Shown here: positions 1 through 64,000 of the stretch, one piece after another | How positions within the stretch are numbered: the stretch's first letter is position 1 | Layout of the letters: each line of letters begins with the position of its first letter | Assembly (NCBI GenBank): GCA_963835845.1 | Contig: CAWIGT010000006.1 | Span: 8,709-72,708 of the forward strand | Origin: an uncultured Chloroflexia bacterium | GTDB taxonomy: Bacteria; Chloroflexota; Limnocylindria; Limnocylindrales; CSP1-4 | DNA length: 64,000 nt | Reading direction: 5' to 3' | The notes under the pieces: generated by a model | Databases searched by the model: none | Told to the model about the DNA's origin: nothing | The model's input: the letters and a program-made list of their open reading frames with translations, nothing else | Made by a program: the position numbers and the translations under genes

Positions 1-2120
1 CGCCGACGAGGGCTACGCCCTGCATTCGGATCTCGAGGTCCGGGCGAGGCGCGTACTTCATGGCGAGCGACGCGGCGTCGAGGGCCAGGAGCCGGATGTT
101 GCGAGCCAGGATCTCGGCCCGGGTCGACGGCGGCAGAGCGGCCCAGATCTCTTCCGGATCGCGTCAGCGGCGTCGGCACGAAGACCGTGCCGCCGTCCAC
201 GAGCCCGGCAAGCGGATCGCCCTGCTTGAACGAGTTGGTGTCGAAGAGCGGCACGAAGTCGACTTCGGTCAGCTCGTTGTGGAGCCGGATCGGCTCCTCG
301 GCGATCGTCAGGAAGTAGGTCGTGGGCAGGCCCTTCTTCTCCGAGCCGTAGCGCGGATAGGCCTGGACGTACAGGTTGAACAGCTCGCCGACGGTCGTCG
401 CCACGAGCTTGTTCGTGGTGACGATGCCGAAGCCGCCGACCGAATGGCCGCGCAGGCTGTAGGCGCCCTTGGGGCGGATGTTCAACCCGTTGTTGGGGAG
501 GGCCAGCGGATGACGGATGCCAAGCACTGCTCGGCGCTGCTCCTTGACCGCCTTCTCGTCGGCCATCCAGTCGAAGACCGCGCCGAGGTCGCCCGGCTGG
601 ATGTCGCGAGAGCCGAGGCCGGCGGAGGCGGATACGACACGCGGCATAGGGGCGCCGTCCATGGCCGCGTCGGCCAGGGCGGACTTGAGCTCGCGGGTGA
701 GCGGGTTGTCGGCTGCCGCCGGCTCGTCCGTCCGCTCCACGACGGCCACGACCTTGGCGTTGCCAGCGCCTCCGCCAGCTGAGTCGGCCGGGAACGGGCG
801 GAAGCTGGTGACGGTGATGCAGCCGACCTTGCGGCCTTCGGCGCGGTACGCGTCGACGACTGCCAGCGCGGTGTCCGCCATCGTCCCCATCGAGACCATG
901 ACGTAGTCCGCATCTTCGTCTTGTAAGGAGTCGATCAGGCCGTAGTGGCGGCCGGTCAGGGCCTCCCACTCGGCCATTGCCCGCTCGACGATCTGCGGCA
1001 GGCGGTCGTACCAGGAGCGCTGGGCGATGCGGCCCTTCATGTACGCGTCCTGGTTCTGGACGACGCCGGACATCAGGGCGTCTTCCGTGTCGAACAGGTC
1101 ACGCACGGTCTTGCGCGGATCGCCGACGAATCGCCGGAGGAGGTCGTCCTCGGGCAGCTGGACGTTCTCGATGGTGTGGGTGGTGAGGAAGCCGTCCTGG
1201 GCCACGAACCAGGGCGTCTCGCCGTCTTCGGCGACACGTCGGGCGATCGCGGTGAGGTCTGCCGCTTCCTGGCAATTGCGGGCGAAGAACATGCCCCAGC
1301 CGCTGTCCGCGACGCCCATCATGTCGTCATGACCGGCGTGGATATTCAGGCTCTGACTGGTCAGGGCGCGCGCGCCGACGTGGAAGACGGCCGGAAGCCG
1401 CTTGCCGGCGATGACGTACAGGACTTCCTTCATCAGGATGAGGCCCTGTCCGGCGGTGAAGTTCGTGACTCGGCCGCCCGCCAGGGCGAAGCCTTCGGCG
1501 GCCGAGGCGGAGGAATGCTCCGACTCCGGCTCGACGAACTTCAGGGTTGTTCCCCAGAGGTTGGGGGTGCCGTTGGCCACGGCGACCTGGTAGACCGCCG
1601 CCATGGTCGTCGACGGCGTAATCGGATAGGCGCAGGCGCCGTCACTGATACGCGTCTCGACATAGGCGATGGCTTCCGAGCCGTCGATGATGGCCGGAAT
1701 GCCTGGAAATTCTGGAGTCGGGGTATTCGTCACGATGCTCGGTTCACTCAATGCACGCAGCTGGCGGGCCAGCGCGCTTCCGTCCAAGTGCTTGAGCAGG
1801 GTGCCGCCAATCCCGCTGGCGACTGCCTCGCGCTGCTCGTCTGCATGCCAGTAGGAAGCCAGCACGGCGATCCGACCCGCAGGGATCAGATCGCGCAGAG
1901 CAGCAACCATAGGCTTCCATCCCCCGGCGACATCGGCATCGAGCAGCACAACGTCGGGGCGAGCCGCGGCCGACTCACGCGCGGCAAATTCACACGACGC
2001 CTGAGCGACGATGAAACCATGACGCGAGAGGTGGTCGCAGAGAGCCTCGGTTGCGGCGCGGTGCTGACTGACAATGAGCAGTCGGCGCACGGGTTCCTGG
2101 GTATCAGCGAGCATGCTCAT
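1..2120 (-). CDS. Pyruvate:ferredoxin/flavodoxin oxidoreductase (homodimeric NifJ/YdbK-type PFOR). Only the N-terminal ~700 aa are present because the 3' end runs off the window. An in-frame N-terminal receiver domain precedes it, and there is an apparent 1-nt frameshift near 160-165.
   Basis: My own minus-strand translation; the ORF is absent from the track because it has no stop in the window. It reads PAIIDGSEAIAYVETRISDGACAYPITPSTTMAAVYQ, GQGLILMKEVLYVIAGKRLPAVFHVGARAL, VMVSMGTMADTALAVVDAYRAEGRKVGCITVTSFRPFP and GSEKKGLPTTYFLTIAEEPIRLH. After ...VFVPTPLT the conserved continuation DPEEIWAALPPSTRAEILARNIRLLALDAASLAMKYAPRPDLEIRMQGVALVG is in another frame. Confidence 0.85.
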   Translation of the reverse strand, partial: MSMLADTQEPVRRLLIVSQHRAATEALCDHLSRHGFIVAQASCEFAARESAAARPDVVLLDADVAGGWKPMVAALRDLIPAGRIAVLASYWHADEQREAVASGIGGTLLKHLDGSALARQLRALSEPSIVTNTPTPEFPGIPAIIDGSEAIAYVETRISDGACAYPITPSTTMAAVYQVAVANGTPNLWGTTLKFVEPESEHSSASAAEGFALAGGRVTNFTAGQGLILMKEVLYVIAGKRLPAVFHVGARALTSQSLNIHAGHDDMMGVADSGWGMFFARNCQEAADLTAIARRVAEDGETPWFVAQDGFLTTHTIENVQLPEDDLLRRFVGDPRKTVRDLFDTEDALMSGVVQNQDAYMKGRIAQRSWYDRLPQIVERAMAEWEALTGRHYGLIDSLQDEDADYVMVSMGTMADTALAVVDAYRAEGRKVGCITVTSFRPFPADSAGGGAGNAKVVAVVERTDEPAAADNPLTRELKSALADAAMDGAPMPRVVSASAGLGSRDIQPGDLGAVFDWMADEKAVKEQRRAVLGIRHPLALPNNGLNIRPKGAYSLRGHSVGGFGIVTTNKLVATTVGELFNLYVQAYPRYGSEKKGLPTTYFLTIAEEPIRLHNELTEVDFVPLFDTNSFKQGDPLAGLVDGGTVFVPTPLTRSGRDLGRSAAVDPGRDPGSQHPAPGPRRRVARHEVRASPGPRDPNAGRSPRR
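1760..2090 (-). other. Atypical CheY-like receiver (REC) domain, in frame with the PFOR body
   Basis: The translation reads VRRLLIVSQHRAATEALCDHLSRHGFIVAQASCEFAARESAAARPDVVLLDADVAGGWKPMVAALRDLIPAGRIAVLASYWHADEQREAVASGIGGTLLKHLDGSALARQLRAL. The phospho-acceptor Asp context (LLDAD), the Ser (VLAS) and the Lys (LLKH) are present. The N-terminal acidic pair is replaced by SQ. Confidence 0.6.
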
Positions 2121-2393
2121 AGGGTGCGCCCGAGGCTCCATCGCCCGTAGCGACAGGGCTCCCTAAGAGCGGGGGCCATATGGCCCGCGGAGGCACGGAA
2201 CCGTACGGGCGGCCACCGCTCCTTAGGGTGGGTATCGGCCGCCGGACGGGCGGCAGATATGGGGACTCGCGGCCCAGCGTCGGGGCCCTTGCGGCCCCCC
2301 GCCAAACCTGCTCCGGGCGGGGACGACATGCCCGCGGCGGAGGGCCATTCGGCACTGCGCAGGCGGCGTACATGCACGCAGACTTCTGTGCGT

Positions 2394-2433
2394 GACGAAC
2401 GCCGGAGGGGACGCCCGGCGTTCGTCCTTTTTT
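2394..2433 (+). terminator. Rho-independent terminator with no upstream plus-strand gene
   Basis: A perfect 12-bp stem, GACGAACGCCGG / CCGGCGTTCGTC, has a 9-nt loop and is followed by C-TTTTTT. The T-run is on the plus strand only. Confidence 0.6.
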
Positions 2434-2720
2434 GTGCGCCGACTCGGCAGCTGAGGGACATCGACTCCGGCCGGGGCATCCGGTCCAGGCATCCCGCCCC
2501 GGCGGGTGGCGACTCGCGAGCGGCTGCTGAGCCACGGCCCCGGGCGGGGCCGCGGAGATTTGCTCAATATCGCCCTGAGAAGTACTAAATGGGTGAAGCG
2601 GCGGCCCACCCTCTTGGGATCGGCCAAAGACGCCGCTCCAGGCCCGCAGTTAGTCGCCGGCGACTATCGATCGCCGTGAAATGCCCGTCCATCGGAGGTG
2701 GTCGTCGCTTTGTATTGCTG

Positions 2721-3020
2721 CGGCCGATATTGGGCGGGGTCGAGGCCGCAAACCCGCTTCCTCGGCTCGCCGGCCGATATTGGGCGGGGTCGAGGCCGCA
2801 AACCCGCTTCCTCGGCTCGCCGGCCGATATTGGGCGGGGTCGAGGCCGCAAACCCGCTTCCGCGGCTCGCCGGCCGATATTGGGCGGGGTCGAGGCCGCA
2901 AACCCGCTTCCTCGGCTCGCCGGCCGATATCGGGCGGGGTCGAGGCCGCAAACCCGCTTCCTCGGCTCGCCGGCCGATATTGGGCGGGGTCGAAGCCGCA
3001 AACCCGCTTCCTCGGCTCGC
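2721..3020. repeat. Tandem array of six 50-bp units with no spacers
   Basis: The unit cggccgatattgggcggggtcgaggccgcaaacccgcttcctcggctcgc starts at 2721, 2771, 2821, 2871, 2921 and 2971. There are only 3 substitutions in total, and a partial seventh unit follows at 3021. Confidence 0.97.
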
Positions 3021-3045
3021 CGGCCGCCGCCCGCCGCTCGCCAGC

Positions 3046-4338
3046 CTAGAGTTCGTGGTATTGCTTCGCGTAGGCCGTGAGCTCGTCGCGGAAATCGGGG
3101 TGGGCGATCGCGATCAGGCGCTTGGCGCGTTCGCGGAAGCTCTGACCGAACAGCTCGGCCACGCCGAATTCCGTGACTACAGTTCGGACGTGTGAACGAG
3201 TGGTCGTGACGCCTGCCCCTTCCCTGAGGCTGATCGTGATGCGGGAGAACTTGCCGTCGGCGGCCGTCGACGGCAGGGCGATGATGGCCCGCCCTTCCTC
3301 GGCGAGCGCCGCGCCGCGGATGAAGTCCATCTGCCCGCCCACGCCGCTGTACATGCGCCGGCCCGATCGAGTCGGCGCACACCTGGCCGGTCAGGTCGAC
3401 CTCGATGGCCGAGTTGATGGCGCACATGCGCCGGAAGCGGCGGATGACGGCCGTGTCGTTCGTGTAGTCGACCGGCGCATCTCGACCATCGGGTTGTCGT
3501 CGACGAAGTCGTAGAGCCGCTGCGTGCCCATCATGAAGGCGGCCACGATCTTGCCGCGGTCGAGCTCCTTGCGATCGCAGGTGACGACGCCCGCCTCGAC
3601 GAGGTCGACGAGCAGCGTCGGTGAACATCTCGGTGTGGATGCCGAGGTCCCGCTTGTCGCCGAGCGCAGGCGCCGACGGCGCTCGGGATGGCGCCGATGC
3701 CCATCTGGAGCGTGGCTCCGTCCGGGATGAGGTCGGCGACGTACTCGGCCGATGCGCCGCTCGATCTCGCCCGGCTCGCCGATCCTCGTAGGTCGTACGG
3801 CGGCCGGTCGACCTCGATCGCGAGATCGATCTCGCTCACGTGGAGGAAGCTGTTGCCCAGCGTCCGGGGCCATGCGCTTGTTGACCTGGGCGATGACCGA
3901 TCTTGGCGCGAGCGGACGGCCGTCAGCATGGCGTCGACGGACGGGCCCAGCGAGCAGAAGCCGTGCTCGTCGGGCGGGGTCACGTTGATGAACACGACGT
4001 CGAGCGGAATCAGGCCGCGAGTCGAACAGCTGCGGGATGTCCGAGAGGAAGACGGGGATGAACTCCGCTCGACCCTCGTTGACCGCCCTGCCGCGCGTTC
4101 GGGCCGATGAACAGCGCGCGATGCCGGAAATGCCCTTCCATCTCGGGCGCGAGGTGGGGTGCGGGCCCTCGGCGTGCATGTGGACGATCTTGACGTCGTC
4201 GAGCGGGTGCGCGCGCCACCAGCGCGTCGAGCAGCATCGATGGCGTGGCCGGCCGCGCCGTGCATGAAGATCTGCTGGCCGGACTGGATCCCGGAAACGG
4301 CTTCCGAGGTGTCACGAGCGCATGACCAGAGCCTGCAT
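3046..4338 (-). pseudogene. Acetyl-CoA hydrolase/transferase family gene (4-hydroxybutyrate CoA-transferase-like), with the conserved sequence scattered over all three frames
   Basis: Conserved blocks are found in different minus-strand frames: SEAVSGIQSGQQIFMHGAA / ATPSMLLDALVARAP / LDDVKIVHMHAEGP / APHLAPEMEGHFRHRALFIGPNARQ / AVNEGRAEFIPVFLSDIPQLFDSR / LIPLDVVFINVTPPDEHGFCSLGPSVDAMLTAVRS / VIAQVNKRM / PRTLGNSFLHVSEIDLAIEVDRPPYDL / AEYVADLIPDGATLQMGIGAIPSAV / LLVDLVEAGVVTCDRKELDRGKIVAAFMMGTQRLYDFVDDNPMVEM / PVDYTNDTAVIRRFRRMCAINSAIEVDLTGQVCADSIGP / MYSGVGGQMDFIRGAALAEEGRAIIALPST...IAHPDFRDELTAYAKQYHEL. Confidence 0.8.
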
Positions 4339-4449
4339 GACGGCCGGACCGTCGGTAAGGTCCGAACCCGCGACCCGATACGGCCGGAGGCACGTCGACG
4401 GGATTGCTCGGCGCCGCGCGTCGGGAACCCCGCGATACGCGCGCGCCTT

Positions 4450-5109
4450 TCATGCCGGTGGCGGGCCACGAACGCGGCGGCCTGCGGCGCGGCGCTCGAG
4501 GTTCAGCTTGGAGAGGATGGAGCTGACGTAGTTCTTGACCGTCTTGTCGGACAGGAAGACCTCGGAGGCGATCTCCTTGTTCGTCTTGCCCTCGGCGACG
4601 AGCAGCAGGATCTTCTGCTCCTGCTGGGTCAGCTGCGCCATCTCGTCCGTGTACGTGCCGGTGGCGATGCGGCGGACGCGGTCGAGGACCTTCTCGGTCA
4701 CCGCCGGGTCGAGCAGCGACTCACCGCGGCCGACCGACTCGAGCGCCGCGACGAGATCGCGGCCGCGGATCTGCTTGAGCAGGTAACCGCAGGCGCCGGC
4801 GACGATCGCCGAGAGGACCGCTTCCTCGTCGGGGTAGCTGGTCAGGATCACGACCCGCGTGGCGGGGAATTCGGCGCGGATCTCGCGACAGGCCTCGATG
4901 CCCGAGCCGTCGGGCAGGCGAACGTCCATGACGACGAGGTCGGGCTCGAACTTGCGAGCCATCTCGATGGCCTCCGCCGCGGTGCCCGCCTCGGCGACGA
5001 CCTGGAAGTGCTCGCGTCGCTCGAGCAGCGACACGAGGCCCTGGCGGACGACCTCATGGTCGTCGACCACGAGAAGCCGCAAGGGGCGAGCCTCGATCTG
5101 GTCGGTCAT
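4450..5109 (-). CDS. NarL/LuxR-family response regulator (DevR/DosR-like), intact
   Basis: MTDQIEARPLRLLVVDDHEVVRQGL...LVVMDVRLPDGSGIEACREIR...LTQQEQKILLLVAEGKTNKEIASEVFLSDKTVKNYVSSILSKLNL. This is the C-terminal part of the chimeric track ORF 4450..6330. Confidence 0.9.
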   Translation of the reverse strand: MTDQIEARPLRLLVVDDHEVVRQGLVSLLERREHFQVVAEAGTAAEAIEMARKFEPDLVVMDVRLPDGSGIEACREIRAEFPATRVVILTSYPDEEAVLSAIVAGACGYLLKQIRGRDLVAALESVGRGESLLDPAVTEKVLDRVRRIATGTYTDEMAQLTQQEQKILLLVAEGKTNKEIASEVFLSDKTVKNYVSSILSKLNLERRAAGRRVRGPPPA

Positions 5110-6686
5110 GGTCTCCTCGTTCGGCGACGCCGCTGGATACTTCGCGGCGAGGCACTTCCACGATGATACGCGTGCCGAGCGCCAGGCCCGCTCTGGACCT
5201 CCAGTCGGCTCCCGACAGACGAAGCTCGGGCGCGCATGTTGCCCAGGCCCTGGTGGCCCGATGCCGCGCGGTTTGTGCGGGTCGAAGCCCACTCCGTTGT
5301 CGCTGATGATGAGCTTGATCCCGCCATCGTCGGTCTCGACGTGGACGCTGCCGCGAGTGGCCCTGGAGTGGCGGGCGACGTTGCTGAGCGCCTCGCGTGC
5401 GATTGCAGCAGCTGGCCGATCAGCTCGGGCGAGCAGGTCGGAGTCCCGGGCGTTGGACGCGTCGAGATCGACGTCGATCATGCTGTTGACTCGGAACTCG
5501 TCGGCGAGGGCGGCGAGCGCCGCCGACGAGGCCGGCCTGCTCGAGCAGCTCGGGCCGGAGCCCGAAGATGAAGTTGCGGATGTCGCGGATCGACAGGTTG
5601 AGCGAGTCGATGGCGCGCTCGACTCGGGCGCGAGCCTCCGTCGGGCTCTTCCGCCATCAGCTCCGGCACGTCCTCGAGCGACAGGCCGACGGCGTAGATG
5701 CTCTGGATGATGCCGTCGTGCAGGTCGCGGCCGATCCGCTCGCGCTCCTCGACGATGGCCAGCCGCTGGACCTGCTCGTGCAGCCGGGCGTTCTCGATGG
5801 CGATGCCCGGCATGCAGCGCGAACATCTCGACCAGTCGCTCGTCGTCCTCGGTGAAGTCGCCAGAGGGCAGCTTGTTGGTCAGGTAGAGTCGGCCGATCG
5901 ACCGGCCCTTCGCGCCGATCGGCACGCCCAGCAGCGAGTGCATCGGCCGGGTGGTTCGGCGGGAAGCCGAAGCGTCGCGGGTCCGTCGCGATGTCATGGT
6001 ACTCGGAGAGGTCGAGCTTCTCGGGCGATGACGCCCAGCAGACCGTGGCCGTGCGGCATGGGCCCGATCCGCTCGCGCTCCGCGCGGCTGATTCCGCTCG
6101 TGATGAACCGCTCGATGCCGAAGTCCTGATCGACGATACCCAGCGCCGCGTACTGCGCGTGGGCAAGCTCGCGGACGCGATCGGTGATCAGCTGGAGGAC
6201 GCGGTCCAGGTCCAGAACGCCGGCGATGCCACGCGTGGCGGTGTCCATCGCCGCGAGCTCGTCGGTGGCCTGTCCGGCACGGGCGCGGGACCAGGCGGAG
6301 CCGATCACGATCTCCAGACCGCGGGCACATTCGTCGACCGAGAAGACGGCCGCGGGCGGGGCATCCAGCTGCAGCGTGGCGAGGACTCGATCGCCGAAAC
6401 GCAACTCGTACGTTCGGAGGCCGGCCGTCTCGGCCCCGGGATCGAGCAGGCGGCCGCTGCGCAATTCCACCTCGTCGAGGGGTGCTGCGTAGAGGTGGAG
6501 GTGGCCGCCGCCCAATCCGGAACTGGATACGACCCTCTCGAACGCCTCGTTCAGCAGCTGGTGGGTGTCGGGCCCCGGCCCGCCGCGCCAGGCTTCGAGC
6601 GCCGCCGACATCTCCCTCAACCCGAGCAGGCCGGTAGTGTCGGGGCCCTCCCGGCTGCTGTTCGGCGTTGAATGAGTTGCGCTCAT
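5110..6686 (-). pseudogene. GAF-domain sensor histidine kinase (DevS/DosT-like, HisKA_3 type) with multiple frame switches
   Basis: The GAF part (DLDRVLQLITDRVRELAHAQYAALGIVDQDFGIERFITSGISRAERERIGPMPHGHGLLGVI) is in one frame. The rest follows in other frames: PEKLDLSEYHDIATDPRRFGFPPNHP, PMHSLLGVPIGAKGRSIGRLYLTNKLPSGDFTEDDERLVEMFALHAG, IAIENARLHEQVQRLAIVEERERIGRDLHDGIIQSIYAVGLSLEDVPELMAEEP, LAALADEFRVNSMIDV...IAREALSNVARHS...IISDNGVGFDP and HQGLGNMRARASSVGSRLEVQSGPG. Confidence 0.8.
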
Positions 6687-6968
6687 CTTTCGGAGACTAG
6701 CAGGCTGCCCGTCCGAGCGTTGGGGCCCACCCGGTCGTTGCGACGCGCTACGGCCCACGGCCTCGCCCGAATCCCCAAATCAGCGAGGGGCGCGGGGCCG
6801 GCTGGTGTCGGGGCGCCGCCGCCCGTTCGGCAGCTCGGGTTCGACTCAGGACGCCGTTGGGCCCGCCGGAACGGGCCGGAGGTCCCTTGGCCCTCCACCC
6901 GGCCGCGCCCACCCTTGCCCAACACGAAGACCGGCAGCATTCCAGCCTATCGGCCGGATGGACGGGTT

Positions 6969-7412
6969 ATGTCCCACCTCGAGACGATATTGCTTGCGAC
7001 CGACGGTTCTGCTGCGTCGGAGCACGCCAGCGAAGAGGCCATCGACCTCGCCACCCAGGTCGAGGCTCGCCTGCTCGTGGTCAGCGTTCTGAGCAATTCC
7101 GCTCGCCCCACCGAAGCATCCGCCGACGGGCTGGCCGACTCGCGCGACTCCCTGACGAGCAAGGCCCAGGCGATCGTGCAGCGGGCCAAGGCAGCCGGCG
7201 CCAACGCCACCTTCCTGGTGTGGGAGGGCGAGCCCGGCGAGGCGATTGTCGCTGCCGCCGATTCTGAGAACGCGGATCTGATCGTCGTCGGCTCGCACGG
7301 CCGCAGCGGCGTCAGCCGTTTCCTCATCGGCAGCGTCTCGGACTTCGTCGTGCGCCACGCCCACTGCCCCGTCATGGTGGTCCGCGGCAAGCTCGAGGTC
7401 GCCCGGCGCTAG
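6969..7412 (+). CDS. Universal stress protein (UspA family)
   Basis: MSHLETILLATDGSAASEHASEEAIDLA...DLIVVGSHGRSGVSRFLIGSVSDFVVRHAHCPVMVVR. The start is internal to track ORF 6672..7412. Confidence 0.9.
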   Translation: MSHLETILLATDGSAASEHASEEAIDLATQVEARLLVVSVLSNSARPTEASADGLADSRDSLTSKAQAIVQRAKAAGANATFLVWEGEPGEAIVAAADSENADLIVVGSHGRSGVSRFLIGSVSDFVVRHAHCPVMVVRGKLEVARR

Positions 7413-7461
7413 CGGCGCGGCCGCTCCCGGAGTTCCCCGCCGAGCCGTCCCCGCCGCTCCC

Positions 7462-8283
7462 CTACTTCGTGTAGGCGCCTTCCGGATCCAGTTCTGCCCG
7501 GATCAGCCGCAGCTCCTCCGGCGTGGGCGCCGGCGTGGTGGCGAGTGGCTCGGCGACCCGGACTTCCCAGCCCATCGTGTCGCGGACCTGCTGCAGCGTT
7601 GACCCGGGATGGATCGAGTCCAGCCGCATCTCGCCCGAGTCGTCGAAGTGATAGATGCCCAGATCCGTGACAACCACCGACGGCCCGCGACCGAGCCAGC
7701 CCTCCTCCCTGCGGATTCGAGCCGCCGCCTCGGCACCGCCCAGATTGCCGGGCGACGTCCGGAAATCGATCATGTCGACGAACGAACGCTTCGACTGGCG
7801 CATGATCACGAACACTTGCCGGGCGTTGATAGCGATCTCGCAGGCGCCGCCGGAGCCCGGCAGCCGCGTCTTCGGATGCTCGTAGTCGCCGATGACCGTG
7901 CTGTTGATGTTGCCGAAGCGGTCGATCTGGGCGGCGCCGAGGAAGCCGACGTCGACGAGCCCGCCCTGCAGGTAGAAGCTGAATAGCTCGAACATCGAGA
8001 CGGCGGCGGTCGCTCCGGTGACGATCGTCGGGTCACCGATGCTCAGCGGCAGTCTCGCGGGCTTTGCGCCGAATGCGCCCGACTCGTAGACCAGTTCGAG
8101 TTTGGGGGCGACGGTGAGCCGAGCCAGATTGACCGCGATGTTCGGCAACCCGACACCGACGAAGCAGACGCGCTGGCCGGCAAGCTCGCGGGCGGCGGCC
8201 ACGATCATCATCTCGGATTTGCTGAACGCGGCCGAGGACGTGGCCGGAACCTCGGCCGGGACGGCGGCGCGCGGCTCGCTCAT
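7462..8283 (-). CDS. CoA-transferase subunit B (glutaconate CoA-transferase GctB-like)
   Basis: MIVAAARELAGQRVCFVGVGLPNIAVNLA...GAAQIDRFGNINSTVIGDYEHPKTRLPGSGGACEIA. An ATGA overlap with subunit A places the start at 8283. Confidence 0.85.
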   Translation of the reverse strand: MSEPRAAVPAEVPATSSAAFSKSEMMIVAAARELAGQRVCFVGVGLPNIAVNLARLTVAPKLELVYESGAFGAKPARLPLSIGDPTIVTGATAAVSMFELFSFYLQGGLVDVGFLGAAQIDRFGNINSTVIGDYEHPKTRLPGSGGACEIAINARQVFVIMRQSKRSFVDMIDFRTSPGNLGGAEAAARIRREEGWLGRGPSVVVTDLGIYHFDDSGEMRLDSIHPGSTLQQVRDTMGWEVRVAEPLATTPAPTPEELRLIRAELDPEGAYTK

Positions 8284-9197
8284 TTGTAGATTCCGTAGTC
8301 GACGCTGCCGGATTGGGCCTCGCCCGACGGCCGCAGGCTCGCGATCCGCTCGGCACCGAGCTTCTCGACGTATTCCGCCCGGCCCGCGACGCCGTACACC
8401 CACTCGTCGAGCCACGCCTGCGTCGTGTCCGGCTCGCGGCTGATCGCGTCCCAGTCTCGATAAAAGTGGTTATCGCGATCGTACGAACCCTGGACGTACG
8501 ACGGGTGGGCGCCAAACGGCTCCACGACGACCGCATCCACGATCAAACCGGGTATGACGGTCCGGTTGGGGTCCGACCGGATCACGGTCTCGGGGCACAA
8601 CTCCTCAACCACGACGATGACTCGCTCCGCGGCAAAGGCAGCCTCTTTCTGGCACCCGAGCAGGCCCCACATTTGCGTGTCGCCTTCGGCGTCGGCGCGC
8701 TGGGCATGGACGACCGTCACGTCCGGCTTGAGCGGCGGCACCGCGTAGACCGTCTCTTCGCCGAATGGCGAGCGGATCGGCCGGATCAGCGGGTTTGCCT
8801 TCGGCAGGTCCGTCTCGAAGTACGAGCGCAGCGGGAAGAAGGGCATGTTCGAGGCGCCGGCCGTATACCTGCCGACCATGCCGAAGTGGCTGTATTCCTC
8901 CAATTCGAGAGGCGCCGGGTCGGCGTCTTCGACGCGGCGCCGGATGGCGTGTAGCCCGCCGACGCCGGGATTCCCGAGCCAGCTGAAGACGAGCTTTCGG
9001 GCCGTGCCCGCCGCGACCATCTGGTCGTAGATCAGGTCCGGCGTCAGGCGAGCAAGAGTCAGGTCCCGCTTCCGCTGGCGAATGATCTCGTGGCCCGCGG
9101 CGAAGCAGATGAGATGAGTGAAGCCCTCGATGGCGACGACGTCGCCGTCGTGGACGAGGGCAGCGACGGCGTCGCTCATCGACGCGACCTTACTCAT
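8280..9197 (-). CDS. CoA-transferase subunit A (glutaconate CoA-transferase GctA-like)
   Basis: The 305-aa ORF reads MSKVASMSDAVAALVHDGDVVAIEGFTHLICFAAGHEIIRQ...VHAQRADAEGDTQMWGLLGCQKEAAFAAERVIVVVEE. Confidence 0.85.
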   Translation of the reverse strand: MSKVASMSDAVAALVHDGDVVAIEGFTHLICFAAGHEIIRQRKRDLTLARLTPDLIYDQMVAAGTARKLVFSWLGNPGVGGLHAIRRRVEDADPAPLELEEYSHFGMVGRYTAGASNMPFFPLRSYFETDLPKANPLIRPIRSPFGEETVYAVPPLKPDVTVVHAQRADAEGDTQMWGLLGCQKEAAFAAERVIVVVEELCPETVIRSDPNRTVIPGLIVDAVVVEPFGAHPSYVQGSYDRDNHFYRDWDAISREPDTTQAWLDEWVYGVAGRAEYVEKLGAERIASLRPSGEAQSGSVDYGIYK

Positions 9198-9275
9198 CGG
9201 CGATCACCTGCCACTTATCTGCCGCTTGTCTGTCACTTATCGGCGACCGATCAGCGACCCGAACGCGCGGCGACT

Positions 9276-10580
9276 TCAGCCGGCCTTTGCCGCGACCTCG
9301 GCAACCGCTTCGCCGAAGATGCGCAGCCCGACGGCCGCTTCATCCGCCGTGAGAACCAGCGGCGGCGCCATGCGGATTACGGAGTGGCCGCATTCGAGGG
9401 TCAGAAGGCCGCGCTGGAAAGCGGCCCACTCGACCGCGGACGAGTGCTCGTGAGTATCGAACTCCACGCCGATCATCAGGCCGATTCCGCGCACGTCGCG
9501 GATCACCGACGGGAACCGCGCCTGCAACTCGCGCAAGCCGGCCAGCAACTCGTCGCCGCGAGCCGTGGCGTTGGCCATCAGCCCGCCTTCGAGCAGCCTG
9601 ATCGTCTCGAGCGAGGCGGCGCAGGCAATCGGGTTACCGCCGTACGTGGTGCCGTGGGCGCCGGGCCCCCACGTAGTCATGAGCGATTCGCGGGCGATGA
9701 AGGCGCTCAGCGGCATCCCGCTGGCGATGCCCTTGGCCGTAGCCACGATGTCCGGCTCCACGTCCCAGTTCTCGATGGACCACATCTTGCCCGTGCGGCC
9801 GGCCCCGGCCTGGACTTCGTCGGAGATCAACAGGATGCCGTGCTCGTCGCAGATGCGGCGCAGCCCCTGCATGAAGCCGTTCTCGGGAACGACGTAGCCA
9901 CCCTCGCCCTGGATCGGCTCGACGATGATCGCGGCCACTTCGCTGGCGGGCGCGAGGTGGTTGAACAGCACCTCGTCGAACCACTTGAGATCCTCGACGT
10001 GCCCGAAGGGGGCGTGGAAGATGCCCGGCAGCATCGGCCCGAACCCGGCGTGGTACTTGGCCTTGGACGCCGTCAGCGAGACCGAGCCGTAGGTTCGGCC
10101 GTGAAAGGCGCCTAGGAAGGCGACCAGATACGGTCGCCCGGTCGCAAAGCGGGCGAGCTTGATCGCTCCCTCGACGGCTTCGGTTCCGGAGTTGCTGAGG
10201 AATACCCGGCACTTCTCCTTCATCGGCGCGATGCGAGCCAGCTCGGCGCACGTCTCGGCATAGATGGGCAGGTAGAAGTCCGCGCTGTAGTGGATCAGTT
10301 TGCCGGCCTGGTCCTGGATCGCGGCTACCACGTCCGGATGGCAGTGGCCGGTGGACGTGACCGCGATGCCGGCGTTGAAGTCGAGCAGCAGATTGCCGTC
10401 GATGTCCTCGATGGTGCAGCCCTCGCCCCGTACAGGGACGACCGGGTAGGCCCGCGGGACGCTCGGCGACGTCCACTGGCTGTCGAATTCGAGGTGGGCG
10501 CGCGCCTTCGGGCCTGGCAGCTCGGTGACGAGATGGGGAACGGCGGAAGTCTGGACGAGCTTGCCGGGAGCCTGGGTCAC
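9276..10580 (-). CDS. Class-III PLP aminotransferase (4-aminobutyrate/5-aminovalerate aminotransferase-like)
   Basis: GNLLLDFNAGIAVTSTGHCHPDVVAAIQDQ, LSNSGTEAVEGAIKLAR, IVEPIQGEGGYVVP, LLISDEVQAGAGRTGKMW, TAKGIASGMPLSA. The probable start is the GTG at 10580. Confidence 0.88.
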   Translation of the reverse strand: MTQAPGKLVQTSAVPHLVTELPGPKARAHLEFDSQWTSPSVPRAYPVVPVRGEGCTIEDIDGNLLLDFNAGIAVTSTGHCHPDVVAAIQDQAGKLIHYSADFYLPIYAETCAELARIAPMKEKCRVFLSNSGTEAVEGAIKLARFATGRPYLVAFLGAFHGRTYGSVSLTASKAKYHAGFGPMLPGIFHAPFGHVEDLKWFDEVLFNHLAPASEVAAIIVEPIQGEGGYVVPENGFMQGLRRICDEHGILLISDEVQAGAGRTGKMWSIENWDVEPDIVATAKGIASGMPLSAFIARESLMTTWGPGAHGTTYGGNPIACAASLETIRLLEGGLMANATARGDELLAGLRELQARFPSVIRDVRGIGLMIGVEFDTHEHSSAVEWAAFQRGLLTLECGHSVIRMAPPLVLTADEAAVGLRIFGEAVAEVAAKAG

Positions 10581-10703
10581 GGTGCACCTCGACGGATTGG
10601 CGCCGCCCCTCAACGGGCGCAGCGGGCCACAGCAACGGATAGGGTTTATGCAGCCTGGATAGTCCACTCAGTATAGCGGAGAGACCACGGACCGGCGACC
10701 CGG

Positions 10704-11672
10704 CTACTTCCGGCCGAACAGCCGGCTTCGGACCGCCCCCAGGCGCGACTGCGGCCGGTCCCCCTTCCGGCTTGCCTCGTCGGCCGCTTCGAGCTCGGCG
10801 TTCTCACGGTCGGCGAGTTCGGAGTCCCAGTCACTCCAGGTGTCCAGGTCGAAGCGGGCGCCGACCAGCGGCACCGTCGGGCTTGCGTCCTCGGTCCAGA
10901 AGGCGATGAACGGGCCATCGACCACGAGGTCGCGCACCAGCCCGGCCGGTGCGGCAAGCGCTGCCGCCGCGGAGGGCATGCTGTCCTCCCGGCCGGTCCG
11001 GTCGATACGAATGTCGGCGACCTGGAGGGTCACCCCGATGGCCGTCGCGTCGCTGCTGAGTCCGCACAACCAGGGCAGGTCGTCGGTCGCGGCGAGACGT
11101 ACCTCCGGCATGGTCACACTCACGTAGCGCTGCCGCTCGGCCGACTTGCGTTCCACCAGCGTGGCCTGCAGCGACTCGAACAACTCGAACACGTCCGAGC
11201 CGCCGGGCAGCTGGCCGAGCAGGAGCCACACGGTGCCCTCGTCCATGACGCCGCGCGGCAAGGCCACGAGCGTTCGATCGGCCGCCAGAGCGTATCCCGT
11301 CGCGGTGTTCTCCAGCCGGAATCCCCGATGATCGCTGCCGCCGGCAAAGACCCGAACAGTCGTCCCGACCTGCGGCCAGCGGCTCTCCCGCCGGAGCGCG
11401 GACACCGCGCCGAATTCCGGCGGCGTCAGGGGCTTGAACCGGGACGCGAAACCACGGCCGGCCAGAAAGCGATTAAGTTCATCGGCGTCGCCGGTCGCGC
11501 AGCAATCGAGGCGCCGCAGCTTTCGGACGTCGGCAGAGATCCGGTTGCGCCATTCGAGCAGGCGAATCTGGTCCGGATTCTGCGGACGCCATTCCACCGG
11601 CGACCCCAGATGCCCGTCGATCTGGTCGAGCGCACCCAGGATGGTCGCCAGATCGAAGACCGCCGATGCCAT
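10704..11672 (-). CDS. Hypothetical protein of 322 aa. The C-terminal half shows a serpin-like sequence pattern (unverified).
   Basis: This is an intact ORF inside an operon-like context. I recognised no family with confidence. Confidence 0.6.
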   Translation of the reverse strand: MASAVFDLATILGALDQIDGHLGSPVEWRPQNPDQIRLLEWRNRISADVRKLRRLDCCATGDADELNRFLAGRGFASRFKPLTPPEFGAVSALRRESRWPQVGTTVRVFAGGSDHRGFRLENTATGYALAADRTLVALPRGVMDEGTVWLLLGQLPGGSDVFELFESLQATLVERKSAERQRYVSVTMPEVRLAATDDLPWLCGLSSDATAIGVTLQVADIRIDRTGREDSMPSAAAALAAPAGLVRDLVVDGPFIAFWTEDASPTVPLVGARFDLDTWSDWDSELADRENAELEAADEASRKGDRPQSRLGAVRSRLFGRK

Positions 11673-11800
11673 GAGGCCTCCTCGCGTGCCGCGATGATTG
11701 GAAGTATGGACCCCGGCCCCGGCGAACGCCTGCCATGCGGCAAAGCCGCGGACGGCCGACTCGGCCGCAGACCGGGATCAGTCGACGAAGGTGACCATCG

Positions 11801-13376
11801 TCAGTCGACGAAGGTTTGGGACTGCTCGCGCATGAATTGCTGCAGATAGTGCATGCCGCCGGAGGCCTTGCCCGTGGTTCCGGAGCCCTTCCAGCCGCCG
11901 AAGGGCTGGATGCCCGGCCAGGCTCCCGTCGTAGCACCCGCCCGGCGGTTGATGTAGATGACGCCCGCTTCGATCGCCTCTTCGAATCGATCGATCTCTT
12001 CGTGGTCGTCGCTGAAGAAGCCCGCGGTCAGGCCGTAGATCGTGTCATTGGCGCGTTCGATGGCCTCGTCGAGGGTGTCGAATGGGGCCACGGCAACGAG
12101 CGGCACGAACAATTCGTCACGCCAGATGCGATGGTCGGCCGGCAGGTCCGCCACGATCGTCGGCGCGGCGTATAGATCCGTGCCCTGGCCGGCCAGCAAC
12201 TCCCCGCCGATCACGACGCGGCCGTCTCGCCTGGCCTCGGCGATGGCTTCAACGTACTTGGCCTTCGCCTTGGCGTTGACGAGCGGGCCGAGCCATACCT
12301 TTCGATCCGTCGGGTCGCCGACGGTGATGCCCCGGGTCTTGGCGACCAGCGCTTCGAGGAACGCCTCGTACACGGGGCGCTGGACGAAGACCCGGCTGCA
12401 GGCCGAGCACTTCTGGCCGCCGTATCCGAAAGCAGAGCGCATCACGCCTTCGGCCGCCTCTTCGAGGTCTGCCCGAGCGCTGACGATGGCCGGGTTCTTG
12501 CCACCCATTTCGACCACGACCGGCTTTGGGAACTTCTTGCTGAAGGTCTTGAAAACGCCGTTGTAGCCGATCTCATAGGAACCAGTGAAAAGCAGCCCGT
12601 CGACGCCTTCGTTCTCCTGCAGCTCCGCGCCGACGGTGGCGCCGGGCCCGCTGACCATGTTGAAAACGCCATGCGGCAAGCCGGCCAGATCCGCGATCTC
12701 GGCCAGCTTCACGCCACAGAGCGGAGCATCGCTCGACGGCTTGTAGACGACGCTGTTGCCGGCGACGAGCGCGCCGCCCGACGGCCCGCCGGAGAGGGCC
12801 ATCGGGAAGTTGAAGGGGCTGATCACGGCCCAGACGCCATGCGGCTTGAGAACGGATCGGGTGTGGACGGTGGTGTCGCCCAGGTTGCCCATCGGGTGGT
12901 CGAAGCCATCGTTGGCCTGGAGTTGATCGCAGTAGTAGCGAATCAGGTCGGCCGAATTCCTCGACGTCGCCCAGCGACTCCAGCCGGTTCTTGCCGACTT
13001 CGATGGCCATGAGCGCGGCCAGCTCCATCTGTCGCTCGCTGATCAGATCCGCCATGCGGCGCATGATCGCGATCCGCTCCAGCCAGGGAGTCCTCGCCCA
13101 ACCCGGAGCCGCGGCGCGGGCGGCGGCCACGGCGTCCCGAACGTCATCACGCGTGCCTGCCGCGAACATGCCGACGAGCGAGCCGTCGATGGGCGAGCGC
13201 TTCTCGAAAGTCTCCTTGCCGGGACGCCACTGGCCGTCGATGAAGAGACCGTGCGTACCACCGAGCTCGGCGCGGGCCAGGGCCAGACCGGCGTCGTAGT
13301 TGGCGTGCAGCTGCTCGTTGTCGTTGCGCAACGTGGCGTAGGTGATCTTGAGCCGGGGCTCAGACGTCGCGGTCAT
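11801..13376 (-). CDS. NAD-dependent aldehyde dehydrogenase (1-pyrroline-5-carboxylate / glutamate-semialdehyde dehydrogenase-like) with a single apparent 1-nt insertion near 12955
   Basis: Track ORFs 12573..13376 and 11801..12892 are two frames of one protein. ...IEVGKNRLESLGDVEE continues in the other frame as SADLIRYYCDQLQANDGFDHPMGNLGDTT...VISPFNFPMALS...FTGSYEIG...EMGGKNPAIV...GYGGQKCSACSR. The span is 1576 nt (3n+1). Confidence 0.85.
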
Positions 13377-13712
13377 CCGAACACCCTCCTGGGGTTACAC
13401 CGTTGTTGGGGCCGCACCGCCCCGAGCCGCGCGCTCGTAGCTGGGCGCAGCCTCTGTTGGCCGTAGTCTACTGCGACGCCGGTCCGAGGCCGCAGTCCAG
13501 GAGTCCGGCCGAGGCCAGCCAAACGGCGCCGAGGTCGCGCGAGCAGGCCGGCCCGCCGACTCGGTCCTGCCAGATGTTCACCCTGGGGACGCAACGGGCG
13601 ATCCAGGTCGGCTTCGGACGTACTTCCCTGTCAAATGGCCACCAGGCCTGGATGGAATATGGAAGTTGGCCAAATCCAGACCCGCCAAGGGTGGACAAGG
13701 TCCACCGGGTGC

Positions 13713-13956
13713 ACGTCCGTCAGGTTACCGGGCGGTCCAAGTCGTCGGGCGGGGCCACGCGGTTACCGGGCGGGCCACGCGGTCAGCGGCGCGGGCCACG
13801 CGGTTACCAGGGCCGGCCACGTGGTCAGGGGCGTGGGCCACGTGATTACCGGGCGGGCCACGTGGTCAGGGCGCCGGCCACGTGGTCAGGGCGCCGGCCA
13901 CGTGGTCAGGGCGCCGGCCACGTGGTCAGGGGCGCGGGCCACATAGTCGGGCGGCG
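13713..13956. repeat. Tandem array of 20-21-bp units (about 10 clean and 2 degenerate copies) built around CCACGTGG
   Basis: Three identical units ggccacgtggtcagggcgcc lie at 13856, 13876 and 13896. They are flanked by variants (ggccacgcggttaccgggcg, ggccacgtgattaccgggcg and so on). Confidence 0.95.
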
Positions 13957-13978
13957 CTGGAGAAGGCCTCGACCCGCT

Positions 13979-14872
13979 CTACCCGACGAGCGCCGCCACG
14001 ATCTCGACGATGGACGGGGCAACGGCATCCGGAGCCCGGCCGCCGCGTTCCGCCGCGACGCGGGCCAGTTCGGCGTCGCCGTGCTTACCGGACCTGACGA
14101 AGACGCCGCGCAAGCCCGCCTTCTGGGCCCCGCGGATGTCATTCCAGAGGTCGTCGCCAACCATGGCGATGTCGCGTGGCTGAAGCTTCGCCACTCGGCC
14201 GTCACGAGACCCGAGCATCCGAATCGCCTCGCCGAAGAAGGTTCGCGACGGCTTGCCCGTGACCAGGGCACGCCGCTCCGTGGCGAACTCCAGCGCGGCG
14301 ACATACGCGCCGGAATCGACCGTGACCCCGGCCGGCGTCAGCCACCAGCGGTTCTTGTGCATGGCCACGAATTGGGCGCCGCCGCGTATCAGGCCGAACG
14401 CCGACTGGATGTTCCTGGGCGTGAACTCGTCCCCGGCATCGCCGACTATGACCGCGCCGGCAGTGGCAACGGGCTCGGCAGCCCGCTCGTGCGAGAGCAG
14501 CGGCAGCCCGTCGAACTCCACCAACGCGTCGGGCGCCACCATCACGTACAGCGGCGTGGCGGGTTGGAGGCGCCTCGCCCAGGCGGCCGCCGCCGAAACG
14601 GCACTGACGATCCGGTCCGGCGCCACCGACAACCCGCCCCGCGCAAGCCGGCCCGACAGAGTGGCGCGGCTCACCAGGGATACGTTTGTGCCGATCACAT
14701 ATGGAATCCCGCGAGCGTCGAGCGTCGCCAGGGCCTCGATGGCGCCGGGCAGGACCGCGTCCCTGAGCACCAGCACGCCGTCCAGGTCCAGGACCAGGCC
14801 ACGGACGCCAGCGAGCCGGTGGCGCAGGTGGGCGAGCTCGCCGGCGGTTCGGGAGGCGGTCGCGTCGTTCAT
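13979..14872 (-). CDS. HAD-superfamily hydrolase, subfamily IIA (NagD-like)
   Basis: LVLDLDGVLVL..., PYVIGTNVS, LVTGKPS, IAMVGDDLWNDIRGAQKAGLRGVFVRSG. The start MNDATASR is at 14872. Confidence 0.85.
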   Translation of the reverse strand: MNDATASRTAGELAHLRHRLAGVRGLVLDLDGVLVLRDAVLPGAIEALATLDARGIPYVIGTNVSLVSRATLSGRLARGGLSVAPDRIVSAVSAAAAWARRLQPATPLYVMVAPDALVEFDGLPLLSHERAAEPVATAGAVIVGDAGDEFTPRNIQSAFGLIRGGAQFVAMHKNRWWLTPAGVTVDSGAYVAALEFATERRALVTGKPSRTFFGEAIRMLGSRDGRVAKLQPRDIAMVGDDLWNDIRGAQKAGLRGVFVRSGKHGDAELARVAAERGGRAPDAVAPSIVEIVAALVG

Positions 14873-15091
14873 CCGCGGATCGTCGCACACTCGGGTGGGG
14901 GCGGGCCTGCCTCGAAGGACCGTTCTCCCCTGCCCGTCCGACGGCACGACGACCGCCACCCCCGGCAAGGTATAGTTCGCGCCGAACCGCGCCAGCGTCC
15001 CAGTGGTTCCGCGCCCTCCCGGAGGCGACCAACCCGGGCAAGCCATGACAGACATCCGCGCGGCCTCGCCGGGCGGTCTCCGGAGACTTGG

Positions 15092-15997
15092 ATGACCGAA
15101 TCCAGACCGATCCACAGCGTGGTCCTGGTCAAGCAGGTGCCCGACACCCACAACCTCACGGGCGAGGTGATGACCAAGGACGGCACCATGAACCGCGGTG
15201 CCCTGCCGGCCATCTTCAACCCGGAGGATCTGAACGCTCTCGAGATGGCGCTGGAGATCAAAGGGCGCTTCGGCGGCACCGTGACCGTCATCACCATGGG
15301 CCCGCCCAAGGCCGCGAACATCCTGCGGGAGTCGCTGTTCCGCGGCGCCGACAAGGTCGTGCTGCTGACGGACCGCAAGTTCGCCGGCGCGGACACGCTG
15401 GCCACGTCCAACGTCCTGCGGCTCGCCGTGGAGAAGGTCGGCCAGTACGACCTCGTGCTGTGCGGCCGCCAGGCCATCGACGGCGACACCGCCCAGGTCG
15501 GACCGCAGACGGCGGAGAAACTCGGCATTCCGCAGATCACCTACGCCGAGTCGGTCATCGACGTCGCGGATGGCAAGGTCACCGCCCAGCGAGCGCTCGA
15601 CACCGGCTCCGAGATCGTCCGCTGCATCATTCCGTGCCTGCTCACCGTGGTCGGCTCAGCCAACACGCCGCGCCCCGCCTCGGTTCGGCGCCAGATGCAG
15701 CGCAAGTTGTCGGCCGCACCGGGGGAATACGCGGCGCTGCGCAAGCAGTGGCCGGAATTCGAGACCGATGAGCAGCTCGACGCCTACCTCGTCAAGCACG
15801 ATCTCAAGATCCCCGTCTGGACGGCCGAGGACATCGGCGCCGCGGAGGGCAGCATCGGGCTGGCGGGCTCTCCCACACAGGTCCACAAGGTCAACTTCGT
15901 GGTCCTGGAGAGCGCCGAGAGCAAGACCATCTCGCCCACGCCCGAGGCAATCGCCGCGATGGTGGCCGAGCTCGTCCACGAATACATCGTCGGGTAG
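15092..15997 (+). CDS. etfB: Electron transfer flavoprotein beta subunit, FixA/bifurcating-type
   Basis: MTESRPIHSVVLVKQVPDTHNL..., LVLCGRQAIDGDTAQVGPQTAEKLGIPQITYA, GLAGSPTQVHKV. A GGAG lies upstream of the ATG at 15092. Confidence 0.92.
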   Translation: MTESRPIHSVVLVKQVPDTHNLTGEVMTKDGTMNRGALPAIFNPEDLNALEMALEIKGRFGGTVTVITMGPPKAANILRESLFRGADKVVLLTDRKFAGADTLATSNVLRLAVEKVGQYDLVLCGRQAIDGDTAQVGPQTAEKLGIPQITYAESVIDVADGKVTAQRALDTGSEIVRCIIPCLLTVVGSANTPRPASVRRQMQRKLSAAPGEYAALRKQWPEFETDEQLDAYLVKHDLKIPVWTAEDIGAAEGSIGLAGSPTQVHKVNFVVLESAESKTISPTPEAIAAMVAELVHEYIVG

Positions 15998-16004
15998 GCG
16001 CGAG

Positions 16005-17072
16005 ATGAGTGAGCAGAAGCAAATCTGGGTATTCATCGAGCACACTGACGGCGTCATCGCCGATGTCAGCCTGGAGCTGACCGGCAAGGCTCGCGAACTG
16101 GGCGACCGGCTGGGCCACGAAGTGGTCGGGCTGCTGTGCGGCCAGGGCGTCGACGATCTGGCGGAGCAGGTCATCCGCCACGGCGCGGATCGCGTGCTGC
16201 TGGCGGATCACGAACAGCTGGCGCTGTACCGCACGCTCCCCTACGCCAGAGTCGCGATCACCGAGGCGCGCAAGCATCTGCCCGAGATCTTCCTGATCGG
16301 CGGCACACCGAACGGCCGAGACTTCGCGCCGCGAGTCGCCAGCGCCCTGCGTTGCGGACTGACTGCCGACTGCACGGACCTCCAGATCGGCGACTACTAC
16401 GTGAAGAAGGAAGACAAGACCTACAAGGACTTGCTCTATCAGATCCGGCCCGCCTTCGGCGGCAACCTGATCGCCACGATCGTCAACCCGAACACGCGGC
16501 CCCAGATGGCCACGGTTCGAGAAGGCGTCATGCGCAAGCCGGCCGCCGACGCCGCCCGCCAGGGTGTCGTCGAGAAGGTCGTCCCGGTCTTCGAGCCGGG
16601 AGACTTCGCGCTGGAGATCCTGAGCCGCCAGGTTCGCAAGTCGACCGTCAAGCTCAAGGACGCTCCGGTCATCGTGGCCGGCGGCGCGGGCGTCGACGGG
16701 GCCGAGGAGTTCGCCCTGCTGCGAGACCTCGCCAACCTGCTCGGCGGCGAAGTCGGGGCGAGTCGCGCGGCCGTCGACGCGGGCTACATCGATCGAGCTC
16801 ATCAGGTCGGCCAGACCGGCACGACCGTTCGGCCGCGGCTCTACATCGCGGCCGGAATCTCCGGCGCCATCCAGCACCGGGCCGGCATGGACCAGTCGAG
16901 CAAGATCATCGCCATCAACACGGATCCCAACGCGCCAATGTTCCAGATCGCCCACTACCGCATCGTCGGCGACGTCGGCGAAGTGCTGCCAATGATCATC
17001 AAGACCTTGCGTGAGCGAGCTCTCGGCGAGCCTGAACCCGCCAAGCCGATGGACCAGCGAGATGCCGAATGA
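16005..17072 (+). CDS. etfA: Electron transfer flavoprotein alpha subunit
   Basis: MSEQKQIWVFIEHTDG..., VIVAGGAGV, GASRAAVDAGYIDRAHQVGQTGTTVRPRLYIAAGISGAIQHRAGMDQSSKIIAINTDPNAPMFQIAHY. Confidence 0.92.
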   Translation: MSEQKQIWVFIEHTDGVIADVSLELTGKARELGDRLGHEVVGLLCGQGVDDLAEQVIRHGADRVLLADHEQLALYRTLPYARVAITEARKHLPEIFLIGGTPNGRDFAPRVASALRCGLTADCTDLQIGDYYVKKEDKTYKDLLYQIRPAFGGNLIATIVNPNTRPQMATVREGVMRKPAADAARQGVVEKVVPVFEPGDFALEILSRQVRKSTVKLKDAPVIVAGGAGVDGAEEFALLRDLANLLGGEVGASRAAVDAGYIDRAHQVGQTGTTVRPRLYIAAGISGAIQHRAGMDQSSKIIAINTDPNAPMFQIAHYRIVGDVGEVLPMIIKTLRERALGEPEPAKPMDQRDAE

Positions 17073-18787
17073 GCGAGAACTTCTTCTTCGACAACCCGGA
17101 CCTGCAGTTCCGACTCGAGCAGCTCGACCTCCACGAGGTGCTGGAGTTCAAGGAAAAGGGCTACTCGGAATCCGAGTTGTACCCGGGTTCGCCCCGCAAC
17201 TACCCCGACGCCAAGGACAACTACCGCATCGTCCTGGACGTCCTGGGTGAGATCTGCGGCGAGCGGATTTCGCCTCGCGCGGCCGAGGCCGACGAAGAGG
17301 GCGCGCATTTCGAAGACGGCAAGGTCACGTACGCCGCGGCCACGCTGGACGCGATCGAGGCGCTCCGCTCGGCGGAGCTGTTCGGGGCGATGCTGCCGCG
17401 CGAGTTCGGCGGCCTGAACCTGCCCGAGTCCATCTACCAGATGATGGTCGAAGTGGTGGCCCGGGCGGAGAGCGGTTTGATGACCGTGTACGGGCTGCAG
17501 GAAATCGCCTCGATGATCGACGAGTACGGCGATCCCGAGACCAAGGCCCGCGTCCTGCCGAAGTTCGCCCGCGGCGAGGTCTCCGGGGCGATGGTCCTGA
17601 CCGAGGCCGACGCCGGGTCTGATCTGGGCGCCGTGGCAACCAGGGCCACTCTGGACGAAGCCACGGGCCAGTGGCATCTCAACGGCGTGAAGCGCTTCAT
17701 CACCAACGGCCTGGCCGACGTTTCGGTCGTTCTGGCCCGCAGCGAGGAAGGCTCCACGGACGCGCGCGGCCTGTCGATGTTCCTGGTGGAGAAGGACGAC
17801 ACCGTCAAGATCCGCCGCATCGAAAACAAGATGGGCATACACGCTTCGCCGACGTGCGAGATCCAGTACAACAACACGCCGTGCATCCTGATCGGCAAGC
17901 GCCGCTTCGGGTTGATGCGCTACTCGATGAACCTCATGAACGGGGCCCGGCTGGCGGTCGCGGCGCAGGCCCTCGGCATCGCGGAGGCGGCCTACCGCGA
18001 GGCCGACGACTATTCGAAGGAACGCATCCAGTTCGGCAGGCCGATCCGGTCACTGCCGGCGGTCGGCCGTCTGCTGCTGGGCATGAAGGTCGACCTCGAA
18101 GCCACGCGCGCGCTCCTGGCCGAGACTTCGCGTTGGGTGGACCTCTGGAAGGTCTACGAAAAGGCGATCGGCGACGGCACCGCTCCCGACGAGGCGGCCG
18201 CTCGAGCCCGCCACAAGCAGTGCCAGACCCTGGCCGAAACACTCACTCCGATGGTCAAGTACTGCTCCACCGAAATGGGCAACCGCGTCTGCTACCAGTC
18301 GATGCAGGTCCACGGCGGAGTCGGCTACATGCGCGAGTTCAACATCGAGCGGCTCTTCCGCGACGTTCGAATCACGAACATCTACGAAGGCACGAGCCAG
18401 CTGCAGGTCGTCGCGGCCATCGGCAAGCTGCTGAACCGCTCGCTCGATCCGCTCCTGGCGGAGTGGGCCGCGGCCTCGTACCCGGACGACATGGCGGCCG
18501 AGCGGGCCACCCTCGGCGACCTGACGGCCACCTTCCAGCATGCCGTCGACGCGTTGAAGGCTCAGCCCGAGCGCGACAAGGTCGACTACTACGCCTGCGA
18601 CCTGGTCGATTGCGCGGTCTGGCTCGTCAACTCGTGGCTGCTGCTCCGCGACACGAACCTTCTCGAGTCGAAGAAGTCGGTCGCCCGCGCCTACATCGCC
18701 TCCATCGCGCCGCGGCTCCGCGCCACGGCCGAGGTGGTCGTTGGGGCAAACGCGGTTCCGCTGGCGGCCATCGGCTCGCTCCTGTAG
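17069..18787 (+). CDS. Long-form acyl-CoA dehydrogenase (572 aa)
   Basis: GAMVLTEADAGSDLGA, NGVKRFITNG, IENKMGIHASPTCEIQYNN, QVHGGVGYMREFNIERLFRDVRITNIYEGTSQLQ. An ATGA overlap couples it to etfA. Confidence 0.9.
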   Translation: MSENFFFDNPDLQFRLEQLDLHEVLEFKEKGYSESELYPGSPRNYPDAKDNYRIVLDVLGEICGERISPRAAEADEEGAHFEDGKVTYAAATLDAIEALRSAELFGAMLPREFGGLNLPESIYQMMVEVVARAESGLMTVYGLQEIASMIDEYGDPETKARVLPKFARGEVSGAMVLTEADAGSDLGAVATRATLDEATGQWHLNGVKRFITNGLADVSVVLARSEEGSTDARGLSMFLVEKDDTVKIRRIENKMGIHASPTCEIQYNNTPCILIGKRRFGLMRYSMNLMNGARLAVAAQALGIAEAAYREADDYSKERIQFGRPIRSLPAVGRLLLGMKVDLEATRALLAETSRWVDLWKVYEKAIGDGTAPDEAAARARHKQCQTLAETLTPMVKYCSTEMGNRVCYQSMQVHGGVGYMREFNIERLFRDVRITNIYEGTSQLQVVAAIGKLLNRSLDPLLAEWAAASYPDDMAAERATLGDLTATFQHAVDALKAQPERDKVDYYACDLVDCAVWLVNSWLLLRDTNLLESKKSVARAYIASIAPRLRATAEVVVGANAVPLAAIGSLL

Positions 18788-18807
18788 GCCTTACCGCACG
18801 CAGTTCA

Positions 18808-18837
18808 GAGGCCGCCGGGCTCCCGCCCGGCGGCCTC
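18808..18837 (+). terminator. Stem-loop terminator after the etf-acd operon
   Basis: GAGGCCGCCGGGC-tccc-GCCCGGCGGCCTC is a 13-bp perfect stem. It is followed by TCTCTATCT, a weak U-tract. Confidence 0.55.
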
Positions 18838-18924
18838 TCTCTATCTGGCGGGAAGAAGTCGGCGGCTCCAGTCCTCTCGCCGCGGGCGCTTACGGGTGAA
18901 TCGAACTCAGCCGGCAGCACCGCC

Positions 18925-18969
18925 GCCAAGCCAGAGAAATGGAAGCTCCATCAAACCCAGGGCGGTTCA
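18925..18969. mobile_element. Solo terminal remnant (about 45 bp) of a second, inverted copy of the IS3-family element
   Basis: The reverse complement of 18941-18969 (ggaagctccatcaaacccagggcggttca) matches IRL at 20013-20041 at 25 of 29 positions. Weak similarity continues about 15 nt into the former IS body (ccaag..aga..atgg). Confidence 0.7.
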
Positions 18970-19320
18970 GCGGCCTCGCCACGGCCCAGGTAGCCATGGC
19001 TTAACGAGCCTGCTTGGGTCCCGGTCCCGCAGCATCGTTCCGAGGCTCTCGTGGCGGTGGCGGCTCCTGGAGATACGGTCTGCTCAGGTTGGACCTAGCC
19101 CGGCCCTGGCTGGGCGTCGTCGACGCTTGACCGCGACGAAGCGAACCGCCCTGACAGATTCAAGAGCGATTTGATCACGGCTGAACGCTTAGGGCAGCTG
19201 TCGTATTGCCTGAGTCAAATGACAGTTGATAGCCTGCTGGGGCGCGAAAGCGCCGTGTCTTCGGGGGGAGTTGCCGGGTGAACTCTCTGTGTGAGTAGCG
19301 CCGGCAATGAGGAGGTCGAA

Positions 19321-20031
19321 GTGCGGTCTCAGGTGAGAGCAGGGCACCGTTGGTGGCTCCGCTGCGCGACTGCAGCAGCTACGTTGGGGCTGCTGATTGC
19401 GGTTCTCCCCATGGGGATTGTCGCCGCGAAGGCCACTCCTGTCCCCGGCGCGTCAACGTCTCACGTGGTCACGAAGCTGGACGCGTCGACATGCTCGTGG
19501 TGGATTGCAAGCCTCAAGTCAGTCGAGCGCGATCCTCTGTATGGCCCACAACTTCGCAAGGCTATTCCCGAGTCAGCCCTAGCGAGCATCACAAGCGATC
19601 AGTGCACGCTTGCTTCATCGACGACTGTCCAGGTGTCAGGCATCGATGCCGCGGCCCTCGGCGTGACCGGCGTGGCAGTAAGCGCGAGCATGCGAACGGG
19701 GTACACCTTTGGCTACTGGGCCAACCTGGGCTTGTACATCGGCCCTTGGAATCTCGCCCAGTGGCACGTCGACACGGGCATCCAGTGGCTTAACCCAATC
19801 AGCTACACCGTCAAATGGGGTCCCAGCTGCTATCTCACGACCTTTCCCGGCTATATGGGCGGGTGGGATCAAGGGGGCTGGTGCGGCGTCTATTACCCGC
19901 AATTGAACTGGACCGCGCAGCCCGGTTCCAACTTCTGGTTCTCTCCAGCGCCTTTGCCGCTTGCGAACCAAAAGAGGTGGGGCTGGATGCGCTACTACGC
20001 ATACGCAGACGGTGAACCGTACTGGGTTTGA
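19321..20031 (+). CDS. Secreted aromatic (Trp/Tyr/Gly)-rich hypothetical protein. Its last 6 codons and stop lie inside the IS inverted repeat.
   Basis: GAGGAGG lies 5 nt upstream of the GTG at 19321. There is a signal-like N-terminus, RWWLRCATAAATLGLLIAVLPMGIVAAKA. The body reads GYWANLGLYIGPWNLAQWHVDTGIQWLNP...GGWDQGGWCGVYYPQLNW. Local GC is visibly lower than in the flanks. Confidence 0.65.
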   Translation: MRSQVRAGHRWWLRCATAAATLGLLIAVLPMGIVAAKATPVPGASTSHVVTKLDASTCSWWIASLKSVERDPLYGPQLRKAIPESALASITSDQCTLASSTTVQVSGIDAAALGVTGVAVSASMRTGYTFGYWANLGLYIGPWNLAQWHVDTGIQWLNPISYTVKWGPSCYLTTFPGYMGGWDQGGWCGVYYPQLNWTAQPGSNFWFSPAPLPLANQKRWGWMRYYAYADGEPYWV

Positions 20032-20064
20032 TGGAGGCTCCATCTCTTGGAGGATGATGGAGCA

Positions 20065-20406
20065 ATGTCAGAGAACCAAGGCAGTCACGACCACCGTCAC
20101 CGCTACCCACCGGAGCTTCGAGAGCGCGCCGTCCGGATGGTCTTCGAGACGATCGAGCAATCCGGCGAACGCAACGGAGCCGTCACTCGAGTAGCCCGCA
20201 ACCTCGGCATCGGAACCGAGTCTCTTCGCCAGTGGGTCCGCCAGGCCGAGGTCGACAAGGGTGCGCGAGCGGGCCTCACGACCGAGGAGCGTCGGCGCAT
20301 CGTCGAGCTCGAGAAGGAGAACCGGGAGCTGCGCCGCTCCAACGAGATCCTCAAGAGCGCCGCGGCTTTCTTCGGGGCGGAGCTCGACCGCCGCTCACAG
20401 AAGTGA
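20065..20406 (+). CDS. IS3 transposase OrfA (HTH plus leucine zipper)
   Basis: YPPELRERAVRMVFETIEQSGERNGAVTRVARNLGIGTESLRQWVRQAE...EERRRIVELEKENRELRRSNEILKSAAAFF. Confidence 0.9.
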   Translation: MSENQGSHDHRHRYPPELRERAVRMVFETIEQSGERNGAVTRVARNLGIGTESLRQWVRQAEVDKGARAGLTTEERRRIVELEKENRELRRSNEILKSAAAFFGAELDRRSQK

Positions 20407-21287
20407 CCCGCTACATCGATCGCAACCGTGGCTCCTACGGGGTCGAGCCGATCTGCACTGAGCTGCAGATTGCCCCCAGCTCCTACTACGCCGCTCGCAG
20501 TCGGCCCCCATCGGCCCGCGACGTTTCGGACTCGATGCTCAAGGACGTGATCATTCGCGTCCACCGGGCCAACTTCGGGGTATACGGGGCCCGCAAGGTC
20601 TGGAAGGCCCTCCACCGCCTGGGCCTCGACGCCGGCCGCGACCAGGTCGCCCGCCTGATGAAGGCTGTCAACCTGCAGGGCGTCACGCGGGAGAAGACGA
20701 TCCGGACAACGCGACCCGACGATCAGGCCGCTCGACCGGCTGACCTCGTCGAGCGCAGCTTCACCGCATCGTCCCCCAATCGGCTCTGGCTCGCCGATCT
20801 CACCTACGTCTGGACCGACGCCGGCTTCGCCTACACCGCCTTCATCACCGACGCCTTCTCCCGACGGATCGTCGGCTGGCGGACGTCGGCGAACCTCCGG
20901 ACCGATCTCGCCCTCGATGCCCTTGAGATGGCGCTCGCCTTTCGGGGCAAGGAGCTGCCCGGGCTCATCCATCACAGTGACCGCGGCGTTCAATATCTCG
21001 CCATCCGCTACACCGAGCGCCTCGACGAGGCCAAGGCCGTCAACAGCGTCGGGAGCAAGGGCGACAGCTACGACAACGCCCTGGCCGAGTCCGTCAACGG
21101 GCTATACAAGGCCGAGCTCATCCGCCGCCGGAAACGATGGCGAACGCTCGGGGAGCTCGAGCTCGCAACCGCGGCGTGGGTCCATTGGTACAACACCGAG
21201 CGGCTCCACGGCACCTGCGGCGACATCCCGCCGGCCGAGTTCGAGGAGGCCTACTATCGCCAACTAGAAGAGGCGCATGCCGCCTGA
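20400..21287 (+). CDS. IS3 transposase OrfB (DDE/rve integrase core), presumably made as an OrfAB fusion by a -1 frameshift near 20370-20400
   Basis: YGVEPICTELQIAPSSYY, GVYGARKVWKALHRLG, NRLWLADLTYVWT, HHSDRGVQYLAIRY, SVGSKGDSYDNALAESVNGLYKAELI, YNTERLH. The frame is -1 relative to orfA. Confidence 0.88.
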   Translation, partial: EVTRYIDRNRGSYGVEPICTELQIAPSSYYAARSRPPSARDVSDSMLKDVIIRVHRANFGVYGARKVWKALHRLGLDAGRDQVARLMKAVNLQGVTREKTIRTTRPDDQAARPADLVERSFTASSPNRLWLADLTYVWTDAGFAYTAFITDAFSRRIVGWRTSANLRTDLALDALEMALAFRGKELPGLIHHSDRGVQYLAIRYTERLDEAKAVNSVGSKGDSYDNALAESVNGLYKAELIRRRKRWRTLGELELATAAWVHWYNTERLHGTCGDIPPAEFEEAYYRQLEEAHAA

Positions 21288-21327
21288 TTCCAATTCCGGG
21301 AGTCTCCACGATTCCCAGGGCGGTTCA

Positions 21328-21796
21328 GTGATCTCATAGCCATGGGCCGCCGCCAGCCAGTGGAGTGCCAGCAGTCCCGCCTCGACTGCCAACGCCGGTC
21401 GCTTGACGGCGAGATCGCGCGCCGCCCGGGTGAGTGGTCTGCTTCGTGCGCCGCCCAGAGCCGCTCCAGCCATGCGCCCCGAACGCTGGCGTCAGCGGGC
21501 CTATTGCGATGATCGGCACGAGCTCGGAGAGGGCGTGGTTCACAGCTGTCCTGATGGCGCCCGACGAACCGTCCACCTGCTCGATTGCGGGAGAGAGGCG
21601 CTCGATCAAGGAGACCGCACCTTCGGCCGCGAGCACGGGATCCTTCCGCGCGACCTTCTTGATCTCCGTTTGCGCTTGCTTGATGCGCTGGATTGCCGGC
21701 TGCGATTTCGCAACCCCGGCGGTTCCGCCCGTCGGGTTTCTCTTTGCGCCGAAGGTGGGGTACGCGGCGCTGGCGTCGGTTGATCTCTGGATCTGC
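21328..21796 (-). pseudogene. Internal fragment of an unidentified conserved hypothetical gene, cut by the IS at its 3' side and by the TA module at its 5' side, with at least 2 frame switches
   Basis: IKQAQTEIKKVARKDPVLAAEGAVSLIERLSPAIEQVDGSSGAIRTAVNHALSELVPIIA, then VRGAWLERLWAAHEADH in a second frame, then LAVKRPALAVEAGLLALHWLAAAHGYEIT in a third. The last frame runs straight into IRR. Confidence 0.55.
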
Positions 21797-22213
21797 TTAC
21801 CGTTCGGCGAGGGTCGCCAGGAACTCGGCCGGGGTCATGACCGGTAGGACTTCCCGCAGAACCAGCAGGTGCGAGTCACCGGAGACCAGCACGTCCGCAG
21901 CCGCGGCGCGCGCCAGGTCGAGAAGATATTCGTCGTCCGGGTCAGCGCTGAGCGGCTCCTCCGCCGGCGGCGGATCATCATGCGCCGTGGCCTCGTGCTC
22001 GATGAGTTCCACGTACCCAGCCACCTCAGCCGCAGTGACATAAGTCTGAAACTTGGGGCGCGCCAGAACCTCGCGGAGCCCTGCAATCACCGCGGGCGAA
22101 ACGACGAGCTCAAAGGCGCCGGCACGCAGCTCGAGCAGGAGCGCGGCGCTGGGACCGCCCGGACTGATCAACTCCGAGACGAGGACGTTGGTGTCAAGAA
22201 CCGCGCGAGTCAC
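21797..22213 (-). CDS. PIN-domain toxin (TA system toxin component)
   Basis: MTRAVLDTNVLVSELISPGGPSAALL...DPDDEYLLDLARAAAADVLVSGDSHLLVL. Confidence 0.85.
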   Translation of the reverse strand: MTRAVLDTNVLVSELISPGGPSAALLLELRAGAFELVVSPAVIAGLREVLARPKFQTYVTAAEVAGYVELIEHEATAHDDPPPAEEPLSADPDDEYLLDLARAAAADVLVSGDSHLLVLREVLPVMTPAEFLATLAER

Positions 22214-22442
22214 GCTTGTCCGCCCGGGCCGCGTGGGTTTCCTCGACGGCGAGGCGCATCGCTTCGTCTTCGGTCAGATTGCTGCGCGCCCAAACGCTCG
22301 CGAGTATGTCGAAGCCGAGGTAGGCGCGTAGCGCCTCTTCGACCACTTCTGAGTCACGCTTGTCGGTACGAGCTGCGCGAACGCGAGCCGCCCGCATCAC
22401 GTCCTCGTCGACGTACAGGGTCACCTTCTTCTTGGTTGCCAT
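22194..22442 (-). CDS. Ribbon-helix-helix (CopG-like) antitoxin
   Basis: MATKKKVTLYVDEDVMRAARVRAARTDKRDSEVVEEALRAYL. It overlaps the toxin start by 20 nt. Confidence 0.8.
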   Translation of the reverse strand: MATKKKVTLYVDEDVMRAARVRAARTDKRDSEVVEEALRAYLGFDILASVWARSNLTEDEAMRLAVEETHAARADKRDSRGS

Positions 22443-22443
22443 A

Positions 22444-22467
22444 ATGCCATCTTACCGGCATGATGGC
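22444..22467. promoter_or_regulatory. Nested inverted repeats just upstream of the antitoxin start (candidate autoregulatory operator)
   Basis: ATGCC-N8-GGCAT (22444-22461) is interleaved with GCCATC-N10-GATGGC (22446-22467). Confidence 0.45.
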
Positions 22468-22628
22468 TAAGCGGCAAGACGCGCCGGCTTGATCTCGTCG
22501 AGCGTGGCATTCGGAGCTGACTGCAAGTGGAGCATCGTCAGTGCGTACGAGCGCCGGACGGGCGGTCGGCCGTCGCGCGTCGGGCGCGGCATGGTGATCG
22601 CCAGTTATGAGCCAGTGAGGGGCTGACA

Positions 22629-22810
22629 CTAGTCGTCCACTTGCGCCACGCCCTCGGGTTCGGGCAGCCGCGGGGCGAGGATCCACACACGCTGCGCGGT
22701 CGTCGTCGCGCCGACCTTGGACCGCGCGTTCGCCAGGTGGTGCTTCACGGTCGAGTTCCGACGTGGTCGGCCGGTGTGGCCCCAGTTCGCTCGCGAGCGG
22801 ACGTGCAGCG
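22629..22810 (-). pseudogene. Remnant of a LuxR-type HTH regulator (C-terminal helix-turn-helix only, with one frame switch)
   Basis: LASELG in one frame, then HTGRPRRNSTVKHHLANARSKVGATTTAQ. There is no room for an N-terminal domain after the YciI stop. Confidence 0.5.
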
Positions 22811-23104
22811 TTACGGCCTCCGGGAGTCGAGCCGGATCGTCCACTCCTCGACGCTGTCGATCACCAGATGCGACCCCAGCCACGGATCGTCGGCGAGCGT
22901 TGCACGAACGGCGGCTTCCGAGTCGGCCTCGACCACGAGCAGGACGCGGTCGGCATCGAGTGGGCCACCGAGCACGATGAAGCCGGATTCGACCAACTCG
23001 TCCATGAACCCCGCGTGCTCGCCCCACAGGGACTGCTCGGCCATCGGCCGCGAGTGATCCCACGCGGGACCTGCATGGAGTTCTCTGACCAGGTACATCG
23101 TCAC
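22811..23104 (-). CDS. YciI-like (YCII-related) small protein
   Basis: The 97-aa ORF reads MYLVRELHAGPAWDHSRPMAEQSLWGEHAGFMDELVESGFIVLGGPL...RATLADDPW. Confidence 0.7.
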   Translation of the reverse strand: MTMYLVRELHAGPAWDHSRPMAEQSLWGEHAGFMDELVESGFIVLGGPLDADRVLLVVEADSEAAVRATLADDPWLGSHLVIDSVEEWTIRLDSRRP

Positions 23105-23824
23105 TGCCCATTCTAGGCCCGATGGTCATGGCTTGAGCCTCGCTCGTGAAGCAACCCAGAACCGTTTCGGCTTGCGGCTCGTCTGGATGGATGTGATGCG
23201 CTCACCCATTGACCGAGGGGGTCAGGCCGTCAGGAAGAGGTCGACCGGCTCTCGACGGCCGCCCACCGTCACGCGGCAACGGCGGATCTGCCGGTCCGGA
23301 GGTCCGAGCCCTCTCGCCCGACCATTCGAGTACTTGCTTCCAGCTCGAGTTGGGGGCGCCGGCTGCGCGTCGGCCAGTCGCGGCCAGGATGGCGGCTCGT
23401 TGTATGGAAGTCTTAGATCCCCTCAGGCCCTTAAGCCGTCTTCCAGACCCGGCCAACGTAGCTCGGTATGTTCGCGACCGGGATCAGCAAAGATGGCGAC
23501 GGCGTCTCGGCTCTAAGCCTCTCGGCCCGACCATGACAACCAATCGAGCCTCATTCCGGACTCGATCCCACCCTTGAGTCGTTGCAGAAAGTCGGCTCGT
23601 CGAGTCCTTGACCCGCAGGGGAGCCGGCCCACGACGAATCGTCCGGATGAGAGCCTGGTCTCACGATGGACGCGGTCGACGCCGATACCTCGCAAGGTGC
23701 GAAAAGGGTCCCCCGAGCCCTTGTGGCGGAAGGATGGTCCGATCAGGGATGACCGCCCTCAGATCGCGACACGCCCAGTCGGAACGCCGCGCACCACTGA
23801 CGAAGGTCCAGGAGAAGTCTCGAA

Positions 23825-25162
23825 ATGCATACAGCCTCACCAGGCCGGATCAGCGCATGTGTCGCGACTCTCGCGCTCGTGGCCGCATCAACGCTCGCCA
23901 CCGGCCCAGTCCATGCGTCGAATGAAAGAGGGACCGGCTACCAGGGTGGAGCGGGAGCAGCGGACCCTCTCGATCTCACTGTTACGGCTACCGTGGATTC
24001 GACTGGCATGATGACCATTGTCCCCTCGGGACCGGTATTCACCACCGGCGGCTCATGCTCGTACACGGTCGACTGGCCGCTTGGAACCGACCTCAACGGT
24101 ACGCACGTGCAAACGCTCGACACGACGGTTGCCCCATCCGCGGACGGTTCGTGCCCGACATGGACGCTCCGTCTACCTGCCGACGAGTTCGCAGGCGGAC
24201 ACATCGAGGCGCAGGTCCACGAGGTCGAGGACGGCGGCTTCTCCTACGACGTGTCGGTCTCCACTGAGTCGCCGGCGTCGACCGGTCCGGTCATGAGCAA
24301 CCTGCCGATCGCGTATTTCGACACCGGCACGCTCCGCACAGGCGTCGAAACCACCTGGGCACCCGAAGTCGTCGGAGGCTCCGATCCGATCGCCGCCTGT
24401 ACGTTCTCTCATGGAGAGTTCGCCGAGGACGACAGCTTCATCGATGGTGGCGTGGACTATGACCACTCGCCATCGTGCACGCCGGTGACCTGGACGCCGG
24501 CCGGCACTTACATCGACGCCGGCCAGGCCTGGATTGTGGCCGGTTCCGGCGGGCATGGACTCCCCGGAGAAGCGGGCGGCTTCGATTCCGCCATCACCGT
24601 CTATGTCAGCGTCCACCCGGGGCCAGATCCGAGCGAGTCGCCGAGCCTCGAGCCGACGGCTCCACCGAGCGACGGTCCTACCTCCGGACCAAGCGATGCC
24701 CCTGCGCCGTCAGCGTCGCCCTCTCCAGTCGCGACGCCGGTCGGGTGCAGCGCCCCAACGATTGCCCTTTCTGAGAAGGCGGTCGTGTCGGGTGGCAGGG
24801 TTCACGTTGTCGGCTGCGGCTTCAAGGCCAATGAACCTGTGACCCTGACACTGGACGGGGACCCTTCCGCTCTCGGTCAGTTCGTGGCTGGCGAGGACGG
24901 CACATTCAGCGCAACCTGCACCATGCCCGCTGGCATGTACGGTCAGCACACCATCACGGCGACCAGCGAGACCACTACGACCGCGATTCCTGTCGCGATC
25001 GTTGCCGGCCCTTCGGCAACGCCTCCGCCGACAAACACGGACAAGGAACCGGGCGGAAGCTCGTCCACGACTGCGCTCGCTTTGGCTCTGCTTGTGGCGT
25101 TGACCGGAGTACTCGGTGCGACGTTCCGCTCCTCTCGATCGCGGAGCCGGACGAAGCTGTAA
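23825..25162 (+). CDS. Secreted, C-terminally membrane-anchored surface protein (hypothetical)
   Basis: Signal-like ACVATLALVAASTLATGPVHA, a Pro/Ser-rich linker, and a C-terminal TTALALALLVALTGVLGATFRSSRSRSRTKL. No LPXTG motif was seen. Confidence 0.7.
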   Translation: MHTASPGRISACVATLALVAASTLATGPVHASNERGTGYQGGAGAADPLDLTVTATVDSTGMMTIVPSGPVFTTGGSCSYTVDWPLGTDLNGTHVQTLDTTVAPSADGSCPTWTLRLPADEFAGGHIEAQVHEVEDGGFSYDVSVSTESPASTGPVMSNLPIAYFDTGTLRTGVETTWAPEVVGGSDPIAACTFSHGEFAEDDSFIDGGVDYDHSPSCTPVTWTPAGTYIDAGQAWIVAGSGGHGLPGEAGGFDSAITVYVSVHPGPDPSESPSLEPTAPPSDGPTSGPSDAPAPSASPSPVATPVGCSAPTIALSEKAVVSGGRVHVVGCGFKANEPVTLTLDGDPSALGQFVAGEDGTFSATCTMPAGMYGQHTITATSETTTTAIPVAIVAGPSATPPPTNTDKEPGGSSSTTALALALLVALTGVLGATFRSSRSRSRTKL

Positions 25163-25249
25163 CAAGAGCTCACGGCCGGCGCCTTCGGGGTCGTTGCCCG
25201 TTTGAACTGGAGCCCGCAACGGACCCCTGACGCGCGCAGAAGTAGCGCC

Positions 25250-25861
25250 CTACAACTTCGCCGCTGCGGCCTGAGCCAGTGTCTTCTCGGCTGCCTCGAT
25301 TTGGTCGAGTGTTACGTCGAGCCGCTGGATCCCCACAGTGAACGAATTGGATCCCTTTTTGAACACCAGCTGCGTGCCAATCGTGCCCGCGACGAGGAAG
25401 CACGCCGCATCGCCAACGCCGTCGACCTTCACGATCGACGGGTCGGAGACGCTGCACGTGTCTTGATAGGTCGCTCCGGACCCCTCCGGGTTGATCGAGA
25501 TGCTGATGGAGGCGTTCGTCTCGTTCTGCCAGAGGCACATCTGCCCGTCGTTCTGGGGGACGCCCGCGCCGAGCGATCCGCCGCCGGCGGCGTCGACCTG
25601 GTCCTGCGTCCAGACGGTGCATAGGTTGGATACTGGAACCTGCCCGCCTTGCGACGCGGGAACGACATAGGATGCGGGAGCGGCCTCAGACGCGGCCGGG
25701 CCGGCTTCTGTCGCGCCGGCGAGGTTGGCGGTCGGAGTGGGTCCACCCGACGACCCGCATGCCGCGACGACGAGCACCGTAAGCGCACAGATCAGAAGTC
25801 TGCCGCCTCGCTCAACCGCAGGCCTCGTCGACCGTGAAAGTGCCCGAACCTTTCCTGCCAT
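25250..25861 (-). CDS. Lipoprotein (hypothetical)
   Basis: MAGKVRALSRSTRPAVERGGRLLICALTVLVVAACGSSGG contains a lipobox (VVAAC). The upstream part of track ORF 25250..26281 is Arg/Pro-rich junk. Confidence 0.7.
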   Translation of the reverse strand: MAGKVRALSRSTRPAVERGGRLLICALTVLVVAACGSSGGPTPTANLAGATEAGPAASEAAPASYVVPASQGGQVPVSNLCTVWTQDQVDAAGGGSLGAGVPQNDGQMCLWQNETNASISISINPEGSGATYQDTCSVSDPSIVKVDGVGDAACFLVAGTIGTQLVFKKGSNSFTVGIQRLDVTLDQIEAAEKTLAQAAAAKL

Positions 25862-26184
25862 GCCGGTCTCTCCAGGCTTAGTGCGTCCGAGCAAGCGACT
25901 GGGGCGCCTGCTGTCGGCGCTGGAACGATGGCCACTCACCGCGCTACCAGCAACTCGTAAGGCTCGCAGGGTTCCGACGGTCCCGAGTGAGAGGCTAGCA
26001 TCCGGAGTGCGGCCCCAGAATCCCGTCTCGCCCGGCGCGTCGCGCCGCTCGCACTCCGCGACGGTGGTTCCGAGCCGGCAAGGACGAAAACGACGGAGGC
26101 GACCCAGACGAGCCGTGAGCCGAGACGCGGAACCCTCGCCGCCGGGCCCCGCAGAATCGTCTGGGCAGGCAGGCCCCGAGCAGG

Positions 26185-26937
26185 TCACTCGCGCGCCAAC
26201 AACACGCCCGACCGAAGGGCGAGCAGGCATGCCCGTGCCGCTCGGGGAGGCAGTTCGATTCGGGCGGAGCGATTGAGCCACAGGGAGGCCCGATCCTCCT
26301 GCGCCGCCGACTCGCTCAGAACGAAGACCGCGCTCAATCGGAGGAAGCGCTCGTAGAAACCGCGCGTTCCCTCGAACCCCCGGCCGGCGAAGAAGGCTTC
26401 GTCCTTCCGATCGGCTCGGGCTCGGAGGGCGCGAGCGGCCGCCTCGACGTCGACGGCATCGACCCTGTCTGCGTCGATTGCGAGCAGGACGGCGTTGGGC
26501 ACGCTCGGCGGGAGTTGCCGCAGCTTCGCCAGTAACTGGCCGCCGTAGCTCGCCACGTCCGGGATCCGGCGCAGCCTGGTCACCTCCAGATTGAAGCCAC
26601 GATCGCCACGGAAGCTCACTGTGAAGTCCGGCCCCACCCGCCCCGAACCGTAGGCTTCGAAGGCGAGCTGGATGTGCCTATCCCCAAGCAGCAGCCTGGC
26701 GGTGCTCAATTCAGCGCGAACGTCCCGGCGAGCCTCCGCGTCGGCCGCGCCGCGCAGTTTCTTGCGGATCTTGTCCCTGTGGAGTTCCGCGAACGACCGA
26801 AATCTGGGCGAGGCTGCCAGCCATCCGGCCAGCTCGTCCGCCACGGCGTCGGGCTCGGAATCCGCCGGCGGCGCGCCGGCGAACAGGTAGCGGACGAGTC
26901 GATCGACCGCGGTATCCGGGACGCTCTCGCGGGCCAT
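26185..26937 (-). CDS. Hypothetical protein (250 aa, no family recognised)
   Basis: Intact ORF: MARESVPDTAVDRLVRYLF...GPDFTVSFRGDRGFNLEVTRLRR...LLAIDADRVDAV. Confidence 0.55.
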   Translation of the reverse strand: MARESVPDTAVDRLVRYLFAGAPPADSEPDAVADELAGWLAASPRFRSFAELHRDKIRKKLRGAADAEARRDVRAELSTARLLLGDRHIQLAFEAYGSGRVGPDFTVSFRGDRGFNLEVTRLRRIPDVASYGGQLLAKLRQLPPSVPNAVLLAIDADRVDAVDVEAAARALRARADRKDEAFFAGRGFEGTRGFYERFLRLSAVFVLSESAAQEDRASLWLNRSARIELPPRAARACLLALRSGVLLARE

Positions 26938-27056
26938 TCCCAAAGGCTATCGCGACGTGGGTTCGCTCGAAGGAAGGACAGCCGCCAGCTCCAGGTGGAC
27001 ACTCGGCGCTTCGACGATCCGGCGACGACCCGGCGGCACGCCCTGGGAGCTCACAG

Positions 27057-27437
27057 CTAGCCCGCGACGGGTACCGGGCCCTGGCGCACGCCGAAAACGT
27101 TGCCGTCGGGGTCTTTGAACCACGCCCCGCGCGCCGGACCGATCTGGGCAATGAAGTTGACCGTCTTCGGCGTCTCGTATTTCTCGAAGGCGATCCCTCG
27201 CGAGGTCAGATCCCGGACGACGGCGTCGATGTCGTCGACCTCGAAGTGTGCCACGGTCTGGCCGACGTTCGGCTGCCCGCGCCGAACCGACAGCTGCGAC
27301 CCCTTGCCGGCACCGAATCGGCAGGCCGCCGGGTTCTCGTCGAGGAGCTTCAGGCCAATCTGCTCCTGGTAGAAACGTTTGGCCCGATCGAGGTCCGTGA
27401 CCGCGACGGTCGTGACAGCCAGGGAATCGGCAAGCAT
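27057..27437 (-). CDS. Glyoxalase/bleomycin-resistance/dioxygenase (VOC) family protein
   Basis: MLADSLAVTTVAVTDLDRAKRFYQEQIGLKLL...AHFEVDDIDAVVRDLTSRGIAFE...GAWFKDPDGNVFGV. Confidence 0.85.
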   Translation of the reverse strand: MLADSLAVTTVAVTDLDRAKRFYQEQIGLKLLDENPAACRFGAGKGSQLSVRRGQPNVGQTVAHFEVDDIDAVVRDLTSRGIAFEKYETPKTVNFIAQIGPARGAWFKDPDGNVFGVRQGPVPVAG

Positions 27438-27957
27438 CGTCGTGACCTCATTCATGAGCAACCAAGCCACGCGGAGTACCGGTGGGTCGCGGCGCCCGCC
27501 CGTACTCGGTTCCGGCTGTTACTTGACTGAGGTTCCGCCTCGAGGCCCGTCGGCGGGGACGCAGGCCCAATTCGCGCGCCGGAGTATGTGCGAGAGTGAA
27601 CTTCGTTGTCCCGGACAAGTTCCGATTGGCCCGCAGCGTGAGCTTCCAAACGGCGGATACGGCCGATTCGGTGCCTGCGGCGAACACGCGGGCCAGACGG
27701 CGGGAATCGCAACGTGCGCGGCCCTTCATTGTCGAGCGATCCGGTAGAGGTTATCCTCCGCGCCAGCCCGCCTGGCGAGCGTCACGAGGTGCGCCGGCCG
27801 GGCTGTTCTTGGGAGCGCGTAACGATCGGCGTCCAGCGGGGTTTGGATGGGTGAGTCGGCGGACGTCAAGGGACTCTGGCAAGACTCGCCCGCGGCCCAC
27901 CGGGAACGCGGCCAACGCTCGATCCCGGCAGGTACAGACGGAGGACCGACGGAACCC

Positions 27958-28941
27958 ATGAAACTGACCAGACGACCGGCGACCGACAGCGCCGATCAGG
28001 ATTCCCCTACCCCATCTGAGGCGCCGGCGCCGGATACTTCGACCGAGACGGAGCCGAGCGCGAACGGATCCCGGGCCGCCGCGGTCGAGGTCGCTTCCGT
28101 TGTTGCCCGACCGCGATCCCGCCGCCTGGCTCGCCCGGCCGACGACTGCGTTCGAGAGGGCCTGCTCAAGGGCAAGAAGGCGCTCGTGTTCGGCGTCGCC
28201 AACGACCATTCGATTGCTTGGGGCATCGCCAAGGCGCTCTACGACCAGGGTGCCGACGTGGGCTTCAGTTCGATGGCCTCGCTGATCAAGCGGCGCGTCC
28301 GGCCGCTGGCCGCCTCGATCGGCTCGACCTTCGTCGAAGGCGCCGACGTCCGCGACGACGACGAGATCCGCAAGGTCTTCGAGCACTGGCACGCGCGGGA
28401 AGGCGACCTGGACATCCTTGTGCACGCGGTCGCATATGCCGAGCGCGAAGACCTCGACGGCCACTTCACCGACATCAGCCGGTCGGGGTTCCACACGGCC
28501 TTCGACATCAGCGTGTACTCGCTGATCGCGATGGCGCGTGAGGGGCGTCCTTACATGAAGCCCGGCTCGTCGATCATGACCATGACCTACTACGCCGCCG
28601 AAAAGGTGGTGCCCAACTACAACGTCATGGGCGTGGCCAAGGCCGCTCTCGAGGCCACGACGCGCTACCTCGCCGCCGACCTGGGCCCCAGCGGCATCCG
28701 GGTCAACGCCATCAGCGCCGGTCCGGTCCGAACGCTCTCGGCTCACGGCATCGCCGGATTCCGGACGATGTACGGTGCCTTCAAGGACGTCACGCCGCTG
28801 CGGTCGCACATCAGCATCGAGGACGTCGGCAACACGGCGGTCTACCTTGCGAGTCCGCTGGCGAGCCAGACCACGGGCGAAGTGATCTACGTCGACGGCG
28901 GGTTCAACATCCTGGCCCTGCCGGTCGGCGGGGAAGAATAG
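27958..28941 (+). CDS. fabI: Enoyl-ACP reductase FabI with a low-complexity N-terminal extension of about 70 aa
   Basis: LLKGKKALVFGVANDHSIAWGIAKAL, ILVHAVAYA, MTYYAAEKVVPNYNVMGVAKAALEATTRYLAADLGPSGIRVNAISAGPVRTL, TGEVIYVDGGFNI. Confidence 0.9.
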   Translation: MKLTRRPATDSADQDSPTPSEAPAPDTSTETEPSANGSRAAAVEVASVVARPRSRRLARPADDCVREGLLKGKKALVFGVANDHSIAWGIAKALYDQGADVGFSSMASLIKRRVRPLAASIGSTFVEGADVRDDDEIRKVFEHWHAREGDLDILVHAVAYAEREDLDGHFTDISRSGFHTAFDISVYSLIAMAREGRPYMKPGSSIMTMTYYAAEKVVPNYNVMGVAKAALEATTRYLAADLGPSGIRVNAISAGPVRTLSAHGIAGFRTMYGAFKDVTPLRSHISIEDVGNTAVYLASPLASQTTGEVIYVDGGFNILALPVGGEE

Positions 28942-29076
28942 GCGGCAAATCCGGGCGAATCAGGCGAATCGCGGCCGAGTCGAGAGTCGGCTCGGTCAGC
29001 CAGGTGAGCCGGTTCGCGGAACGTCTGGTCTGCCGGATCGCCTCCGCACGGGGTCGCCTGCTACTTTGCATGGGCA

Positions 29077-31362
29077 TTGACTGACAACACCCGTCGGAAC
29101 GCTGCCCATCCGACAGACTTTCGAGGCGATCTGGAAGGCCTCCGCGCCGTGGCCGTGGCGCTGGTCTTGCTCTATCACGCCCAGGTCCCGGGCATCTCCG
29201 GAGGTTACGTCGGTGTCGACGTCTTCTTCGTCCTGTCCGGATTCCTGATCACCGGAATACTCCTGCGCGAGCGGACCAGCACCGGCTCGATTTCGCTGCC
29301 CAACTTCTACGCCCGACGGGCCCGCAGGATCCTGCCGGCGGCCGCCCTCGTGCTGCTCACCACAGTGGTGGCATCGGCCCTCCTTCTGCCGCCGTTGCGG
29401 ATGCCGGACGTCGCCCGTGACGCCGCCGCGGCCGGCTTCTACATCTCCAACTTGCGGTTTGCGATCCAGTCGACGGACTACCTGCAGTCGCAGCTGCCGC
29501 CGTCGCCTCTCCTCCACTACTGGTCACTCGGCGTCGAGGAGCAGTTCTACGTCTTCTGGCCGGCGATCGTGCTGCTGGTGACCGGCGGCGGAGCCGCCCT
29601 CGGCGGGGCCCTGCGCCGGGCAACCCGCCGCGCAACGGGCCGGGCAACCCGCCGTGCGACCGGCGACGCGGCCGGCTTATCCACCGGTGGCTCGACCGGT
29701 GGCTCCATCGGCGGCCGACCGCTCGACGCGGCCTCTTTGGCCAGGCGCGTCGGCGTCGCGGCCCTCCTGATCTCTGGCGTCTCCTTCGCAGCCTCGGTGT
29801 GGCTCACGAACGTCGACCAGCCATGGGCCTTCTTCTCGCTGCCGGCTCGGGCATGGGAGCTGGGCATCGGCGCCATGCTCGCGGTCGCGGGCTCGCGGCT
29901 CGCCGCGCTGCCGCCCCGTGCGGCAACGGCGCTGGGTTGGGCAGGGCTGGCGGCCGTGGCTCTGTCGGGTCTGGTTCTGACCGCGAGCACGCCGTTCCCG
30001 GGCACCGCCGCGCTCCTCCCCACTCTCGGGACCGCTCTGGTCATCGTCGCCGGATTCCGCCCGACGGCGTTCGGTGCCGGCCGGCTCCTGGGGCTGGCGG
30101 CTCCGAGGTACCTCGGCCGCATTTCCTACTCACTCTACCTGTGGCATTGGCCCGTGCTGGTCATCCCGGCCGCCGCGGCGGGCGCCACCCTGCCTCTTCC
30201 CACTCGCCTCGTTCTCGCGGGGCTTGCCGTCCTCCTCGCCGCCGGCTCGCAGCGCTGGGTGGAGGAACCGATCCGGCTCGGCCAATTCGTCGGCACGCGG
30301 CCGCTCCGCAATCTGGCCGCGGCCGCCGCTCTCTCGAGCATCGTGGCCGTGTCGTCGTTCGGGATCGCCGCGGCGGCCACGGCGACGCTCGTCTCGACGA
30401 CGCCGAACCCCACGGCCGACATGGTGATCCTGAACCAGCTCATCGACCGCGCCGAGGCCGCCACGCACGGCGGCACGACCCTGGCGGCCCTGCCCGCTGC
30501 CGTCGACGGGCCGCTCCCGGCGGCCGTGGATCCGCCCTTCGCCGACGTCCAGGAGCTCCCGACGCCGTACGAGGACGGCTGCCAGGTCAACGACCCGGTC
30601 CTCAATTCGCCGCCGTGCATCTTCGGCGACGTGAACGGCAGCCATACCGTGGTCCTGTTCGGCGACAGCCACGCCGACAACTGGTGGCCGCCGCTGGAGC
30701 AGCTGGCGAAGCAACACGGCTGGCGGCTGGTCACGTACGTCAAGAACGGGTGCTCGCCCGCGGACCTCTACCAGCCGCGCTCCGGGGCCCCCCGCGTATA
30801 TACGGAGTGCCTGACATGGCGCAGCAACATCCTGACTCGAATCGCCGCCCTCCACCCCGACCTGGTGCTCGTCAGCGGCCGGACGCGCACGCCTTTGGTC
30901 CAAGCTGACAACACGCCGATCCCCGACTCGCAGGCGGCCCCGGTATGGCAGGCCGGCCTGACGCGGACCTTGCGCCAGCTGTCGACCATGGCCGGCCGAG
31001 TAGTGATGATCGGCGACACGCCGAGTTCCCAGGTCTGGGCGCCGACGTGCCTTTCGGGCCACCGAGACAGCATCCTCGCCTGCGCGACCTCCGTCTCGGA
31101 CGCCATCAGCACGTCCTGGAGAGCCGCGACCCAGGCCGCCGTCGCAGCCACGGGCGTTTCCTACATCGATCCTGCCGTCTGGGTATGTACGGCCTCGCCG
31201 TGCCCTCCGGTCGTGGCCAACTTCGTGATCTTCCGCGACAACCAGCACCTCACGACGGTCTTCGCCACGGCGCTGGAGGGACGGCTGGCAGCCGCGCTGC
31301 CCGAGCTTACCGCGGCCGATCCAGCGGGCCAGTCGGGCCATTCGGCGACGGCCTCGCCGTAG
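29077..31362 (+). CDS. Acyltransferase-3 family membrane protein with a C-terminal SGNH-like domain (OafA-like)
   Basis: FRGDLEGLRAVAVALVLLYHAQVPGISGGYVGVDVFFVLSGFLITGILLRE, HYWSLGVEEQFYVFWP, YSLYLWHWPVLV, and the C-terminal VVLFGDSHADNWWPP. Confidence 0.88.
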   Translation: MTDNTRRNAAHPTDFRGDLEGLRAVAVALVLLYHAQVPGISGGYVGVDVFFVLSGFLITGILLRERTSTGSISLPNFYARRARRILPAAALVLLTTVVASALLLPPLRMPDVARDAAAAGFYISNLRFAIQSTDYLQSQLPPSPLLHYWSLGVEEQFYVFWPAIVLLVTGGGAALGGALRRATRRATGRATRRATGDAAGLSTGGSTGGSIGGRPLDAASLARRVGVAALLISGVSFAASVWLTNVDQPWAFFSLPARAWELGIGAMLAVAGSRLAALPPRAATALGWAGLAAVALSGLVLTASTPFPGTAALLPTLGTALVIVAGFRPTAFGAGRLLGLAAPRYLGRISYSLYLWHWPVLVIPAAAAGATLPLPTRLVLAGLAVLLAAGSQRWVEEPIRLGQFVGTRPLRNLAAAAALSSIVAVSSFGIAAAATATLVSTTPNPTADMVILNQLIDRAEAATHGGTTLAALPAAVDGPLPAAVDPPFADVQELPTPYEDGCQVNDPVLNSPPCIFGDVNGSHTVVLFGDSHADNWWPPLEQLAKQHGWRLVTYVKNGCSPADLYQPRSGAPRVYTECLTWRSNILTRIAALHPDLVLVSGRTRTPLVQADNTPIPDSQAAPVWQAGLTRTLRQLSTMAGRVVMIGDTPSSQVWAPTCLSGHRDSILACATSVSDAISTSWRAATQAAVAATGVSYIDPAVWVCTASPCPPVVANFVIFRDNQHLTTVFATALEGRLAAALPELTAADPAGQSGHSATASP

Positions 31363-31365
31363 ACG

Positions 31366-31809
31366 TCAGTCGGCGGCGCCGCCGGGCGAGGAGCGCATCG
31401 GCCGATCCGACCGGAGTCGGAGCCAGACGGCGACCGACAGGAGCGCCATGACGGCACCGAGCGAGTCGATGCCCACGTCCACGGGCGATGGATGGCGGCC
31501 GGCCGTGAACGATTGGTGGAACTCGTCGCCGGCCGCATAGGCAACCGTCAGAACCAGACCGAGAGCCATCGCCCGACGCATCTGCGAGTACGAAAGCGCC
31601 GACCACATAAGCACGGCGAGAATCCCGAACGCGGCCATGTGGCCCGCCTTGCGGACGGCGAAGTCCACGTCGTCGGCCTGCGCGATGCGCAGATTCGGTG
31701 TGGCCGACAGGACGAAGATCACGCTGGCCCAGGCTGCGACCGGCAGCCACGCAACGGTCAGCCGCATGGGTGCGGGCAGCCGGGAGAGCCGGCCACGCCG
31801 CCGGGTCAA
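31366..31809 (-). CDS. VanZ-like family membrane protein
   Basis: WASVIFVLSATPN...RKAGHMAAFGILAVLM...YAAGDEFHQSFTAGRHPSPVDVGIDSLGAV. Confidence 0.8.
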   Translation of the reverse strand: MTRRRGRLSRLPAPMRLTVAWLPVAAWASVIFVLSATPNLRIAQADDVDFAVRKAGHMAAFGILAVLMWSALSYSQMRRAMALGLVLTVAYAAGDEFHQSFTAGRHPSPVDVGIDSLGAVMALLSVAVWLRLRSDRPMRSSPGGAAD

Positions 31810-32564
31810 TCGGTTCCGCCGGGAAGTTCGAAGCGCATCAGCCGGCGGGTGGCGATGACCAGGCAGACCACGACCAGGACGATCGCCAGCGGCAGGGCGG
31901 TGCTCGGCGACAGGCTGGCCTCCTTCGGGTCGATCTGCCAGAAGGCGTTGGCCACTCCGAGCGAGTACTGCCGGATCGACAGGTTCGCGATGCCGGGCAG
32001 GAGGGCCGACAGAGCCCCTTCCCAGACGAGGACGTAGACCAGGCCGATGAGCAGCGCCCGACGGGTGAACAGGCTGAGGGTCAGGAAGAGCGAGACGTAA
32101 CAGATCGACCCAACGGCCATCGCGGCCACGAATGCCCGCCAGGCCGCCGCTCCCGGCTCGCCCAGCGGCGCGAGCACGATCGCGCCCGACACCAGGACCG
32201 ACAGGATCGTCAGCAGCGCGGTCAGGCCCGCGGCGCCGATGAGTTTCGCGATGACGATCGCCCAGCGCGAGATCGGCTTGGCCAGGACGTACAGGATGGT
32301 GCCGTCCTCGATCTCCGCCCCGAAGGCGGCCGTTCCGAAGAGGACGGCCACGATCGGCAGGAGGAGGGTCACGCCCACGGCGTCGAGCACGCCGCCGGCG
32401 AACCCGGCGACGTCGTTGACGTTCGCCGCCCAGAAGACGATCGCGAGCAGGACCGGAACGGCGGAGAGCAGGAGCAGCAGCAGAGTCCGCCGCCGGCCCA
32501 GAAGCTGGCGGAAGGTGATCTGCAGGATCACGGGGACCGAAGCGAGGGATCTCGTGAACATCAT
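31806..32564 (-). CDS. ABC-2 type transporter permease
   Basis: The 252-aa polytopic ORF overlaps its neighbours by 4 nt on both sides. Confidence 0.8.
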   Translation of the reverse strand: MMFTRSLASVPVILQITFRQLLGRRRTLLLLLLSAVPVLLAIVFWAANVNDVAGFAGGVLDAVGVTLLLPIVAVLFGTAAFGAEIEDGTILYVLAKPISRWAIVIAKLIGAAGLTALLTILSVLVSGAIVLAPLGEPGAAAWRAFVAAMAVGSICYVSLFLTLSLFTRRALLIGLVYVLVWEGALSALLPGIANLSIRQYSLGVANAFWQIDPKEASLSPSTALPLAIVLVVVCLVIATRRLMRFELPGGTD

Positions 32565-33559
32565 CGCCGCACCAGGTAGTCGAATACGCTCTCGAGGGAC
32601 TCGTCGCCGGGCAGGACTTCCAGCAACCGCACGCCGGCCGTCTGCGTGGCCTTGGCGATCAGCCGGCGGAATGCCGCCAGGTGTGCCGTCCGCACGGTCA
32701 GGATGTCGGTCCCGAGCTCCACGGCGAAGACCGCCGGGTCGTCCATGAGGAGGCCGGCCAGCCGCCGATCGTCGGTCGATCGGATCGTGATCGTATGGGG
32801 TCTGTCGGTCATGAGGGCCCGGATGGCTCGATAGTCGCCCGAGGCGGCCAACCGGCCCGCGACCATCACCAGGATCTCGGTGCCGACCCGCTCGACCTCC
32901 TCGAGAATGTGGGACGAGAACAGGATGGTGCGACCCTCGGCGGCCATCTGGCCGAGCAGGTCCATCATCGCCAGTCTCTGGCGAGGGTCCATGCCGTTGA
33001 ACGGCTCGTCGAGCAGGAGAATCTGCGGGTTGTGGACGAGCGCTCCCGCCACCTTGGCCCGCTGCCGCATGCCCTTGGAGTAAGTCCCGATGGGACGGTT
33101 CATCGCATCTTCCAGGCCGACCCTGCGGATGGCCTCGAGCGCGGCGGCATCGACGTTGGGCAATCCCTGGAGCCTGGCATTGAAGCGCGCGTAGTCCAGC
33201 CCTGTGAGGAATGGGTAGACGGCTTCGCGCTCCGGGACGAGCCCGATCTGGCGGTAGACGGAGGGATCGCTGTTGGGGCTTCGGCCCAGGACGTGGACCG
33301 TGCCGGCGGACGGGGCGAGGAAGCCGGCCAGCATGTGGAGCAGCGTGGTCTTGCCCGCCCCATTTGGTCCGAGCAGTCCGGTGACGCCGGGGCCGAGGGT
33401 GAAGCTCAGGTCGTTGACGGCCACCACGTTGCCGTACCAGCGGGCCGCGCCGACGAGTTCGATGGCCGGAGCCGCGACGGCCGGCGCGGCAGCGGTATCG
33501 GACGGCGTGGTGATGACGGGTGCCACCGGCGTTTGGTCGGGAGTGGGCAGGACGTTCAT
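32561..33559 (-). CDS. ABC transporter ATP-binding protein
   Basis: GLLGPNGAGKTTLLHMLAG, YSKGMRQRAKVAGALVHNPQILLLDEPFNGMDP. The start MNVLPTPD is at 33559. The remaining part of track ORF 32561..34378 is read-through of the next gene in the wrong frame. Confidence 0.9.
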   Translation of the reverse strand: MNVLPTPDQTPVAPVITTPSDTAAAPAVAAPAIELVGAARWYGNVVAVNDLSFTLGPGVTGLLGPNGAGKTTLLHMLAGFLAPSAGTVHVLGRSPNSDPSVYRQIGLVPEREAVYPFLTGLDYARFNARLQGLPNVDAAALEAIRRVGLEDAMNRPIGTYSKGMRQRAKVAGALVHNPQILLLDEPFNGMDPRQRLAMMDLLGQMAAEGRTILFSSHILEEVERVGTEILVMVAGRLAASGDYRAIRALMTDRPHTITIRSTDDRRLAGLLMDDPAVFAVELGTDILTVRTAHLAAFRRLIAKATQTAGVRLLEVLPGDESLESVFDYLVRR

Positions 33560-34478
33560 GCCGGGATCCTCCGGTATCGGAACAGAAGGACGCCGGTGAA
33601 GACGACCGCCAGTCCGATCACCGCCAGCACGTAGGCCTCGGGGCCGAGCGTTGCCGGGAAGTCGCGGCCACGTGGGTCGACCCCGAAGAACCAGTCCGTG
33701 GCGCCGGACAGCGCCGTCGTCGGGGTCAGCAGGATCAACTTGTCGGACCATGTCCAGTCCGACCGCTGACCGACCGTGTAGACGACCGACGGCACGATCT
33801 CCATCAGCAGGAAGTAGGCCACGAGGCCGATGGCCGCGTAGGCCCGGCGCGGCGAGAACGCCGACAGGGCGAGCGAGATCGCAGCCAGACTCGCCGCGGT
33901 AAGGGCCGAGGCCGGAATGGCCGGCAGCGCCCGGGGCCACTCGTCGCCGGCGGCCTTGAACGTGTCGGTGCCCATCAGGATGTTGCCGATGAACAAGGCG
34001 ATCATCGGAACCATGAGGGCGCTGAATATCGCAGTAGCGAGGGCGGCGAACTTGGCCGCGGCGTAGTCGAAGCGACTCAGCGCCCTGGTGAAGTACAGCG
34101 GCAGCACGGTATATCGCTGGTCCCGGCAGACCAGCTCCGGCGCCTGAGCCACGAGGAAAAGGATCATGAAGAAGGCGATCTGGTTGAAGTAGTTGTGGTA
34201 CGTGAAGAGGCTCGGAGCCTGACCCTGGGCGATGGCCTGGGCGAGCTGAGCCGAGAAGGCCAGCTGGAACAGGGCCGGCAGGGCGTAGAGCCCGGCCAGG
34301 ATGAACGGCGCCGCTTTCGCCGACATTGGCCGGCCGAAACCCCAGACACCCCGAACGCTTTCTACGTAAAGCGACCACATGGCGTAGACGCGGCCGCGGC
34401 GTCTGCCTTCATAGTGGCGGTAGCCCAGGTCGTAGATGCTGCCGGCAGGCGAACTGGCGGCGGCGAGATTCGGAGCGG

Positions 34479-34482
<4 letters not shown>
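33556..34482 (-). CDS. ABC-2 type transporter permease
   Basis: MTAPNLAAASSPAGSIYDLGYRHYEGRRRGRVYAMWSLY... is followed by multiple hydrophobic segments. Confidence 0.8.
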
Positions 34483-35399
<917 letters not shown>

Positions 35400-35633
35400 A
35401 GCCGCATTCTGTCCTCCACCTGCCAACCCGCCGCCATCATAAGTGTTGACGTCCGGTTGACTCTGACGCGCAATCGATCATCCGAAAGGTGGAAACCACT
35501 CCCAGGCGCGCCGTCCGGACCCGAAGTGACGGGTCGCAGCGGGCAACTGATCGATTGACTCACCCGCCGGCCCAAAAGTTCGGCCGGAAGGCGACGCAAT
35601 CTCGAATCAAGGGTAATCGCGAGGTTCAAGCCC

Positions 35634-36542
35634 GTGTCAGACAAACCGACACCTTCACCGATGGAAGTCTTGACCAGCACCACACTCGACCGAGCGCGGC
35701 AGATCGTCCAGCACGCGCATGCAATCAGCCCGTCCGCGAGCCTTCTCCGACTGGAGCAACAGCTGCGGCAGGGCGACTCGAACGCGCGCCAGCTGGCCAA
35801 GCTGATAGACGGCTCCCCTGCCCTTGCGGCCCGCGTTCTCCGGATGGCCAATTCGGCCTTCTATGCCCCCGCCGAGCCGGTCACGACTCTTTCGCGAGCC
35901 GTCGCGCTGCTGGGTGACACCGTCCTGCGTCAGCTCGTCCTGACCTCCCTCATCGTCTCGCGCCGCGCCGGCAACCGCTCGCCGCGCGAGGCTCTCGCCG
36001 CGGCTCGCCTGACCGGTGACGCGGTCCGTGCCGCCGTAGTCGGCAAGACCCTCGCCCAGATGTCGCGATCCGTGGATCCGGACACTGCGTTCGCTGCGGG
36101 CCTGCTCCACGACCTGGGCCACGTCTACCTGCTCGACGACGTCGGCGAGCGGTACGCGAGCTACCTGCTCGACCCGCACGCGCACGATGCGCGCAACGCC
36201 GCCGGACAGCTGGAGATGGAGATCGAGCTTTCGGGCACGACCCACCAGGACGTCGGTGCTGTCTTCGCCTACGAGTGGAACCTGCCTCCGGTCATCGCTC
36301 GGGTGCTATGGGATCACCACGTGCCCAGCCCCGGCTCGCTCGGCGCTCTGATAGCCGGCTCCGACGTGCTCCTGCGCGAGCTCAGCTACCCGGCCATGGT
36401 CGACGCCGCGGATCGCCAGGTCGAAGGCGACGGCGTCCTGACCAGCCTCAGCATCACCCGCGAGCGCTGGGAAGAGCGAACATCGGCGGTCCGCGAGGCC
36501 TTCTCGGAACTGCTCTCGATCTTCGACGTCCAGGCCCCCTGA
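35634..36542 (+). CDS. HDOD domain protein
   Basis: LAKLIDGSPALAARVLRMANSAFYAPAEPVTTLSRAVALLGDTVLRQLVLT, AGLLHDLGHVYL. Confidence 0.85.
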   Translation: MSDKPTPSPMEVLTSTTLDRARQIVQHAHAISPSASLLRLEQQLRQGDSNARQLAKLIDGSPALAARVLRMANSAFYAPAEPVTTLSRAVALLGDTVLRQLVLTSLIVSRRAGNRSPREALAAARLTGDAVRAAVVGKTLAQMSRSVDPDTAFAAGLLHDLGHVYLLDDVGERYASYLLDPHAHDARNAAGQLEMEIELSGTTHQDVGAVFAYEWNLPPVIARVLWDHHVPSPGSLGALIAGSDVLLRELSYPAMVDAADRQVEGDGVLTSLSITRERWEERTSAVREAFSELLSIFDVQAP

Positions 36543-36576
36543 CCTCGACGCCGATCGCGATCGCGCGGCACCGGCC

Positions 36577-37284
36577 TCATGGGTCCTGCCGTCTGTCCTC
36601 TCGACCGACCGACGCCGTCCCGGCCGATTTGCTTGCTGTGGAGCCGCTTGATCGTCCCTGGACGCCAGGCCCAGGAGAGCATGCCGTCTGACCGGGATCG
36701 CTGCCGGATGCCAGGCCGCGCGCGCCGTGCCATCGGCGCGGGCTGCCCCTGAGCGCCACGGCCCAGACCGCGACCCCAATCACGAGTGCCGTGAACGCCA
36801 CCGGCTCGAGCATCGGTCCGGTAAAGAAGAAGATGGCTGTCTTGAGCCCTGCAAATGGTTCGCCGTCCACTTTCATGACGAGGCAGGCGTCCACGCAGAA
36901 GTGGTTGACACTCGTGAATCGGCCGAGAAGTGCGGGCAAGACGGGCATTGCCACGATGCCGACGATCCAGGCCGCCACTACTGTGAACAGCGCGCCGGTA
37001 ATCGCATGCCGCCGGACGACCACTCCGCCAATCGTGCCTGCCACGAGCGCGGCCGCGAAGACAGCACCTCCGGTAGCGGCCCATCGGCCGGGGTCCGTCG
37101 CGCTGAGAGGGATGCCCAGCTCTCTGACGTAGAGGTTTAGCGGTCCGGATTCGGTCGTGGGAACGAAGGTGTCGGTGTCGAGGGAGAGGGCGGTCAGCGG
37201 CCAGGCCGCAGCAGCGAGAAGAACCGCCAGCAATGTCGGCGCGTAGGGCCTGATCCGCCAGCCAACGTAGCCTTCGCCGTCCAT
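36577..37284 (-). CDS. Integral membrane protein (hypothetical). The Arg/Gly/Ser-rich C-terminal tail may be out of frame.
   Basis: Several hydrophobic segments are present (TLLAVLLAAAAWPLTAL, GAVFAAALVAGTIGGVVV, LFTVVAAWIVGIVAMPVLPALL). Confidence 0.55.
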   Translation of the reverse strand: MDGEGYVGWRIRPYAPTLLAVLLAAAAWPLTALSLDTDTFVPTTESGPLNLYVRELGIPLSATDPGRWAATGGAVFAAALVAGTIGGVVVRRHAITGALFTVVAAWIVGIVAMPVLPALLGRFTSVNHFCVDACLVMKVDGEPFAGLKTAIFFFTGPMLEPVAFTALVIGVAVWAVALRGSPRRWHGARGLASGSDPGQTACSPGPGVQGRSSGSTASKSAGTASVGREDRRQDP

Positions 37285-37837
37285 CCCCGACCCTCCTCAT
37301 GAACGCACCGGCGACAGGGCGGCCATCAGCGATTGTCCGCTCGAGATAGCCTGAGCCGGCCTGAGCCGGCCCAATGGCCACGAGTGGCTGAAACCGCGTT
37401 GTGGCGGCGACCGTAGCCAAATGAGGATACGGCCGCCGCGCTGGACAGGATCAATCGCCAGGGTTGACGTCAGTGCCGCGCCGGGCCGAAACGTGGTGGT
37501 CGGGTCAGAGAGGTCCTCCGATCAACGCGCCTTCGAACGCGCCCAGACTGCACTCACCTGGCCGCCCCCTTGCCGGATTCACACCACAGCGACTTTGGGC
37601 GGTCGACCGGTCCATGCGCGCGTCGAAATCGGCCTGCGACCCTGGCGGCGCCGCCGGCTTCGCCCCTCGAACAGGGTCTATCCGCGAGGCCGACCGGACG
37701 CGACTGCGGATTCGGCGCGAAGCTGGAGTCGCCCTTGCCCGTTGCTCGCCTGGCGTGAATCAGGCAAGAGTCGCCGGCTGCGGGCCACGCGGGTCGGCGA
37801 GGGGGCGTGGAACCGCCCCACGGCAGCCATAGTCAGA

Positions 37838-39013
37838 TCAGCGCGGGCGAACCGTGCGGCGGTCGTACCAGCGAATGAACAGCCAGCACACGATCAGGAT
37901 TGCCACCGCCACCGTCGCGGCGCCCTGAATCGGGGGAGAGCCCACAATCTGCTTGGCCGTATCCATTACCGTCCCCGTCGTGGGTGGCTGCGGCGTAACA
38001 AGACCGCCGGGCGCGGCGGCACCTGACCCGGGCGACGCCGAAGGCTCGGTCGTGCCCCCGCCAAGGAACAGAGACGACCCCGCCGGGACCGCGGCCATCG
38101 CCACCGGGGCCCGAGTGTCGGAGAGCTCCAGGGTTCGTTGGAGCGCGCCCTTCGCGTCGAAGACCTCGACTCCGGTGGCCTCGGCTACATGCAGCACGGA
38201 GCCTTCGTCGCTGGCCGTAAGGACGAGAGCGGGTTGGCGCGTAGTGGCGAATGCGGTCGCCGTCTTGCCGTCAACCTGCCAGAGCTTGGTTCCACTGCCG
38301 ACCACGATGGTCGAGGCCATTGATGCGACGGAGACGGGCGCGCCGGGCAGCTTGACCGTCCACGTGGCCGCCAGCGAGCTGAGATCGACCCGGATCAGCG
38401 CGTCCGGGCTCTGAGTCGCAACCAGGACGCCGCCGTGGTCGCGGTCGATGGCCAGGGCCACGATGCCGCCCGCGACCGTTGTCTTCTTGAGTGTCGAGGT
38501 GGCCGGATCCACGACCACGAGCCAGCTCTTGCCGGCTTCGGCGACGGCCACTCGCGCTTCGCGCCGGTCGCCCGCCAGGAGATTGCCGGCGCCGGGGAGT
38601 TGCGCGCTCTCGGTCACCGCGCCGCCATGGACCACCGCGAAAGCCAGGGTCCGGCGAGTGGGCATCGCGCCGACCAGGATCTGGCCGGATGGAAATGCCA
38701 GTGCGGAGACGGTTCCGGGAAGGGTAATCACCGCCTGGACGTCCAGCGTGGCAATGTCGATCGGGGTGACGCTACTGCCGGAGCCGCCGACGTAAAGGGT
38801 GCGGCCGTCGGGGCTGAAGGCCAGCGACTGCGGTGCCGGCACCATCGGGATCGTGCTCACGACCGTCGAGGTCTTGACGTGGACCTCGAGTACGCCCGCC
38901 GAACTCGCGACGTACAGGTCGCCGATGCCGTTGGCGAGTACGGCCCCGGAGAGCGTCATCGTCAGTAGCGTTGCGAGCGCGCCGCTCGCGAAGAGGAGCT
39001 TTACGGTCTTCAC
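37838..39013 (-). CDS. Secreted beta-propeller repeat protein (YVTN/YncE-like) with a C-terminal TM anchor
   Basis: Signal sequence MKTVKLLFASGALATLLTMTLSGAVLA, the repeat PQSLAFSPDGRTLYVGG, and the C-terminal ATVAVAILIVCWLFIRWY. Confidence 0.7.
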   Translation of the reverse strand: MKTVKLLFASGALATLLTMTLSGAVLANGIGDLYVASSAGVLEVHVKTSTVVSTIPMVPAPQSLAFSPDGRTLYVGGSGSSVTPIDIATLDVQAVITLPGTVSALAFPSGQILVGAMPTRRTLAFAVVHGGAVTESAQLPGAGNLLAGDRREARVAVAEAGKSWLVVVDPATSTLKKTTVAGGIVALAIDRDHGGVLVATQSPDALIRVDLSSLAATWTVKLPGAPVSVASMASTIVVGSGTKLWQVDGKTATAFATTRQPALVLTASDEGSVLHVAEATGVEVFDAKGALQRTLELSDTRAPVAMAAVPAGSSLFLGGGTTEPSASPGSGAAAPGGLVTPQPPTTGTVMDTAKQIVGSPPIQGAATVAVAILIVCWLFIRWYDRRTVRPR

Positions 39014-39142
39014 GCCAATCCCTGCGCCATGACTGCTGCCTGGTTAGAGTATCGGTAGAAACGCGCGCCGTGGGAGGCGGCCGGCCCGGCCCCGAACCGG
39101 CCGGCCGCCCACCCGCGACTCACGAGACCTGCGAACCGACTA

Positions 39143-40412
39143 TCAGTGCTTCAGGTTCACGAGTTCCTGGAGCATCTCGTCGGAGGTGGTGATGACGCGG
39201 CTGTTGGCCTGGAAGCCACGTTCGGCCGTGATCATCCCCGTGAACTGCGTCGCCAGGTCCACGTTCGACATCTCGAGCGCGCCCGTCGTCACCGTTCCGC
39301 GTCCGCCCGTCCCTGCGGCGCCGATGTTGGCGCCGCCGGACGCGGAGGTAGCAGAGAAGTTGTTCTGGCCGGCCCGAAGGAGACCGGCAGAGTTGAGGAA
39401 ATTCGCGAGTGCGATCTGGCCCAGAACCTGCGTCTGGCCGTTGCTGTATACGCCGGAGAGGAGGCCCGCGTCGCCGACCGCGAAGGTGACCAGCGTACCG
39501 GAGGTGAAGCCGTCGGTCTGGCCGGCGGGCTGGCTGGTGCCGCTGAACTGGGTCATCTGGGTCAGATCGATCTTTGGCGTCGTCGACGTAGCGCCGTCCG
39601 GGAAGGTGAAGGCCAGGGTGCCCGTGGAGGCCGAGAAGACGCCGCCGCTTGTGTAGGTGAGCGTGCCGTTGTTGACTCCGGCCGCGGACCCGTCGATGGC
39701 GATGCCGCTGTCGCCCGCATCCTTGGTGGCAGCCCAGGACCACGTGTTTGCGGCCGTCTTGGTGAAGGTCACCTTGACCGAGTGGGAGACGCCCAGGCTG
39801 TCGAATACGGTCATGGTCGTGGGCACGGTGGTCGCGGGCACGGCGGGAGGGCCGACAACGGCGGCGGTCGCGCCGGCGTCGAGGTTGCCGCTGAGGGTCA
39901 CGTTCGAAGTCGCCAGAGCGGTGGTGCGCTGACCGATCGGGATGGTCAGGTTGGTGATCGGCTGGGTGATGTCGATCTTGCCGGCCGAGTCTGCCTGCCA
40001 GCCCTGGACTTTGAGGCCGCTGGCCGGGTTAGCCAGCGATCCGTCGATGGCGATGTCGAACGCGCCATCGCGCGTATAGGTCGTGGCGGATCCGTCGGAC
40101 TCGATGAAGAAGCCGTCGCCCTGAATGGCCATGTCGGTCGTCTTGCCGGTCGATTGAAGGTTGCCCTGGGTCTGAAGGACGTCGATGCCGGCGACCGTCA
40201 TGCCGAGGCCGATCTGGGCGGGGTTGATGCTGCCGAGCCCGCCCTGAGGTGCGGTCGCACCGTGGACGGTCTGGGAAAGGATGTCCTGGAAGTTGACGCG
40301 GCCGGCCTTGAACCCAACCGTGTTGACGTTGGCGATGTTGTTGCCGATAACGTCAAGCATGGTCTGGTGGCCGCTGCAGACCGGAGATCGCTGAGAACAT
40401 AGAGCGGAGCAT
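39143..40412 (-). CDS. flgE: Flagellar hook protein FlgE, with an apparent 1-nt insertion at codon 13-14 (about 40369-40373)
   Basis: GGGAGG lies 7 nt upstream of the ATG at 40412. MLRSMFSAISGLQ then shifts frame to (H)QTMLDVIGNNIANVNTVGFKAGRVNFQD...MSNVDLATQFTGMITAERGFQANSRVITTSDEMLQELVNLKH. The span is 1270 nt (3n+1). Confidence 0.9.
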
Positions 40413-40600
40413 CGAATGCCTCCCGAGAGTTGCTGACGTCAGCGCCTCGCGGCGCGACGGATTGTTGGCTTCCGCGGCCAGGTCAGCTTCCTCAGAGAGG
40501 TCCGGCAGTGAACCTGGCACATGCAGCGGAATTCGATTCGACTGGCGCGTTCCGGCTCCCGCCAGAACCGCCGACGCAATTGGCCGGCGCAGCCGGGCGA

Positions 40601-41051
40601 TTACGCGATTACCACACCATCGATTCTGCGTAAAGACGCGCTCCTTGTTCTGGTCCGGCTCGACGGCCGTTACGACCGTGTGACTGGGTGCGTGGACGAC
40701 GTAGGCGTACTGGTCGAGCATCACCAGGGACTGGCCCGTGCTGCCACGCTGGCTGAGGGTGTCCATGGCCTTGCTCAGGCGATCCATCTGGTCTGGCGCC
40801 ATCGGGATCTGACGCTGCTCGACGCGCTTGAGGGCATGCTCCGAGAACTGGAGCGAATGCTCGTCGGCGGCTGCCGACAGCGCATCTCGGAAGGACAGGC
40901 TACCGTCCGACGGCGGCGCTCCCGAGGTGGGCTGGCCGAGCGGGCTCGAGCCGGGCGTCAGGCTTGGGTCCCGGACGAGACCTGCCTGGACTGCCGGGTC
41001 GGGTCCTATTCGATCGATCGTAGCGATCACCTCCTTGGTGCTGTACGGCAC
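40601..41051 (-). CDS. Flagellar operon protein of the TIGR02530 type (found between flgD and flgE), with an apparent 1-nt frameshift near 40630
   Basis: LQFSEHALKRVEQRQIPMAPDQMDRLSKAMDTLSQRGSTGQSLVMLDQYAYVVHAPSHTVVTAVEPDQNKERVFT. The expected ending RIDGVVIA-stop is in the next frame, with TAA at 40601-40603. As given, the frame instead runs on into the flgE start. Confidence 0.7.
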
Positions 41052-41063
41052 TCGGCCGTGTTG

Positions 41064-41561
41064 CTAGGCGGCCGGGTTCGTCACCGACGTGACGCTGTCC
41101 GGCTTGACGTACTGGCTTCCGACCTGGAGAACCAGGCCGGCGTCGTTCGACTGAGTCACCGATGTGACGACTCCGTTGACGGCAGTTCCGTTGACGTCGA
41201 TGCCGACGACGTTCTTGCCGATCAGGGCTGAACTCTGGGCGAGCTGCGATCCCTGGAGGGACGTCTGGACGCCCTGGAGAGTCGAGATCTCCGTCATCTG
41301 AGACAGTTCGCCGAGCATTGCCGAGTCGTCGACCGGCTGGGTGGGGTCTTGATTCTGGAGCTGAGCCAGGAAGAGCTTCATGAAGTCGTCGCTGGTCAGC
41401 CCCATGGCGCTCGTGCTGGTCGAGTTCAACGTGTCAGTGGTTCCGTTGCTCGTACCCGCGGCGCTGGCCGCGCTCGCCCCGGAGGAGGCGGCGGGGCTGG
41501 CGGAGGCGCCGCCGGTCCCGAATGTGGAGAACGCCGAGAAACTGGTCGGGTTGATTGCCAT
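41064..41561 (-). CDS. flgD: Flagellar hook capping/assembly protein FlgD
   Basis: MAINPTSFSAF..., DDFMKLFLAQLQNQDPTQPVDDSAMLGELSQMTEISTLQGVQ, GKNVVGIDVNGTAVNGVVTSV. Confidence 0.88.
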   Translation of the reverse strand: MAINPTSFSAFSTFGTGGASASPAASSGASAASAAGTSNGTTDTLNSTSTSAMGLTSDDFMKLFLAQLQNQDPTQPVDDSAMLGELSQMTEISTLQGVQTSLQGSQLAQSSALIGKNVVGIDVNGTAVNGVVTSVTQSNDAGLVLQVGSQYVKPDSVTSVTNPAA

Positions 41562-41574
41562 CGCAGTACTCCTG

Positions 41575-43440
41575 TCAGGCCCGAATATCGAGAGTGGTGC
41601 CGCCGGGCAGCGGCGAACGCGACGCGGGTCGAGTTGGTCTGATGGATTCCGTACGCGCCACGAGCGAGGTTTCTGGTGTCGAATGGGAGCTGTAGCCGGG
41701 GCCGGTTCCACCGCCCGAGCCGTTGCCGGATGCGCCGCCGTTGACTGCGCCCTGACCGTGGCCGCCGTCTCCCGGCTGGCCGCTGCCTGATCCGTATCCG
41801 CCGCCCGTCGACCAGCCGGCCGCCTCGAAGGCGTTGCCACCTGAACGACTCGTCGCCGATCCGCCCGACTCGCTTCGGACCGTGAGGCTCACCCCGGCGA
41901 GGCCGTCGCCGGCTGCATGCATCCGAACGGCGGCGGCATTGATTGCGTCGGCCGCGACGCGGTCTCGCACGACGAGCTGCGCCTGGACGATCTCGCCGGC
42001 GCGGCCCGTGACAATCACGCGGACGTCGCCGAGGGTCGGATCGTTGATACGCGCTTCGAGTCCCGTCCCGGACGCGGTCTGGATCGTGTGGATGGTCTGG
42101 GCGACCTGGTTCATGAGTTTGTCCGCGGCGGCCGCCACATCGACCGACGAACTGCTGCCGGCGACGGTGTCGACGAGGCCGGTCCGCGAGGCGGCGCCGG
42201 CAACCGCGCCGGCAGCCGCGGCGGCAAGAGTGGCCGACGAAGCGGAGGCGCTATCGATCGGGGACGGTCCCGCGGCCGAGGCCGCCGTGGGACTTGCCGC
42301 GGTCGCGTTATCGGACTTGCCGGACGCGCTCGATCCATCCGAATTGCCGGCCGAGGCCCCACTCGATCGGGTCGCGGAAACGGCCTGGGTCTGCGAGCGA
42401 CCGGAGGCCGGTCCGACCGCATCGGCGGCGTACGCCGCGGTTCCGAAGGAGGAGCCGCCAGGACGTATGACGCGCGGCAGTGCTCGGCCCGGATCGGCGG
42501 CTGCAGCACCGGCGGCCAGTCCGGCCGCAGTGGCGTCGGCGATTTGCGCGGGGGCCGAGGCCGGGTTGGCCGGAGTGGTGGCGGCCGGCGTTGTGGCCGG
42601 CGTTGTGGCCGGAGTGGTGGCGGGAGTGGTGGCCGGAGTGGTGGCCGGAGTGGTGGCGGCCGGAGTGGTGGCGGCCGGTGTCGTGGCCGGAGTGGCTGCG
42701 CGGGTTGAGGCCGGCGCGGAGTCCGCGGTCTGCGCGGCGGCTGCCGGCACGGCGGGCGTGGCCGAGGTCGTGGGCGCGGCCGCGGGCGTCGCCGCCGGAG
42801 TGGCGGCTGCGGCCGCAGTACCGGAGATCGATACGCGGGTCGGAGCCTGGCCGGTTGCGCTGCCGGACTGCGTCGAAGTCCATCCGGTGGCGACGCTGGA
42901 GGCGTTGGCCGACGGGTCTGCGACGGTCGCCGCAGGCGAGGAGGCCGATGCGACGACCCCGCCCTGAAGACTCGTCGCGGTGGACGCCGCGCCGGTGTTC
43001 TGCGTGACCGGTTGAGCCATCGCGGAGGACCGCGTGGACTGGAGCGACCCGGCAAGCGGCGCCTGCCCTGCCTGACCGGCGGCTTGCGCCGCGGTCGGCA
43101 TCTGCGACGGAGGTCGAGCACCGGAGGACCCCGTGGTCCCGGACGCGCCATCGACCGACCCGATTGTCGTTGCCGGGCCCTGCTCCCCGCCGCTCTGATT
43201 GGCTGGAGTCGCGGCGCCGGCCGAAGTGGCCTGGCCAGTTGCAGCAGATGGCTTCGCGGAATCCGCCGCGGCCGGCCCGACACCGGGGATGGGTGGAACG
43301 TCCGACGACACAGGCGAGCCCGCGAACGCTGCCGTAGAAACCGCTTTAGCGGGTGCCGCCGCCGCACCGGCGGACGGCCTATCGACCGCGGCGGCGGGCG
43401 GCAACTGGGAGTCGGCACTCGAGCCCGAAGCGGCGGTCAC
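41575..43440 (-). CDS. fliK: Flagellar hook-length control protein FliK (C-terminal Flg_hook domain). The reading frame is open a further 384 nt upstream with no start codon.
   Basis: An Ala/Thr/Pro/Ser-rich ruler-like region precedes LEARINDPTLGDVRVIVTGRAGEIVQAQLVVRDRVAADAINAAAVRMHAAGDGLAGVSLTVRSE. The annotated start is only a GTG. Confidence 0.85.
   Translation of the reverse strand: MTAASGSSADSQLPPAAAVDRPSAGAAAAPAKAVSTAAFAGSPVSSDVPPIPGVGPAAADSAKPSAATGQATSAGAATPANQSGGEQGPATTIGSVDGASGTTGSSGARPPSQMPTAAQAAGQAGQAPLAGSLQSTRSSAMAQPVTQNTGAASTATSLQGGVVASASSPAATVADPSANASSVATGWTSTQSGSATGQAPTRVSISGTAAAAATPAATPAAAPTTSATPAVPAAAAQTADSAPASTRAATPATTPAATTPAATTPATTPATTPATTPATTPATTPAATTPANPASAPAQIADATAAGLAAGAAAADPGRALPRVIRPGGSSFGTAAYAADAVGPASGRSQTQAVSATRSSGASAGNSDGSSASGKSDNATAASPTAASAAGPSPIDSASASSATLAAAAAGAVAGAASRTGLVDTVAGSSSSVDVAAAADKLMNQVAQTIHTIQTASGTGLEARINDPTLGDVRVIVTGRAGEIVQAQLVVRDRVAADAINAAAVRMHAAGDGLAGVSLTVRSESGGSATSRSGGNAFEAAGWSTGGGYGSGSGQPGDGGHGQGAVNGGASGNGSGGGTGPGYSSHSTPETSLVARTESIRPTRPASRSPLPGGTTLDIRA
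42571..42695. repeat. Intragenic 12/15-bp tandem repeats encoding (T)TPA units in FliK
   Basis: ggagtggtggcc/ggagtggtggcggcc units translate as ATTPATTPATTPATTPATTPATTPAATTPA. Confidence 0.9.
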
Positions 43441-44723
43441 GGTCGTGGCCGCGCGCGGGTTCGCCTGAACGTATGCTCCGTAGGCAGCGGCGGATGCTGC
43501 GGCCGCGGCCGCCGGGGCCGACGAAGGGGCGGACGAAGGGGCCGCCGGGGCGGACGAAGGGGCCGCCGGGGCGGACGAAGGGGCCGCCGGGGCGGACGAA
43601 GGGGCCGCCGGGGCGGACGAAGGGGCCGCCGGGGGGGGTCCGCGGCAGCGACCGTGGCCGGCCAGACCGGCCGGGCAATCGCGCCGTCGCCGGCCTGATC
43701 TGTCGCTTTGAGGGCCGCGGCCTGGGCGGCGCCAACCGGAGAAGCCTGCGTGCCGGGCGCGACCGACGACGCGTCGGGCTGGCCTCGGACCTGCCCTGAG
43801 ACTGCGCCGGCGCCGCCGTCGAGGCTACCGGCAGTCCCGGACGCGGGCGCGACGGCCCCGGCCGTAGACGGCGCGGCCGAAGCGCGGTCCGACGGCTCTC
43901 CGGAGGAGGCCGGGTAAGTGGCAGCGGCTGCGGCTGCACCGGCAACGGCCTGCGTCGCAGGCGAAGTGAAGGCGAAATCGGGCCCGATCGATGCGGAGCC
44001 CCGGGCCGTCGTCGCCGCGCCATCGAGAGCCGGCCACGCCGCGGCCGCTGTGGCCGATGGACTCGCTGCGGCGGCGTTGTCGGTGGACACGGCCGAGGTG
44101 GCAATCGATGGGGCGACCTGTGCGCGAGCGGCGGTACCTATAGCACCAACCGATGCCACGGCGGCAGAGCCGCCCGTGACGCCGGCCGCGGAGCCGGCCG
44201 AACCGTCGGCTTGCCCTGCCTGGCCGGCGGGGACGGAGGTTAGGGCGACCTTCGGGGAATCGTCGGCGATCGGGGCTGAGGCTGCGCTGTGGGCTGGCGC
44301 GCCGGCCGACGTGGCAGAGTCGACCCTGGACTTGCCTCTGATGGAGGTCTTCGAGCCGTCGCGGCCGGTCGACCTGGACCGGGCGGAAGTCGCGCCGGTC
44401 GCTTCAGCGGCCTTGACAGTGGCGAATGACTCCGGGACGGCGGCCGTGCCTGGGTGGGCCAGCGGCCGCCATATCGGCGCCTCGGCCGAGGATCGGATCG
44501 CGACCGCGGGCCGTGCCGGCCCGGCGTGGAAGGGATCCCGATTGGAACCGATCCGATCGCTAGACGGGGTGGAGTTCGTGTCGACCGAGTCGAGCCGCCT
44601 GGTCTGGGCCTCGACGAAGGCGTCGCTGAAGCTGATCTCGTCGGGTCCGGCCGGAACGTTGATGTCGCCCGGGATCGGCGCCACGCCGGGACCCATGGAG
44701 ACGTTGGAAGACAAACCGGCCAT
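43437..44723 (-). CDS. Low-complexity Ala/Ser/Gly-rich protein (ORF428), most likely the N-terminal two-fifths of a single ~1049-aa FliK-like protein
   Basis: MAGLSSNVSMGPGVAPIPGDINVPAGPDEISFSDAFVEAQTRRL.... The composition matches FliK until the C8 tract. After it the frame turns into Arg/Pro junk (PPRRPLR x5), while the fliK frame reads PAAPSSA x5. Confidence 0.6.
   Translation of the reverse strand: MAGLSSNVSMGPGVAPIPGDINVPAGPDEISFSDAFVEAQTRRLDSVDTNSTPSSDRIGSNRDPFHAGPARPAVAIRSSAEAPIWRPLAHPGTAAVPESFATVKAAEATGATSARSRSTGRDGSKTSIRGKSRVDSATSAGAPAHSAASAPIADDSPKVALTSVPAGQAGQADGSAGSAAGVTGGSAAVASVGAIGTAARAQVAPSIATSAVSTDNAAAASPSATAAAAWPALDGAATTARGSASIGPDFAFTSPATQAVAGAAAAAATYPASSGEPSDRASAAPSTAGAVAPASGTAGSLDGGAGAVSGQVRGQPDASSVAPGTQASPVGAAQAAALKATDQAGDGAIARPVWPATVAAADPPRRPLRPPRRPLRPPRRPLRPPRRPLRPPRRPLRPPLRRPRRPRPQHPPLPTEHTFRRTRARPRP
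43513..43632. repeat. Intragenic 21-bp tandem repeat, five full copies plus a partial
   Basis: The unit ggcggacgaaggggccgccgg starts at 43528, 43549, 43570, 43591 and 43612. It encodes PAAPSSA in the fliK frame and PPRRPLR in the ORF428 frame. Confidence 0.95.
43631..43638. repeat. G8 homopolymer (C8 on the coding strand) at the frame junction of the FliK-like gene
   Basis: ccggggggggtcc. This is the longest homopolymer I noticed in the window. Confidence 0.95.
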
Positions 44724-44725
44724 TG

Positions 44726-45175
44726 CTAATGCCCTCCGAGGACGTCGTAGAGCTGCGAGAACTTCGAGGTAATGAGGTGCGAGTCCGCTTCGTAGCTGAT
44801 CTGGGTTTCCGTCAGGGCGGTCATCTCGGTCTCGAGGTCGACCTTGTTGCCGTCGTTGCGGATGTTTTCGCTCGTGGCCGCCACGTTTGCCCCGGAGCCG
44901 TCCCCGGCGTTCCCGAGCGAGGAGAAGTGGCGCGGATCCGTGGTCTTCATGCCTACGTCCGCGGACGGCCCCGACGAGGGCGCGAGAAGACTGTCCGACG
45001 ATCCGCCCATCGAGGCGAGCTCGTTCTGGAGAGCCGTCTCGAAGTCGACCGACTGCGGCTGGTAGTTGGGCGTGTCGATGTTGGCCAGATTGGACGAGAT
45101 CACGGACTGCCTGGTCGTCAGGCCATCGAGGGCCTGAGTCAGGATCGTCATCGTGCTGTCGGACAAGCCGCTCAT
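44726..45175 (-). CDS. flgB: Flagellar basal-body rod protein FlgB
   Basis: MSGLSDSTMTILTQALDGLTTRQSVISSNLANIDTPNYQPQSVDFETAL...NKVDLETEMTALTETQISYEADSHLITSKFSQLYDVL. An ATGA overlap couples it to the upstream gene. Confidence 0.88.
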   Translation of the reverse strand: MSGLSDSTMTILTQALDGLTTRQSVISSNLANIDTPNYQPQSVDFETALQNELASMGGSSDSLLAPSSGPSADVGMKTTDPRHFSSLGNAGDGSGANVAATSENIRNDGNKVDLETEMTALTETQISYEADSHLITSKFSQLYDVLGGH

Positions 45176-46311
45176 GAGGATGGCTCCACGTAGCTCTGCC
45201 ACTTATGAAGGATCGTGTTTACGTAGCCCTGTTTGCTATCGGGGACTACACCGAGACGGCTGATCGCGCCCGGTCCGGCGTTGTAGGCGGCGAGAGCGAG
45301 GTCGACCCGTCCGAACGATTTGAGCTGAGTGGCGACGTACTTGGCGCCGCCATTCAGGTTCTGCTGGGGATCGAAGGAGTTGGTGACGCCTAGCTCGGCC
45401 GCCGTGGCCGGCATCAGCTGGGTCAGCCCCTGCGCGCCGCAGCTGGACACGGCATTGGGGTTGAAGCTCGACTCGGCGTAGACGAGCGAAGCCAGCAGCA
45501 GCGGGTCCATGCCGTTTGCTACGGCCGCGGAGCGGATCTGGCCGGCGTATGGAATCCGGGACGCGACTGCGTCGAAGCGGGTCAGGACGGCCGCTCCGGA
45601 AGTCGGGACGAGCGTCGCCGGGTCGCTGGGTGACGGAGCGAGCAGCGTCGACGGGTCGGGCAGGCGGCCGGCCGCGAGATACTGCGCCGGATCGACCGCG
45701 GTCCCGCCGCTCGTGTACAACCCGAAATGGAGGTGCGGGCCCGTGGTGACGCCGGTGACCCCCACCTGGCCGATCGTCTGGCCGGCGGTAACGCGCTGGC
45801 CGACGGCAACGGGGAGCGAAGGGTCGAGGTGGGCGTACAGCGACGTGTAGCCGTCGTCGTGGCGGATCTTCACGACCACCGCACCGTCCGATTGGGTGCC
45901 GGCATAGGTGATCGTCCCGTCGGCGGCCGCGTGAACCGCGGTACCGAGCGGGGCCGCCATGTCGATACCGTTGTGGTAGTGGGCGTAGGTCACGCCGTTG
46001 ACGGTGGCCGGCGGCTCCAGGGTTTCGTTGGTCGGCCCGAAGTTCTGCGTCACTTGAGAACTCGGCAGCGGCGAGAGGAACGCCACTCCGGCGGACGCGG
46101 CCGACGCCGAGGCGCCCATGACGCTGATCTTCGCGGACGGGTTCGCGGCGCCGGCGACGCTCTCCAGGACATTGGCGAAGGGAGAGCCGTCGACGAGGCC
46201 CGAGCCGGCCGTGGCGGCCAGCGAGTAACCGCTGGTGGCCCAGTTCGGATCGACACTGCGCATCAGGTCGTCCAGCTGCGAGACGCGGGCCAGGCAGTCG
46301 GTGTAGCTCAT
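45172..46311 (-). CDS. Peptidoglycan hydrolase with fused M23 peptidase and lytic transglycosylase (SLT) domains and no signal peptide (candidate FlgJ functional analogue)
   Basis: M23 domain: HNGIDMAAPLGTAVHAAADGTITYAG...DGYTSLYAHL...GQTIGQVGVTGVTTGPHLHFGLY. SLT domain: MDPLLLASLVYAESSFNPNAVSSCGAQGLTQLMPATA...YNAGPGAI. Confidence 0.85.
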   Translation of the reverse strand: MSYTDCLARVSQLDDLMRSVDPNWATSGYSLAATAGSGLVDGSPFANVLESVAGAANPSAKISVMGASASAASAGVAFLSPLPSSQVTQNFGPTNETLEPPATVNGVTYAHYHNGIDMAAPLGTAVHAAADGTITYAGTQSDGAVVVKIRHDDGYTSLYAHLDPSLPVAVGQRVTAGQTIGQVGVTGVTTGPHLHFGLYTSGGTAVDPAQYLAAGRLPDPSTLLAPSPSDPATLVPTSGAAVLTRFDAVASRIPYAGQIRSAAVANGMDPLLLASLVYAESSFNPNAVSSCGAQGLTQLMPATAAELGVTNSFDPQQNLNGGAKYVATQLKSFGRVDLALAAYNAGPGAISRLGVVPDSKQGYVNTILHKWQSYVEPSS

Positions 46312-46763
46312 CGCCGTTCCCTCGCCACGCGGACGGCGTGCTGCGTCGAGGCGATCTCGGCCATGGCCAGGGTGTCCTGGTGCTCTCGCTCGCGACGTTC
46401 AGCGACGAGGAAGCGGTCGCGCAGGCGCTCGACGACTTCCCGCTGCTTGGTTGCGTCGGCGAGCTTTCGGCGCGCTTCGAAGAGAGCGTCGGTGGCCTTG
46501 CCGAGCCGCTCCTGCGCGGCGACGATAGCGCGCTGAGCCGACGCCACGGCAAAGACCGCGGTCTGGAGATGACCGGCCTCGTTGACGCCGCTCTGCATAT
46601 CGGCCAGCCAGTGCAAATCCTGGCCGGCTCTGCTCTGGGCCGCCTGGACTGCCGTGAGCGCGCGCTGGTGCGCATCGAGGGCGTGGCCCAGTTCGATGCG
46701 GGCCGACTCTTCGGCCATCTCGCGAAGCCGCAGGACGATGCCGAGGCGGAAGCGGTTGCTCAT
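46308..46763 (-). CDS. fliJ: Flagellar export chaperone FliJ
   Basis: A 151-aa coiled-coil protein (RLREMAEESARIELGHAL...KQREVVERLRDRFLVAERREREHQ) sits in the fliI-downstream position with ATGA overlaps on both sides. Confidence 0.8.
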   Translation of the reverse strand: MSNRFRLGIVLRLREMAEESARIELGHALDAHQRALTAVQAAQSRAGQDLHWLADMQSGVNEAGHLQTAVFAVASAQRAIVAAQERLGKATDALFEARRKLADATKQREVVERLRDRFLVAERREREHQDTLAMAEIASTQHAVRVARERR

Positions 46764-48328
46764 CGCGGCGCCTCGCTACGCAACATCGACTGGGGCGCGG
46801 CCGGCCGCTGAGCGGGCTGCGACTGCGGGGCTCCTCCGGGCTGGCCGGGCTGGCCGGCCTGGTCGGCGGCGCCCGCTCCTGCGGGGCCGTTTGGCCTCAC
46901 CACCGCGAGACTGGCACCCGGACCGAGCAGGGCCTGCGCGTTGAGGACGCCGCAGTTCTCCATCCGCCGGCGGGCGTCGACGATATCGGACGTCTCCTCG
47001 AGTTCCTGGCAGAGGAAGCCCTCCAGCGCAGGGCGCAGGGCGATGGCCTCGTCGATTGCCGGATTCGAGCCGTGAGCGTAGGCGCCGACTTCGATCAGGT
47101 CGCGGGCGCCCTCGTATTCGGCGAGGGCGGCGCGCACGGCGCCGGCCAGACGCATGTGTTCCTTGTCCACGACCGCCGGCATGGCCCGCGACACCGACGC
47201 CAGGACGTCGATCGCCGGGTAGTGGTTGCGCTCGGCCAGCGAGCGAGACAGGACGATGTGGCCGTCGAGAATGGACCGAACCGTGTCCGCGACGGGCTCG
47301 GTCATGTCGTCGCCTTCGACCAGGACGGTGAAGAAGCCGGTGATCGTCCCGTATTCGGTATTGCCGGCCCGTTCCAGCAGACGCGGCAGGAACGAGAACA
47401 CGGACGGCGGGTAGCCGCGCAACGCCGGCGGCTCCCCTGCTCCGAGCCCGATCTCGCGCTGGGCCATGGCCAGACGCGTGACCGAGTCCATCATGAAGAG
47501 GACGTCCTTGCCGGCGTCGCGGAAGGACTCGGCGATCGCGGTCGCGATCTCCGCGGCCTTCAGGCGCAGGAGCGCGGGCTGGTCGGACGTGGCCACCACT
47601 ACGCAGGACCGAGCCAGACCTTCGGGCCCGAGCTGCTCGTCGATGAACTCCTGGACCTCGCGGCCTCGCTCCCCGATCAACGCGATTACGTTGACGTCCG
47701 AGGATGCGTGGCGGGCGATCATCGCCAGCAGCGTCGACTTGCCCACGCCGGAACCGGCGAAGATGCCCAGCCGCTGGCCCTTGCCCGCGGCCAGCATGCC
47801 GTCGAGGGCGCGTACGCCCGTGGAGATCGGCGTCGAGATGCGGGCCCGGCCGAGCGGATGTGGCGCCGCGCCGGTGACGACGCGGTATTCGGCGCGGAGC
47901 GGGCCCTGGCCGTCGAGCGGCCGGCCGAAGCCGTCGAGCACGCGCCCGAGCAACGCCGGGCCGATCGGGACGCGGAACTGCTGGTCGCGGAGCCGGACGG
48001 CGGAGCCGGGCCGAACGCCCGACAGATCGCCGAACGGGACCAGTGTGATCAGTCCATCTTTGAAACCGACCACCTCGGCGCTGACCATCCCCTCGGGTTC
48101 GAGGTCTATCCAGCAGATCGACCCGAGCTGCAGGACCAGGCCCGCGGCCTCGACGGTCGTGCCGATTACGCGGACGACTTCGCCCGTGGCCTGGAAGAGC
48201 GGCGCGGCCTCGGCCGCCTCGATGAGATGGCGCAGCAACGGCGAGACGCTGTCGTCGGCGGCCAGGAGGTGGCTGCGGCCGTGCCGGCGCGCCGGGGAGC
48301 CGCCGCCGGCGCGATCCGCGATCGTCAT
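46760..48328 (-). CDS. fliI: Flagellum-specific ATPase FliI
   Basis: GQRLGIFAGSGVGKSTLLAMIAR, VIALIGERGREVQEF, DVLFMMDSVTRLAMAQREIGLGAGEPPALRGYPPSVF. The start MTIADR at 48328 overlaps the fliH stop. Confidence 0.93.
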   Translation of the reverse strand: MTIADRAGGGSPARRHGRSHLLAADDSVSPLLRHLIEAAEAAPLFQATGEVVRVIGTTVEAAGLVLQLGSICWIDLEPEGMVSAEVVGFKDGLITLVPFGDLSGVRPGSAVRLRDQQFRVPIGPALLGRVLDGFGRPLDGQGPLRAEYRVVTGAAPHPLGRARISTPISTGVRALDGMLAAGKGQRLGIFAGSGVGKSTLLAMIARHASSDVNVIALIGERGREVQEFIDEQLGPEGLARSCVVVATSDQPALLRLKAAEIATAIAESFRDAGKDVLFMMDSVTRLAMAQREIGLGAGEPPALRGYPPSVFSFLPRLLERAGNTEYGTITGFFTVLVEGDDMTEPVADTVRSILDGHIVLSRSLAERNHYPAIDVLASVSRAMPAVVDKEHMRLAGAVRAALAEYEGARDLIEVGAYAHGSNPAIDEAIALRPALEGFLCQELEETSDIVDARRRMENCGVLNAQALLGPGASLAVVRPNGPAGAGAADQAGQPGQPGGAPQSQPAQRPAAPQSMLRSEAPR

Positions 48329-49107
48329 GCGACTTCCTCTTCGACCGTGCCACGGGCCAGATTCGGAATGGCGCGGTCGAGCGCGATACCGACCTCTTCC
48401 AGCTGAGCTTCCAGGCCCGCCTCGACGAATCCGTGGTCGTAGCGGAGCGTGCAGCCGCCCGGTGGCAGCGTCGGGTCGCCTTCGAAGACCCACTTCTTGC
48501 CGAGATAGGCTCGGCCGTGCAGCGCCTCCCAGGCCTCGCGGACCGGCTCGACGGCGGCAGGATTCAGAAGGGCGTGGGCCTCGGGCGAGCCGTTGATCGT
48601 ACTGACGGCGGCCTCGAGCGACGCGCACAGCAGGCTCGGCTCGATGCGGACTTCGTGCTGGATGATGCGCTTGGCCACCGACAGGGCAAGTTCGGCGATG
48701 GCGTGGGCAATCTCGGAAGTTCGCTCCGGGGCGATGGCCTGGAGCCGATCCGCCATCGCGGATGCCCCCTCCACGGCGGCTCGCAACTCGGCTTCGGCGC
48801 GTGCGCGACCGACTTCGTAACCCCGTTCCTCGGCCGCTCGTTCGACTCGGCGGATCTCCTCGGCGAGCGCCGCCTCGTCCTCGCTCACCGCGAGTCCGGC
48901 CGCCACCTGGGCGGCGCCCGCGGCTGCCAGACCCGGACCGCCGTGATTCCCGGCGAAGGCGCTGGCACGGCCGTGGCCCCGGAAGACGGTGGTACTCGGA
49001 TCGGTCAGGCCCGCGCCGGGCGCATCCGGGACGGCGGGCATCTCAACCGGCCCGGCAGGCTGGCCGGCGTCGGTGTCGTGGATCAGCCGCCAGCTAGACG
49101 AAGGCAT
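48325..49107 (-). CDS. fliH: Flagellar assembly protein FliH
   Basis: EERGYEVGRARAEAELRAAVE...ELALSVAKRIIQHEVRIEPSLL...GGCTLRYDHGFVEAGLEAQLEEV. Confidence 0.85.
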   Translation of the reverse strand: MPSSSWRLIHDTDAGQPAGPVEMPAVPDAPGAGLTDPSTTVFRGHGRASAFAGNHGGPGLAAAGAAQVAAGLAVSEDEAALAEEIRRVERAAEERGYEVGRARAEAELRAAVEGASAMADRLQAIAPERTSEIAHAIAELALSVAKRIIQHEVRIEPSLLCASLEAAVSTINGSPEAHALLNPAAVEPVREAWEALHGRAYLGKKWVFEGDPTLPPGGCTLRYDHGFVEAGLEAQLEEVGIALDRAIPNLARGTVEEEVA

Positions 49108-50110
49108 CTTCGGTGCCTCCGCGGTTGATCGTGATCTCGTCGCTGTCTTCGAGGCGCTTGATCGAATCGATGATCCGCTGCTGGGCTTCTTCGACGGCCT
49201 TCATCCGGACCTGTCCGGCCAGGCCCATCTCTTCTCTCAGCATCTCGGCGGCGCGCTGGGACATGTTCTGGAAGAACTTCAGCCGCAGGGCTTCGGTGGC
49301 GGGCCGGAGGGCCAGGGCCATGTCCTTGGCGTCAAGCTCGCGGATGACCCGCTGCATCGCGCGGTCGTCGAGGAGCTCGATGTCGTCGAAGACGAACATG
49401 TAGCGCCGTACCTCGTCGGCCAGCTGCGAGTCCTGCTCGGCGAGGGCCTCGAGGATCTGACGCTCGTTCGTACGACCCACCTGGTTCAGAACGTGGGCCA
49501 GGGGGCGGGTGCCGCCCACCGATGTCACTTCGGTCACGACGGACGAGAGCTTGCGCCGAAGGCCTTCCTCGACGATCTCCACCGCCTCAGGCGTGATTTG
49601 CTCGGTCAGGGCAATTCGCTTGGCGACCTCGACCTGGATCGGCGCGTCGAATTGGGTGAGGATCTGGGCGGCGCCGCGCGGGTCGAGATGGGCAAGAACG
49701 ATGGCAATCGTCTGTGGATGCTCGTCGGCCAGCAGCCCGGCGGCCTGCGGGGCTTCGATGTCGCGCATGAAGTCGAACGGGATGATCTGCTGGGCCTGGT
49801 GGACCCGATCCAGCAGCTCGCGGGCCTTGTTCTGGCCGAAAGCCTGGGCGAACAGCTCGACGGCATAGTTCTCGCCGCCGGGCAGCACGCCGGCGTGGGC
49901 GAAGAGCCCCGCATAGGCTTCTTCGAGGATCGCGTCCCGTACGGTCGAGTCGACCGCCGGCATACGCATCAGTTCCAGGGCGACCCTGTCCAGGGCTTCC
50001 GGCGGCAGGCGGGCCAGAAGCTTGGCCGAAGCTTCGGTGCCGAGCGTGATCAGCAGCGCCGCGGCCTTGCGCGGTCCGCTGAGTGAGAGTGCTGCCGCTT
50101 CGGTGCTCAT
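49094..50110 (-). CDS. fliG: Flagellar motor switch protein FliG
   Basis: GPRKAAALLITLGTEASAKLLARLPPEAL, MFVFDDIELLDDRAMQRVIRELD, MSQRAAEMLREEM. Confidence 0.93.
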   Translation of the reverse strand: MSTEAAALSLSGPRKAAALLITLGTEASAKLLARLPPEALDRVALELMRMPAVDSTVRDAILEEAYAGLFAHAGVLPGGENYAVELFAQAFGQNKARELLDRVHQAQQIIPFDFMRDIEAPQAAGLLADEHPQTIAIVLAHLDPRGAAQILTQFDAPIQVEVAKRIALTEQITPEAVEIVEEGLRRKLSSVVTEVTSVGGTRPLAHVLNQVGRTNERQILEALAEQDSQLADEVRRYMFVFDDIELLDDRAMQRVIRELDAKDMALALRPATEALRLKFFQNMSQRAAEMLREEMGLAGQVRMKAVEEAQQRIIDSIKRLEDSDEITINRGGTEDAFV

Positions 50111-51807
50111 CGACGGCGATCGTCTTCACGGAGCCAGCCGTGCATCAGGCCGGCCAGAGCTTCCGGCCGCTCGTCGGCGACCATTCGAAGCCGCTCCTGG
50201 ATGCGGGCCTGCGGGGTGGCGCTGGGGACGTCGGCGGCGACGGGAGCGTCGGGGTTCGACGTGCTGGCCGGGATCCCGGCCCGGTTGGGAGATGGCGCGA
50301 AGGCGGCCGTGGCTCCGGCGGGACCGAGGTCGAGGACGGTCTCTTCGGTGCGGCGCTTCAGAGAGCGCATGTTCATCCAGAACAGCACGAGCATGATCAG
50401 GGCCAGGACGGATCCGACGATCGTGCCGCTCATGCCGCCGACGGTCTTCATCACGTCGGGCGAGGCGGAGGCCACGGTCGTATCGGCCGACGCCTGGGCG
50501 GCGAAGGTCACGGCCTGAACTGCCACCACGTCGCCGCGCGCACTGTCGGATCCGATCGCGGCGGAGATGCTGGTCTTGAGAGTGTCGGCGGTGAGCGTGC
50601 CCAGAGCGGCCTGATCGACGAACACGGCGACCGACAGCTTCTTCACCACTCCGGGCTGGGTGACGATGTGCTGGACAGTCTGGGAGACGCTGTAGTTGAT
50701 GGTGGTGTCCTGGTGGATGTAGCCGCCTGCCCCGCTCGTCGAGTCCGGCGCGGCCGTGGCCGCGGCCTGGCTCGCGCCGGCCGAGGGGGAAGCGCTCGGG
50801 GCCGTGGTAGCCGCGGCGGCGGCAGGCGCGGCGGTGGTGTCGGCCACGCACAGACCCGGATAGGACGGCAGGCCAGCGACGTTCGAGTTGGTGCCGGGGA
50901 TACCGCAGGCGCCGTCGGACGAGGTTGCACCGTAGGTTTCGGTGATGTTGTGGATGCTCACGGGCGGGTCGCTGCCGGCCGGGGCATAGGTCGTGATGTC
51001 CTGCACGACCTGGCTCGTATCCACGTCGGCCGAGACGGCCACCGAAGCGTGGCCCGGACCCAGGGCGGCGGCGATGAGGCTCTGGATCTTGGCTTCGGCC
51101 TGCTGCTCGACCAGGTCCTTGGCCTGGGCGGCGGCGGCGTCGGCGCTGCTGGCCGAACCGGCCAGAACGTGTCCCTGATCGTCGGTGACGACGACGTTTT
51201 CGGCCTTGAGGCCCTGAACGGAATTGGCGACGGTATTGACGATGGCCTGGACGATGCCGTCGCTGGGGGTCCGGCCACCGGTCATGCCCAGCACGATGGC
51301 GGCACTGGCCGGAGTGTCCTCGGAGGAAAGCGCCCCGGTCTGGGCCAGGACCACCGAGACGCGCGCGGTGGCGACCCCTTCCATGCCCTGGATCGTCTTG
51401 GTCAGCTCGCCCTCGAGAGCCCGCTGGTAGGTGACGCTCTGGTCGAACTGCGACTGGCCGAAGCCCTGATTGTCGAAGAGGCTCCAGCCCTGGACGTCGT
51501 TGCCCGTCCCGGAGGTGATGCCCGCGGCTCCGGCGGCGATCTCGGCGTCGCCGAGCGAGTCCACGGGGACTTCGATGGTGGTTCCGGCGTCGGTCACCTG
51601 GTACGGGATGTTGGCGGTTCGGAGCGCGCCTTCGATCGTGGTCGCGTCGGCCGGAGAAACGCCGGTGAAGGCCGGCGTGTAGTCGACCTTGCTGGCGAAC
51701 ATGACCAGGACGCCGATCATCGCCACCGCCGCGACCGCGGCACCGATGATGCCGATGCGCTGGGTGAGCGAGATCTGCTTGAGGATTCCCTGGACCTGGT
51801 CGTTCAT
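50107..51807 (-). CDS. fliF: Flagellar M-ring protein FliF
   Basis: MNDQVQGILKQISLTQRIGIIGAAVAAVAMIGVLVMF, ALEGELTKTIQGMEGVATARVSVVL, and a C-terminal TM segment plus the FliG-binding tail. Confidence 0.92.
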   Translation of the reverse strand: MNDQVQGILKQISLTQRIGIIGAAVAAVAMIGVLVMFASKVDYTPAFTGVSPADATTIEGALRTANIPYQVTDAGTTIEVPVDSLGDAEIAAGAAGITSGTGNDVQGWSLFDNQGFGQSQFDQSVTYQRALEGELTKTIQGMEGVATARVSVVLAQTGALSSEDTPASAAIVLGMTGGRTPSDGIVQAIVNTVANSVQGLKAENVVVTDDQGHVLAGSASSADAAAAQAKDLVEQQAEAKIQSLIAAALGPGHASVAVSADVDTSQVVQDITTYAPAGSDPPVSIHNITETYGATSSDGACGIPGTNSNVAGLPSYPGLCVADTTAAPAAAAATTAPSASPSAGASQAAATAAPDSTSGAGGYIHQDTTINYSVSQTVQHIVTQPGVVKKLSVAVFVDQAALGTLTADTLKTSISAAIGSDSARGDVVAVQAVTFAAQASADTTVASASPDVMKTVGGMSGTIVGSVLALIMLVLFWMNMRSLKRRTEETVLDLGPAGATAAFAPSPNRAGIPASTSNPDAPVAADVPSATPQARIQERLRMVADERPEALAGLMHGWLREDDRRR

Positions 51808-51820
51808 CGATCAGCCATCC

Positions 51821-52180
51821 TCACAGCTGGGTCCGCATGATTTCCGAGTAGGCATCGAGCAGCTTGTCGCGGACGTCGACTGCGGTCTTGAGGCTCACCG
51901 ACGCCTCTTCCATCTGAAGCATCACGGTGTGCAGGTCGGCCGAGCCGCCGGCCGCGAAGTTGGCCGCCGACGAGTCGGCGGCGTTCATCTGGCCGTTGAG
52001 CTGGCCGAAAGCGTCGCTCAGGGAGTTGAGGAACGAGTCGCCCGGCGCCTGGCCGCCCGCGGTTCCGTCCACAGTGCTGGCGCTGTTGGCGATGCCGGTT
52101 CCGGAGAGGGACGAGACCGAGCTCGTGCCCGACACTCCGGACACGCCGCCGATGGAGGAGATGGCGCCGATGGCGTTCAT
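51821..52180 (-). CDS. fliE: Flagellar hook-basal body complex protein FliE
   Basis: GGSADLHTVMLQMEEASVSLKTAVDVRDKLLDAYSEIMRTQL. Confidence 0.88.
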   Translation of the reverse strand: MNAIGAISSIGGVSGVSGTSSVSSLSGTGIANSASTVDGTAGGQAPGDSFLNSLSDAFGQLNGQMNAADSSAANFAAGGSADLHTVMLQMEEASVSLKTAVDVRDKLLDAYSEIMRTQL

Positions 52181-52187
52181 CGCTCGC

Positions 52188-52607
52188 TCACGCCTTTCCC
52201 AGGTCGAGGGCGTCGAGGGCCTGCTGCTTGGCCGCCTGAGCGACCGTGGCGTTGACCTGATAGGAGCGAGCCGCCCCCATCATGTCGGTCATCTCGGAGG
52301 CCACGTCGACGTTGGGGTAGTTGACGAAGCCATTGGTGTCGGCGTCGGGGTTGCCCGGGTCGTAGACGCGGGTATCGGGCCGCGCCGGGTTGACGATGGC
52401 CACCGCCGAAACGCCCTGGGCGGCGCCGATCGGGCCCATCTGCTGCGCCTGGAAGACGACAGCCTCCTCCTGATACGGCTGCCCGGGGGCGCCGTTCTGC
52501 GTCCGGGTCGTCTGCGCATTGGCCAGATTGCTGGCTGCGACGTCCATCCTGAGGCGCTCAGCCGTCAGGCCGGAGGCGGCGATGCGGATCGTGTCGAAGA
52601 CGCTCAT
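52188..52607 (-). CDS. flgC: Flagellar basal-body rod protein FlgC
   Basis: MSVFDTIRIAASGLTAERLRMDVAASNLANAQTT...NYPNVDVASEMTDMMGAARSYQVNATV. GAGGAAA lies upstream of the ATG at 52607. Confidence 0.9.
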   Translation of the reverse strand: MSVFDTIRIAASGLTAERLRMDVAASNLANAQTTRTQNGAPGQPYQEEAVVFQAQQMGPIGAAQGVSAVAIVNPARPDTRVYDPGNPDADTNGFVNYPNVDVASEMTDMMGAARSYQVNATVAQAAKQQALDALDLGKA

Positions 52608-52996
52608 GGGGCGGTTTCCTCGGCTATTCGGCAGGCTGTAGCGGGGGCGATTGGCTTCCCGTCGGCCTTTCCGAACCCGTCCGCATCTTCGGCTGGCCGG
52701 AGCCGCGCCGGTATCAGGGTCCACCCTCGGACCCGATCCCTATTGGTACGACCCACCGTCGAGCGAGCGGACCTCCCCTCCTGGACCCTCCGTGCGGGCC
52801 CCCCTCTCGGGCACGTGCGGCGTGGGCACCCGATCCGGGGCGGTGCGGACCCCTACGGTGCCGCGTCGCCGACTCTTCACATCAGGCATCCGCATCCAGG
52901 TGGCCGGCCTCCGCGGCCCGCCGCTTTGCTCCTTGCCCCGCGACCTGCCCCGCCACCCGCCCCGTGGTGGCTGCATCGGCCATACACTGCGCAGCG

Positions 52997-54394
52997 ATGG
53001 AAGAGCGTACGGTCGCCCGCCACCTTGCGGGGGCCGAGTTGTGGGCGCGATTGGACGACGTGGCCGGCTGGGCAGTCCGGGCCGCGGGAGGGCCGGGGCG
53101 CGACGCCGGCGGCGCCCTGGTCGTCCAGCCCCTGCCAGATGTAGCGCTCGTTTCGGGCTGGGAGGACGGCGAGCCCTTCTGCGCCACCATCTGTTCCACC
53201 GACGTGGGCCTGCAGTTCTGCCGGCGCTGTCCCGAAGAAGTGGCGGCGCGGGTCCTCGCCACGGGTCTGGCTGCTCGTGGCCGCTGCCGTGCCGGCGGAG
53301 CCCTGCTGGGATTCCCGGCGCCGCGTGGCTCGAGGACGACGGCCGCGGTTCTTCGCGTCGGGCCGCCCACGCCCCGAGAGGCGGCCGCGGTGGCGGATCG
53401 AACGCGAGTGGCTCCCGCCGCCCTTCGCCGCGCCGCCCGCCAGGCGGCGCCCAGCAACGCGGCTGCGGCCCTGGCCGCCGCGCGCGTCTTGCGCGACCCG
53501 ACCCTGCTTTTCGAGTGGCAGGTCCAGCAGCGGGCCCGCGGCTCCGACCGGCGCCGGACCGCGACGGCCGCACTTGCTCAGATGGTCGCGACCGGCGAGG
53601 AGTTCTACGAGCTGTACCGGTCGTCCCAGAAGCAGCGGCGCGACCTCGAGCGGAACCAGCGACGGCTGGATCGGCTGGCCCGCCAGACTCTGCGGGCCAG
53701 CGACCTGGAACGAGCGCGCATCGCCCATCAGATCCACGACACCGCGGCCCAGTCGATGGTGAGTGCATTCCGGTTCCTGGACGCGGCCCGGGCCTATGCC
53801 GGCGGACATCCGGGCGAGTCGATCGACACATATCTGGAGGCCGCGTCGGAGCGGCTGGTCACGGCCATCAAAGAAGTGAGGGCCGTCCTCAACGACCTGG
53901 TCCCGCCCGGCCTCGAAGAACTGGGCCTGGGTCAGGCCATCGAGAGCCGGATGATGTCGCTGGCCGCCGAGTCCGGCATGGACATGACGATCGAAGGCGA
54001 GCTGCCGCGCCTCGACGACTGGGTCGAGCAGGCGCTCTACGGCATGACGACCGAGGCGCTGACCAACGCCGTCCACCACTCCCAGGCGCACACGATCCGC
54101 ACCGAGTTGCGCGCCGCGAAAGGCCGGGCCGTGGTGACGGTCCATGACGACGGACAGGGCTTCGACCCCGCCGCCGCGGAACGCCGACGCAAGGGCGGCG
54201 GGCTGGGGCTCCTGGGCATCGCCAAGCAGGCTCGCTGGCTCGGTGGAACCGCTTCGGTGCGGAGTTCCATCGGCTCTGGCACCCTGGTCAGGATTTCGAT
54301 ACCGATAGCCCGACACACCGGAACCCGGTCGGGGTACCCTGGCACGAGTAACGAAACCTCTGCCGGCGGCCGTAACGGAGAAGGTAAGTCGTGA
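52997..54394 (+). CDS. Sensor histidine kinase (HisKA_3/HATPase) with a Cys-rich cytoplasmic N-terminal sensor region
   Basis: N-terminal FCATICSTDVGLQFCRRCPEE (C-x3-C-x8-C-x2-C); ERARIAHQIHDTAAQSM (H-box); EALTNAVHHSQA; VHDDGQGFDP; GLGLLGIAKQARWLGG. No TM segments were seen. Confidence 0.85.
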   Translation: MEERTVARHLAGAELWARLDDVAGWAVRAAGGPGRDAGGALVVQPLPDVALVSGWEDGEPFCATICSTDVGLQFCRRCPEEVAARVLATGLAARGRCRAGGALLGFPAPRGSRTTAAVLRVGPPTPREAAAVADRTRVAPAALRRAARQAAPSNAAAALAAARVLRDPTLLFEWQVQQRARGSDRRRTATAALAQMVATGEEFYELYRSSQKQRRDLERNQRRLDRLARQTLRASDLERARIAHQIHDTAAQSMVSAFRFLDAARAYAGGHPGESIDTYLEAASERLVTAIKEVRAVLNDLVPPGLEELGLGQAIESRMMSLAAESGMDMTIEGELPRLDDWVEQALYGMTTEALTNAVHHSQAHTIRTELRAAKGRAVVTVHDDGQGFDPAAAERRRKGGGLGLLGIAKQARWLGGTASVRSSIGSGTLVRISIPIARHTGTRSGYPGTSNETSAGGRNGEGKS

Positions 54395-55062
54395 ACGAGC
54401 ACACCCGTGTCCTGCTCATCGACGACCACGAGATGGCTAGACGCGGACTACGCGCGATGCTTTCCGCGGCCGATTGGATCGAAGTCGCCGGCGAAGGCGA
54501 CTCCTGCGAGTCCGGACTGAAGCTCGCCGAAGAGCTCCAGCCGGACATGGTTCTCCTGGATATCCGAATGCCGGGCCTCGACGGTCTGGCCTGTCTGGAG
54601 CGTCTCAAGGCCCGGCTTCCCCGCATCGCGGTGATCATCGTCACCCTGTACGACGATCGCCGCTACGTGCTCGAGGCAATCCGCCGGGGCGCGGCAGGAT
54701 ACCTGCTCAAGGACGCCAGCACCGCCGAAGTCATCCAGACGCTCCACAACGTGGCCAACGGCCAGCTGGCCGTGGAACCGCAACTCCTGCGCGAGGCACT
54801 GGCGGCTCGAGATGAGGCGCCGCCGGCCGGCGAATCCGCTCGTCAGCGGGCCGAGCAGTACGCCCTGACGCCGCGGGAGCACGACGTCCTGCTGCTGGTG
54901 GCTGAAGGCCTGACGAACAAGGAGATCGGTGGCCGGCTCTCGATCACCGAGGACACGGTCAAGAAGCACGTCCAGAACATCATCTGGAAGCTGCGCGCGG
55001 CGGACCGGACGCAAGCCGCGATCATGGCCCTCAAGCTCGGCCTGCTCGAATCCCCCACCTGA
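54391..55062 (+). CDS. NarL/LuxR-family response regulator
   Basis: VLLIDDHEMARRGL...MVLLDIRMPGLDG...LTPREHDVLLLVAEGLTNKEIGGRLSITEDTVKKHVQNIIWKL. A GTGA overlap couples it to the kinase. Confidence 0.9.
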   Translation: MNEHTRVLLIDDHEMARRGLRAMLSAADWIEVAGEGDSCESGLKLAEELQPDMVLLDIRMPGLDGLACLERLKARLPRIAVIIVTLYDDRRYVLEAIRRGAAGYLLKDASTAEVIQTLHNVANGQLAVEPQLLREALAARDEAPPAGESARQRAEQYALTPREHDVLLLVAEGLTNKEIGGRLSITEDTVKKHVQNIIWKLRAADRTQAAIMALKLGLLESPT

Positions 55063-55179
55063 TCTCCGAGCCCCAGCCACACGGAACTAATTGCGGCCCG
55101 CTGATAGCCAACACGTGGTTAGTGGTGGCACCTGGCAACAGAATCGGTGTTTACCCTGTCAGGGATAGCCCCTAAACGG

Positions 55180-55206
55180 TCAAGTCCGGTCGTGGTCCCC
55201 CGATCC
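55180..55206 (+). promoter_or_regulatory. Weak sigma-28 (FliA/SigD/WhiG)-like promoter candidate upstream of flaG
   Basis: TCAA-N15-CCCGATCC compared with the consensus TAAA-N15-GCCGATAA. The -10 element ends only 13 nt before the ATG. Confidence 0.25.
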
Positions 55207-55219
55207 CTCATTCACTGAG

Positions 55220-55522
55220 ATGGCAACCAACGACCTGCTCCCAACGGCACTCGCCCTCACCGGATCCGCTCCGGCGATGGTCCCTCAAACGGCGCCTCTG
55301 GAGATGCCCGGACAGAAGGACCACTTCGCCAAGCAGGCCGGTCCCGACGTTTCCTTCAAGGGGCCGGACGGGTTGACCGAAGCGTACGCGGTGTTCCAGG
55401 TCGATCCTGAGAGCAAACAGCTCCAGGTGATGATCGTGGACTCACAGGGCCACTTGCTTCGCATGATCCCGGCGCGCTCGGTCTCCCAAATGATGGAGTC
55501 GATGGGCCGCTACCGGCCGTAG
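55220..55522 (+). CDS. flaG: FlaG family flagellar protein
   Basis: AYAVFQVDPESKQLQVMIVDSQGHLLRMIPARSVSQMMESMGRY matches the characteristic FlaG C-terminal pattern. Confidence 0.75.
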   Translation: MATNDLLPTALALTGSAPAMVPQTAPLEMPGQKDHFAKQAGPDVSFKGPDGLTEAYAVFQVDPESKQLQVMIVDSQGHLLRMIPARSVSQMMESMGRYRP

Positions 55523-55763
55523 CCGAAGCGCTCCCTCAACACTCCACTTCCGACCCGCTTTGCCGGTCGCGCTCTCCGAGCGCCCTCCGAGCTACTCCGG
55601 CGCGGCCACCTTCCGCCGTGCCGCGCCGCTCCAGCGAAGTTCAAGTGTTGCCACCGCGCGACCGATGCCCCGTCGGGATTGCACCCGTCCCGCCCACCGC
55701 GGCGATCGACGTCGTAGACGCCCCTCGCGAACTCGGGCGCACCGACTCAAGGGAATCGGCCAC

Positions 55764-56408
55764 ATGACGCTCACCCTCTCGGAAGCCGGCGAAAACGCCG
55801 TCGGATTGACCTTCGGCCGGGCCATGAAACGCGCCGGGGAAGCCCTGGGCTCGATGAGTGGCCAGGTGATCGAGGTTCAGACGCCCATGCTGCGGCGCTG
55901 CACCGCGTCCGAGGTCCTCGGTATGGCCGGCGGACCGGAGTCGGTCGTGCTGGCCGTCTACGTCGGGATTTACGGATCGCTGCAGGGCCACGCCCTGCTG
56001 CTGTTCTCGCCCGCCGACGCCCACCGCCTGGCCCAAATCCTGCTGGCCGGCCTGCTGGGTCCAGGCGAGCTGCCTATGGAGAGCAACCCGGACGAGCTCG
56101 CCTACGACGAGCTCGAACTGTCAGCCCTGCAGGAGGCCGGCAACGTCACCATATCGGCCTTCCTGAACGAACTCGGAATGCACCTTCACGAACCCGTCCA
56201 GCCGACGCCGCCCCAGGTCGTGATCGAGATGGCGGGAGCCGTTCTCGACGCCGTATTGCTCGACCTGGTGAGCGAAGCCGACCAGGTACTGGCCGCCAAG
56301 ACGTCCTTCAGCGAAGGCGGCCGGGCTATCGACGGGACGATGTTCGTCCTGCCGCGCGCCGACAGCCTCCGGGTCCTCCTGGACGCTCTCGGGGCAATCG
56401 GGATATGA
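55764..56408 (+). CDS. cheC: CheC-family CheY-P phosphatase
   Basis: LSEAGENAVGLTFGRAM...IEVQTP and ELSALQEAGNVTISAFLNELG...QPTPP form a duplicated CheC-type motif. Confidence 0.8.
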   Translation: MTLTLSEAGENAVGLTFGRAMKRAGEALGSMSGQVIEVQTPMLRRCTASEVLGMAGGPESVVLAVYVGIYGSLQGHALLLFSPADAHRLAQILLAGLLGPGELPMESNPDELAYDELELSALQEAGNVTISAFLNELGMHLHEPVQPTPPQVVIEMAGAVLDAVLLDLVSEADQVLAAKTSFSEGGRAIDGTMFVLPRADSLRVLLDALGAIGI

Positions 56409-56890
56409 CACTCACGGAAAGCCCAAGCCTGCTCGTGGCAGGCATTGGAGAGATGGTTCTGAGTTCCAGCGCGGACTCGCACCTGGTGGCCTACGGCCTC
56501 GGGTCCTGCATCGCGCTGGCGGTCTGGGATCCGCGGACCAGGGTCGGCGGCCTGGCCCATTTCATGCTGCCGAGCGGACCGGCCAATGCCGGCAGCCCGG
56601 TCAAGTTCATCGACACCGGCCTCGACGCCTTCTTGAAGGCCATGGAGGTCAAGGGCGCCGTCCTCAACCGCTGCGTCTACAAAGCAGCCGGCGCCGCGGC
56701 GATGTTGACCGTCGGAGGGGGGCTCGCAATCGGCAAGCGCAACGCGGAAACGATGCAGACGGCCCTATCAGAGCGAGGGCATCCACTCACCGCGACCGCG
56801 CTCGGTGGAAATGCCGGACGAACCGTTCAACTTGAGGTGTCCGACGGCCGATTTCTCATCAAGAGCTTGTCTTCTGTATCTGAGCTGTAG
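56405..56890 (+). CDS. cheD: Chemoreceptor glutamine deamidase CheD
   Basis: LVAYGLGSCIALAVWDPRTRVGGLAHFMLPS...GGNAGRTVQLEVSDGRFLIK. Confidence 0.9.
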   Translation: MTLTESPSLLVAGIGEMVLSSSADSHLVAYGLGSCIALAVWDPRTRVGGLAHFMLPSGPANAGSPVKFIDTGLDAFLKAMEVKGAVLNRCVYKAAGAAAMLTVGGGLAIGKRNAETMQTALSERGHPLTATALGGNAGRTVQLEVSDGRFLIKSLSSVSEL

Positions 56891-56911
56891 TTCGAGTTAG
56901 GAGCACCGGCG

Positions 56912-57271
56912 ATGGCAAAGATCCTCGTCGTGGACGACGCGGCCTTCATGCGTCTGCGGGCGGCGAAGTTGCTCGTCGAGGCTGGCCATCAGGTCCTCGA
57001 AGCCGAGAACGGGCGACTGGCTGTTGAGACGTACCTTCGCGAGCGACCCGACTGCGTCCTCATGGACATAACGATGCCCGAGATGGACGGCCTGGAGGCG
57101 CTGGCCGAGATACGGGCCAAAGACCCGCATGCCCGCATCGCCATGCTGACCGCGATGGGCCAGCAGGCAATCGTGATGGACGCGATCAAACGCGGCGCGC
57201 GTGACTTCGTCGTGAAACCGTTTGCGCCGGACCGGGTCCTGGCGGCCGTCAACAAGCTACTCGCGGCATAG
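56912..57271 (+). CDS. cheY: Chemotaxis response regulator CheY
   Basis: MAKILVVDDAAFMRLRAAKLL...VLMDITMPEMDGLEAL...GARDFVVKPF. Confidence 0.92.
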   Translation: MAKILVVDDAAFMRLRAAKLLVEAGHQVLEAENGRLAVETYLRERPDCVLMDITMPEMDGLEALAEIRAKDPHARIAMLTAMGQQAIVMDAIKRGARDFVVKPFAPDRVLAAVNKLLAA

Positions 57272-57362
57272 CCGCGACCCAAGCCGCCGGCCGAGCCGGG
57301 ACGCAGCCTCCGGCAGTCCCGGCCCACAGCTCGCCGGCGGCCCACAAGGTTCGGATCTCACG

Positions 57363-58631
57363 ATGGCCCCTATCCGAGTTCTGATCGTCGACGACTCCGC
57401 CTTCATGCGCCACGCCCTCGGCCGCCTTCTGAACGAAGTGCCGGGTCTGGAAGTGGCGGGTGCCGCGTCGAATGGCGAAGAAGGCCTGACGCTCGCTCGC
57501 GAGTTGCGGCCCGACGTGATCACCCTCGACGTCGAGATGCCCGTCCTCGACGGCCTGGGCATGCTCAAGCGCCTCATGCTCGAAACGCCGACCCGCGTGG
57601 TCATGTTGTCGAGCCGGACAACCCAGAACGCCCAGGTGACACTGGACTCGCTCGAGTTCGGCGCGATCGACTTCGTGCCCAAGCCCTCGGGCTCGCTGTC
57701 GATCGACATCGGCCGGGTCGGCGAGGACCTGGTGGCCAAGATCCAGGCCGCGGCGGCCATGTCGGAGGCCTCGTTCCTGCGCCACCGCCAGGTCGCCGCG
57801 ATGAACCTGACCCTCGCCAACAACGCGGCGGCCAAGGCGGCTGCGATCGCTGCCGCGATAAGCGCCCCCGGGCCCGGAGCCGCCGGGACCGGGACCGCCG
57901 GGATGCCCGCCGGCAGGCAGGGCCACCTTCGTTCCGTCGGTGCTCCGGCCACGGTCAGGCGGCCGCCACGCTCCGCCTCTCGAATCGCCGCCGCCCGCCT
58001 GGTGGTAGTCGCCTCCTCGACCGGCGGCCCCAGCGCTCTCCACACCTTCGTGCGGGGCCTGCCCGCTCATCTCGGCGCCGCCGTGGCCCTGGTCCAGCAC
58101 ATGCCCCCGGGCTTCACCGCGTCGCTGGCGGCCCGCCTTGACTCGGTCAGCCAGCTGCGCTGCGCCGAAGCCACCTCGGAGGACGTGCTGGTGGAAGACG
58201 AGATGCTCGTGGCCCCCGGCGACCGGCACATGATCTGCTCGACCACCGGCCACATCCAGCTCGTCCACCTGCCTGCCGTCAACGGGGTCCGACCGGCGGC
58301 CGACGTGACGCTTCAGGCCGTGGCGCCCATCTGGCGGGAGCGGCTGTTGTGCGTCGTCCTGACGGGCATGGGCGTGGACGCCCGCGAAGGAGCGCGCGCC
58401 GTCAAACAGCACGGTGGCACGGTCATCTCCCAGGACGCGGCCACGGCCACGATCTACGGCATGCCGGCCGCCGTGGCCGAAGCGGGACTCACCGACCAGG
58501 TTCTGCCACTCCACCAGATCTCGGCCGCGGTGGCCTCCTGGTGTCTCACCGGCCGGCTGAGCCACGCGGAAGGCTCCGTCGCCCCAAACCCATCGACCCG
58601 ATCGGCCGATCGATCGGAACTCGCGTCCTGA
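57363..58631 (+). CDS. cheB: Chemotaxis methylesterase/glutaminase CheB (REC plus esterase)
   Basis: IRVLIVDDSAFMRHAL...ITLDVEMPVLDG...VVVASSTGGPSAL...VQHMPPGFT...VVLTGMGVDAREG...ATIYGMP. Confidence 0.92.
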   Translation: MAPIRVLIVDDSAFMRHALGRLLNEVPGLEVAGAASNGEEGLTLARELRPDVITLDVEMPVLDGLGMLKRLMLETPTRVVMLSSRTTQNAQVTLDSLEFGAIDFVPKPSGSLSIDIGRVGEDLVAKIQAAAAMSEASFLRHRQVAAMNLTLANNAAAKAAAIAAAISAPGPGAAGTGTAGMPAGRQGHLRSVGAPATVRRPPRSASRIAAARLVVVASSTGGPSALHTFVRGLPAHLGAAVALVQHMPPGFTASLAARLDSVSQLRCAEATSEDVLVEDEMLVAPGDRHMICSTTGHIQLVHLPAVNGVRPAADVTLQAVAPIWRERLLCVVLTGMGVDAREGARAVKQHGGTVISQDAATATIYGMPAAVAEAGLTDQVLPLHQISAAVASWCLTGRLSHAEGSVAPNPSTRSADRSELAS

Positions 58632-58659
58632 ATCGCAGTTCATCGGGGAATGCCCCGAC

Positions 58660-58686
58660 TAACCAAGTGCAGGAATGCACCGATAC
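58660..58686 (+). promoter_or_regulatory. Sigma-28 (FliA/SigD/WhiG)-like promoter candidate upstream of cheW-cheX-cheA
   Basis: TAAC-N15-ACCGATAC compared with the consensus TAAA-N15-GCCGATAA (3/4 and 6/8 matches, with a perfect CCGATA core). It lies in a lower-GC 110-nt cheB-cheW spacer, 57 nt upstream of the GTG start. Confidence 0.4.
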
Positions 58687-58742
58687 CTAACCAAGAACCC
58701 GCAGCCGGACTACGTCCGGAGCGTGACGTAAGGAGAAAAGCC

Positions 58743-59231
58743 GTGGCCGAGAAGCCAATGTCCAGCGGCAACGGTCGGGCCGGGGAGCTACAGATCGTAG
58801 TCTGTGAGCTCGCCGACGAACACTATGGCCTGGACATCGCCAAAGTCTTCGAGATCATCCGTCATCAACCGATCACGCCGGTTCCGCGAGCGCCGGAGTT
58901 CGTCAAGGGCGTGATCAACCTGCGCGGCCGGATCATCCCCGTGGTCGACCTGCGCGGTCGGTTCGGGATGATGGAAGTGGAGCCCACAAAGGAAACGCGC
59001 ATCGTCGTCGCGGAAAGCTCGTCGACCCGCGTCGGGCTAATCGTCGACAGCGTCTCCGAAGTGCTTCTCCTGCCCGCCGACGCGGTCGAATCCACGCCGG
59101 GTGTCGCCGCCGGTGCCGATGCGGAGTACCTCAGGGGCATCGCCAAGCTTGGTGACCGGCTCGTCCTGCTCCTCGAGCTCGACGGTCTGTTCGGTCTCGA
59201 GGACCAGACCGCCCTCGCTGGAGCCGCATAA
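58743..59231 (+). CDS. cheW: Chemotaxis coupling protein CheW
   Basis: AAGGAG lies 7 nt upstream of the GTG at 58743. LQIVVCELADEHYGLDIAKVFEIIRHQPITPVPRAPEFVKGVINLRGRIIPVVDLR. Confidence 0.92.
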   Translation: MAEKPMSSGNGRAGELQIVVCELADEHYGLDIAKVFEIIRHQPITPVPRAPEFVKGVINLRGRIIPVVDLRGRFGMMEVEPTKETRIVVAESSSTRVGLIVDSVSEVLLLPADAVESTPGVAAGADAEYLRGIAKLGDRLVLLLELDGLFGLEDQTALAGAA

Positions 59232-59233
59232 CC

Positions 59234-59698
59234 ATGAGAGTCCAGATCGTCAACCGCTACGTTCAGTCAGCCCTGAACGTGATCAGCAAGGAGACCGGCC
59301 TGCCGGTCGACCGAGGCGGCCTTCTTCTCGAGGGCAACCCGTACACGACCGAGGACGTCACCGCGGTCATCGGCGTCAGCGGCAAGCTCTCCGGATCGAT
59401 CTACCTGTCCATGTCCGAGACCGTCGCCCTCAAGCTGATCAGCGCGATCCTGGGCCAGGACACGGCCGTCCTCGACGACCTGGGCCAGAGCGGCATCGCC
59501 GAGATGGCCAACGTCATCGCCGGCACCGCGGGCATCGAGCTTGCCGACGAAGGGGTTGAAACGACGGTCAACCCGCCTCTCGTTCTGGTCGGTCGAGGCG
59601 CCCGCCTTTCGACCGTGGAAATCCAGCGCCTCGTCGTTCCGCTGACGACCGCTTACGGCGAGGTCAAGCTCCACGTCGCGCTCCGAGAGGCTGTGTGA
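59234..59698 (+). CDS. cheX: CheX-type chemotaxis phosphatase
   Basis: VTAVIGVSGKLSGSIYLSM...GIAEMANVIAGTAG... in a protein of 154 aa. Confidence 0.75.
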   Translation: MRVQIVNRYVQSALNVISKETGLPVDRGGLLLEGNPYTTEDVTAVIGVSGKLSGSIYLSMSETVALKLISAILGQDTAVLDDLGQSGIAEMANVIAGTAGIELADEGVETTVNPPLVLVGRGARLSTVEIQRLVVPLTTAYGEVKLHVALREAV

Positions 59699-59699
59699 C

Positions 59700-62037
59700 A
59701 TGCAGCTGACCTTCGATCTGCAGCCGGGCGACGACCGTCTGTTCACCGACGAGTCCCTGGAGCAGATCGAGCGCATCGAACAGGGCCTGCTCGAACTCGA
59801 GCATGACGTCGATGCGGGCGTGGTCAACGAAGTCTTCCGTGCCGCCCACACGCTCAAGGGCTCGGCGGCGACGATCGGCCACCGCCGGATGGCCGAGCTG
59901 ACACACGCCATGGAAGACCTCTTCGGCGCGTTTCGAAGCGGCACTCTCCACGAAGTCAAGCCATTCGCCGACGTTCTGCTGGCCACGATCGACGTCCTGC
60001 GGGCACTCGTGGCGGAGGTCCAGGAGGGCGAGACCCTCACCGACGCTCCCGAAGCGCTGACCAGGCAGGCTGCGCGAGCTTCTGACGACGGCCACCGCGA
60101 CGGCAGCGGCCAGGTCGACGGCACCGAAGCCGGCGGCTCGGTCCCCGCTCCCCCACCCGGTCGAGGCCGTCGCGCCGGCGAACAGTATCTCCGACGACGT
60201 CGCCCAGGCAGTCGCGGACGCGGTCGAAGTGGTCGAAGAGGGCGTCAGCAACATCGCCGTCGCACCGCTCATCCACCGTCTGCTCGTGGAAGCCCCGGGC
60301 GGATACGAACCGCGTTCGATCGTGGTCTGTCGCGTGGACCCGATGAGCGAGTGGCAGGCCGTTCGACTCCTGCAGCTGGTGCTCGAGGCTGAAGAGACCG
60401 GCGTGCTCGTGACCTCCGCCCCCGGCAGAGACGAGATCGAATCCGGGCTCGGCACGACGCTTCTGGTGATGCTCGTCCGCGGCCGGCCCGTTGAGTTGAT
60501 GGATCTCCGCAAGCGGCTCGCCGCGATCGACGACGTCGTCGGCGTCGAGGCCGTGGCCGCGCCGCTCGGCACGGGTGAGCCCGCACAGCCGGTCGTGCCT
60601 CTCAGCGTCGACGTATACGGCCCGGACGATGCGGTCACGCCGCTCGGGGCCGCCCGCACCGACGACGAGGCCACCGCCGGACCTCCCGGCGCCGCCGAGC
60701 GCCGCCAGGCCGACCTGGGCGCGGAGTCTCGGGGCCTGCCGCAGGGCGAGCGTATGACCGTCGCTGGCGACCGGCTCAAGGCCGCCCAGCAGACCATCCG
60801 CATCGACGTAACCCGTCTCGACGAACTGATGAACCTCGTGGGCGAGCTGGTGGTCCACAAGACTCGACTGGCTCAGAGCGCCCAGCTGCTGGCCACTCGC
60901 CTGGGCGACGACCCGCTCGCGCGCCAGGCCGACGAAGACAGCCAGCAGTTCGCCCGAATCGCCGGGCAGCTCCAGGATCAGGTCACCGGACTGCGCATGC
61001 TGCCGATCGAAACCGTGTTCAACCGCTTCCCGCGGGTCGTGCGCGACATCGCCATGCGGCTCAACAAGGAAGTCCAGCTGGTCATCGAAGGCAAGGAAAC
61101 CGAGCTGGACCGCTCCGTTCTCGAAGAGGTCGGCGACCCGCTGGGCCACCTCGTCCGCAACGCCCTGGACCACGGCATCGAATCGCCCGAAGAACGCCGT
61201 GCTCTCGGCAAGCCCACGCCGGCGACGGTCCGCCTGACCGCTCGCCATTCCGACGGCCGCATCCTGATCACGGTCGAGGACGACGGCAAGGGCATGGATC
61301 CGGCGTCACTGCGCCGGTCCGTTGTCGAGAAGGGCCTGATGACCCGAGAACAGGCCGATCTGACCAGCGACGCCGACATGCTGCGCGTCATCTTCACCCC
61401 CGGCTTCTCCACGGCCAAGGTCGTGACCGAAGTCTCCGGCCGCGGAGTCGGCATGGACGTGGTCCGGAACAACATCGAACGCCTGGGCGGTTGGGTCGAC
61501 GTCACGAGCACGCCGGGTCAGGGGACGAAGGTTTCCCTATCCCTGCCGCTTACTCTGGCGATCATCGGGGCGCTGCTGGTCAAGTCCGGGGCGCGCGTGT
61601 GCGCGCTGCCGCTGACCGGCGTCGTCGAAACCCTGCGAGTCGAGCCGAATTCGTTCGGGCGAGTGCGCGGCCACAACGTCCTGACTCTGCGCGACCGCGT
61701 CATACCGGTCGAACAGCTCGACAACGCCCTGGGCGATCCGCCGCGGCCGCTGCTGACCAACGAGCGAGGCTTCATCAACCTGGTCGTGGTCCGATCACGC
61801 GGCACGGAGATGGCCCTCGCCGTCGACGCTTTCGTCGGCCAGCACGAGATCGTGCTGAAGTCCCTGAGCGAAGTGACCGGCGAGCGCACCGGCCTGGCAG
61901 GTGCCACCGTCATGGCCGACGGCGCCGTCGGGCTGGTGGTGGACATCGCCGCCCTGCTCGAGCGCACCACCTTCCGCCCCACCGGCCCCGGCGATGGCCT
62001 TGTGGCCGCGAATCTGCCGAAGAGCAAGGTCGCGTAG
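59700..62037 (+). CDS. cheA: Chemotaxis histidine kinase CheA, split between two frames near 60060-60075 (apparent 1-nt insertion)
   Basis: Track ORF 59700..60392 carries the Hpt domain (VFRAAHTLKGSAATIGH). Track ORF 60229..62037 carries the dimerisation, kinase and CheW-like domains (IRIDVTRLDELMNLVGELVV, LVRNALDHGIE, VEDDGKGMD, GRGVGMDVVRNNIERLGG). The second frame is open from 60061. The span is 2338 nt (3n+1). Confidence 0.9.
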
Positions 62038-62049
62038 CACCGCTCCCGT

Positions 62050-62144
62050 CGCGTGGCGCCGTTGCCGTCGCGGAGCGCCGTACCCTCCGCGGAGCGCCGT
62101 ACCCTTCGCGGAGCGCCGTACCCTTCGCGGAGCGCCTTACCGTC
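62050..62144. repeat. Tandem array of 19-bp units (3 near-identical and 2 degenerate copies)
   Basis: cgcggagcgccgtaccct(c/t) occurs at 62069, 62088 and 62107, with degenerate copies at 62050 and 62126. The array begins 12 nt after the cheA stop. Confidence 0.9.
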
Positions 62145-62347
62145 GCCGGTCGATCCCGTGCGCGGGCCGACTCGGTCACCTGTCGCGATCCGGCTCGCAG
62201 CCTCGGGACGCAATCGCTCCACACCGCCGACTGGCGTCCGCGCCGAGGTCCTTGCCTGGTGGCCGCCTCTGCGTCCGGGTCGAACTCGGCCCGGCATCCC
62301 ACCCTCCGGTGGGCATCGTGAGCTCCACGCTCCGCGCTCGGCGGCGT

Positions 62348-63382
62348 CTACCCCGCCGCCCTGATCGCGCCGGCGAGATCGCCTGAAGCGGCGTACATGG
62401 CCCCGAAGCCGCCCAGCAATTTGATGAACTCCCTCAGCATCTCGTCGCTGAACTGGCCCCGCATCGCGACTCGCATGATGTGGAGCGCGTCAAAAGCCGT
62501 CACCGCATTGCGATACGGCCGCTTGGTCGTAAGAGCGTCGAAGGCGTCGACGATGGCGACCAGCTGGGCGTCCTGGGCGATGCCGGCCGCCTGCCGGCCG
62601 GCCGGATAGCCCGACCCGTCGCAACGCTCGTGGTGCTCGGCGATGATATGGGCGTAGGGCGGCGGATACCCGAGGGCGCGCACGATCATGTCGTGGCCGG
62701 CCTTGACGTGGGTCCGCATCACCTGCCACTCGGACGCGTCCAGGGCGGCCGGCTTGTCCAGCGTGACTCGCGGCACACGGTTCTTGCCGATGTCGTGGAG
62801 CAGCCCGCCGCGAGCCACGTCTCGGATCGAGTCCGCGCTCCCGAAGTGCATGAAACGGGCCAGGACGATGCCGTACACCGCGGTGTTGATGGCGTGGGTA
62901 TGGGTGGCCGTGTGCTTCTGCATCGTGGCCACCATGGCCCAGACCATCTCCTCGTCCTCGATCAAATTCATGGTGATGCCGTCGATGGCCTGATGGGTCA
63001 GCAGCAAGCCATCGTGATCGAGCGGGTTCTCTCGCGTGAAGACGGGCATCAGGACCTTCGCGGCGATCGAGTAGGCGGTCTTACTGCGTTCGATCGGGCT
63101 GATGCGCTGGTTGGCCATGACCTTGGGCAATGCCGCCGCGAGGGCGCCCCGCAGCAGGTCGGAGTCGATCTCCCGCACCAGGAACGACATGCCGCGCTGC
63201 GCCCGGGCTGTTACCTTGCGCAGGTCTCCGCCTTTCATGGCGTACAGGACCGGCCGCGGTCCCCTCCAGATGTAGAGGTCGCAGGGCAGCGTCGAAATAT
63301 CGGTCAGTACCCTGGCGGGCACTGGCTCGTACCCAGGAGGGGCAGGCGTTATGAATACGTGGGCCGACATATCCGCTCGCAA
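62348..63382 (-). CDS. HD-GYP domain phosphodiesterase (c-di-GMP signalling)
   Basis: GGLLHDIGKNRVP, HHERCDGSGYPAG, VAIVDAFDALTTKRPYR. Confidence 0.88.
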   Translation of the reverse strand: MRADMSAHVFITPAPPGYEPVPARVLTDISTLPCDLYIWRGPRPVLYAMKGGDLRKVTARAQRGMSFLVREIDSDLLRGALAAALPKVMANQRISPIERSKTAYSIAAKVLMPVFTRENPLDHDGLLLTHQAIDGITMNLIEDEEMVWAMVATMQKHTATHTHAINTAVYGIVLARFMHFGSADSIRDVARGGLLHDIGKNRVPRVTLDKPAALDASEWQVMRTHVKAGHDMIVRALGYPPPYAHIIAEHHERCDGSGYPAGRQAAGIAQDAQLVAIVDAFDALTTKRPYRNAVTAFDALHIMRVAMRGQFSDEMLREFIKLLGGFGAMYAASGDLAGAIRAAG

Positions 63383-63490
63383 GCGACGGGTGAACTCAAT
63401 TGAGGTGTCGGCCTGCGGAGTGCTCCCTTGAGGTTCCTGACGCGGTCGAGACAGGTCAATTCCGTCGAGAGCGAGCCGATACCTAACGGG

Positions 63491-64000
63491 ATGGAGACCT
63501 CACCTCGACCTGAGCGGCCCGTACCCGCAATCGTCTTCGCGCCCGTCCCGGAACTGGACGCCGAAGCCTACGACCGAATGGCTCGAGAGGTGCGCGGCCT
63601 GCTGGGCATCGACCTCAGCCAGTACAAGCCGGCACAGGTGTGGCGCCGCGTGAACGGCTTCGCGACGGCCAAGGGCCTGCCCGATGCGGATGCTCTTGTC
63701 GCCAGAGTCCGCCAGGACGCGACTCTGCGCCAGGCCTTCCTGGATATGCTCACGATCAACGTCAGCGAGTTCTTCCGCAACCCGGAAGCCTGGGACGTCT
63801 TCGTAGCCCAGTACTTCAAGCCCATGCTGCTCGGCCAGTTGTCGGTACGAATCTGGAGCGCCGGCTGCTCGCTTGGCTACGAGGCGTTCACGATCGCCAT
63901 GCTGGCCCGCGAGATCGCCCCTCACACTCCCGTCTACATCCTCGCCACGGACCTGGACGACACGATCCTGTCTCGGGCGAAGAAGGCCGTCTACACCGAA
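63491..64000 (+). CDS. cheR: Chemotaxis methyltransferase CheR (N-terminal part; runs off the window)
   Basis: My own translation reads LLGIDLSQYKPAQVWRRVNGF...LDMLTINVSEFFRNPEAWDVF...RIWSAGCSLGYEAFTIAML...ILATDLDDTILSRAKKAVY. Confidence 0.85.
   Translation, partial: METSPRPERPVPAIVFAPVPELDAEAYDRMAREVRGLLGIDLSQYKPAQVWRRVNGFATAKGLPDADALVARVRQDATLRQAFLDMLTINVSEFFRNPEAWDVFVAQYFKPMLLGQLSVRIWSAGCSLGYEAFTIAMLAREIAPHTPVYILATDLDDTILSRAKKAVYTE

Follow-up and report, generated by a model that had tools for sequence, protein, structure and literature searches.

A pseudo-receiver domain fused to the alpha-gamma subunit of a split pyruvate:ferredoxin oxidoreductase in Limnocylindrales

Can a receiver domain serve a central metabolic enzyme directly, and does it still work as a receiver when it does? 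The question is raised by the beginning of the 64,000-nucleotide stretch of DNA analysed here (the window). From 2120/2114, the minus strand reads MSMLADTQEPVRRLLIVSQH...LRALSEPSIVTNTPTPEFPGIPAIIDGSEAIAYVETRISDGACAYPITPSTTM without a stop codon; from 2114, a receiver-like domain of 125 amino acids runs straight into domains I–III of a pyruvate:ferredoxin oxidoreductase (PFOR). PFOR forms the gateway from glycolysis to low-potential electron carriers, and its control is, to our knowledge, either transcriptional or exerted via oxygen sensitivity. The reading favoured here, at a probability of roughly one half, is that a pseudo-receiver from a neighbouring gene sits on one subunit of a split PFOR and serves there as an interaction or assembly module independent of phosphorylation, with control of the enzyme being mainly transcriptional and a short form of the subunit being possible. 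The hosts are abundant uncultured Chloroflexota of peat and soil (Limnocylindrales; Stordalen fen, SPRUCE and Danish soil MAGs), and their switch to fermentation under waterlogging bears on peat carbon cycling.

A receiver fused in frame to a split PFOR

The in-frame fusion proposed in the preliminary description is borne out. Among 46 species genomes of related Limnocylindrales, 41 have the receiver in frame with PFOR, and 30 of these hold the full-length gene through to its stop codon (772–785 amino acids; 772–792 across orthologues); a search of public databases with the full ORF returned more than 85 full-length proteins that cover the whole query, receiver included. The fused genes were assembled independently from Illumina and from Nanopore data. 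Being intact in most of the 41 species genomes, the fusion is no artefact, and it is under selection. Of the two ATG codons suggested as its start, the one at 2114 is conserved; the one at 2120 is often replaced in relatives by ATA, TAC or a different non-start codon.

The window copy is less complete. Its edge truncates the ORF about 75 codons short of the stop, the frame is lost at about position 161, and comparison with relatives reveals a compensated double shift at about 775–800. Two genes might in principle be joined by wrong gene calling, or by faulty assembly or a false frameshift in a window rich in indels, and the many frameshifts, together with a first receiver-only protein search that gave short receiver proteins only, could be read this way; the idea is already refuted, and retains next to no probability, by an identical in-frame junction in the 41 species genomes and the window (82–88% nucleotide identity over the region, with synonymous differences flanking the shared junction) and by full-length fused proteins deposited from many sources.

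The short proteins of the receiver-only search (90–235 amino acids) had suggested stand-alone genes or truncations only, a view overturned by the genome loci and the full-ORF search; they are a sampling effect of short contigs together with a few true stand-alone genes. An exhaustive search of representative proteins with the receiver listed no fused protein; fused and unfused PFOR subunits presumably share clusters at 50% identity. The same search shows the receiver family to be small, with 304 matches within an E-value of 0.001 and 17 within 1e-10. One apparent giant fusion (P0161, 1526 amino acids) was a low-complexity false match. Literature searches on a receiver–PFOR fusion and on PFOR together with DosR or a CBS domain, and a search of the Limnocylindria genomics paper, returned nothing relevant, in keeping with the earlier remark that no characterised PFOR with an N-terminal receiver was known; no publication describing such a fusion was found.

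The enzyme part has the domain order of the PFOR superfamily, namely I (POR_N), II (PFOR_II) and III (POR), as in PDB entries 7plm, 1b0p and 6cin (Foldseek E 3e-30). The three domains align with residues 7–514 of the single-chain enzymes of Desulfovibrio africanus (1b0p/7plm) and Moorella thermoacetica (6cin) at E 7e-76 and about 30% identity. The identification as PFOR thus stands for domains I–III, but not for a single-chain enzyme: orthologues stop at 772–792 amino acids, and the single-chain equivalog TIGR02176 (NifJ type), which calls for one polypeptide of about 1170–1230 amino acids scoring above 911 bits, gives 335.6 bits over model positions 3–511 only. The enzyme part is the alpha-gamma subunit of a split PFOR and not a single chain of about 1200 residues. 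In relatives, a CBS-pair gene and then a delta-beta gene (Fer4 and TPP_enzyme_C) follow downstream, beyond the window; the delta-beta gene holds the ferredoxin domain (V) and the thiamine-diphosphate-binding domain (VI), and the window ends before it. Among PFORs of known structure, PorABDG of Methanosarcina acetivorans (9bt4) is another of the closest systems. The solved PFORs differ from the present enzyme, which is divided into alpha-gamma (about 640 residues plus receiver) and delta-beta (about 555 residues) with the CBS-pair gene between them, and none of those compared has an N-terminal receiver. The fusion sequence contains both the motif YPITPST and the arginine of VGARA; we take the threonine of the former and this arginine to correspond to Thr31 and Arg114, which bind pyruvate in the D. 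africanus enzyme. Pyruvate would be the substrate, judging by PFORs as the closest relatives and by the adjacent acetyl-CoA hydrolase/transferase gene.

Table 1. Coordinates of the fusion ORF, its parts and its neighbours in the window.
Feature	Position	Strand	Basis and remarks
Receiver–PFOR alpha-gamma ORF	1..2114	-	Start ATG 2114; in orthologues followed by a stop
PFOR domain III (POR, gamma-like)	1..437	-	Pfam 2.3e-15; other frame below about 161
PFOR domain II (PFOR_II)	588..911	-	Pfam 4e-18
PFOR domain I (POR_N)	975..1643	-	Pfam 1.3e-56; best PDB PFOR 7plm and 1b0p, E 7e-76
Linker SIVTNTPTPEFPG	1701..1739	-	Alignment with unfused orthologues; former N-terminal tail of the unfused PFOR subunit
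Junction element GCA TTG AGT GAA CCG AGC ATC GTG ACG	1728..1754	-	Nucleotide-invariant; candidate internal start of a receiver-less alpha-gamma
Suppressed synonymous divergence	1731..1856	-	3' third of receiver plus junction; cause beyond the junction element unexplained
Pseudo-receiver domain (aa 1–125)	1740..2114	-	Pfam sub-threshold, DevR profile, AF2 fold, Foldseek, dN/dS
Conserved block TTAGGGAGCCCTGTCGCTACGG	2145..2166	-	Candidate core promoter or leader, between box and start
Perfect palindrome GGGCCATATGGCCC	2173..2186		Candidate DevR-type operator, centred 65 nt upstream of the ATG
Second box GTGCCGAATGGCCC (on gene strand)	2342..2355		Conserved upstream; second of the two sites in 64 kb
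Acetyl-CoA hydrolase/transferase gene	3049..4307	-	Split over three frames in the window; gene order kept in relatives
DevR/NarL-type response regulator	4450..5109	-	Best PDB DevR 3c3w, E 6e-59, full length; C-terminus frameshifted in the window
DevS/DosT-like sensor kinase (GAF, HisKA_3, HATPase)	5108..6734	-	Split over two frames in the window
Universal stress protein (USP)	6990..7412	+	1.7e-35; divergent from the kinase gene

A receiver fold with a degenerate pocket

The N-terminal module has the fold of a receiver and belongs to the NarL/DevR lineage. The preliminary description had looked to a domain scan for a receiver and the PFOR domains on one polypeptide; POR_N, PFOR_II and POR are indeed found, and Response_reg (PF00072) matches the window copy over its full length (profile positions 2–109 of 111) but below threshold, with 23.6 bits against a gathering score of 30.2. 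Several orthologues of the fusion protein carry a precomputed PF00072 match. A profile search with the domain finds response regulators only, and the closest solved natural relative is Mycobacterium tuberculosis DevR (3c3w; E 3e-7, whole domain covered). The AlphaFold (AF2) model, which was used for the domain fold and carries no inter-domain confidence, has a β1α1–β5α5 fold over residues 10–123 (pLDDT about 85), and Foldseek matches this part to the receivers of KdpE, RstA, BfmR and PhoB (TM 0.82–0.86, rmsd 1.9–2.6 Å). That the domain might instead be a flavodoxin-like electron carrier is suggested by the kinship of CheY-like and flavodoxin folds and by the generally known role of flavodoxin as a PFOR partner and usual acceptor, but it is unsupported and hardly credible, with no flavodoxin family in the Pfam or NCBIfam scans, profile and fold matches confined to response regulators and their receivers, and no FMN-binding loop motif visible in the sequence.

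Alignment with DevR shows which parts of the phosphorylation pocket have been kept. S16 and Q17 (2069–2064) occupy the place of the acidic pair (DevR D8-D9), and the earlier suspicion of an atypical or pseudo-receiver is confirmed on this point. The phospho-acceptor D59 (1940–1938; end of β3) and K108 (1793–1791; end of β5) are retained and invariant across orthologues, as had been noted. The conserved Ser/Thr of the same claim does not hold: DevR T82 is replaced by A86 (1859–1857), LTSY of DevR aligning with LASY, and the serine sits one place further on (T+1), where the NarL-family motif LTSY also has it. This replacement at the end of β4 is family-wide. T105 takes the place of the aromatic switch residue three positions before the lysine. 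At the acidic-pair site, orthologues of the fused clade have SQH, occasionally STH or THH; relatives within the receiver family still have DD, SDH or ADD.

A pseudo-receiver has been defined as a recognised receiver in which one or more of the residues DD, D, T and K are missing (PMC12632262). On its residues, the fused domain is a pseudo-receiver under this definition, because both acidic Mg2+ ligands, the threonine and the aromatic switch residue are lost. With D59 present, it lies outside the aspartate-less receivers (ALR), from which it differs in keeping the acceptor. Many pseudo-receivers dimerise without phosphorylation (PMC12632262).

Origin of the fusion and the junction element

The receiver would descend from a separate single-domain gene of the NarL/DevR lineage, located directly upstream of the PFOR gene within the cluster; when a single subclade of Limnocylindrales lost the stop codon and intergenic spacer, it would have become joined to the N-terminal tail of PFOR. 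An outgroup genome (locus L048) has the pre-fusion state: its receiver gene stands alone, 204 bp upstream of PFOR, and the kinase, regulator and acetyl-CoA hydrolase genes make up the same cluster around them. Purifying selection acts on the receiver as strongly as on the enzyme: dN/dS is 0.145 for its N-terminal part, 0.067 for its C-terminal part, 0.144 for the linker and 0.126 for PFOR. Amino-acid entropy is lowest in α1 and from β4 to α5. The conservation of α4–α5 coincides in part with an unexplained constraint at the nucleotide level.

Seven loci have the receiver gene but no PFOR genes. In three of these (L044, L053, L054) PFOR is lost with the receiver in place, and in four (L042, L045, L051, L052) the CBS gene alone remains. 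Because its gene persists in these seven loci, the receiver must have, or once have had, a role that does not depend on PFOR. Such loci look like secondary deletions, with L038 as an apparent intermediate. The whole forms a clean evolutionary series for the birth of a pseudo-receiver, starting from canonical DD, passing through partly degenerate stand-alone forms and then the fused SQ form, and ending where the enzyme has been lost secondarily; the origin and function of pseudo-receivers have been described as largely unknown (PMC12632262).

The junction between receiver and enzyme is flexible in the model (pLDDT below 50 at linker residues 126–131) and unusually constrained in the DNA. An in-frame GTG (1733–1731), which the preliminary description had raised as a possible separate PFOR start, is preceded by a Shine–Dalgarno-like motif and is present in all 41 in-frame junctions listed and in all 30 full-length genes of the entropy analysis. 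Rare codons are fixed here (GCA, TTG and AGT at 7%, 6% and 5% of their families), synonymous entropy is 0.085 against a gene mean of 0.43, and the element is kept in the divergent clade L055/L056. The motif resembles the Shine–Dalgarno motif TTGAGGTGATCCG of the delta-beta gene. Beyond the element itself, synonymous divergence is suppressed over a wider stretch (Table 1), with dS of 0.25 against 0.61–0.71 elsewhere and 14 of the 15 lowest 9-codon windows (of 724) falling within it. Stand-alone receiver genes conserve this stretch too. RNA structure gave no signal as its cause (z-score 0.76), and an Rfam scan of the stretch found no family.

A receiver-less isoform may also be made, because the junction keeps the invariant Shine–Dalgarno-like motif and GTG. 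The strongest form of this proposal is that the locus has two products, the long fusion and an alpha-gamma subunit started at the GTG, with the short form perhaps the main catalytic one and the long form a minor regulatory isoform. We regard this as tentative, and rather less probable than the main reading. It accounts for the 27 nucleotides GCATTGAGTGAACCGNCCATCGTGACG, synonymously invariant and with rare codons kept in every fused gene examined, a clade at 75–77% protein identity among them; for a motif like that of the delta-beta gene (GAGGTGATCC); for the alignment of the valine within two codons of Met1 of unfused orthologues (MTTTN versus VTN); and for the 1-nt deletion in L038, which gives a TGA overlapping the junction GTG. 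This picture is complicated by the long spacing of about 13 nt between the Shine–Dalgarno core and the GTG, and by GTG already making up 30% of valine codons in the gene family. The wider low-dS stretch, moreover, also occurs in stand-alone receiver genes lacking a downstream PFOR, so a further constraint must be acting. A PFOR subunit with its own start is a live possibility that would be compatible with the fusion protein and not its refutation, and the two-product proposal complements the main reading, neither excluding the other. Long and short forms from such a start could mix in the complex.

Transcriptional control and the role of the receiver

The GAF kinase, NarL-type regulator and universal stress protein gene described as lying 2–5 kb away prove to be a DevS/DevR-type pair and an adjacent USP gene. 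The cluster runs from the DevS-like kinase and DevR-like regulator through acetyl-CoA hydrolase/transferase, receiver, PFOR alpha-gamma and the CBS pair to PFOR delta-beta, an order conserved across loci. Like the fusion ORF, its neighbours in the window are split between frames. The kinase has the architecture GAF–GAF–HisKA_3–HATPase, closest to DevS/DosT, and its GAF domain matches DosT/DevS GAF-A best (E 5e-29 to 1e-27). The recognition helix of the regulator reads KTVKNYVS and is identical to that of DosR, judged by the DosR contact residues.

Two candidate operators lie upstream of the fusion gene. They are the only such boxes in 64 kb at one mismatch or fewer, where 0.15 are expected; at two mismatches, the scan of the window found 27 against 20.7 expected, with no significant enrichment. 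The palindrome nearest the start is invariant in the upstream alignment (n = 34 sequences); in L055/L056 it varies with its dyad symmetry kept. In the unfused locus L048, the receiver gene and the PFOR gene are each preceded by a box of this type. The dyad GGGCCATATGGCCC resembles the M. tuberculosis DosR box GGGACTWWAGTCCC. No consensus match to a sigma-70-type internal or upstream promoter was found within 1600–2700. Hypoxic control probably operates via these two DosR-like boxes. Oxygen or redox input to the operon would be mainly transcriptional, with the DevR-like regulator binding two conserved GGGCC-N4-GGCCC boxes.

For the receiver itself, the main reading holds that canonical phosphorylation by the kinase would, to judge from the residues, no longer happen. 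The domain would serve instead as a phosphorylation-independent interaction or assembly module on an obligately dimeric enzyme, making contacts through the conserved α1 and α4–β5–α5 faces; its partner would be a second receiver, the CBS protein or the kinase. By a Rosetta-stone argument, the stand-alone ancestor may already have bound the PFOR subunit; the fusion is a natural case of this kind and suggests that modules derived from two-component systems can bind metabolic enzymes.

Two alternatives give the kinase a larger part, both less probable than a second product. In one, the receiver's job lies in the two-component pathway, for instance in binding or modulating the DevS-like kinase independently of phosphorylation, with attachment to PFOR being either a near-neutral accident or a tether that reports the state of PFOR to the kinase. 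This would fit the persistence of the receiver gene at its cluster position where PFOR is lost or the CBS gene alone remains, and the conserved α1 and β5–α5 are the surface with which receivers dock on kinases (PMC12632262; general knowledge). It is improbable in view of a reading frame that 41 species have kept across the fusion and a linker that is itself under purifying selection (dN/dS 0.144), where breaks should be more frequent if the fusion were neutral, and of PFOR-less loci that resemble secondary deletions.

Somewhat less probable again is a working phospho-switch, in which phosphorylation of D59, whether by the DevS-like kinase or by acetyl phosphate, directly switches PFOR activity or dimerisation on or off. 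The invariant D59 and K108 agree with it, as does DevR being the closest solved natural relative; a HisKA_3 kinase and a NarL-type regulator occur in the cluster of nearly every locus, which fits a layout of one kinase and two receivers. Against it, both Mg2+ ligands are replaced, as are the threonine (by alanine) and the aromatic switch residue (by threonine), and the replaced states are fixed across the fused clade. CheY mutants in the acidic pair are severely defective in phosphorylation. A single missing residue of the five already defines a pseudo-receiver (PMC12632262). The direct phosphorelay control of PFOR envisaged in the preliminary description is accordingly unlikely, with three of five catalytic positions (both of DD, and T) and the aromatic switch residue replaced.

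A broader proposal, to which we give equally little credence, is that the receiver couples this core fermentative enzyme to a DevS-type oxygen/redox kinase: the kinase would gate PFOR post-translationally, via the Asp/Lys pocket or by binding, or the state of PFOR would be fed back to the kinase, and a short isoform would set the regulated fraction. If true, a two-component-type module would act directly on central carbon and electron flow, not on transcription.

The assembly module of the main reading has its closest parallels among the bacterial pseudo-receivers and atypical response regulators (Bourret and colleagues, PMC12632262), with which it shares a PF00072-type (βα)5 fold from which some of the five catalytic residues are gone, derivation from and embedding in an ordinary response-regulator family (here NarL/DevR), and an expected phosphorylation-independent action via α1 and α4–β5–α5 surfaces. 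It differs in its output, which is a subunit of a central metabolic thiamine-diphosphate/iron–sulfur oxidoreductase and not a DNA-binding, cyclic-di-GMP or kinase module. Known pseudo-receivers include FrzS, NblR, ChxR, GlnR and the central one of ShkA. CheB (methylesterase), PleD/WspR (GGDEF), RpfG (HD-GYP) and PorX (PglZ phosphodiesterase) likewise have an N-terminal receiver, a flexible linker and a catalytic domain, with a histidine kinase encoded close by; however, their receivers have the full set of DD, D, T and K and undergo phosphorylation, whereas the pocket here is degenerate, and they are signalling enzymes and not part of core carbon and energy metabolism.

The M. tuberculosis DevS(DosS)/DosT–DevR(DosR) system is similar in its regulator, for which DevR is the best match, in a kinase GAF domain like the haem-binding GAF-A, and in the adjacent USP gene. 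The present system differs in its phylum (Chloroflexota), in the extra pseudo-receiver of its cluster and in a target operon of PFOR and acetyl-CoA hydrolase/transferase, with haem and DNA binding here being predicted. As for the pseudo-receiver's pocket, the strictly kept acceptor aspartate and lysine might indicate some residual chemistry.

In-frame fusion in related genomes

The minus-strand ORF that opens at 2120/2114 and reaches the window edge encodes a receiver domain followed by part of a pyruvate:ferredoxin oxidoreductase (PFOR). The window is a poor witness for this fusion, because its own gene and the neighbouring ones are frame-shifted; compared with its relatives, the receiver-PFOR gene loses frame at ~161 and carries a compensated double shift at ~775-800. 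That the fusion is real is settled by other genomes. When a single genome was scanned for each species, 46 Chloroflexota MAGs carrying the Limnocylindrales or Limnocylindria label contained the receiver; they were recovered from fen, peat and soil, with Stordalen and SPRUCE among the sites, and include Illumina as well as Nanopore assemblies. In 41 of these, the receiver is in frame with PFOR; this bears out the fusion claimed in the preliminary description and leaves an artefact only a negligible chance. The fused ORF stops at 772-785 aa in 30 genomes, and in the other 11 a contig end or a downstream frameshift cuts it short. Of the proposed start codons, the ATG at 2114 (MLAD...) is conserved, whereas codon 2120 is a non-start in many relatives.

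The window represents a further species, with its nearest relative at 88% nucleotide identity. Orthologs of its frame-split genes (see table) are intact in relatives; assembly errors are the likely cause of the indels, the alternative being real pseudogenisation.

Receiver-PFOR sequences are already public under generic names. A database search with the whole ORF returned more than 85 full-length proteins (772-792 aa) spanning the entire query including the receiver, annotated simply as ‘2-oxoacid:acceptor oxidoreductase family protein’ or ‘pyruvate-ferredoxin/flavodoxin oxidoreductase’; a first protein search with the receiver alone gave short receiver proteins only. Detection of the tryptic peptide ALSEPTIVTNTPTPEFPGIPAIIDGSEAIAYVETR, or of a variant of it, would be diagnostic of the fused protein. 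The earlier statement that no characterised PFOR with an N-terminal REC domain was known agrees with the literature search, which found no paper on a receiver fused to PFOR or to any related oxidoreductase. Receivers fused to enzymes have precedents, as do pseudo-receivers; the apparent novelty is that a pseudo-receiver is attached to a subunit of a core metabolic oxidoreductase, and that sister genomes still show the states before the fusion and after the loss.

A degenerate receiver domain

The domain scan recovers POR_N, PFOR_II and POR. The Response_reg match in residues 1-125 is full length, covering profile positions 2-109 of 111 (Pfam), yet its 23.6 bits fall below the gathering score of 30.2. 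In a PDB profile search, the receiver profile matches response regulators only, the best natural match being Mycobacterium tuberculosis DevR over the whole domain (E 3e-7). The predicted fold (AlphaFold) is (beta-alpha)5 with pLDDT ~85 and a low-confidence linker, and its receiver part superposes on receiver domains with TM 0.82-0.86; together with the profile matches, this makes a flavodoxin-like carrier domain extremely improbable.

Alignment to DevR confirms that the phospho-acceptor Asp (DevR D54; D59 here) and the Lys (K108) are kept and that the acidic pair is absent, S16 and Q17 taking the places of D8 and D9. The Ser/Thr position, first described as kept, is not: Thr (DevR T82) is replaced by A86, and the Ser noted earlier sits one residue further on. 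The aromatic switch residue is T105. These states are fixed throughout the fused clade. A receiver that lacks even a single residue of the set DD, D, T and K has been defined as a pseudo-receiver (PMC12632262); judged by its sequence, the N-terminal domain is a pseudo-receiver under this definition.

The receiver family is small and divergent, with 304 matches at E 0.001 and 17 at 1e-10 among 1.84 billion representatives; among the matches listed, the closest comprise stand-alone proteins (127-254 aa) and a few fragments. Across the family the acidic pair varies (DD, ADD, SDH, SDR and similar), and the Thr-to-Ala change is common to all members. The receiver shares 31% identity with its counterpart in the DevR-like regulator encoded nearby. 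One database protein, P0021 (135 aa, from a 2-kb metagenome contig), begins with ~48 residues of a canonical DD-containing NarL-type receiver, and its remainder is nearly identical to the pseudo-receiver family (cf. the database protein P0015); it would be either a recombinant or an assembly chimera.

In 30 full-length fused genes, dN/dS is 0.145 and 0.067 for the N- and C-terminal parts of the receiver, 0.144 for the linker and 0.126 for the PFOR body. These low values indicate that the receiver is translated and constrained; since no stop codon closes the receiver, translation must run on into PFOR.

Enzyme subunit, gene cluster and origin

The ORF, initially described as reading into a PFOR, encodes an alpha-gamma subunit (domains I-III) and not a 1200-aa PFOR. 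Its PFOR body maps to positions 3-511 of the single-chain model, scoring 335 against a cut-off of 911 bits (NCBIfam), and among solved structures it is best matched by the PFORs of Desulfovibrio and Moorella (E 7e-76, ~30% identity, their residues 7-514). In relatives, alpha-gamma is followed by a CBS-pair gene (131-140 aa), whose start overlaps the alpha-gamma stop, and then by a delta-beta gene (551-571 aa) with two [4Fe-4S] motifs and a thiamine-diphosphate domain; both genes lie outside the window edge. The order GAF-HisKA_3 kinase, NarL-type regulator, acetyl-CoA hydrolase/transferase, receiver(-alpha-gamma), CBS, delta-beta is kept in almost all loci long enough to show it. The CBS-pair gene stands between both PFOR subunit genes in fused and unfused orthologs alike, is missing from L039 and L040, and still adjoins and overlaps the receiver gene in L042, L045, L051 and L052, where the PFOR genes are gone. 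This arrangement suggests that its product may serve as a further regulatory subunit, perhaps one that senses ligands of the adenosine type. Several relatives also have, near the cluster, genes for the alpha, beta and gamma subunits of a second, unrelated 2-oxoacid:ferredoxin oxidoreductase.

In the closest unfused ortholog, L048 (76% identity), the cluster is the same and the receiver and PFOR are separate: a stand-alone receiver gene (148 aa) is followed by a 204-bp spacer and the alpha-gamma gene. More distant orthologs have alpha-gamma and CBS without any receiver. The linker of the fused protein aligns with the N-terminal tail of the unfused subunit. Events after the fusion have left traces too. 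In locus L038 (6001-6716), the loss of one nucleotide brings in a TGA that overlaps the junction GTG and terminates the receiver, and PFOR lacks residues ~129-682; on its sequence, this locus is a natural intermediate of fission and decay. The loci that retain the receiver and have no PFOR of this type beside it are traces of this kind as well.

Upstream boxes, junction and proposed control

As described at the outset, a GAF kinase, a NarL-type regulator and a USP gene lie nearby. The GAF domain is nearest to DosT/DevS GAF-A, the USP gene is adjacent, and DevR is the best PDB match of the regulator (E 6e-59), whose recognition helix KTVKNYVS is identical to that of DosR. In an alignment of 34 sequences upstream of the ATG, two boxes, which resemble the DosR box, are conserved. 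They are the sole such sites in 64 kb at <=1 mismatch, where 0.15 are expected. In L055/L056, a divergent clade of fused genes, the box sequence has changed and the dyad symmetry is kept, and L048 has a box of this type ahead of each of its two separate genes, receiver and PFOR. The degenerate dyads between the divergent kinase and USP genes may be chance matches, because the window shows no enrichment of the motif at that mismatch level.

Coordinates of features in the window and in loci of related genomes (L numbers)
Feature	Position	Remark
Low-dS stretch	1731-1856	minus strand
Antisense ORF	1669-1854	plus strand; 61 aa; overlaps low-dS stretch
22-nt block	2145-2166	conserved in 34-sequence upstream alignment
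First box, perfect palindrome GGGCCATATGGCCC	2173-2186	conserved in same alignment
Second box GTGCCGAATGGCCC	2342-2355	conserved in same alignment
Hairpin GACGAACGCCGG-gcgtcccct-CCGGCGTTCGTC	2394-2427	12-bp stem; T-run to ~2433 on plus strand
Tandem repeat, 50-bp unit CGGCCGATATTGGGCGGGGTCGAGGCCGCAAACCCGCTTCCTCGGCTCGC	2721-3026	6.1 copies, 98% matches; between acetyl-CoA hydrolase gene end and receiver-PFOR promoter region
Acetyl-CoA hydrolase gene	3049-4307	in three frames
Regulator gene	4450-5109	C-terminus shifted
Kinase gene	5108-6734	in two frames
Degenerate dyads ACGCCGTTGGGCCC and GGGCCGGAGGTCCC	6851-6886	divergent kinase/USP intergenic region
Aldehyde dehydrogenase gene	11801-13376	in two frames
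ETF beta and alpha subunits, acyl-CoA dehydrogenase, flagellar genes	13403-18787 and 39143-48628	listed jointly
Further NarL-type regulator	~54406-54711	
CBS-pair gene	L012 8349-8744	
CBS-pair gene	L016 5888-6283	
CBS-pair gene	L048 7998-8420	
CBS-pair gene	L051 7426-7821	
Second three-subunit oxidoreductase	L051 7832-10498; L055 12065-14355; L056 10262-11224	opposite strand to cluster
IS1595-family transposase gene	L056 1530-2540	inserted between acetyl-CoA hydrolase and receiver-PFOR genes

At the receiver/PFOR junction, the codons GCA TTG AGT/GGT GAA CCG ACC ATC GTG ACG show no synonymous variation in any fused gene examined, the clade at 75-77% protein identity included, and retain codons that are only 5-7% of their families; synonymous entropy in this 9-codon window is 0.085 against a gene mean of 0.43. 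The motif GAGTGAACC precedes the in-frame GTG (1733-1731), and the junction's TTGAGTGAACCG-N7-GTG resembles the Shine-Dalgarno arrangement of delta-beta, TTGAGGTGATCCG-ATG. In the alignment, no more than two codons separate the junction Val from Met1 of the unfused subunit. Motif and alignment make a retained internal start plausible; its product would begin (f)MTNTPTPEFPG.... The low-dS stretch reaches beyond the junction, with dS 0.25 against 0.61-0.71 elsewhere in the gene (2.5-3 times below the rest), and is conserved at the nucleotide level in stand-alone receiver genes too. Searches for RNA structure, a promoter consensus and an Rfam family found nothing that accounts for its low dS.

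The favoured reading, to which we give a probability of about one half, combines transcriptional hypoxic/redox control with a pseudo-receiver that acts as an interaction or assembly module. A hypoxic or redox signal would pass through the DevR-like regulator to the two boxes and to transcription of the operon. The pseudo-receiver, no longer a phospho-switch, would work independently of phosphorylation; the enzyme that carries it is obligately dimeric, and the receiver would act by way of its alpha1 and alpha4-beta5-alpha5 faces, which are conserved and its least variable parts. A receiver-less isoform may also be made from the junction GTG, a more tentative part of the scheme. It is unlikely, though conceivable, that the receiver works mainly inside the kinase pathway, PFOR being a tethered passenger or reporter; seven loci do retain the receiver, some of them together with the CBS gene, and have no adjacent PFOR of this type. 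Somewhat less probable still is a functional phospho-switch, as in the direct phosphorelay control favoured earlier: D59 and K108 are kept, but S16, Q17, A86 and T105 replace the DD pair, the Thr and the aromatic switch.

Further upstream, the hairpin, loop included, is nearly invariant in the 34-sequence alignment and identical in L055/L056. The window has one copy of it, with an A-run ahead of it on the gene strand, and it matches no Rfam family; it reads as a putative intrinsic terminator on the strand opposite the operon. The flagellar genes elsewhere in the window include those for the FlgE hook protein and a FliI-type ATPase.

Follow-up and report, generated by a model that had tools for sequence, protein, structure and literature searches.

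The window, the whole 64-kb stretch of DNA analyzed here, carries on its minus strand, in this order, fliJ, an M23-SLT gene, a rod-protein gene, a fliK-like gene, flgD, Flagellar_put, and flgE. At the place of the fliK-like gene the sequence holds two open reading frames (ORFs), ORF428 and ORF621, and the frame changes at a run of eight cytosines. The features from the rod gene to flgD are as follows.

44726-45175, minus strand: rod-protein gene directly upstream of the putative fliK; 149 aa, Pfam Flg_bb_rod
44723-43437, minus strand: ORF428, Ala/Ser/Gly/Thr/Pro-rich until the C run, then Arg/Pro
43639-44723, minus strand: 5' part of the putative fliK, with a conserved N-terminus of ~45 aa and the start of the spacer; aligns with the seven related loci L001 to L007
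43631-43638, minus strand (G8 on the plus strand): C8 run, a single tract, the point of the frame change
43526-43634, minus strand: 21-nt tandem repeat, 5.2 copies, 100% matches (TRF), encoding PAAPSSA x5
43440-41575, minus strand: ORF621, starting at GTG 43440
41575-43630, minus strand: 3' part of the putative fliK (frame-2 translation), with the remaining spacer, T3S4-like domain, Gly/Ser tail, and stop
42567-42714, minus strand: 12/24-nt tandem repeat in the spacer, encoding (A)TTPA about 10 times (TRF and translation)
41869-42129, minus strand: core of the T3S4/Flg_hook-like domain, residues 866 to 952 of the 1,049-aa reconstruction
41064-41561, minus strand: flgD, directly downstream of the putative fliK; 165 aa, Pfam FlgD and FLgD_tudor

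The conserved N-terminus follows the pattern MAGLSSNVS..PDEISFSDAF.EAQ, the 3' part ends in a conserved ...LPGGTTLDIRA, and the spacer is rich in Ala (26%), Ser (13%), Gly (11%), Pro (9%), and Thr (7%). The flanking proteins have exact copies on comparison contigs taken from Logan k-mer assemblies, the 149-aa rod protein on L031 and L032 and the 165-aa FlgD on L033 and L034.

Across the C8 run, the composition of the ORF428 frame turns from A26/S13/G11% to R38/P37%, and that of the alternative frame turns from R35/G18% to A44/P23/S20%. The interval from 41575 to 44723 measures 3,149 nt (3n+2), and adding one C to the run computationally yields a single ORF of 1,049 aa that includes PAAPSSA x5; runs of C3, C6, and C9 keep fliK in frame, and C8 puts it out of frame. 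Upstream of GTG 43440, the fliK frame has no stop for 128 codons (384 nt), and none of these is ATG, GTG, or TTG. The sequence GGAGG lies just upstream of ATG 44723, and no Shine-Dalgarno sequence was found before GTG 43440. Re-reading the sequence thus confirmed what a preliminary description of this DNA had given as coordinates of the two ORFs, a single C8, and a composition flip, along with its 384-nt open frame lacking start codons and its 3n+2 span convertible by one extra C into a protein of ~1,049 aa. Chance does not account for the C8 run in this DNA: it is the sole homopolymer of at least 7 nt in the 64 kb, against 16.6 G/C runs of that length expected from first-order Markov simulations. 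The 21-nt tandem repeat begins within this run. GC3 frame plots did not locate the frame change, as third positions give no clear signal in the low-complexity spacer.

Comparison was made with seven loci from metagenome-assembled genomes (MAGs) of Chloroflexota/Limnocylindrales (L001 to L007), whose M23-SLT neighbor proteins share 53 to 73% identity with that of the window. In all seven, a single uninterrupted ORF of 852 to 1,136 aa (2.6 to 3.4 kb) occupies the interval between the rod gene and flgD, with its N- and C-termini homologous to ORF428 and ORF621, respectively, and with GGAGG preceding its start. The C-terminal 260 aa are 45 to 59% identical between the window protein and these relatives, and the middle of the long protein is unalignable among them. 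The view of the preliminary description that ORF428 and ORF621 belong to one gene is thereby supported, both termini being joined in a single ORF in the relatives, and the arrangement as two separate genes, which it had named as evidence to the contrary, was seen at none of the seven loci. It had also called for the tract length to be compared among relatives; no homopolymer of at least 7 nt occurs in any of the seven long genes, which argues against the switch. Public gene calls for this family often comprise only C-terminal fragments of 146 to 212 aa. In these short database entries the start was called internally, at the M of ..DKLM.., and they give no sign of a separate gene.

The assignment to FliK draws on gene context and on the predicted fold of the C-terminal domain. 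The gene is placed with the hook genes, upstream of flgD-flgE, and the same order is found in L001 to L007; it encodes a long low-complexity spacer that varies in length among the relatives, and the switch domain is C-terminal in 72 library relatives. An AlphaFold2 model of this domain, built from an alignment of database proteins (A3), has a helix-beta3-helix-beta topology at moderate confidence (pLDDT, 66). The best Foldseek match of the model is the PscP SS domain (5cuk; E value, 1.4e-3; probability, 1.0; TM score normalized to the target, 0.56), and another top match is the FliK C-terminal domain (2rrl; probability, 0.84). At the sequence level, the window protein did not match Pfam Flg_hook; sub-threshold matches to this family were found in six of eight family members (best E value, 0.0011) and in distant library relatives (E values of about 0.006 to 0.008), and these weak matches fall at the expected place in the protein. 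The Flg_hook gathering score was never reached by any family sequence tested. A sequence-profile search of the PDB with the C-terminal domain returned no FliK and chance matches only. A word-index search with the 1,049-aa reconstruction gave no match, probably because low-complexity matches filled the candidate list, and no record was retrieved when ORF428, ORF621, and four further ORFs of the window, one of them the response-regulator gene, were looked up as exact sequences. On its context and modeled fold (pLDDT of 66, modest E values), the gene is a putative divergent giant FliK, and the FliK-like character proposed in the preliminary description is supported by both the gene neighborhood and the fold match to PscP/FliK switch domains.

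The C8 run itself was compared with contig L031, assembled from run ERR11594399, which is the sole independent contig crossing the tract and represents the same organism. Between window positions 47743 and 43604 the two sequences are identical over 4,135 nt, without a single mismatch. Their only gap, of 5 nt, lies at the tract, which reads GCGGACCCGGCGG in L031 and GCGGACCCCCCCCGGCGG in the window. L031 thus carries C3 rather than C8, and the C3 version translates in frame as ...AAADPAAPSSAPA, restoring the conserved ORF; the window therefore holds five extra C's. The DNA of the fliK 5' part is identical in L031 and in L032, a contig from the other run that ends at 44196. On the other side, L034 is in the fliK frame from within the 21-nt repeat, upstream of the GTG, and its called product of 659 aa is longer than ORF621. 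Both L031 and L034 break within the 21-nt repeat. JGI metagenome contigs were scanned for exact copies of the two tract flanks at a spacing of 1 to 12 nt, with no match. Logan contigs are not error-free, as L037 (ERR11594399) reads TTT at a site in fliG where the window and the relatives, as well as the other run, support TT. The preliminary description had listed a 1-nt assembly deletion as the trivial alternative; an assembly error is the type of explanation that fits, but not as a deletion from C9, since L031 has C3 and the window a surplus of five C's.

Over the 5.8 kb that L033 and L034 cover (window positions 43555 to 37785), the window has an extra single base that two independent assemblies lack at three further sites, near 40627, 40373, and 39047. 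Two of these insertions lie in the following features.

40620-40632, minus strand: extra base in Flagellar_put; window ACGCAGAATCGA, other assemblies ACGC-GAATCGA and ACGCA-AATCGA
40368-40380, minus strand: extra base in the N-terminal part of flgE; window CTGCAGCGGCC, both independent assemblies CTGCAG-GGCC

Near 40627 the two runs differ by G versus A, and the window contains both bases. Flagellar_put is intact at 149 aa in the Logan versions, and the proteins of the relatives end in ...ERVFTQIDSVVIA before the stop. The FlgE of the Logan contigs has 422 aa and includes Flg_bb_rod, whereas the FlgE ORF of the window has 405 aa and the N-terminal MLRSMFSAISGLQ lies in a different frame. Both genes are thus broken by insertions in the window and intact in the two independent assemblies and in the relatives. 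A GAF-HisKA_3-HATPase_c kinase gene at about 5.1 to 6.8 kb of the window requires about seven +1 frame changes to be read through, and its product, once stitched together, matches the Pfam families GAF, HisKA_3, and HATPase_c over their full length. The extra bases in Flagellar_put and flgE, together with the frame changes in this unrelated kinase gene, are similar indels within one assembly, which therefore contains insertion errors in patches. The window and the Logan contigs differ by 4 SNPs in the 38- to 44-kb stretch, and the ratio of indels to SNPs is about 1:1 where L033 and L034 cover positions 43555 to 37785. Genes are split in a like manner at two related long-contig MAG loci, L008 and L039. 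Pseudogenization of the hook cluster was also considered and ranked low, because the differences are nearly all insertions, one of them is a merge of two alleles, and the nonflagellar kinase gene is equally damaged.

Since the independent assembly lacks the five extra C's, the split most likely reflects an error in the consensus rather than a genetic switch. We consider it highly probable that ORF428 and ORF621 are the halves of one giant FliK-type ruler gene, separated by an error of the assembly consensus. Such a gene would comprise about 1,047 to 1,049 codons and encode a giant, divergent hook-length ruler with a short conserved N-terminus, a spacer of ~800 residues, a C-terminal T3S4-like switch domain, and the conserved ...LDIRA end. 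The spacer, rich in Ala, Ser, Thr, Pro, and Gly and carrying perfect tandem repeats, is presumably disordered, and the protein may gauge hook length as FliK does. The five surplus C's sit at the edge of the perfect 21-nt repeat, in a region where co-occurring strains differ. The window probably represents a long-read or strain-collapsed consensus, and we would guess that the extra C's originated from consensus building at this variable repeat. A surplus of 5 nt exceeds the usual ±1 long-read error, which counts against the consensus-error reading.

The alternative that C8 is a real allele of the dominant strain appears unlikely. It could be a recent 5-nt insertion that inactivates fliK, at the cost of hook-length control or of motility, or else a new hypermutable tract, with FliK on at C6/C9 and off at C7/C8 through slipped-strand mispairing. 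The run is indeed present in the sequence, where it is the sole homopolymer of at least 7 nt in DNA that otherwise avoids such runs; its length separates in-frame (C3, C6, and C9) from out-of-frame (C8) versions; the 4 SNPs of the 38- to 44-kb stretch are true strain differences; and homopolymer switches are known in flagellar genes (PMC3930126). However, the only other assembly has C3, and a gain of 5 nt goes beyond single-unit slippage on C3. The tract is missing from all seven relatives, the 64 kb hold no further candidate contingency tract, and indels and SNPs are about equally numerous (1:1) over the 5.8-kb interval. The insertions in neighboring genes are missing from two independent assemblies, one being a merge of two alleles, and with ~7 frameshifts in the kinase gene consensus error fits far better than biology. 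The narrower proposal, that C8 is real and hypermutable in a subpopulation and toggles a ruler of ~1,050 aa between a full-length form (C6/C9) and a shortened one (C7/C8), we regard as quite improbable: the one other assembly differs by 5 nt (C3 versus C8) between 100% identical flanks, no tract is found in the seven relatives, and the window has one run of at least 7 nt against 16.6 expected. The phase-variable switch of the preliminary description is accordingly disfavored by the absence of the tract from relatives, a difference of 5 nt rather than ±1, and the nearby insertion artifacts.

That the two ORFs are distinct genes, one for a 428-aa protein and the other for a 621-aa FliK starting from GTG 43440, is very improbable. 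Both ORFs exist, and public callers often report C-terminal fragments of 146 to 212 aa. Against this, no ribosome-binding site precedes GTG 43440, the 384 nt before it are open in the fliK frame with a composition typical of the family, and seven of seven relatives hold the N- and C-terminal modules in one ORF despite the unalignable middle. The programmed -1 frameshift that had also been suggested, or transcriptional slippage, on a real C8, producing both the 1,049-aa ruler and a 428-aa protein that ends in a basic tail, is least credible of all: GA-C CCC CCC-CGG in the ORF428 frame does fit X XXY YYZ, in the sequence version of the window only, and a stable fold is formed by the GC-rich repeat that follows downstream (-48.5 kcal/mol; z = -2.06 versus shuffles), but the relatives and L031 are single-frame without the slippery run, so that the two-frame layout is not conserved, the fold is self-pairing of the tandem repeat with a marginal z score, and the Arg/Pro tail looks in its composition like GC-rich DNA read out of frame, as do junk frames elsewhere.

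A homopolymer located exactly at a frame change can mimic a contingency switch, and this one is gone in an independent assembly and lies amid insertion errors. What remains is that Limnocylindrales-type Chloroflexota possess an unusually long (852 to 1,136 aa), repeat-rich, and length-variable FliK-like putative ruler, which is missed by Pfam and cut to 146 to 212 aa in public gene calls. If the ruler rule holds, very long hooks are expected in these bacteria. If a hypermutable C8 were true, it would be a first case of phase-variable hook-length control, and in a free-living nonpathogen of a soil/sediment Limnocylindrales-like lineage.

Salmonella FliK (Flg_hook PF02120; 2RRL) has 405 aa. The window protein resembles it in the location of its gene directly upstream of flgD/flgE in a flagellar operon and in combining a short conserved N-terminus with a long low-complexity spacer; its C-terminal domain is modeled as a compact alpha/beta fold that matches 2rrl. 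It differs in being about 2.5 times longer, with perfect spacer repeats and a spacer length that is hypervariable among relatives, in being too divergent for the Pfam threshold, and in its extra Gly/Ser tail and ...LDIRA C-terminus. With the YscP/PscP needle-length rulers (5CUK), the best structural match of the modeled C-terminal domain, it shares a putative ruler-plus-switch architecture, whereas its context is flagellar (flgD, flgE, fliF/G/H/I/J, and rod genes) and not that of an injectisome. Known flagellar tracts vary by ±1 within populations, in host-adapted Campylobacterota genomes rich in such tracts. Homopolymer phase variation in flagellar genes involves Helicobacter pylori fliP, Campylobacter jejuni flgR/flgS, and Campylobacter coli flhA (PMC3930126), and the window is similar in having a G/C run inside a flagellar gene whose length sets the frame, but neither the relatives nor an independent assembly carry the tract (C3 against C8), the DNA otherwise avoids homopolymers, and insertion artifacts surround the site. 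The parallel to artifacts of long-read or strain-collapsed consensus lies in the clustered single-base insertions that break conserved ORFs, the site holding both alleles, and the position of the tract at the edge of a perfect repeat, although a homopolymer surplus of 5 nt is larger than the typical ±1 error.

Candidate fliK in the window is divided between two reading frames that meet at a single run of eight cytosines:

44723-43437, minus strand, ORF428
43440-41575, minus strand, ORF621, with a GTG start at 43440
43638-43631, minus strand, single C8 run, site of the change in frame and composition

The preliminary description of this sequence was accurate. The span 41575-44723 is 3149 nt (3n+2), and the ORF428 frame is Ala/Ser/Gly-rich up to the tract but 38% Arg and 37% Pro past it, while the other frame (the fliK frame, that of ORF621 extended upstream) passes from 35% Arg to Ala/Pro/Ser with five copies of PAAPSSA. 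Upstream of the GTG, the fliK frame has 128 open codons, none of them ATG, GTG, or TTG, and one additional C at the tract gives a computed ORF of 1049 aa. No ribosome-binding site was found before the GTG, and a perfect tandem repeat (21 nt, 5.2 copies) adjoins the tract. The tract is the one homopolymer of at least 7 nt in the whole window, compared with 16.6 G/C runs of at least 7 nt expected from Markov simulations. Homopolymers are strongly avoided across the window (68% GC), the next longest being five G/C 6-mers and one T 6-mer.

A search of species-representative genomes with the neighboring M23-SLT protein recovered eight syntenic loci in metagenome-assembled genomes of Chloroflexota and "Candidatus Limnocylindrales" (46 to 73% identity). 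Seven of these (L001 to L007) carry one ORF of 852 to 1136 aa between the rod-protein gene and flgD, starting with ATG or GTG preceded by GGAGG, for example:

L001, 11604-15014, fliK locus
L003, 5865-8423, fliK locus

The N terminus of this ORF (M[AGS]GL..NV.LG...SF[SG]DAF.EA[QR]) is as in ORF428 and its C terminus (...GGSSLDIRA) as in ORF621. The middle is variable in length and unalignable, is in frame every time, and in none of the seven loci does the gene contain a homopolymer of at least 7 nt. The presence of both termini in a single ORF bears out the earlier proposal that ORF428 and ORF621 belong together, and by this comparison they are evidently one gene. The central region holds lineage-specific tandem repeats (five PAAPSSA and ten TTPA in the window; ATPATPTTAG-type in L006), and the ruler of this clade, which is not a group known for flagella, is strikingly long and variable.

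Contigs of the same organism were found in Logan by exact-protein look-ups (rod protein, FlgD, FliG, FliF, and CoA-transferase). They derive from sequencing runs ERR11594399 and SRR28042189, share 99.8 to 100% identity with the window, and account for 16.4 kb of it in total. Contig L031 (ERR11594399, 4135 nt) aligns to window 47743-43604 with no mismatches and a single 5-nt gap, reading GCGGACCCGGCGG at the tract, where the window reads GCGGACCCCCCCCGGCGG. Because L031 has C3 and differs solely by this gap, the window carries five surplus C's rather than being one C short of C9, and the 1-nt assembly deletion suggested earlier does not account for the split. The C3 version keeps the frame (...ATVAAADPAAPSSAPA). 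L031 ends 27 nt beyond the tract, within the tandem repeat, and L034 begins within the same repeat in the fliK frame (called product, 659 aa); in our interpretation, the de Bruijn graph broke at these ends because the repeat exceeds the k-mer. The repeat would also be a likely spot for consensus trouble. The independent k-mer contigs have indel errors or variants of their own, since in the fliG C-terminal region (∼49164) L037 (ERR11594399) reads TTT, whereas the window and the SRR28042189 contig read TT, the version that matches relatives to the end of FliG.

Further insertions accompany the one at the tract. L033 and L034 jointly cover window 43555-37785 (5.8 kb), in which the window has three more 1-nt insertions relative to them; a histidine-kinase gene is listed with these:

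40620-40632 (∼40627), minus strand, extra base in the Flagellar_put gene; window ACGCAGAATCGA, runs ACGC-GAATCGA and ACGCA-AATCGA
40368-40380 (∼40373), minus strand, extra base in the flgE N terminus; window CTGCAGCGGCC, both runs CTGCAG-GGCC
∼39047, intergenic extra base relative to the Logan contigs
∼5120-6760, minus strand, GAF-HisKA_3-HATPase_c histidine-kinase gene, upstream of a LuxR-type response regulator

At ∼40627 the window holds both bases (A and G) of a G/A difference between the two runs. Its Flagellar_put gene is broken and extends to 232 aa, and MLRSMFSAISGLQ of the FlgE N terminus lies out of frame with the 405-aa ORF; in both Logan assemblies the two genes are intact (149 and 422 aa) and match relatives. 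Because the window differs from the Logan contigs by four SNPs in the flagellar cluster (38.5 to 40.6 kb), co-occurring strains are indicated there. The kinase gene can be read solely through about seven successive +1 frame steps. Stitched by hand, it gives full-length matches (GAF 1-133/133, HisKA_3 1-67/68, HATPase_c 8-110/111), while the unstitched ORFs give fragmentary ones; this region (∼5.1 to 6.8 kb) is a dense insertion-error patch outside the flagellar cluster. In L008 (11470-14405 and 15013-16827) and L039, related loci on long contigs of metagenome-assembled genomes, fliK, flgE, Flagellar_put, cheW, and cheA are split across several frames, a hint that an indel-rich consensus is frequent among assemblies of this clade. 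Most simply, the flagellar and kinase genes would all be intact in the organism, each assembly adding its own consensus errors.

Neither half of the window gene has a Pfam match. Flg_hook matches six of eight family C termini, all below threshold (best E value, 0.0011), and its hits to some distant library relatives are also weak. The exhaustive profile search turned up just 72 relatives, in every one of which the domain is C-terminal. The best PDB matches to the AlphaFold2 model of this domain (helix, three strands, helix, strand; pLDDT 66) are the substrate-specificity-switch domain of PscP (5cuk; E value 1.4e-3, probability 1.0) and the C-terminal domain of FliK (2rrl; probability 0.84). 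Given these matches, the subthreshold Flg_hook hits, and the flagellar gene order (fliJ, M23-SLT, rod gene, candidate fliK, flgD, Flagellar_put, flgE), a divergent, giant FliK-type ruler is the best description of the gene. The order itself is unusual and is kept in all related loci:

44726-46311, minus strand, M23 peptidase-SLT lytic transglycosylase fusion (379 aa; FlgJ-like by domain content) and 149-aa rod-type protein, between fliJ and fliK

Database entries for the family are systematically truncated, because public gene calls (P0001 to P0022) span only 146 to 212 aa from internal starts, even on contigs of up to 850 kb. Most start near the M of ..DKLM.., just ahead of the switch domain, and Pfam domains are blank in all; the low-complexity 2 to 3 kb upstream is evidently dropped by gene callers.

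A genuine C8 allele, either a pseudogene or the phase-variable tract proposed earlier, is improbable, since a change from C3 to C8 is no slippage step, the tract is missing from relatives, homopolymers are avoided in the genome, and the damage in neighboring genes is artefactual. Two separate genes are much less probable still, contradicted by the single ORF of the relatives, none of which has a separate fliK with a start of its own, and by a GTG lacking a ribosome-binding site. Programmed −1 frameshifting, also put forward earlier, is the least credible, although C CCC CCC has the form of a slippery heptamer and the repeat downstream of it folds (−48.5 kcal/mol, z = −2.06), as no element is conserved and the Arg/Pro tail resembles ordinary out-of-frame reading of GC-rich DNA. 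The C8 split is thus most likely not a real biological switch, and the underlying gene is an ordinary fliK, albeit one of great length and poor annotation. Flagellar genes with known homopolymer switches are flgR and flgS of Campylobacter jejuni, flhA of Campylobacter coli, and fliP of Helicobacter pylori (PMC3930126). Such switches act through ±1 changes of a maintained tract; compared with them at the assembly level, the window tract departs from this pattern.
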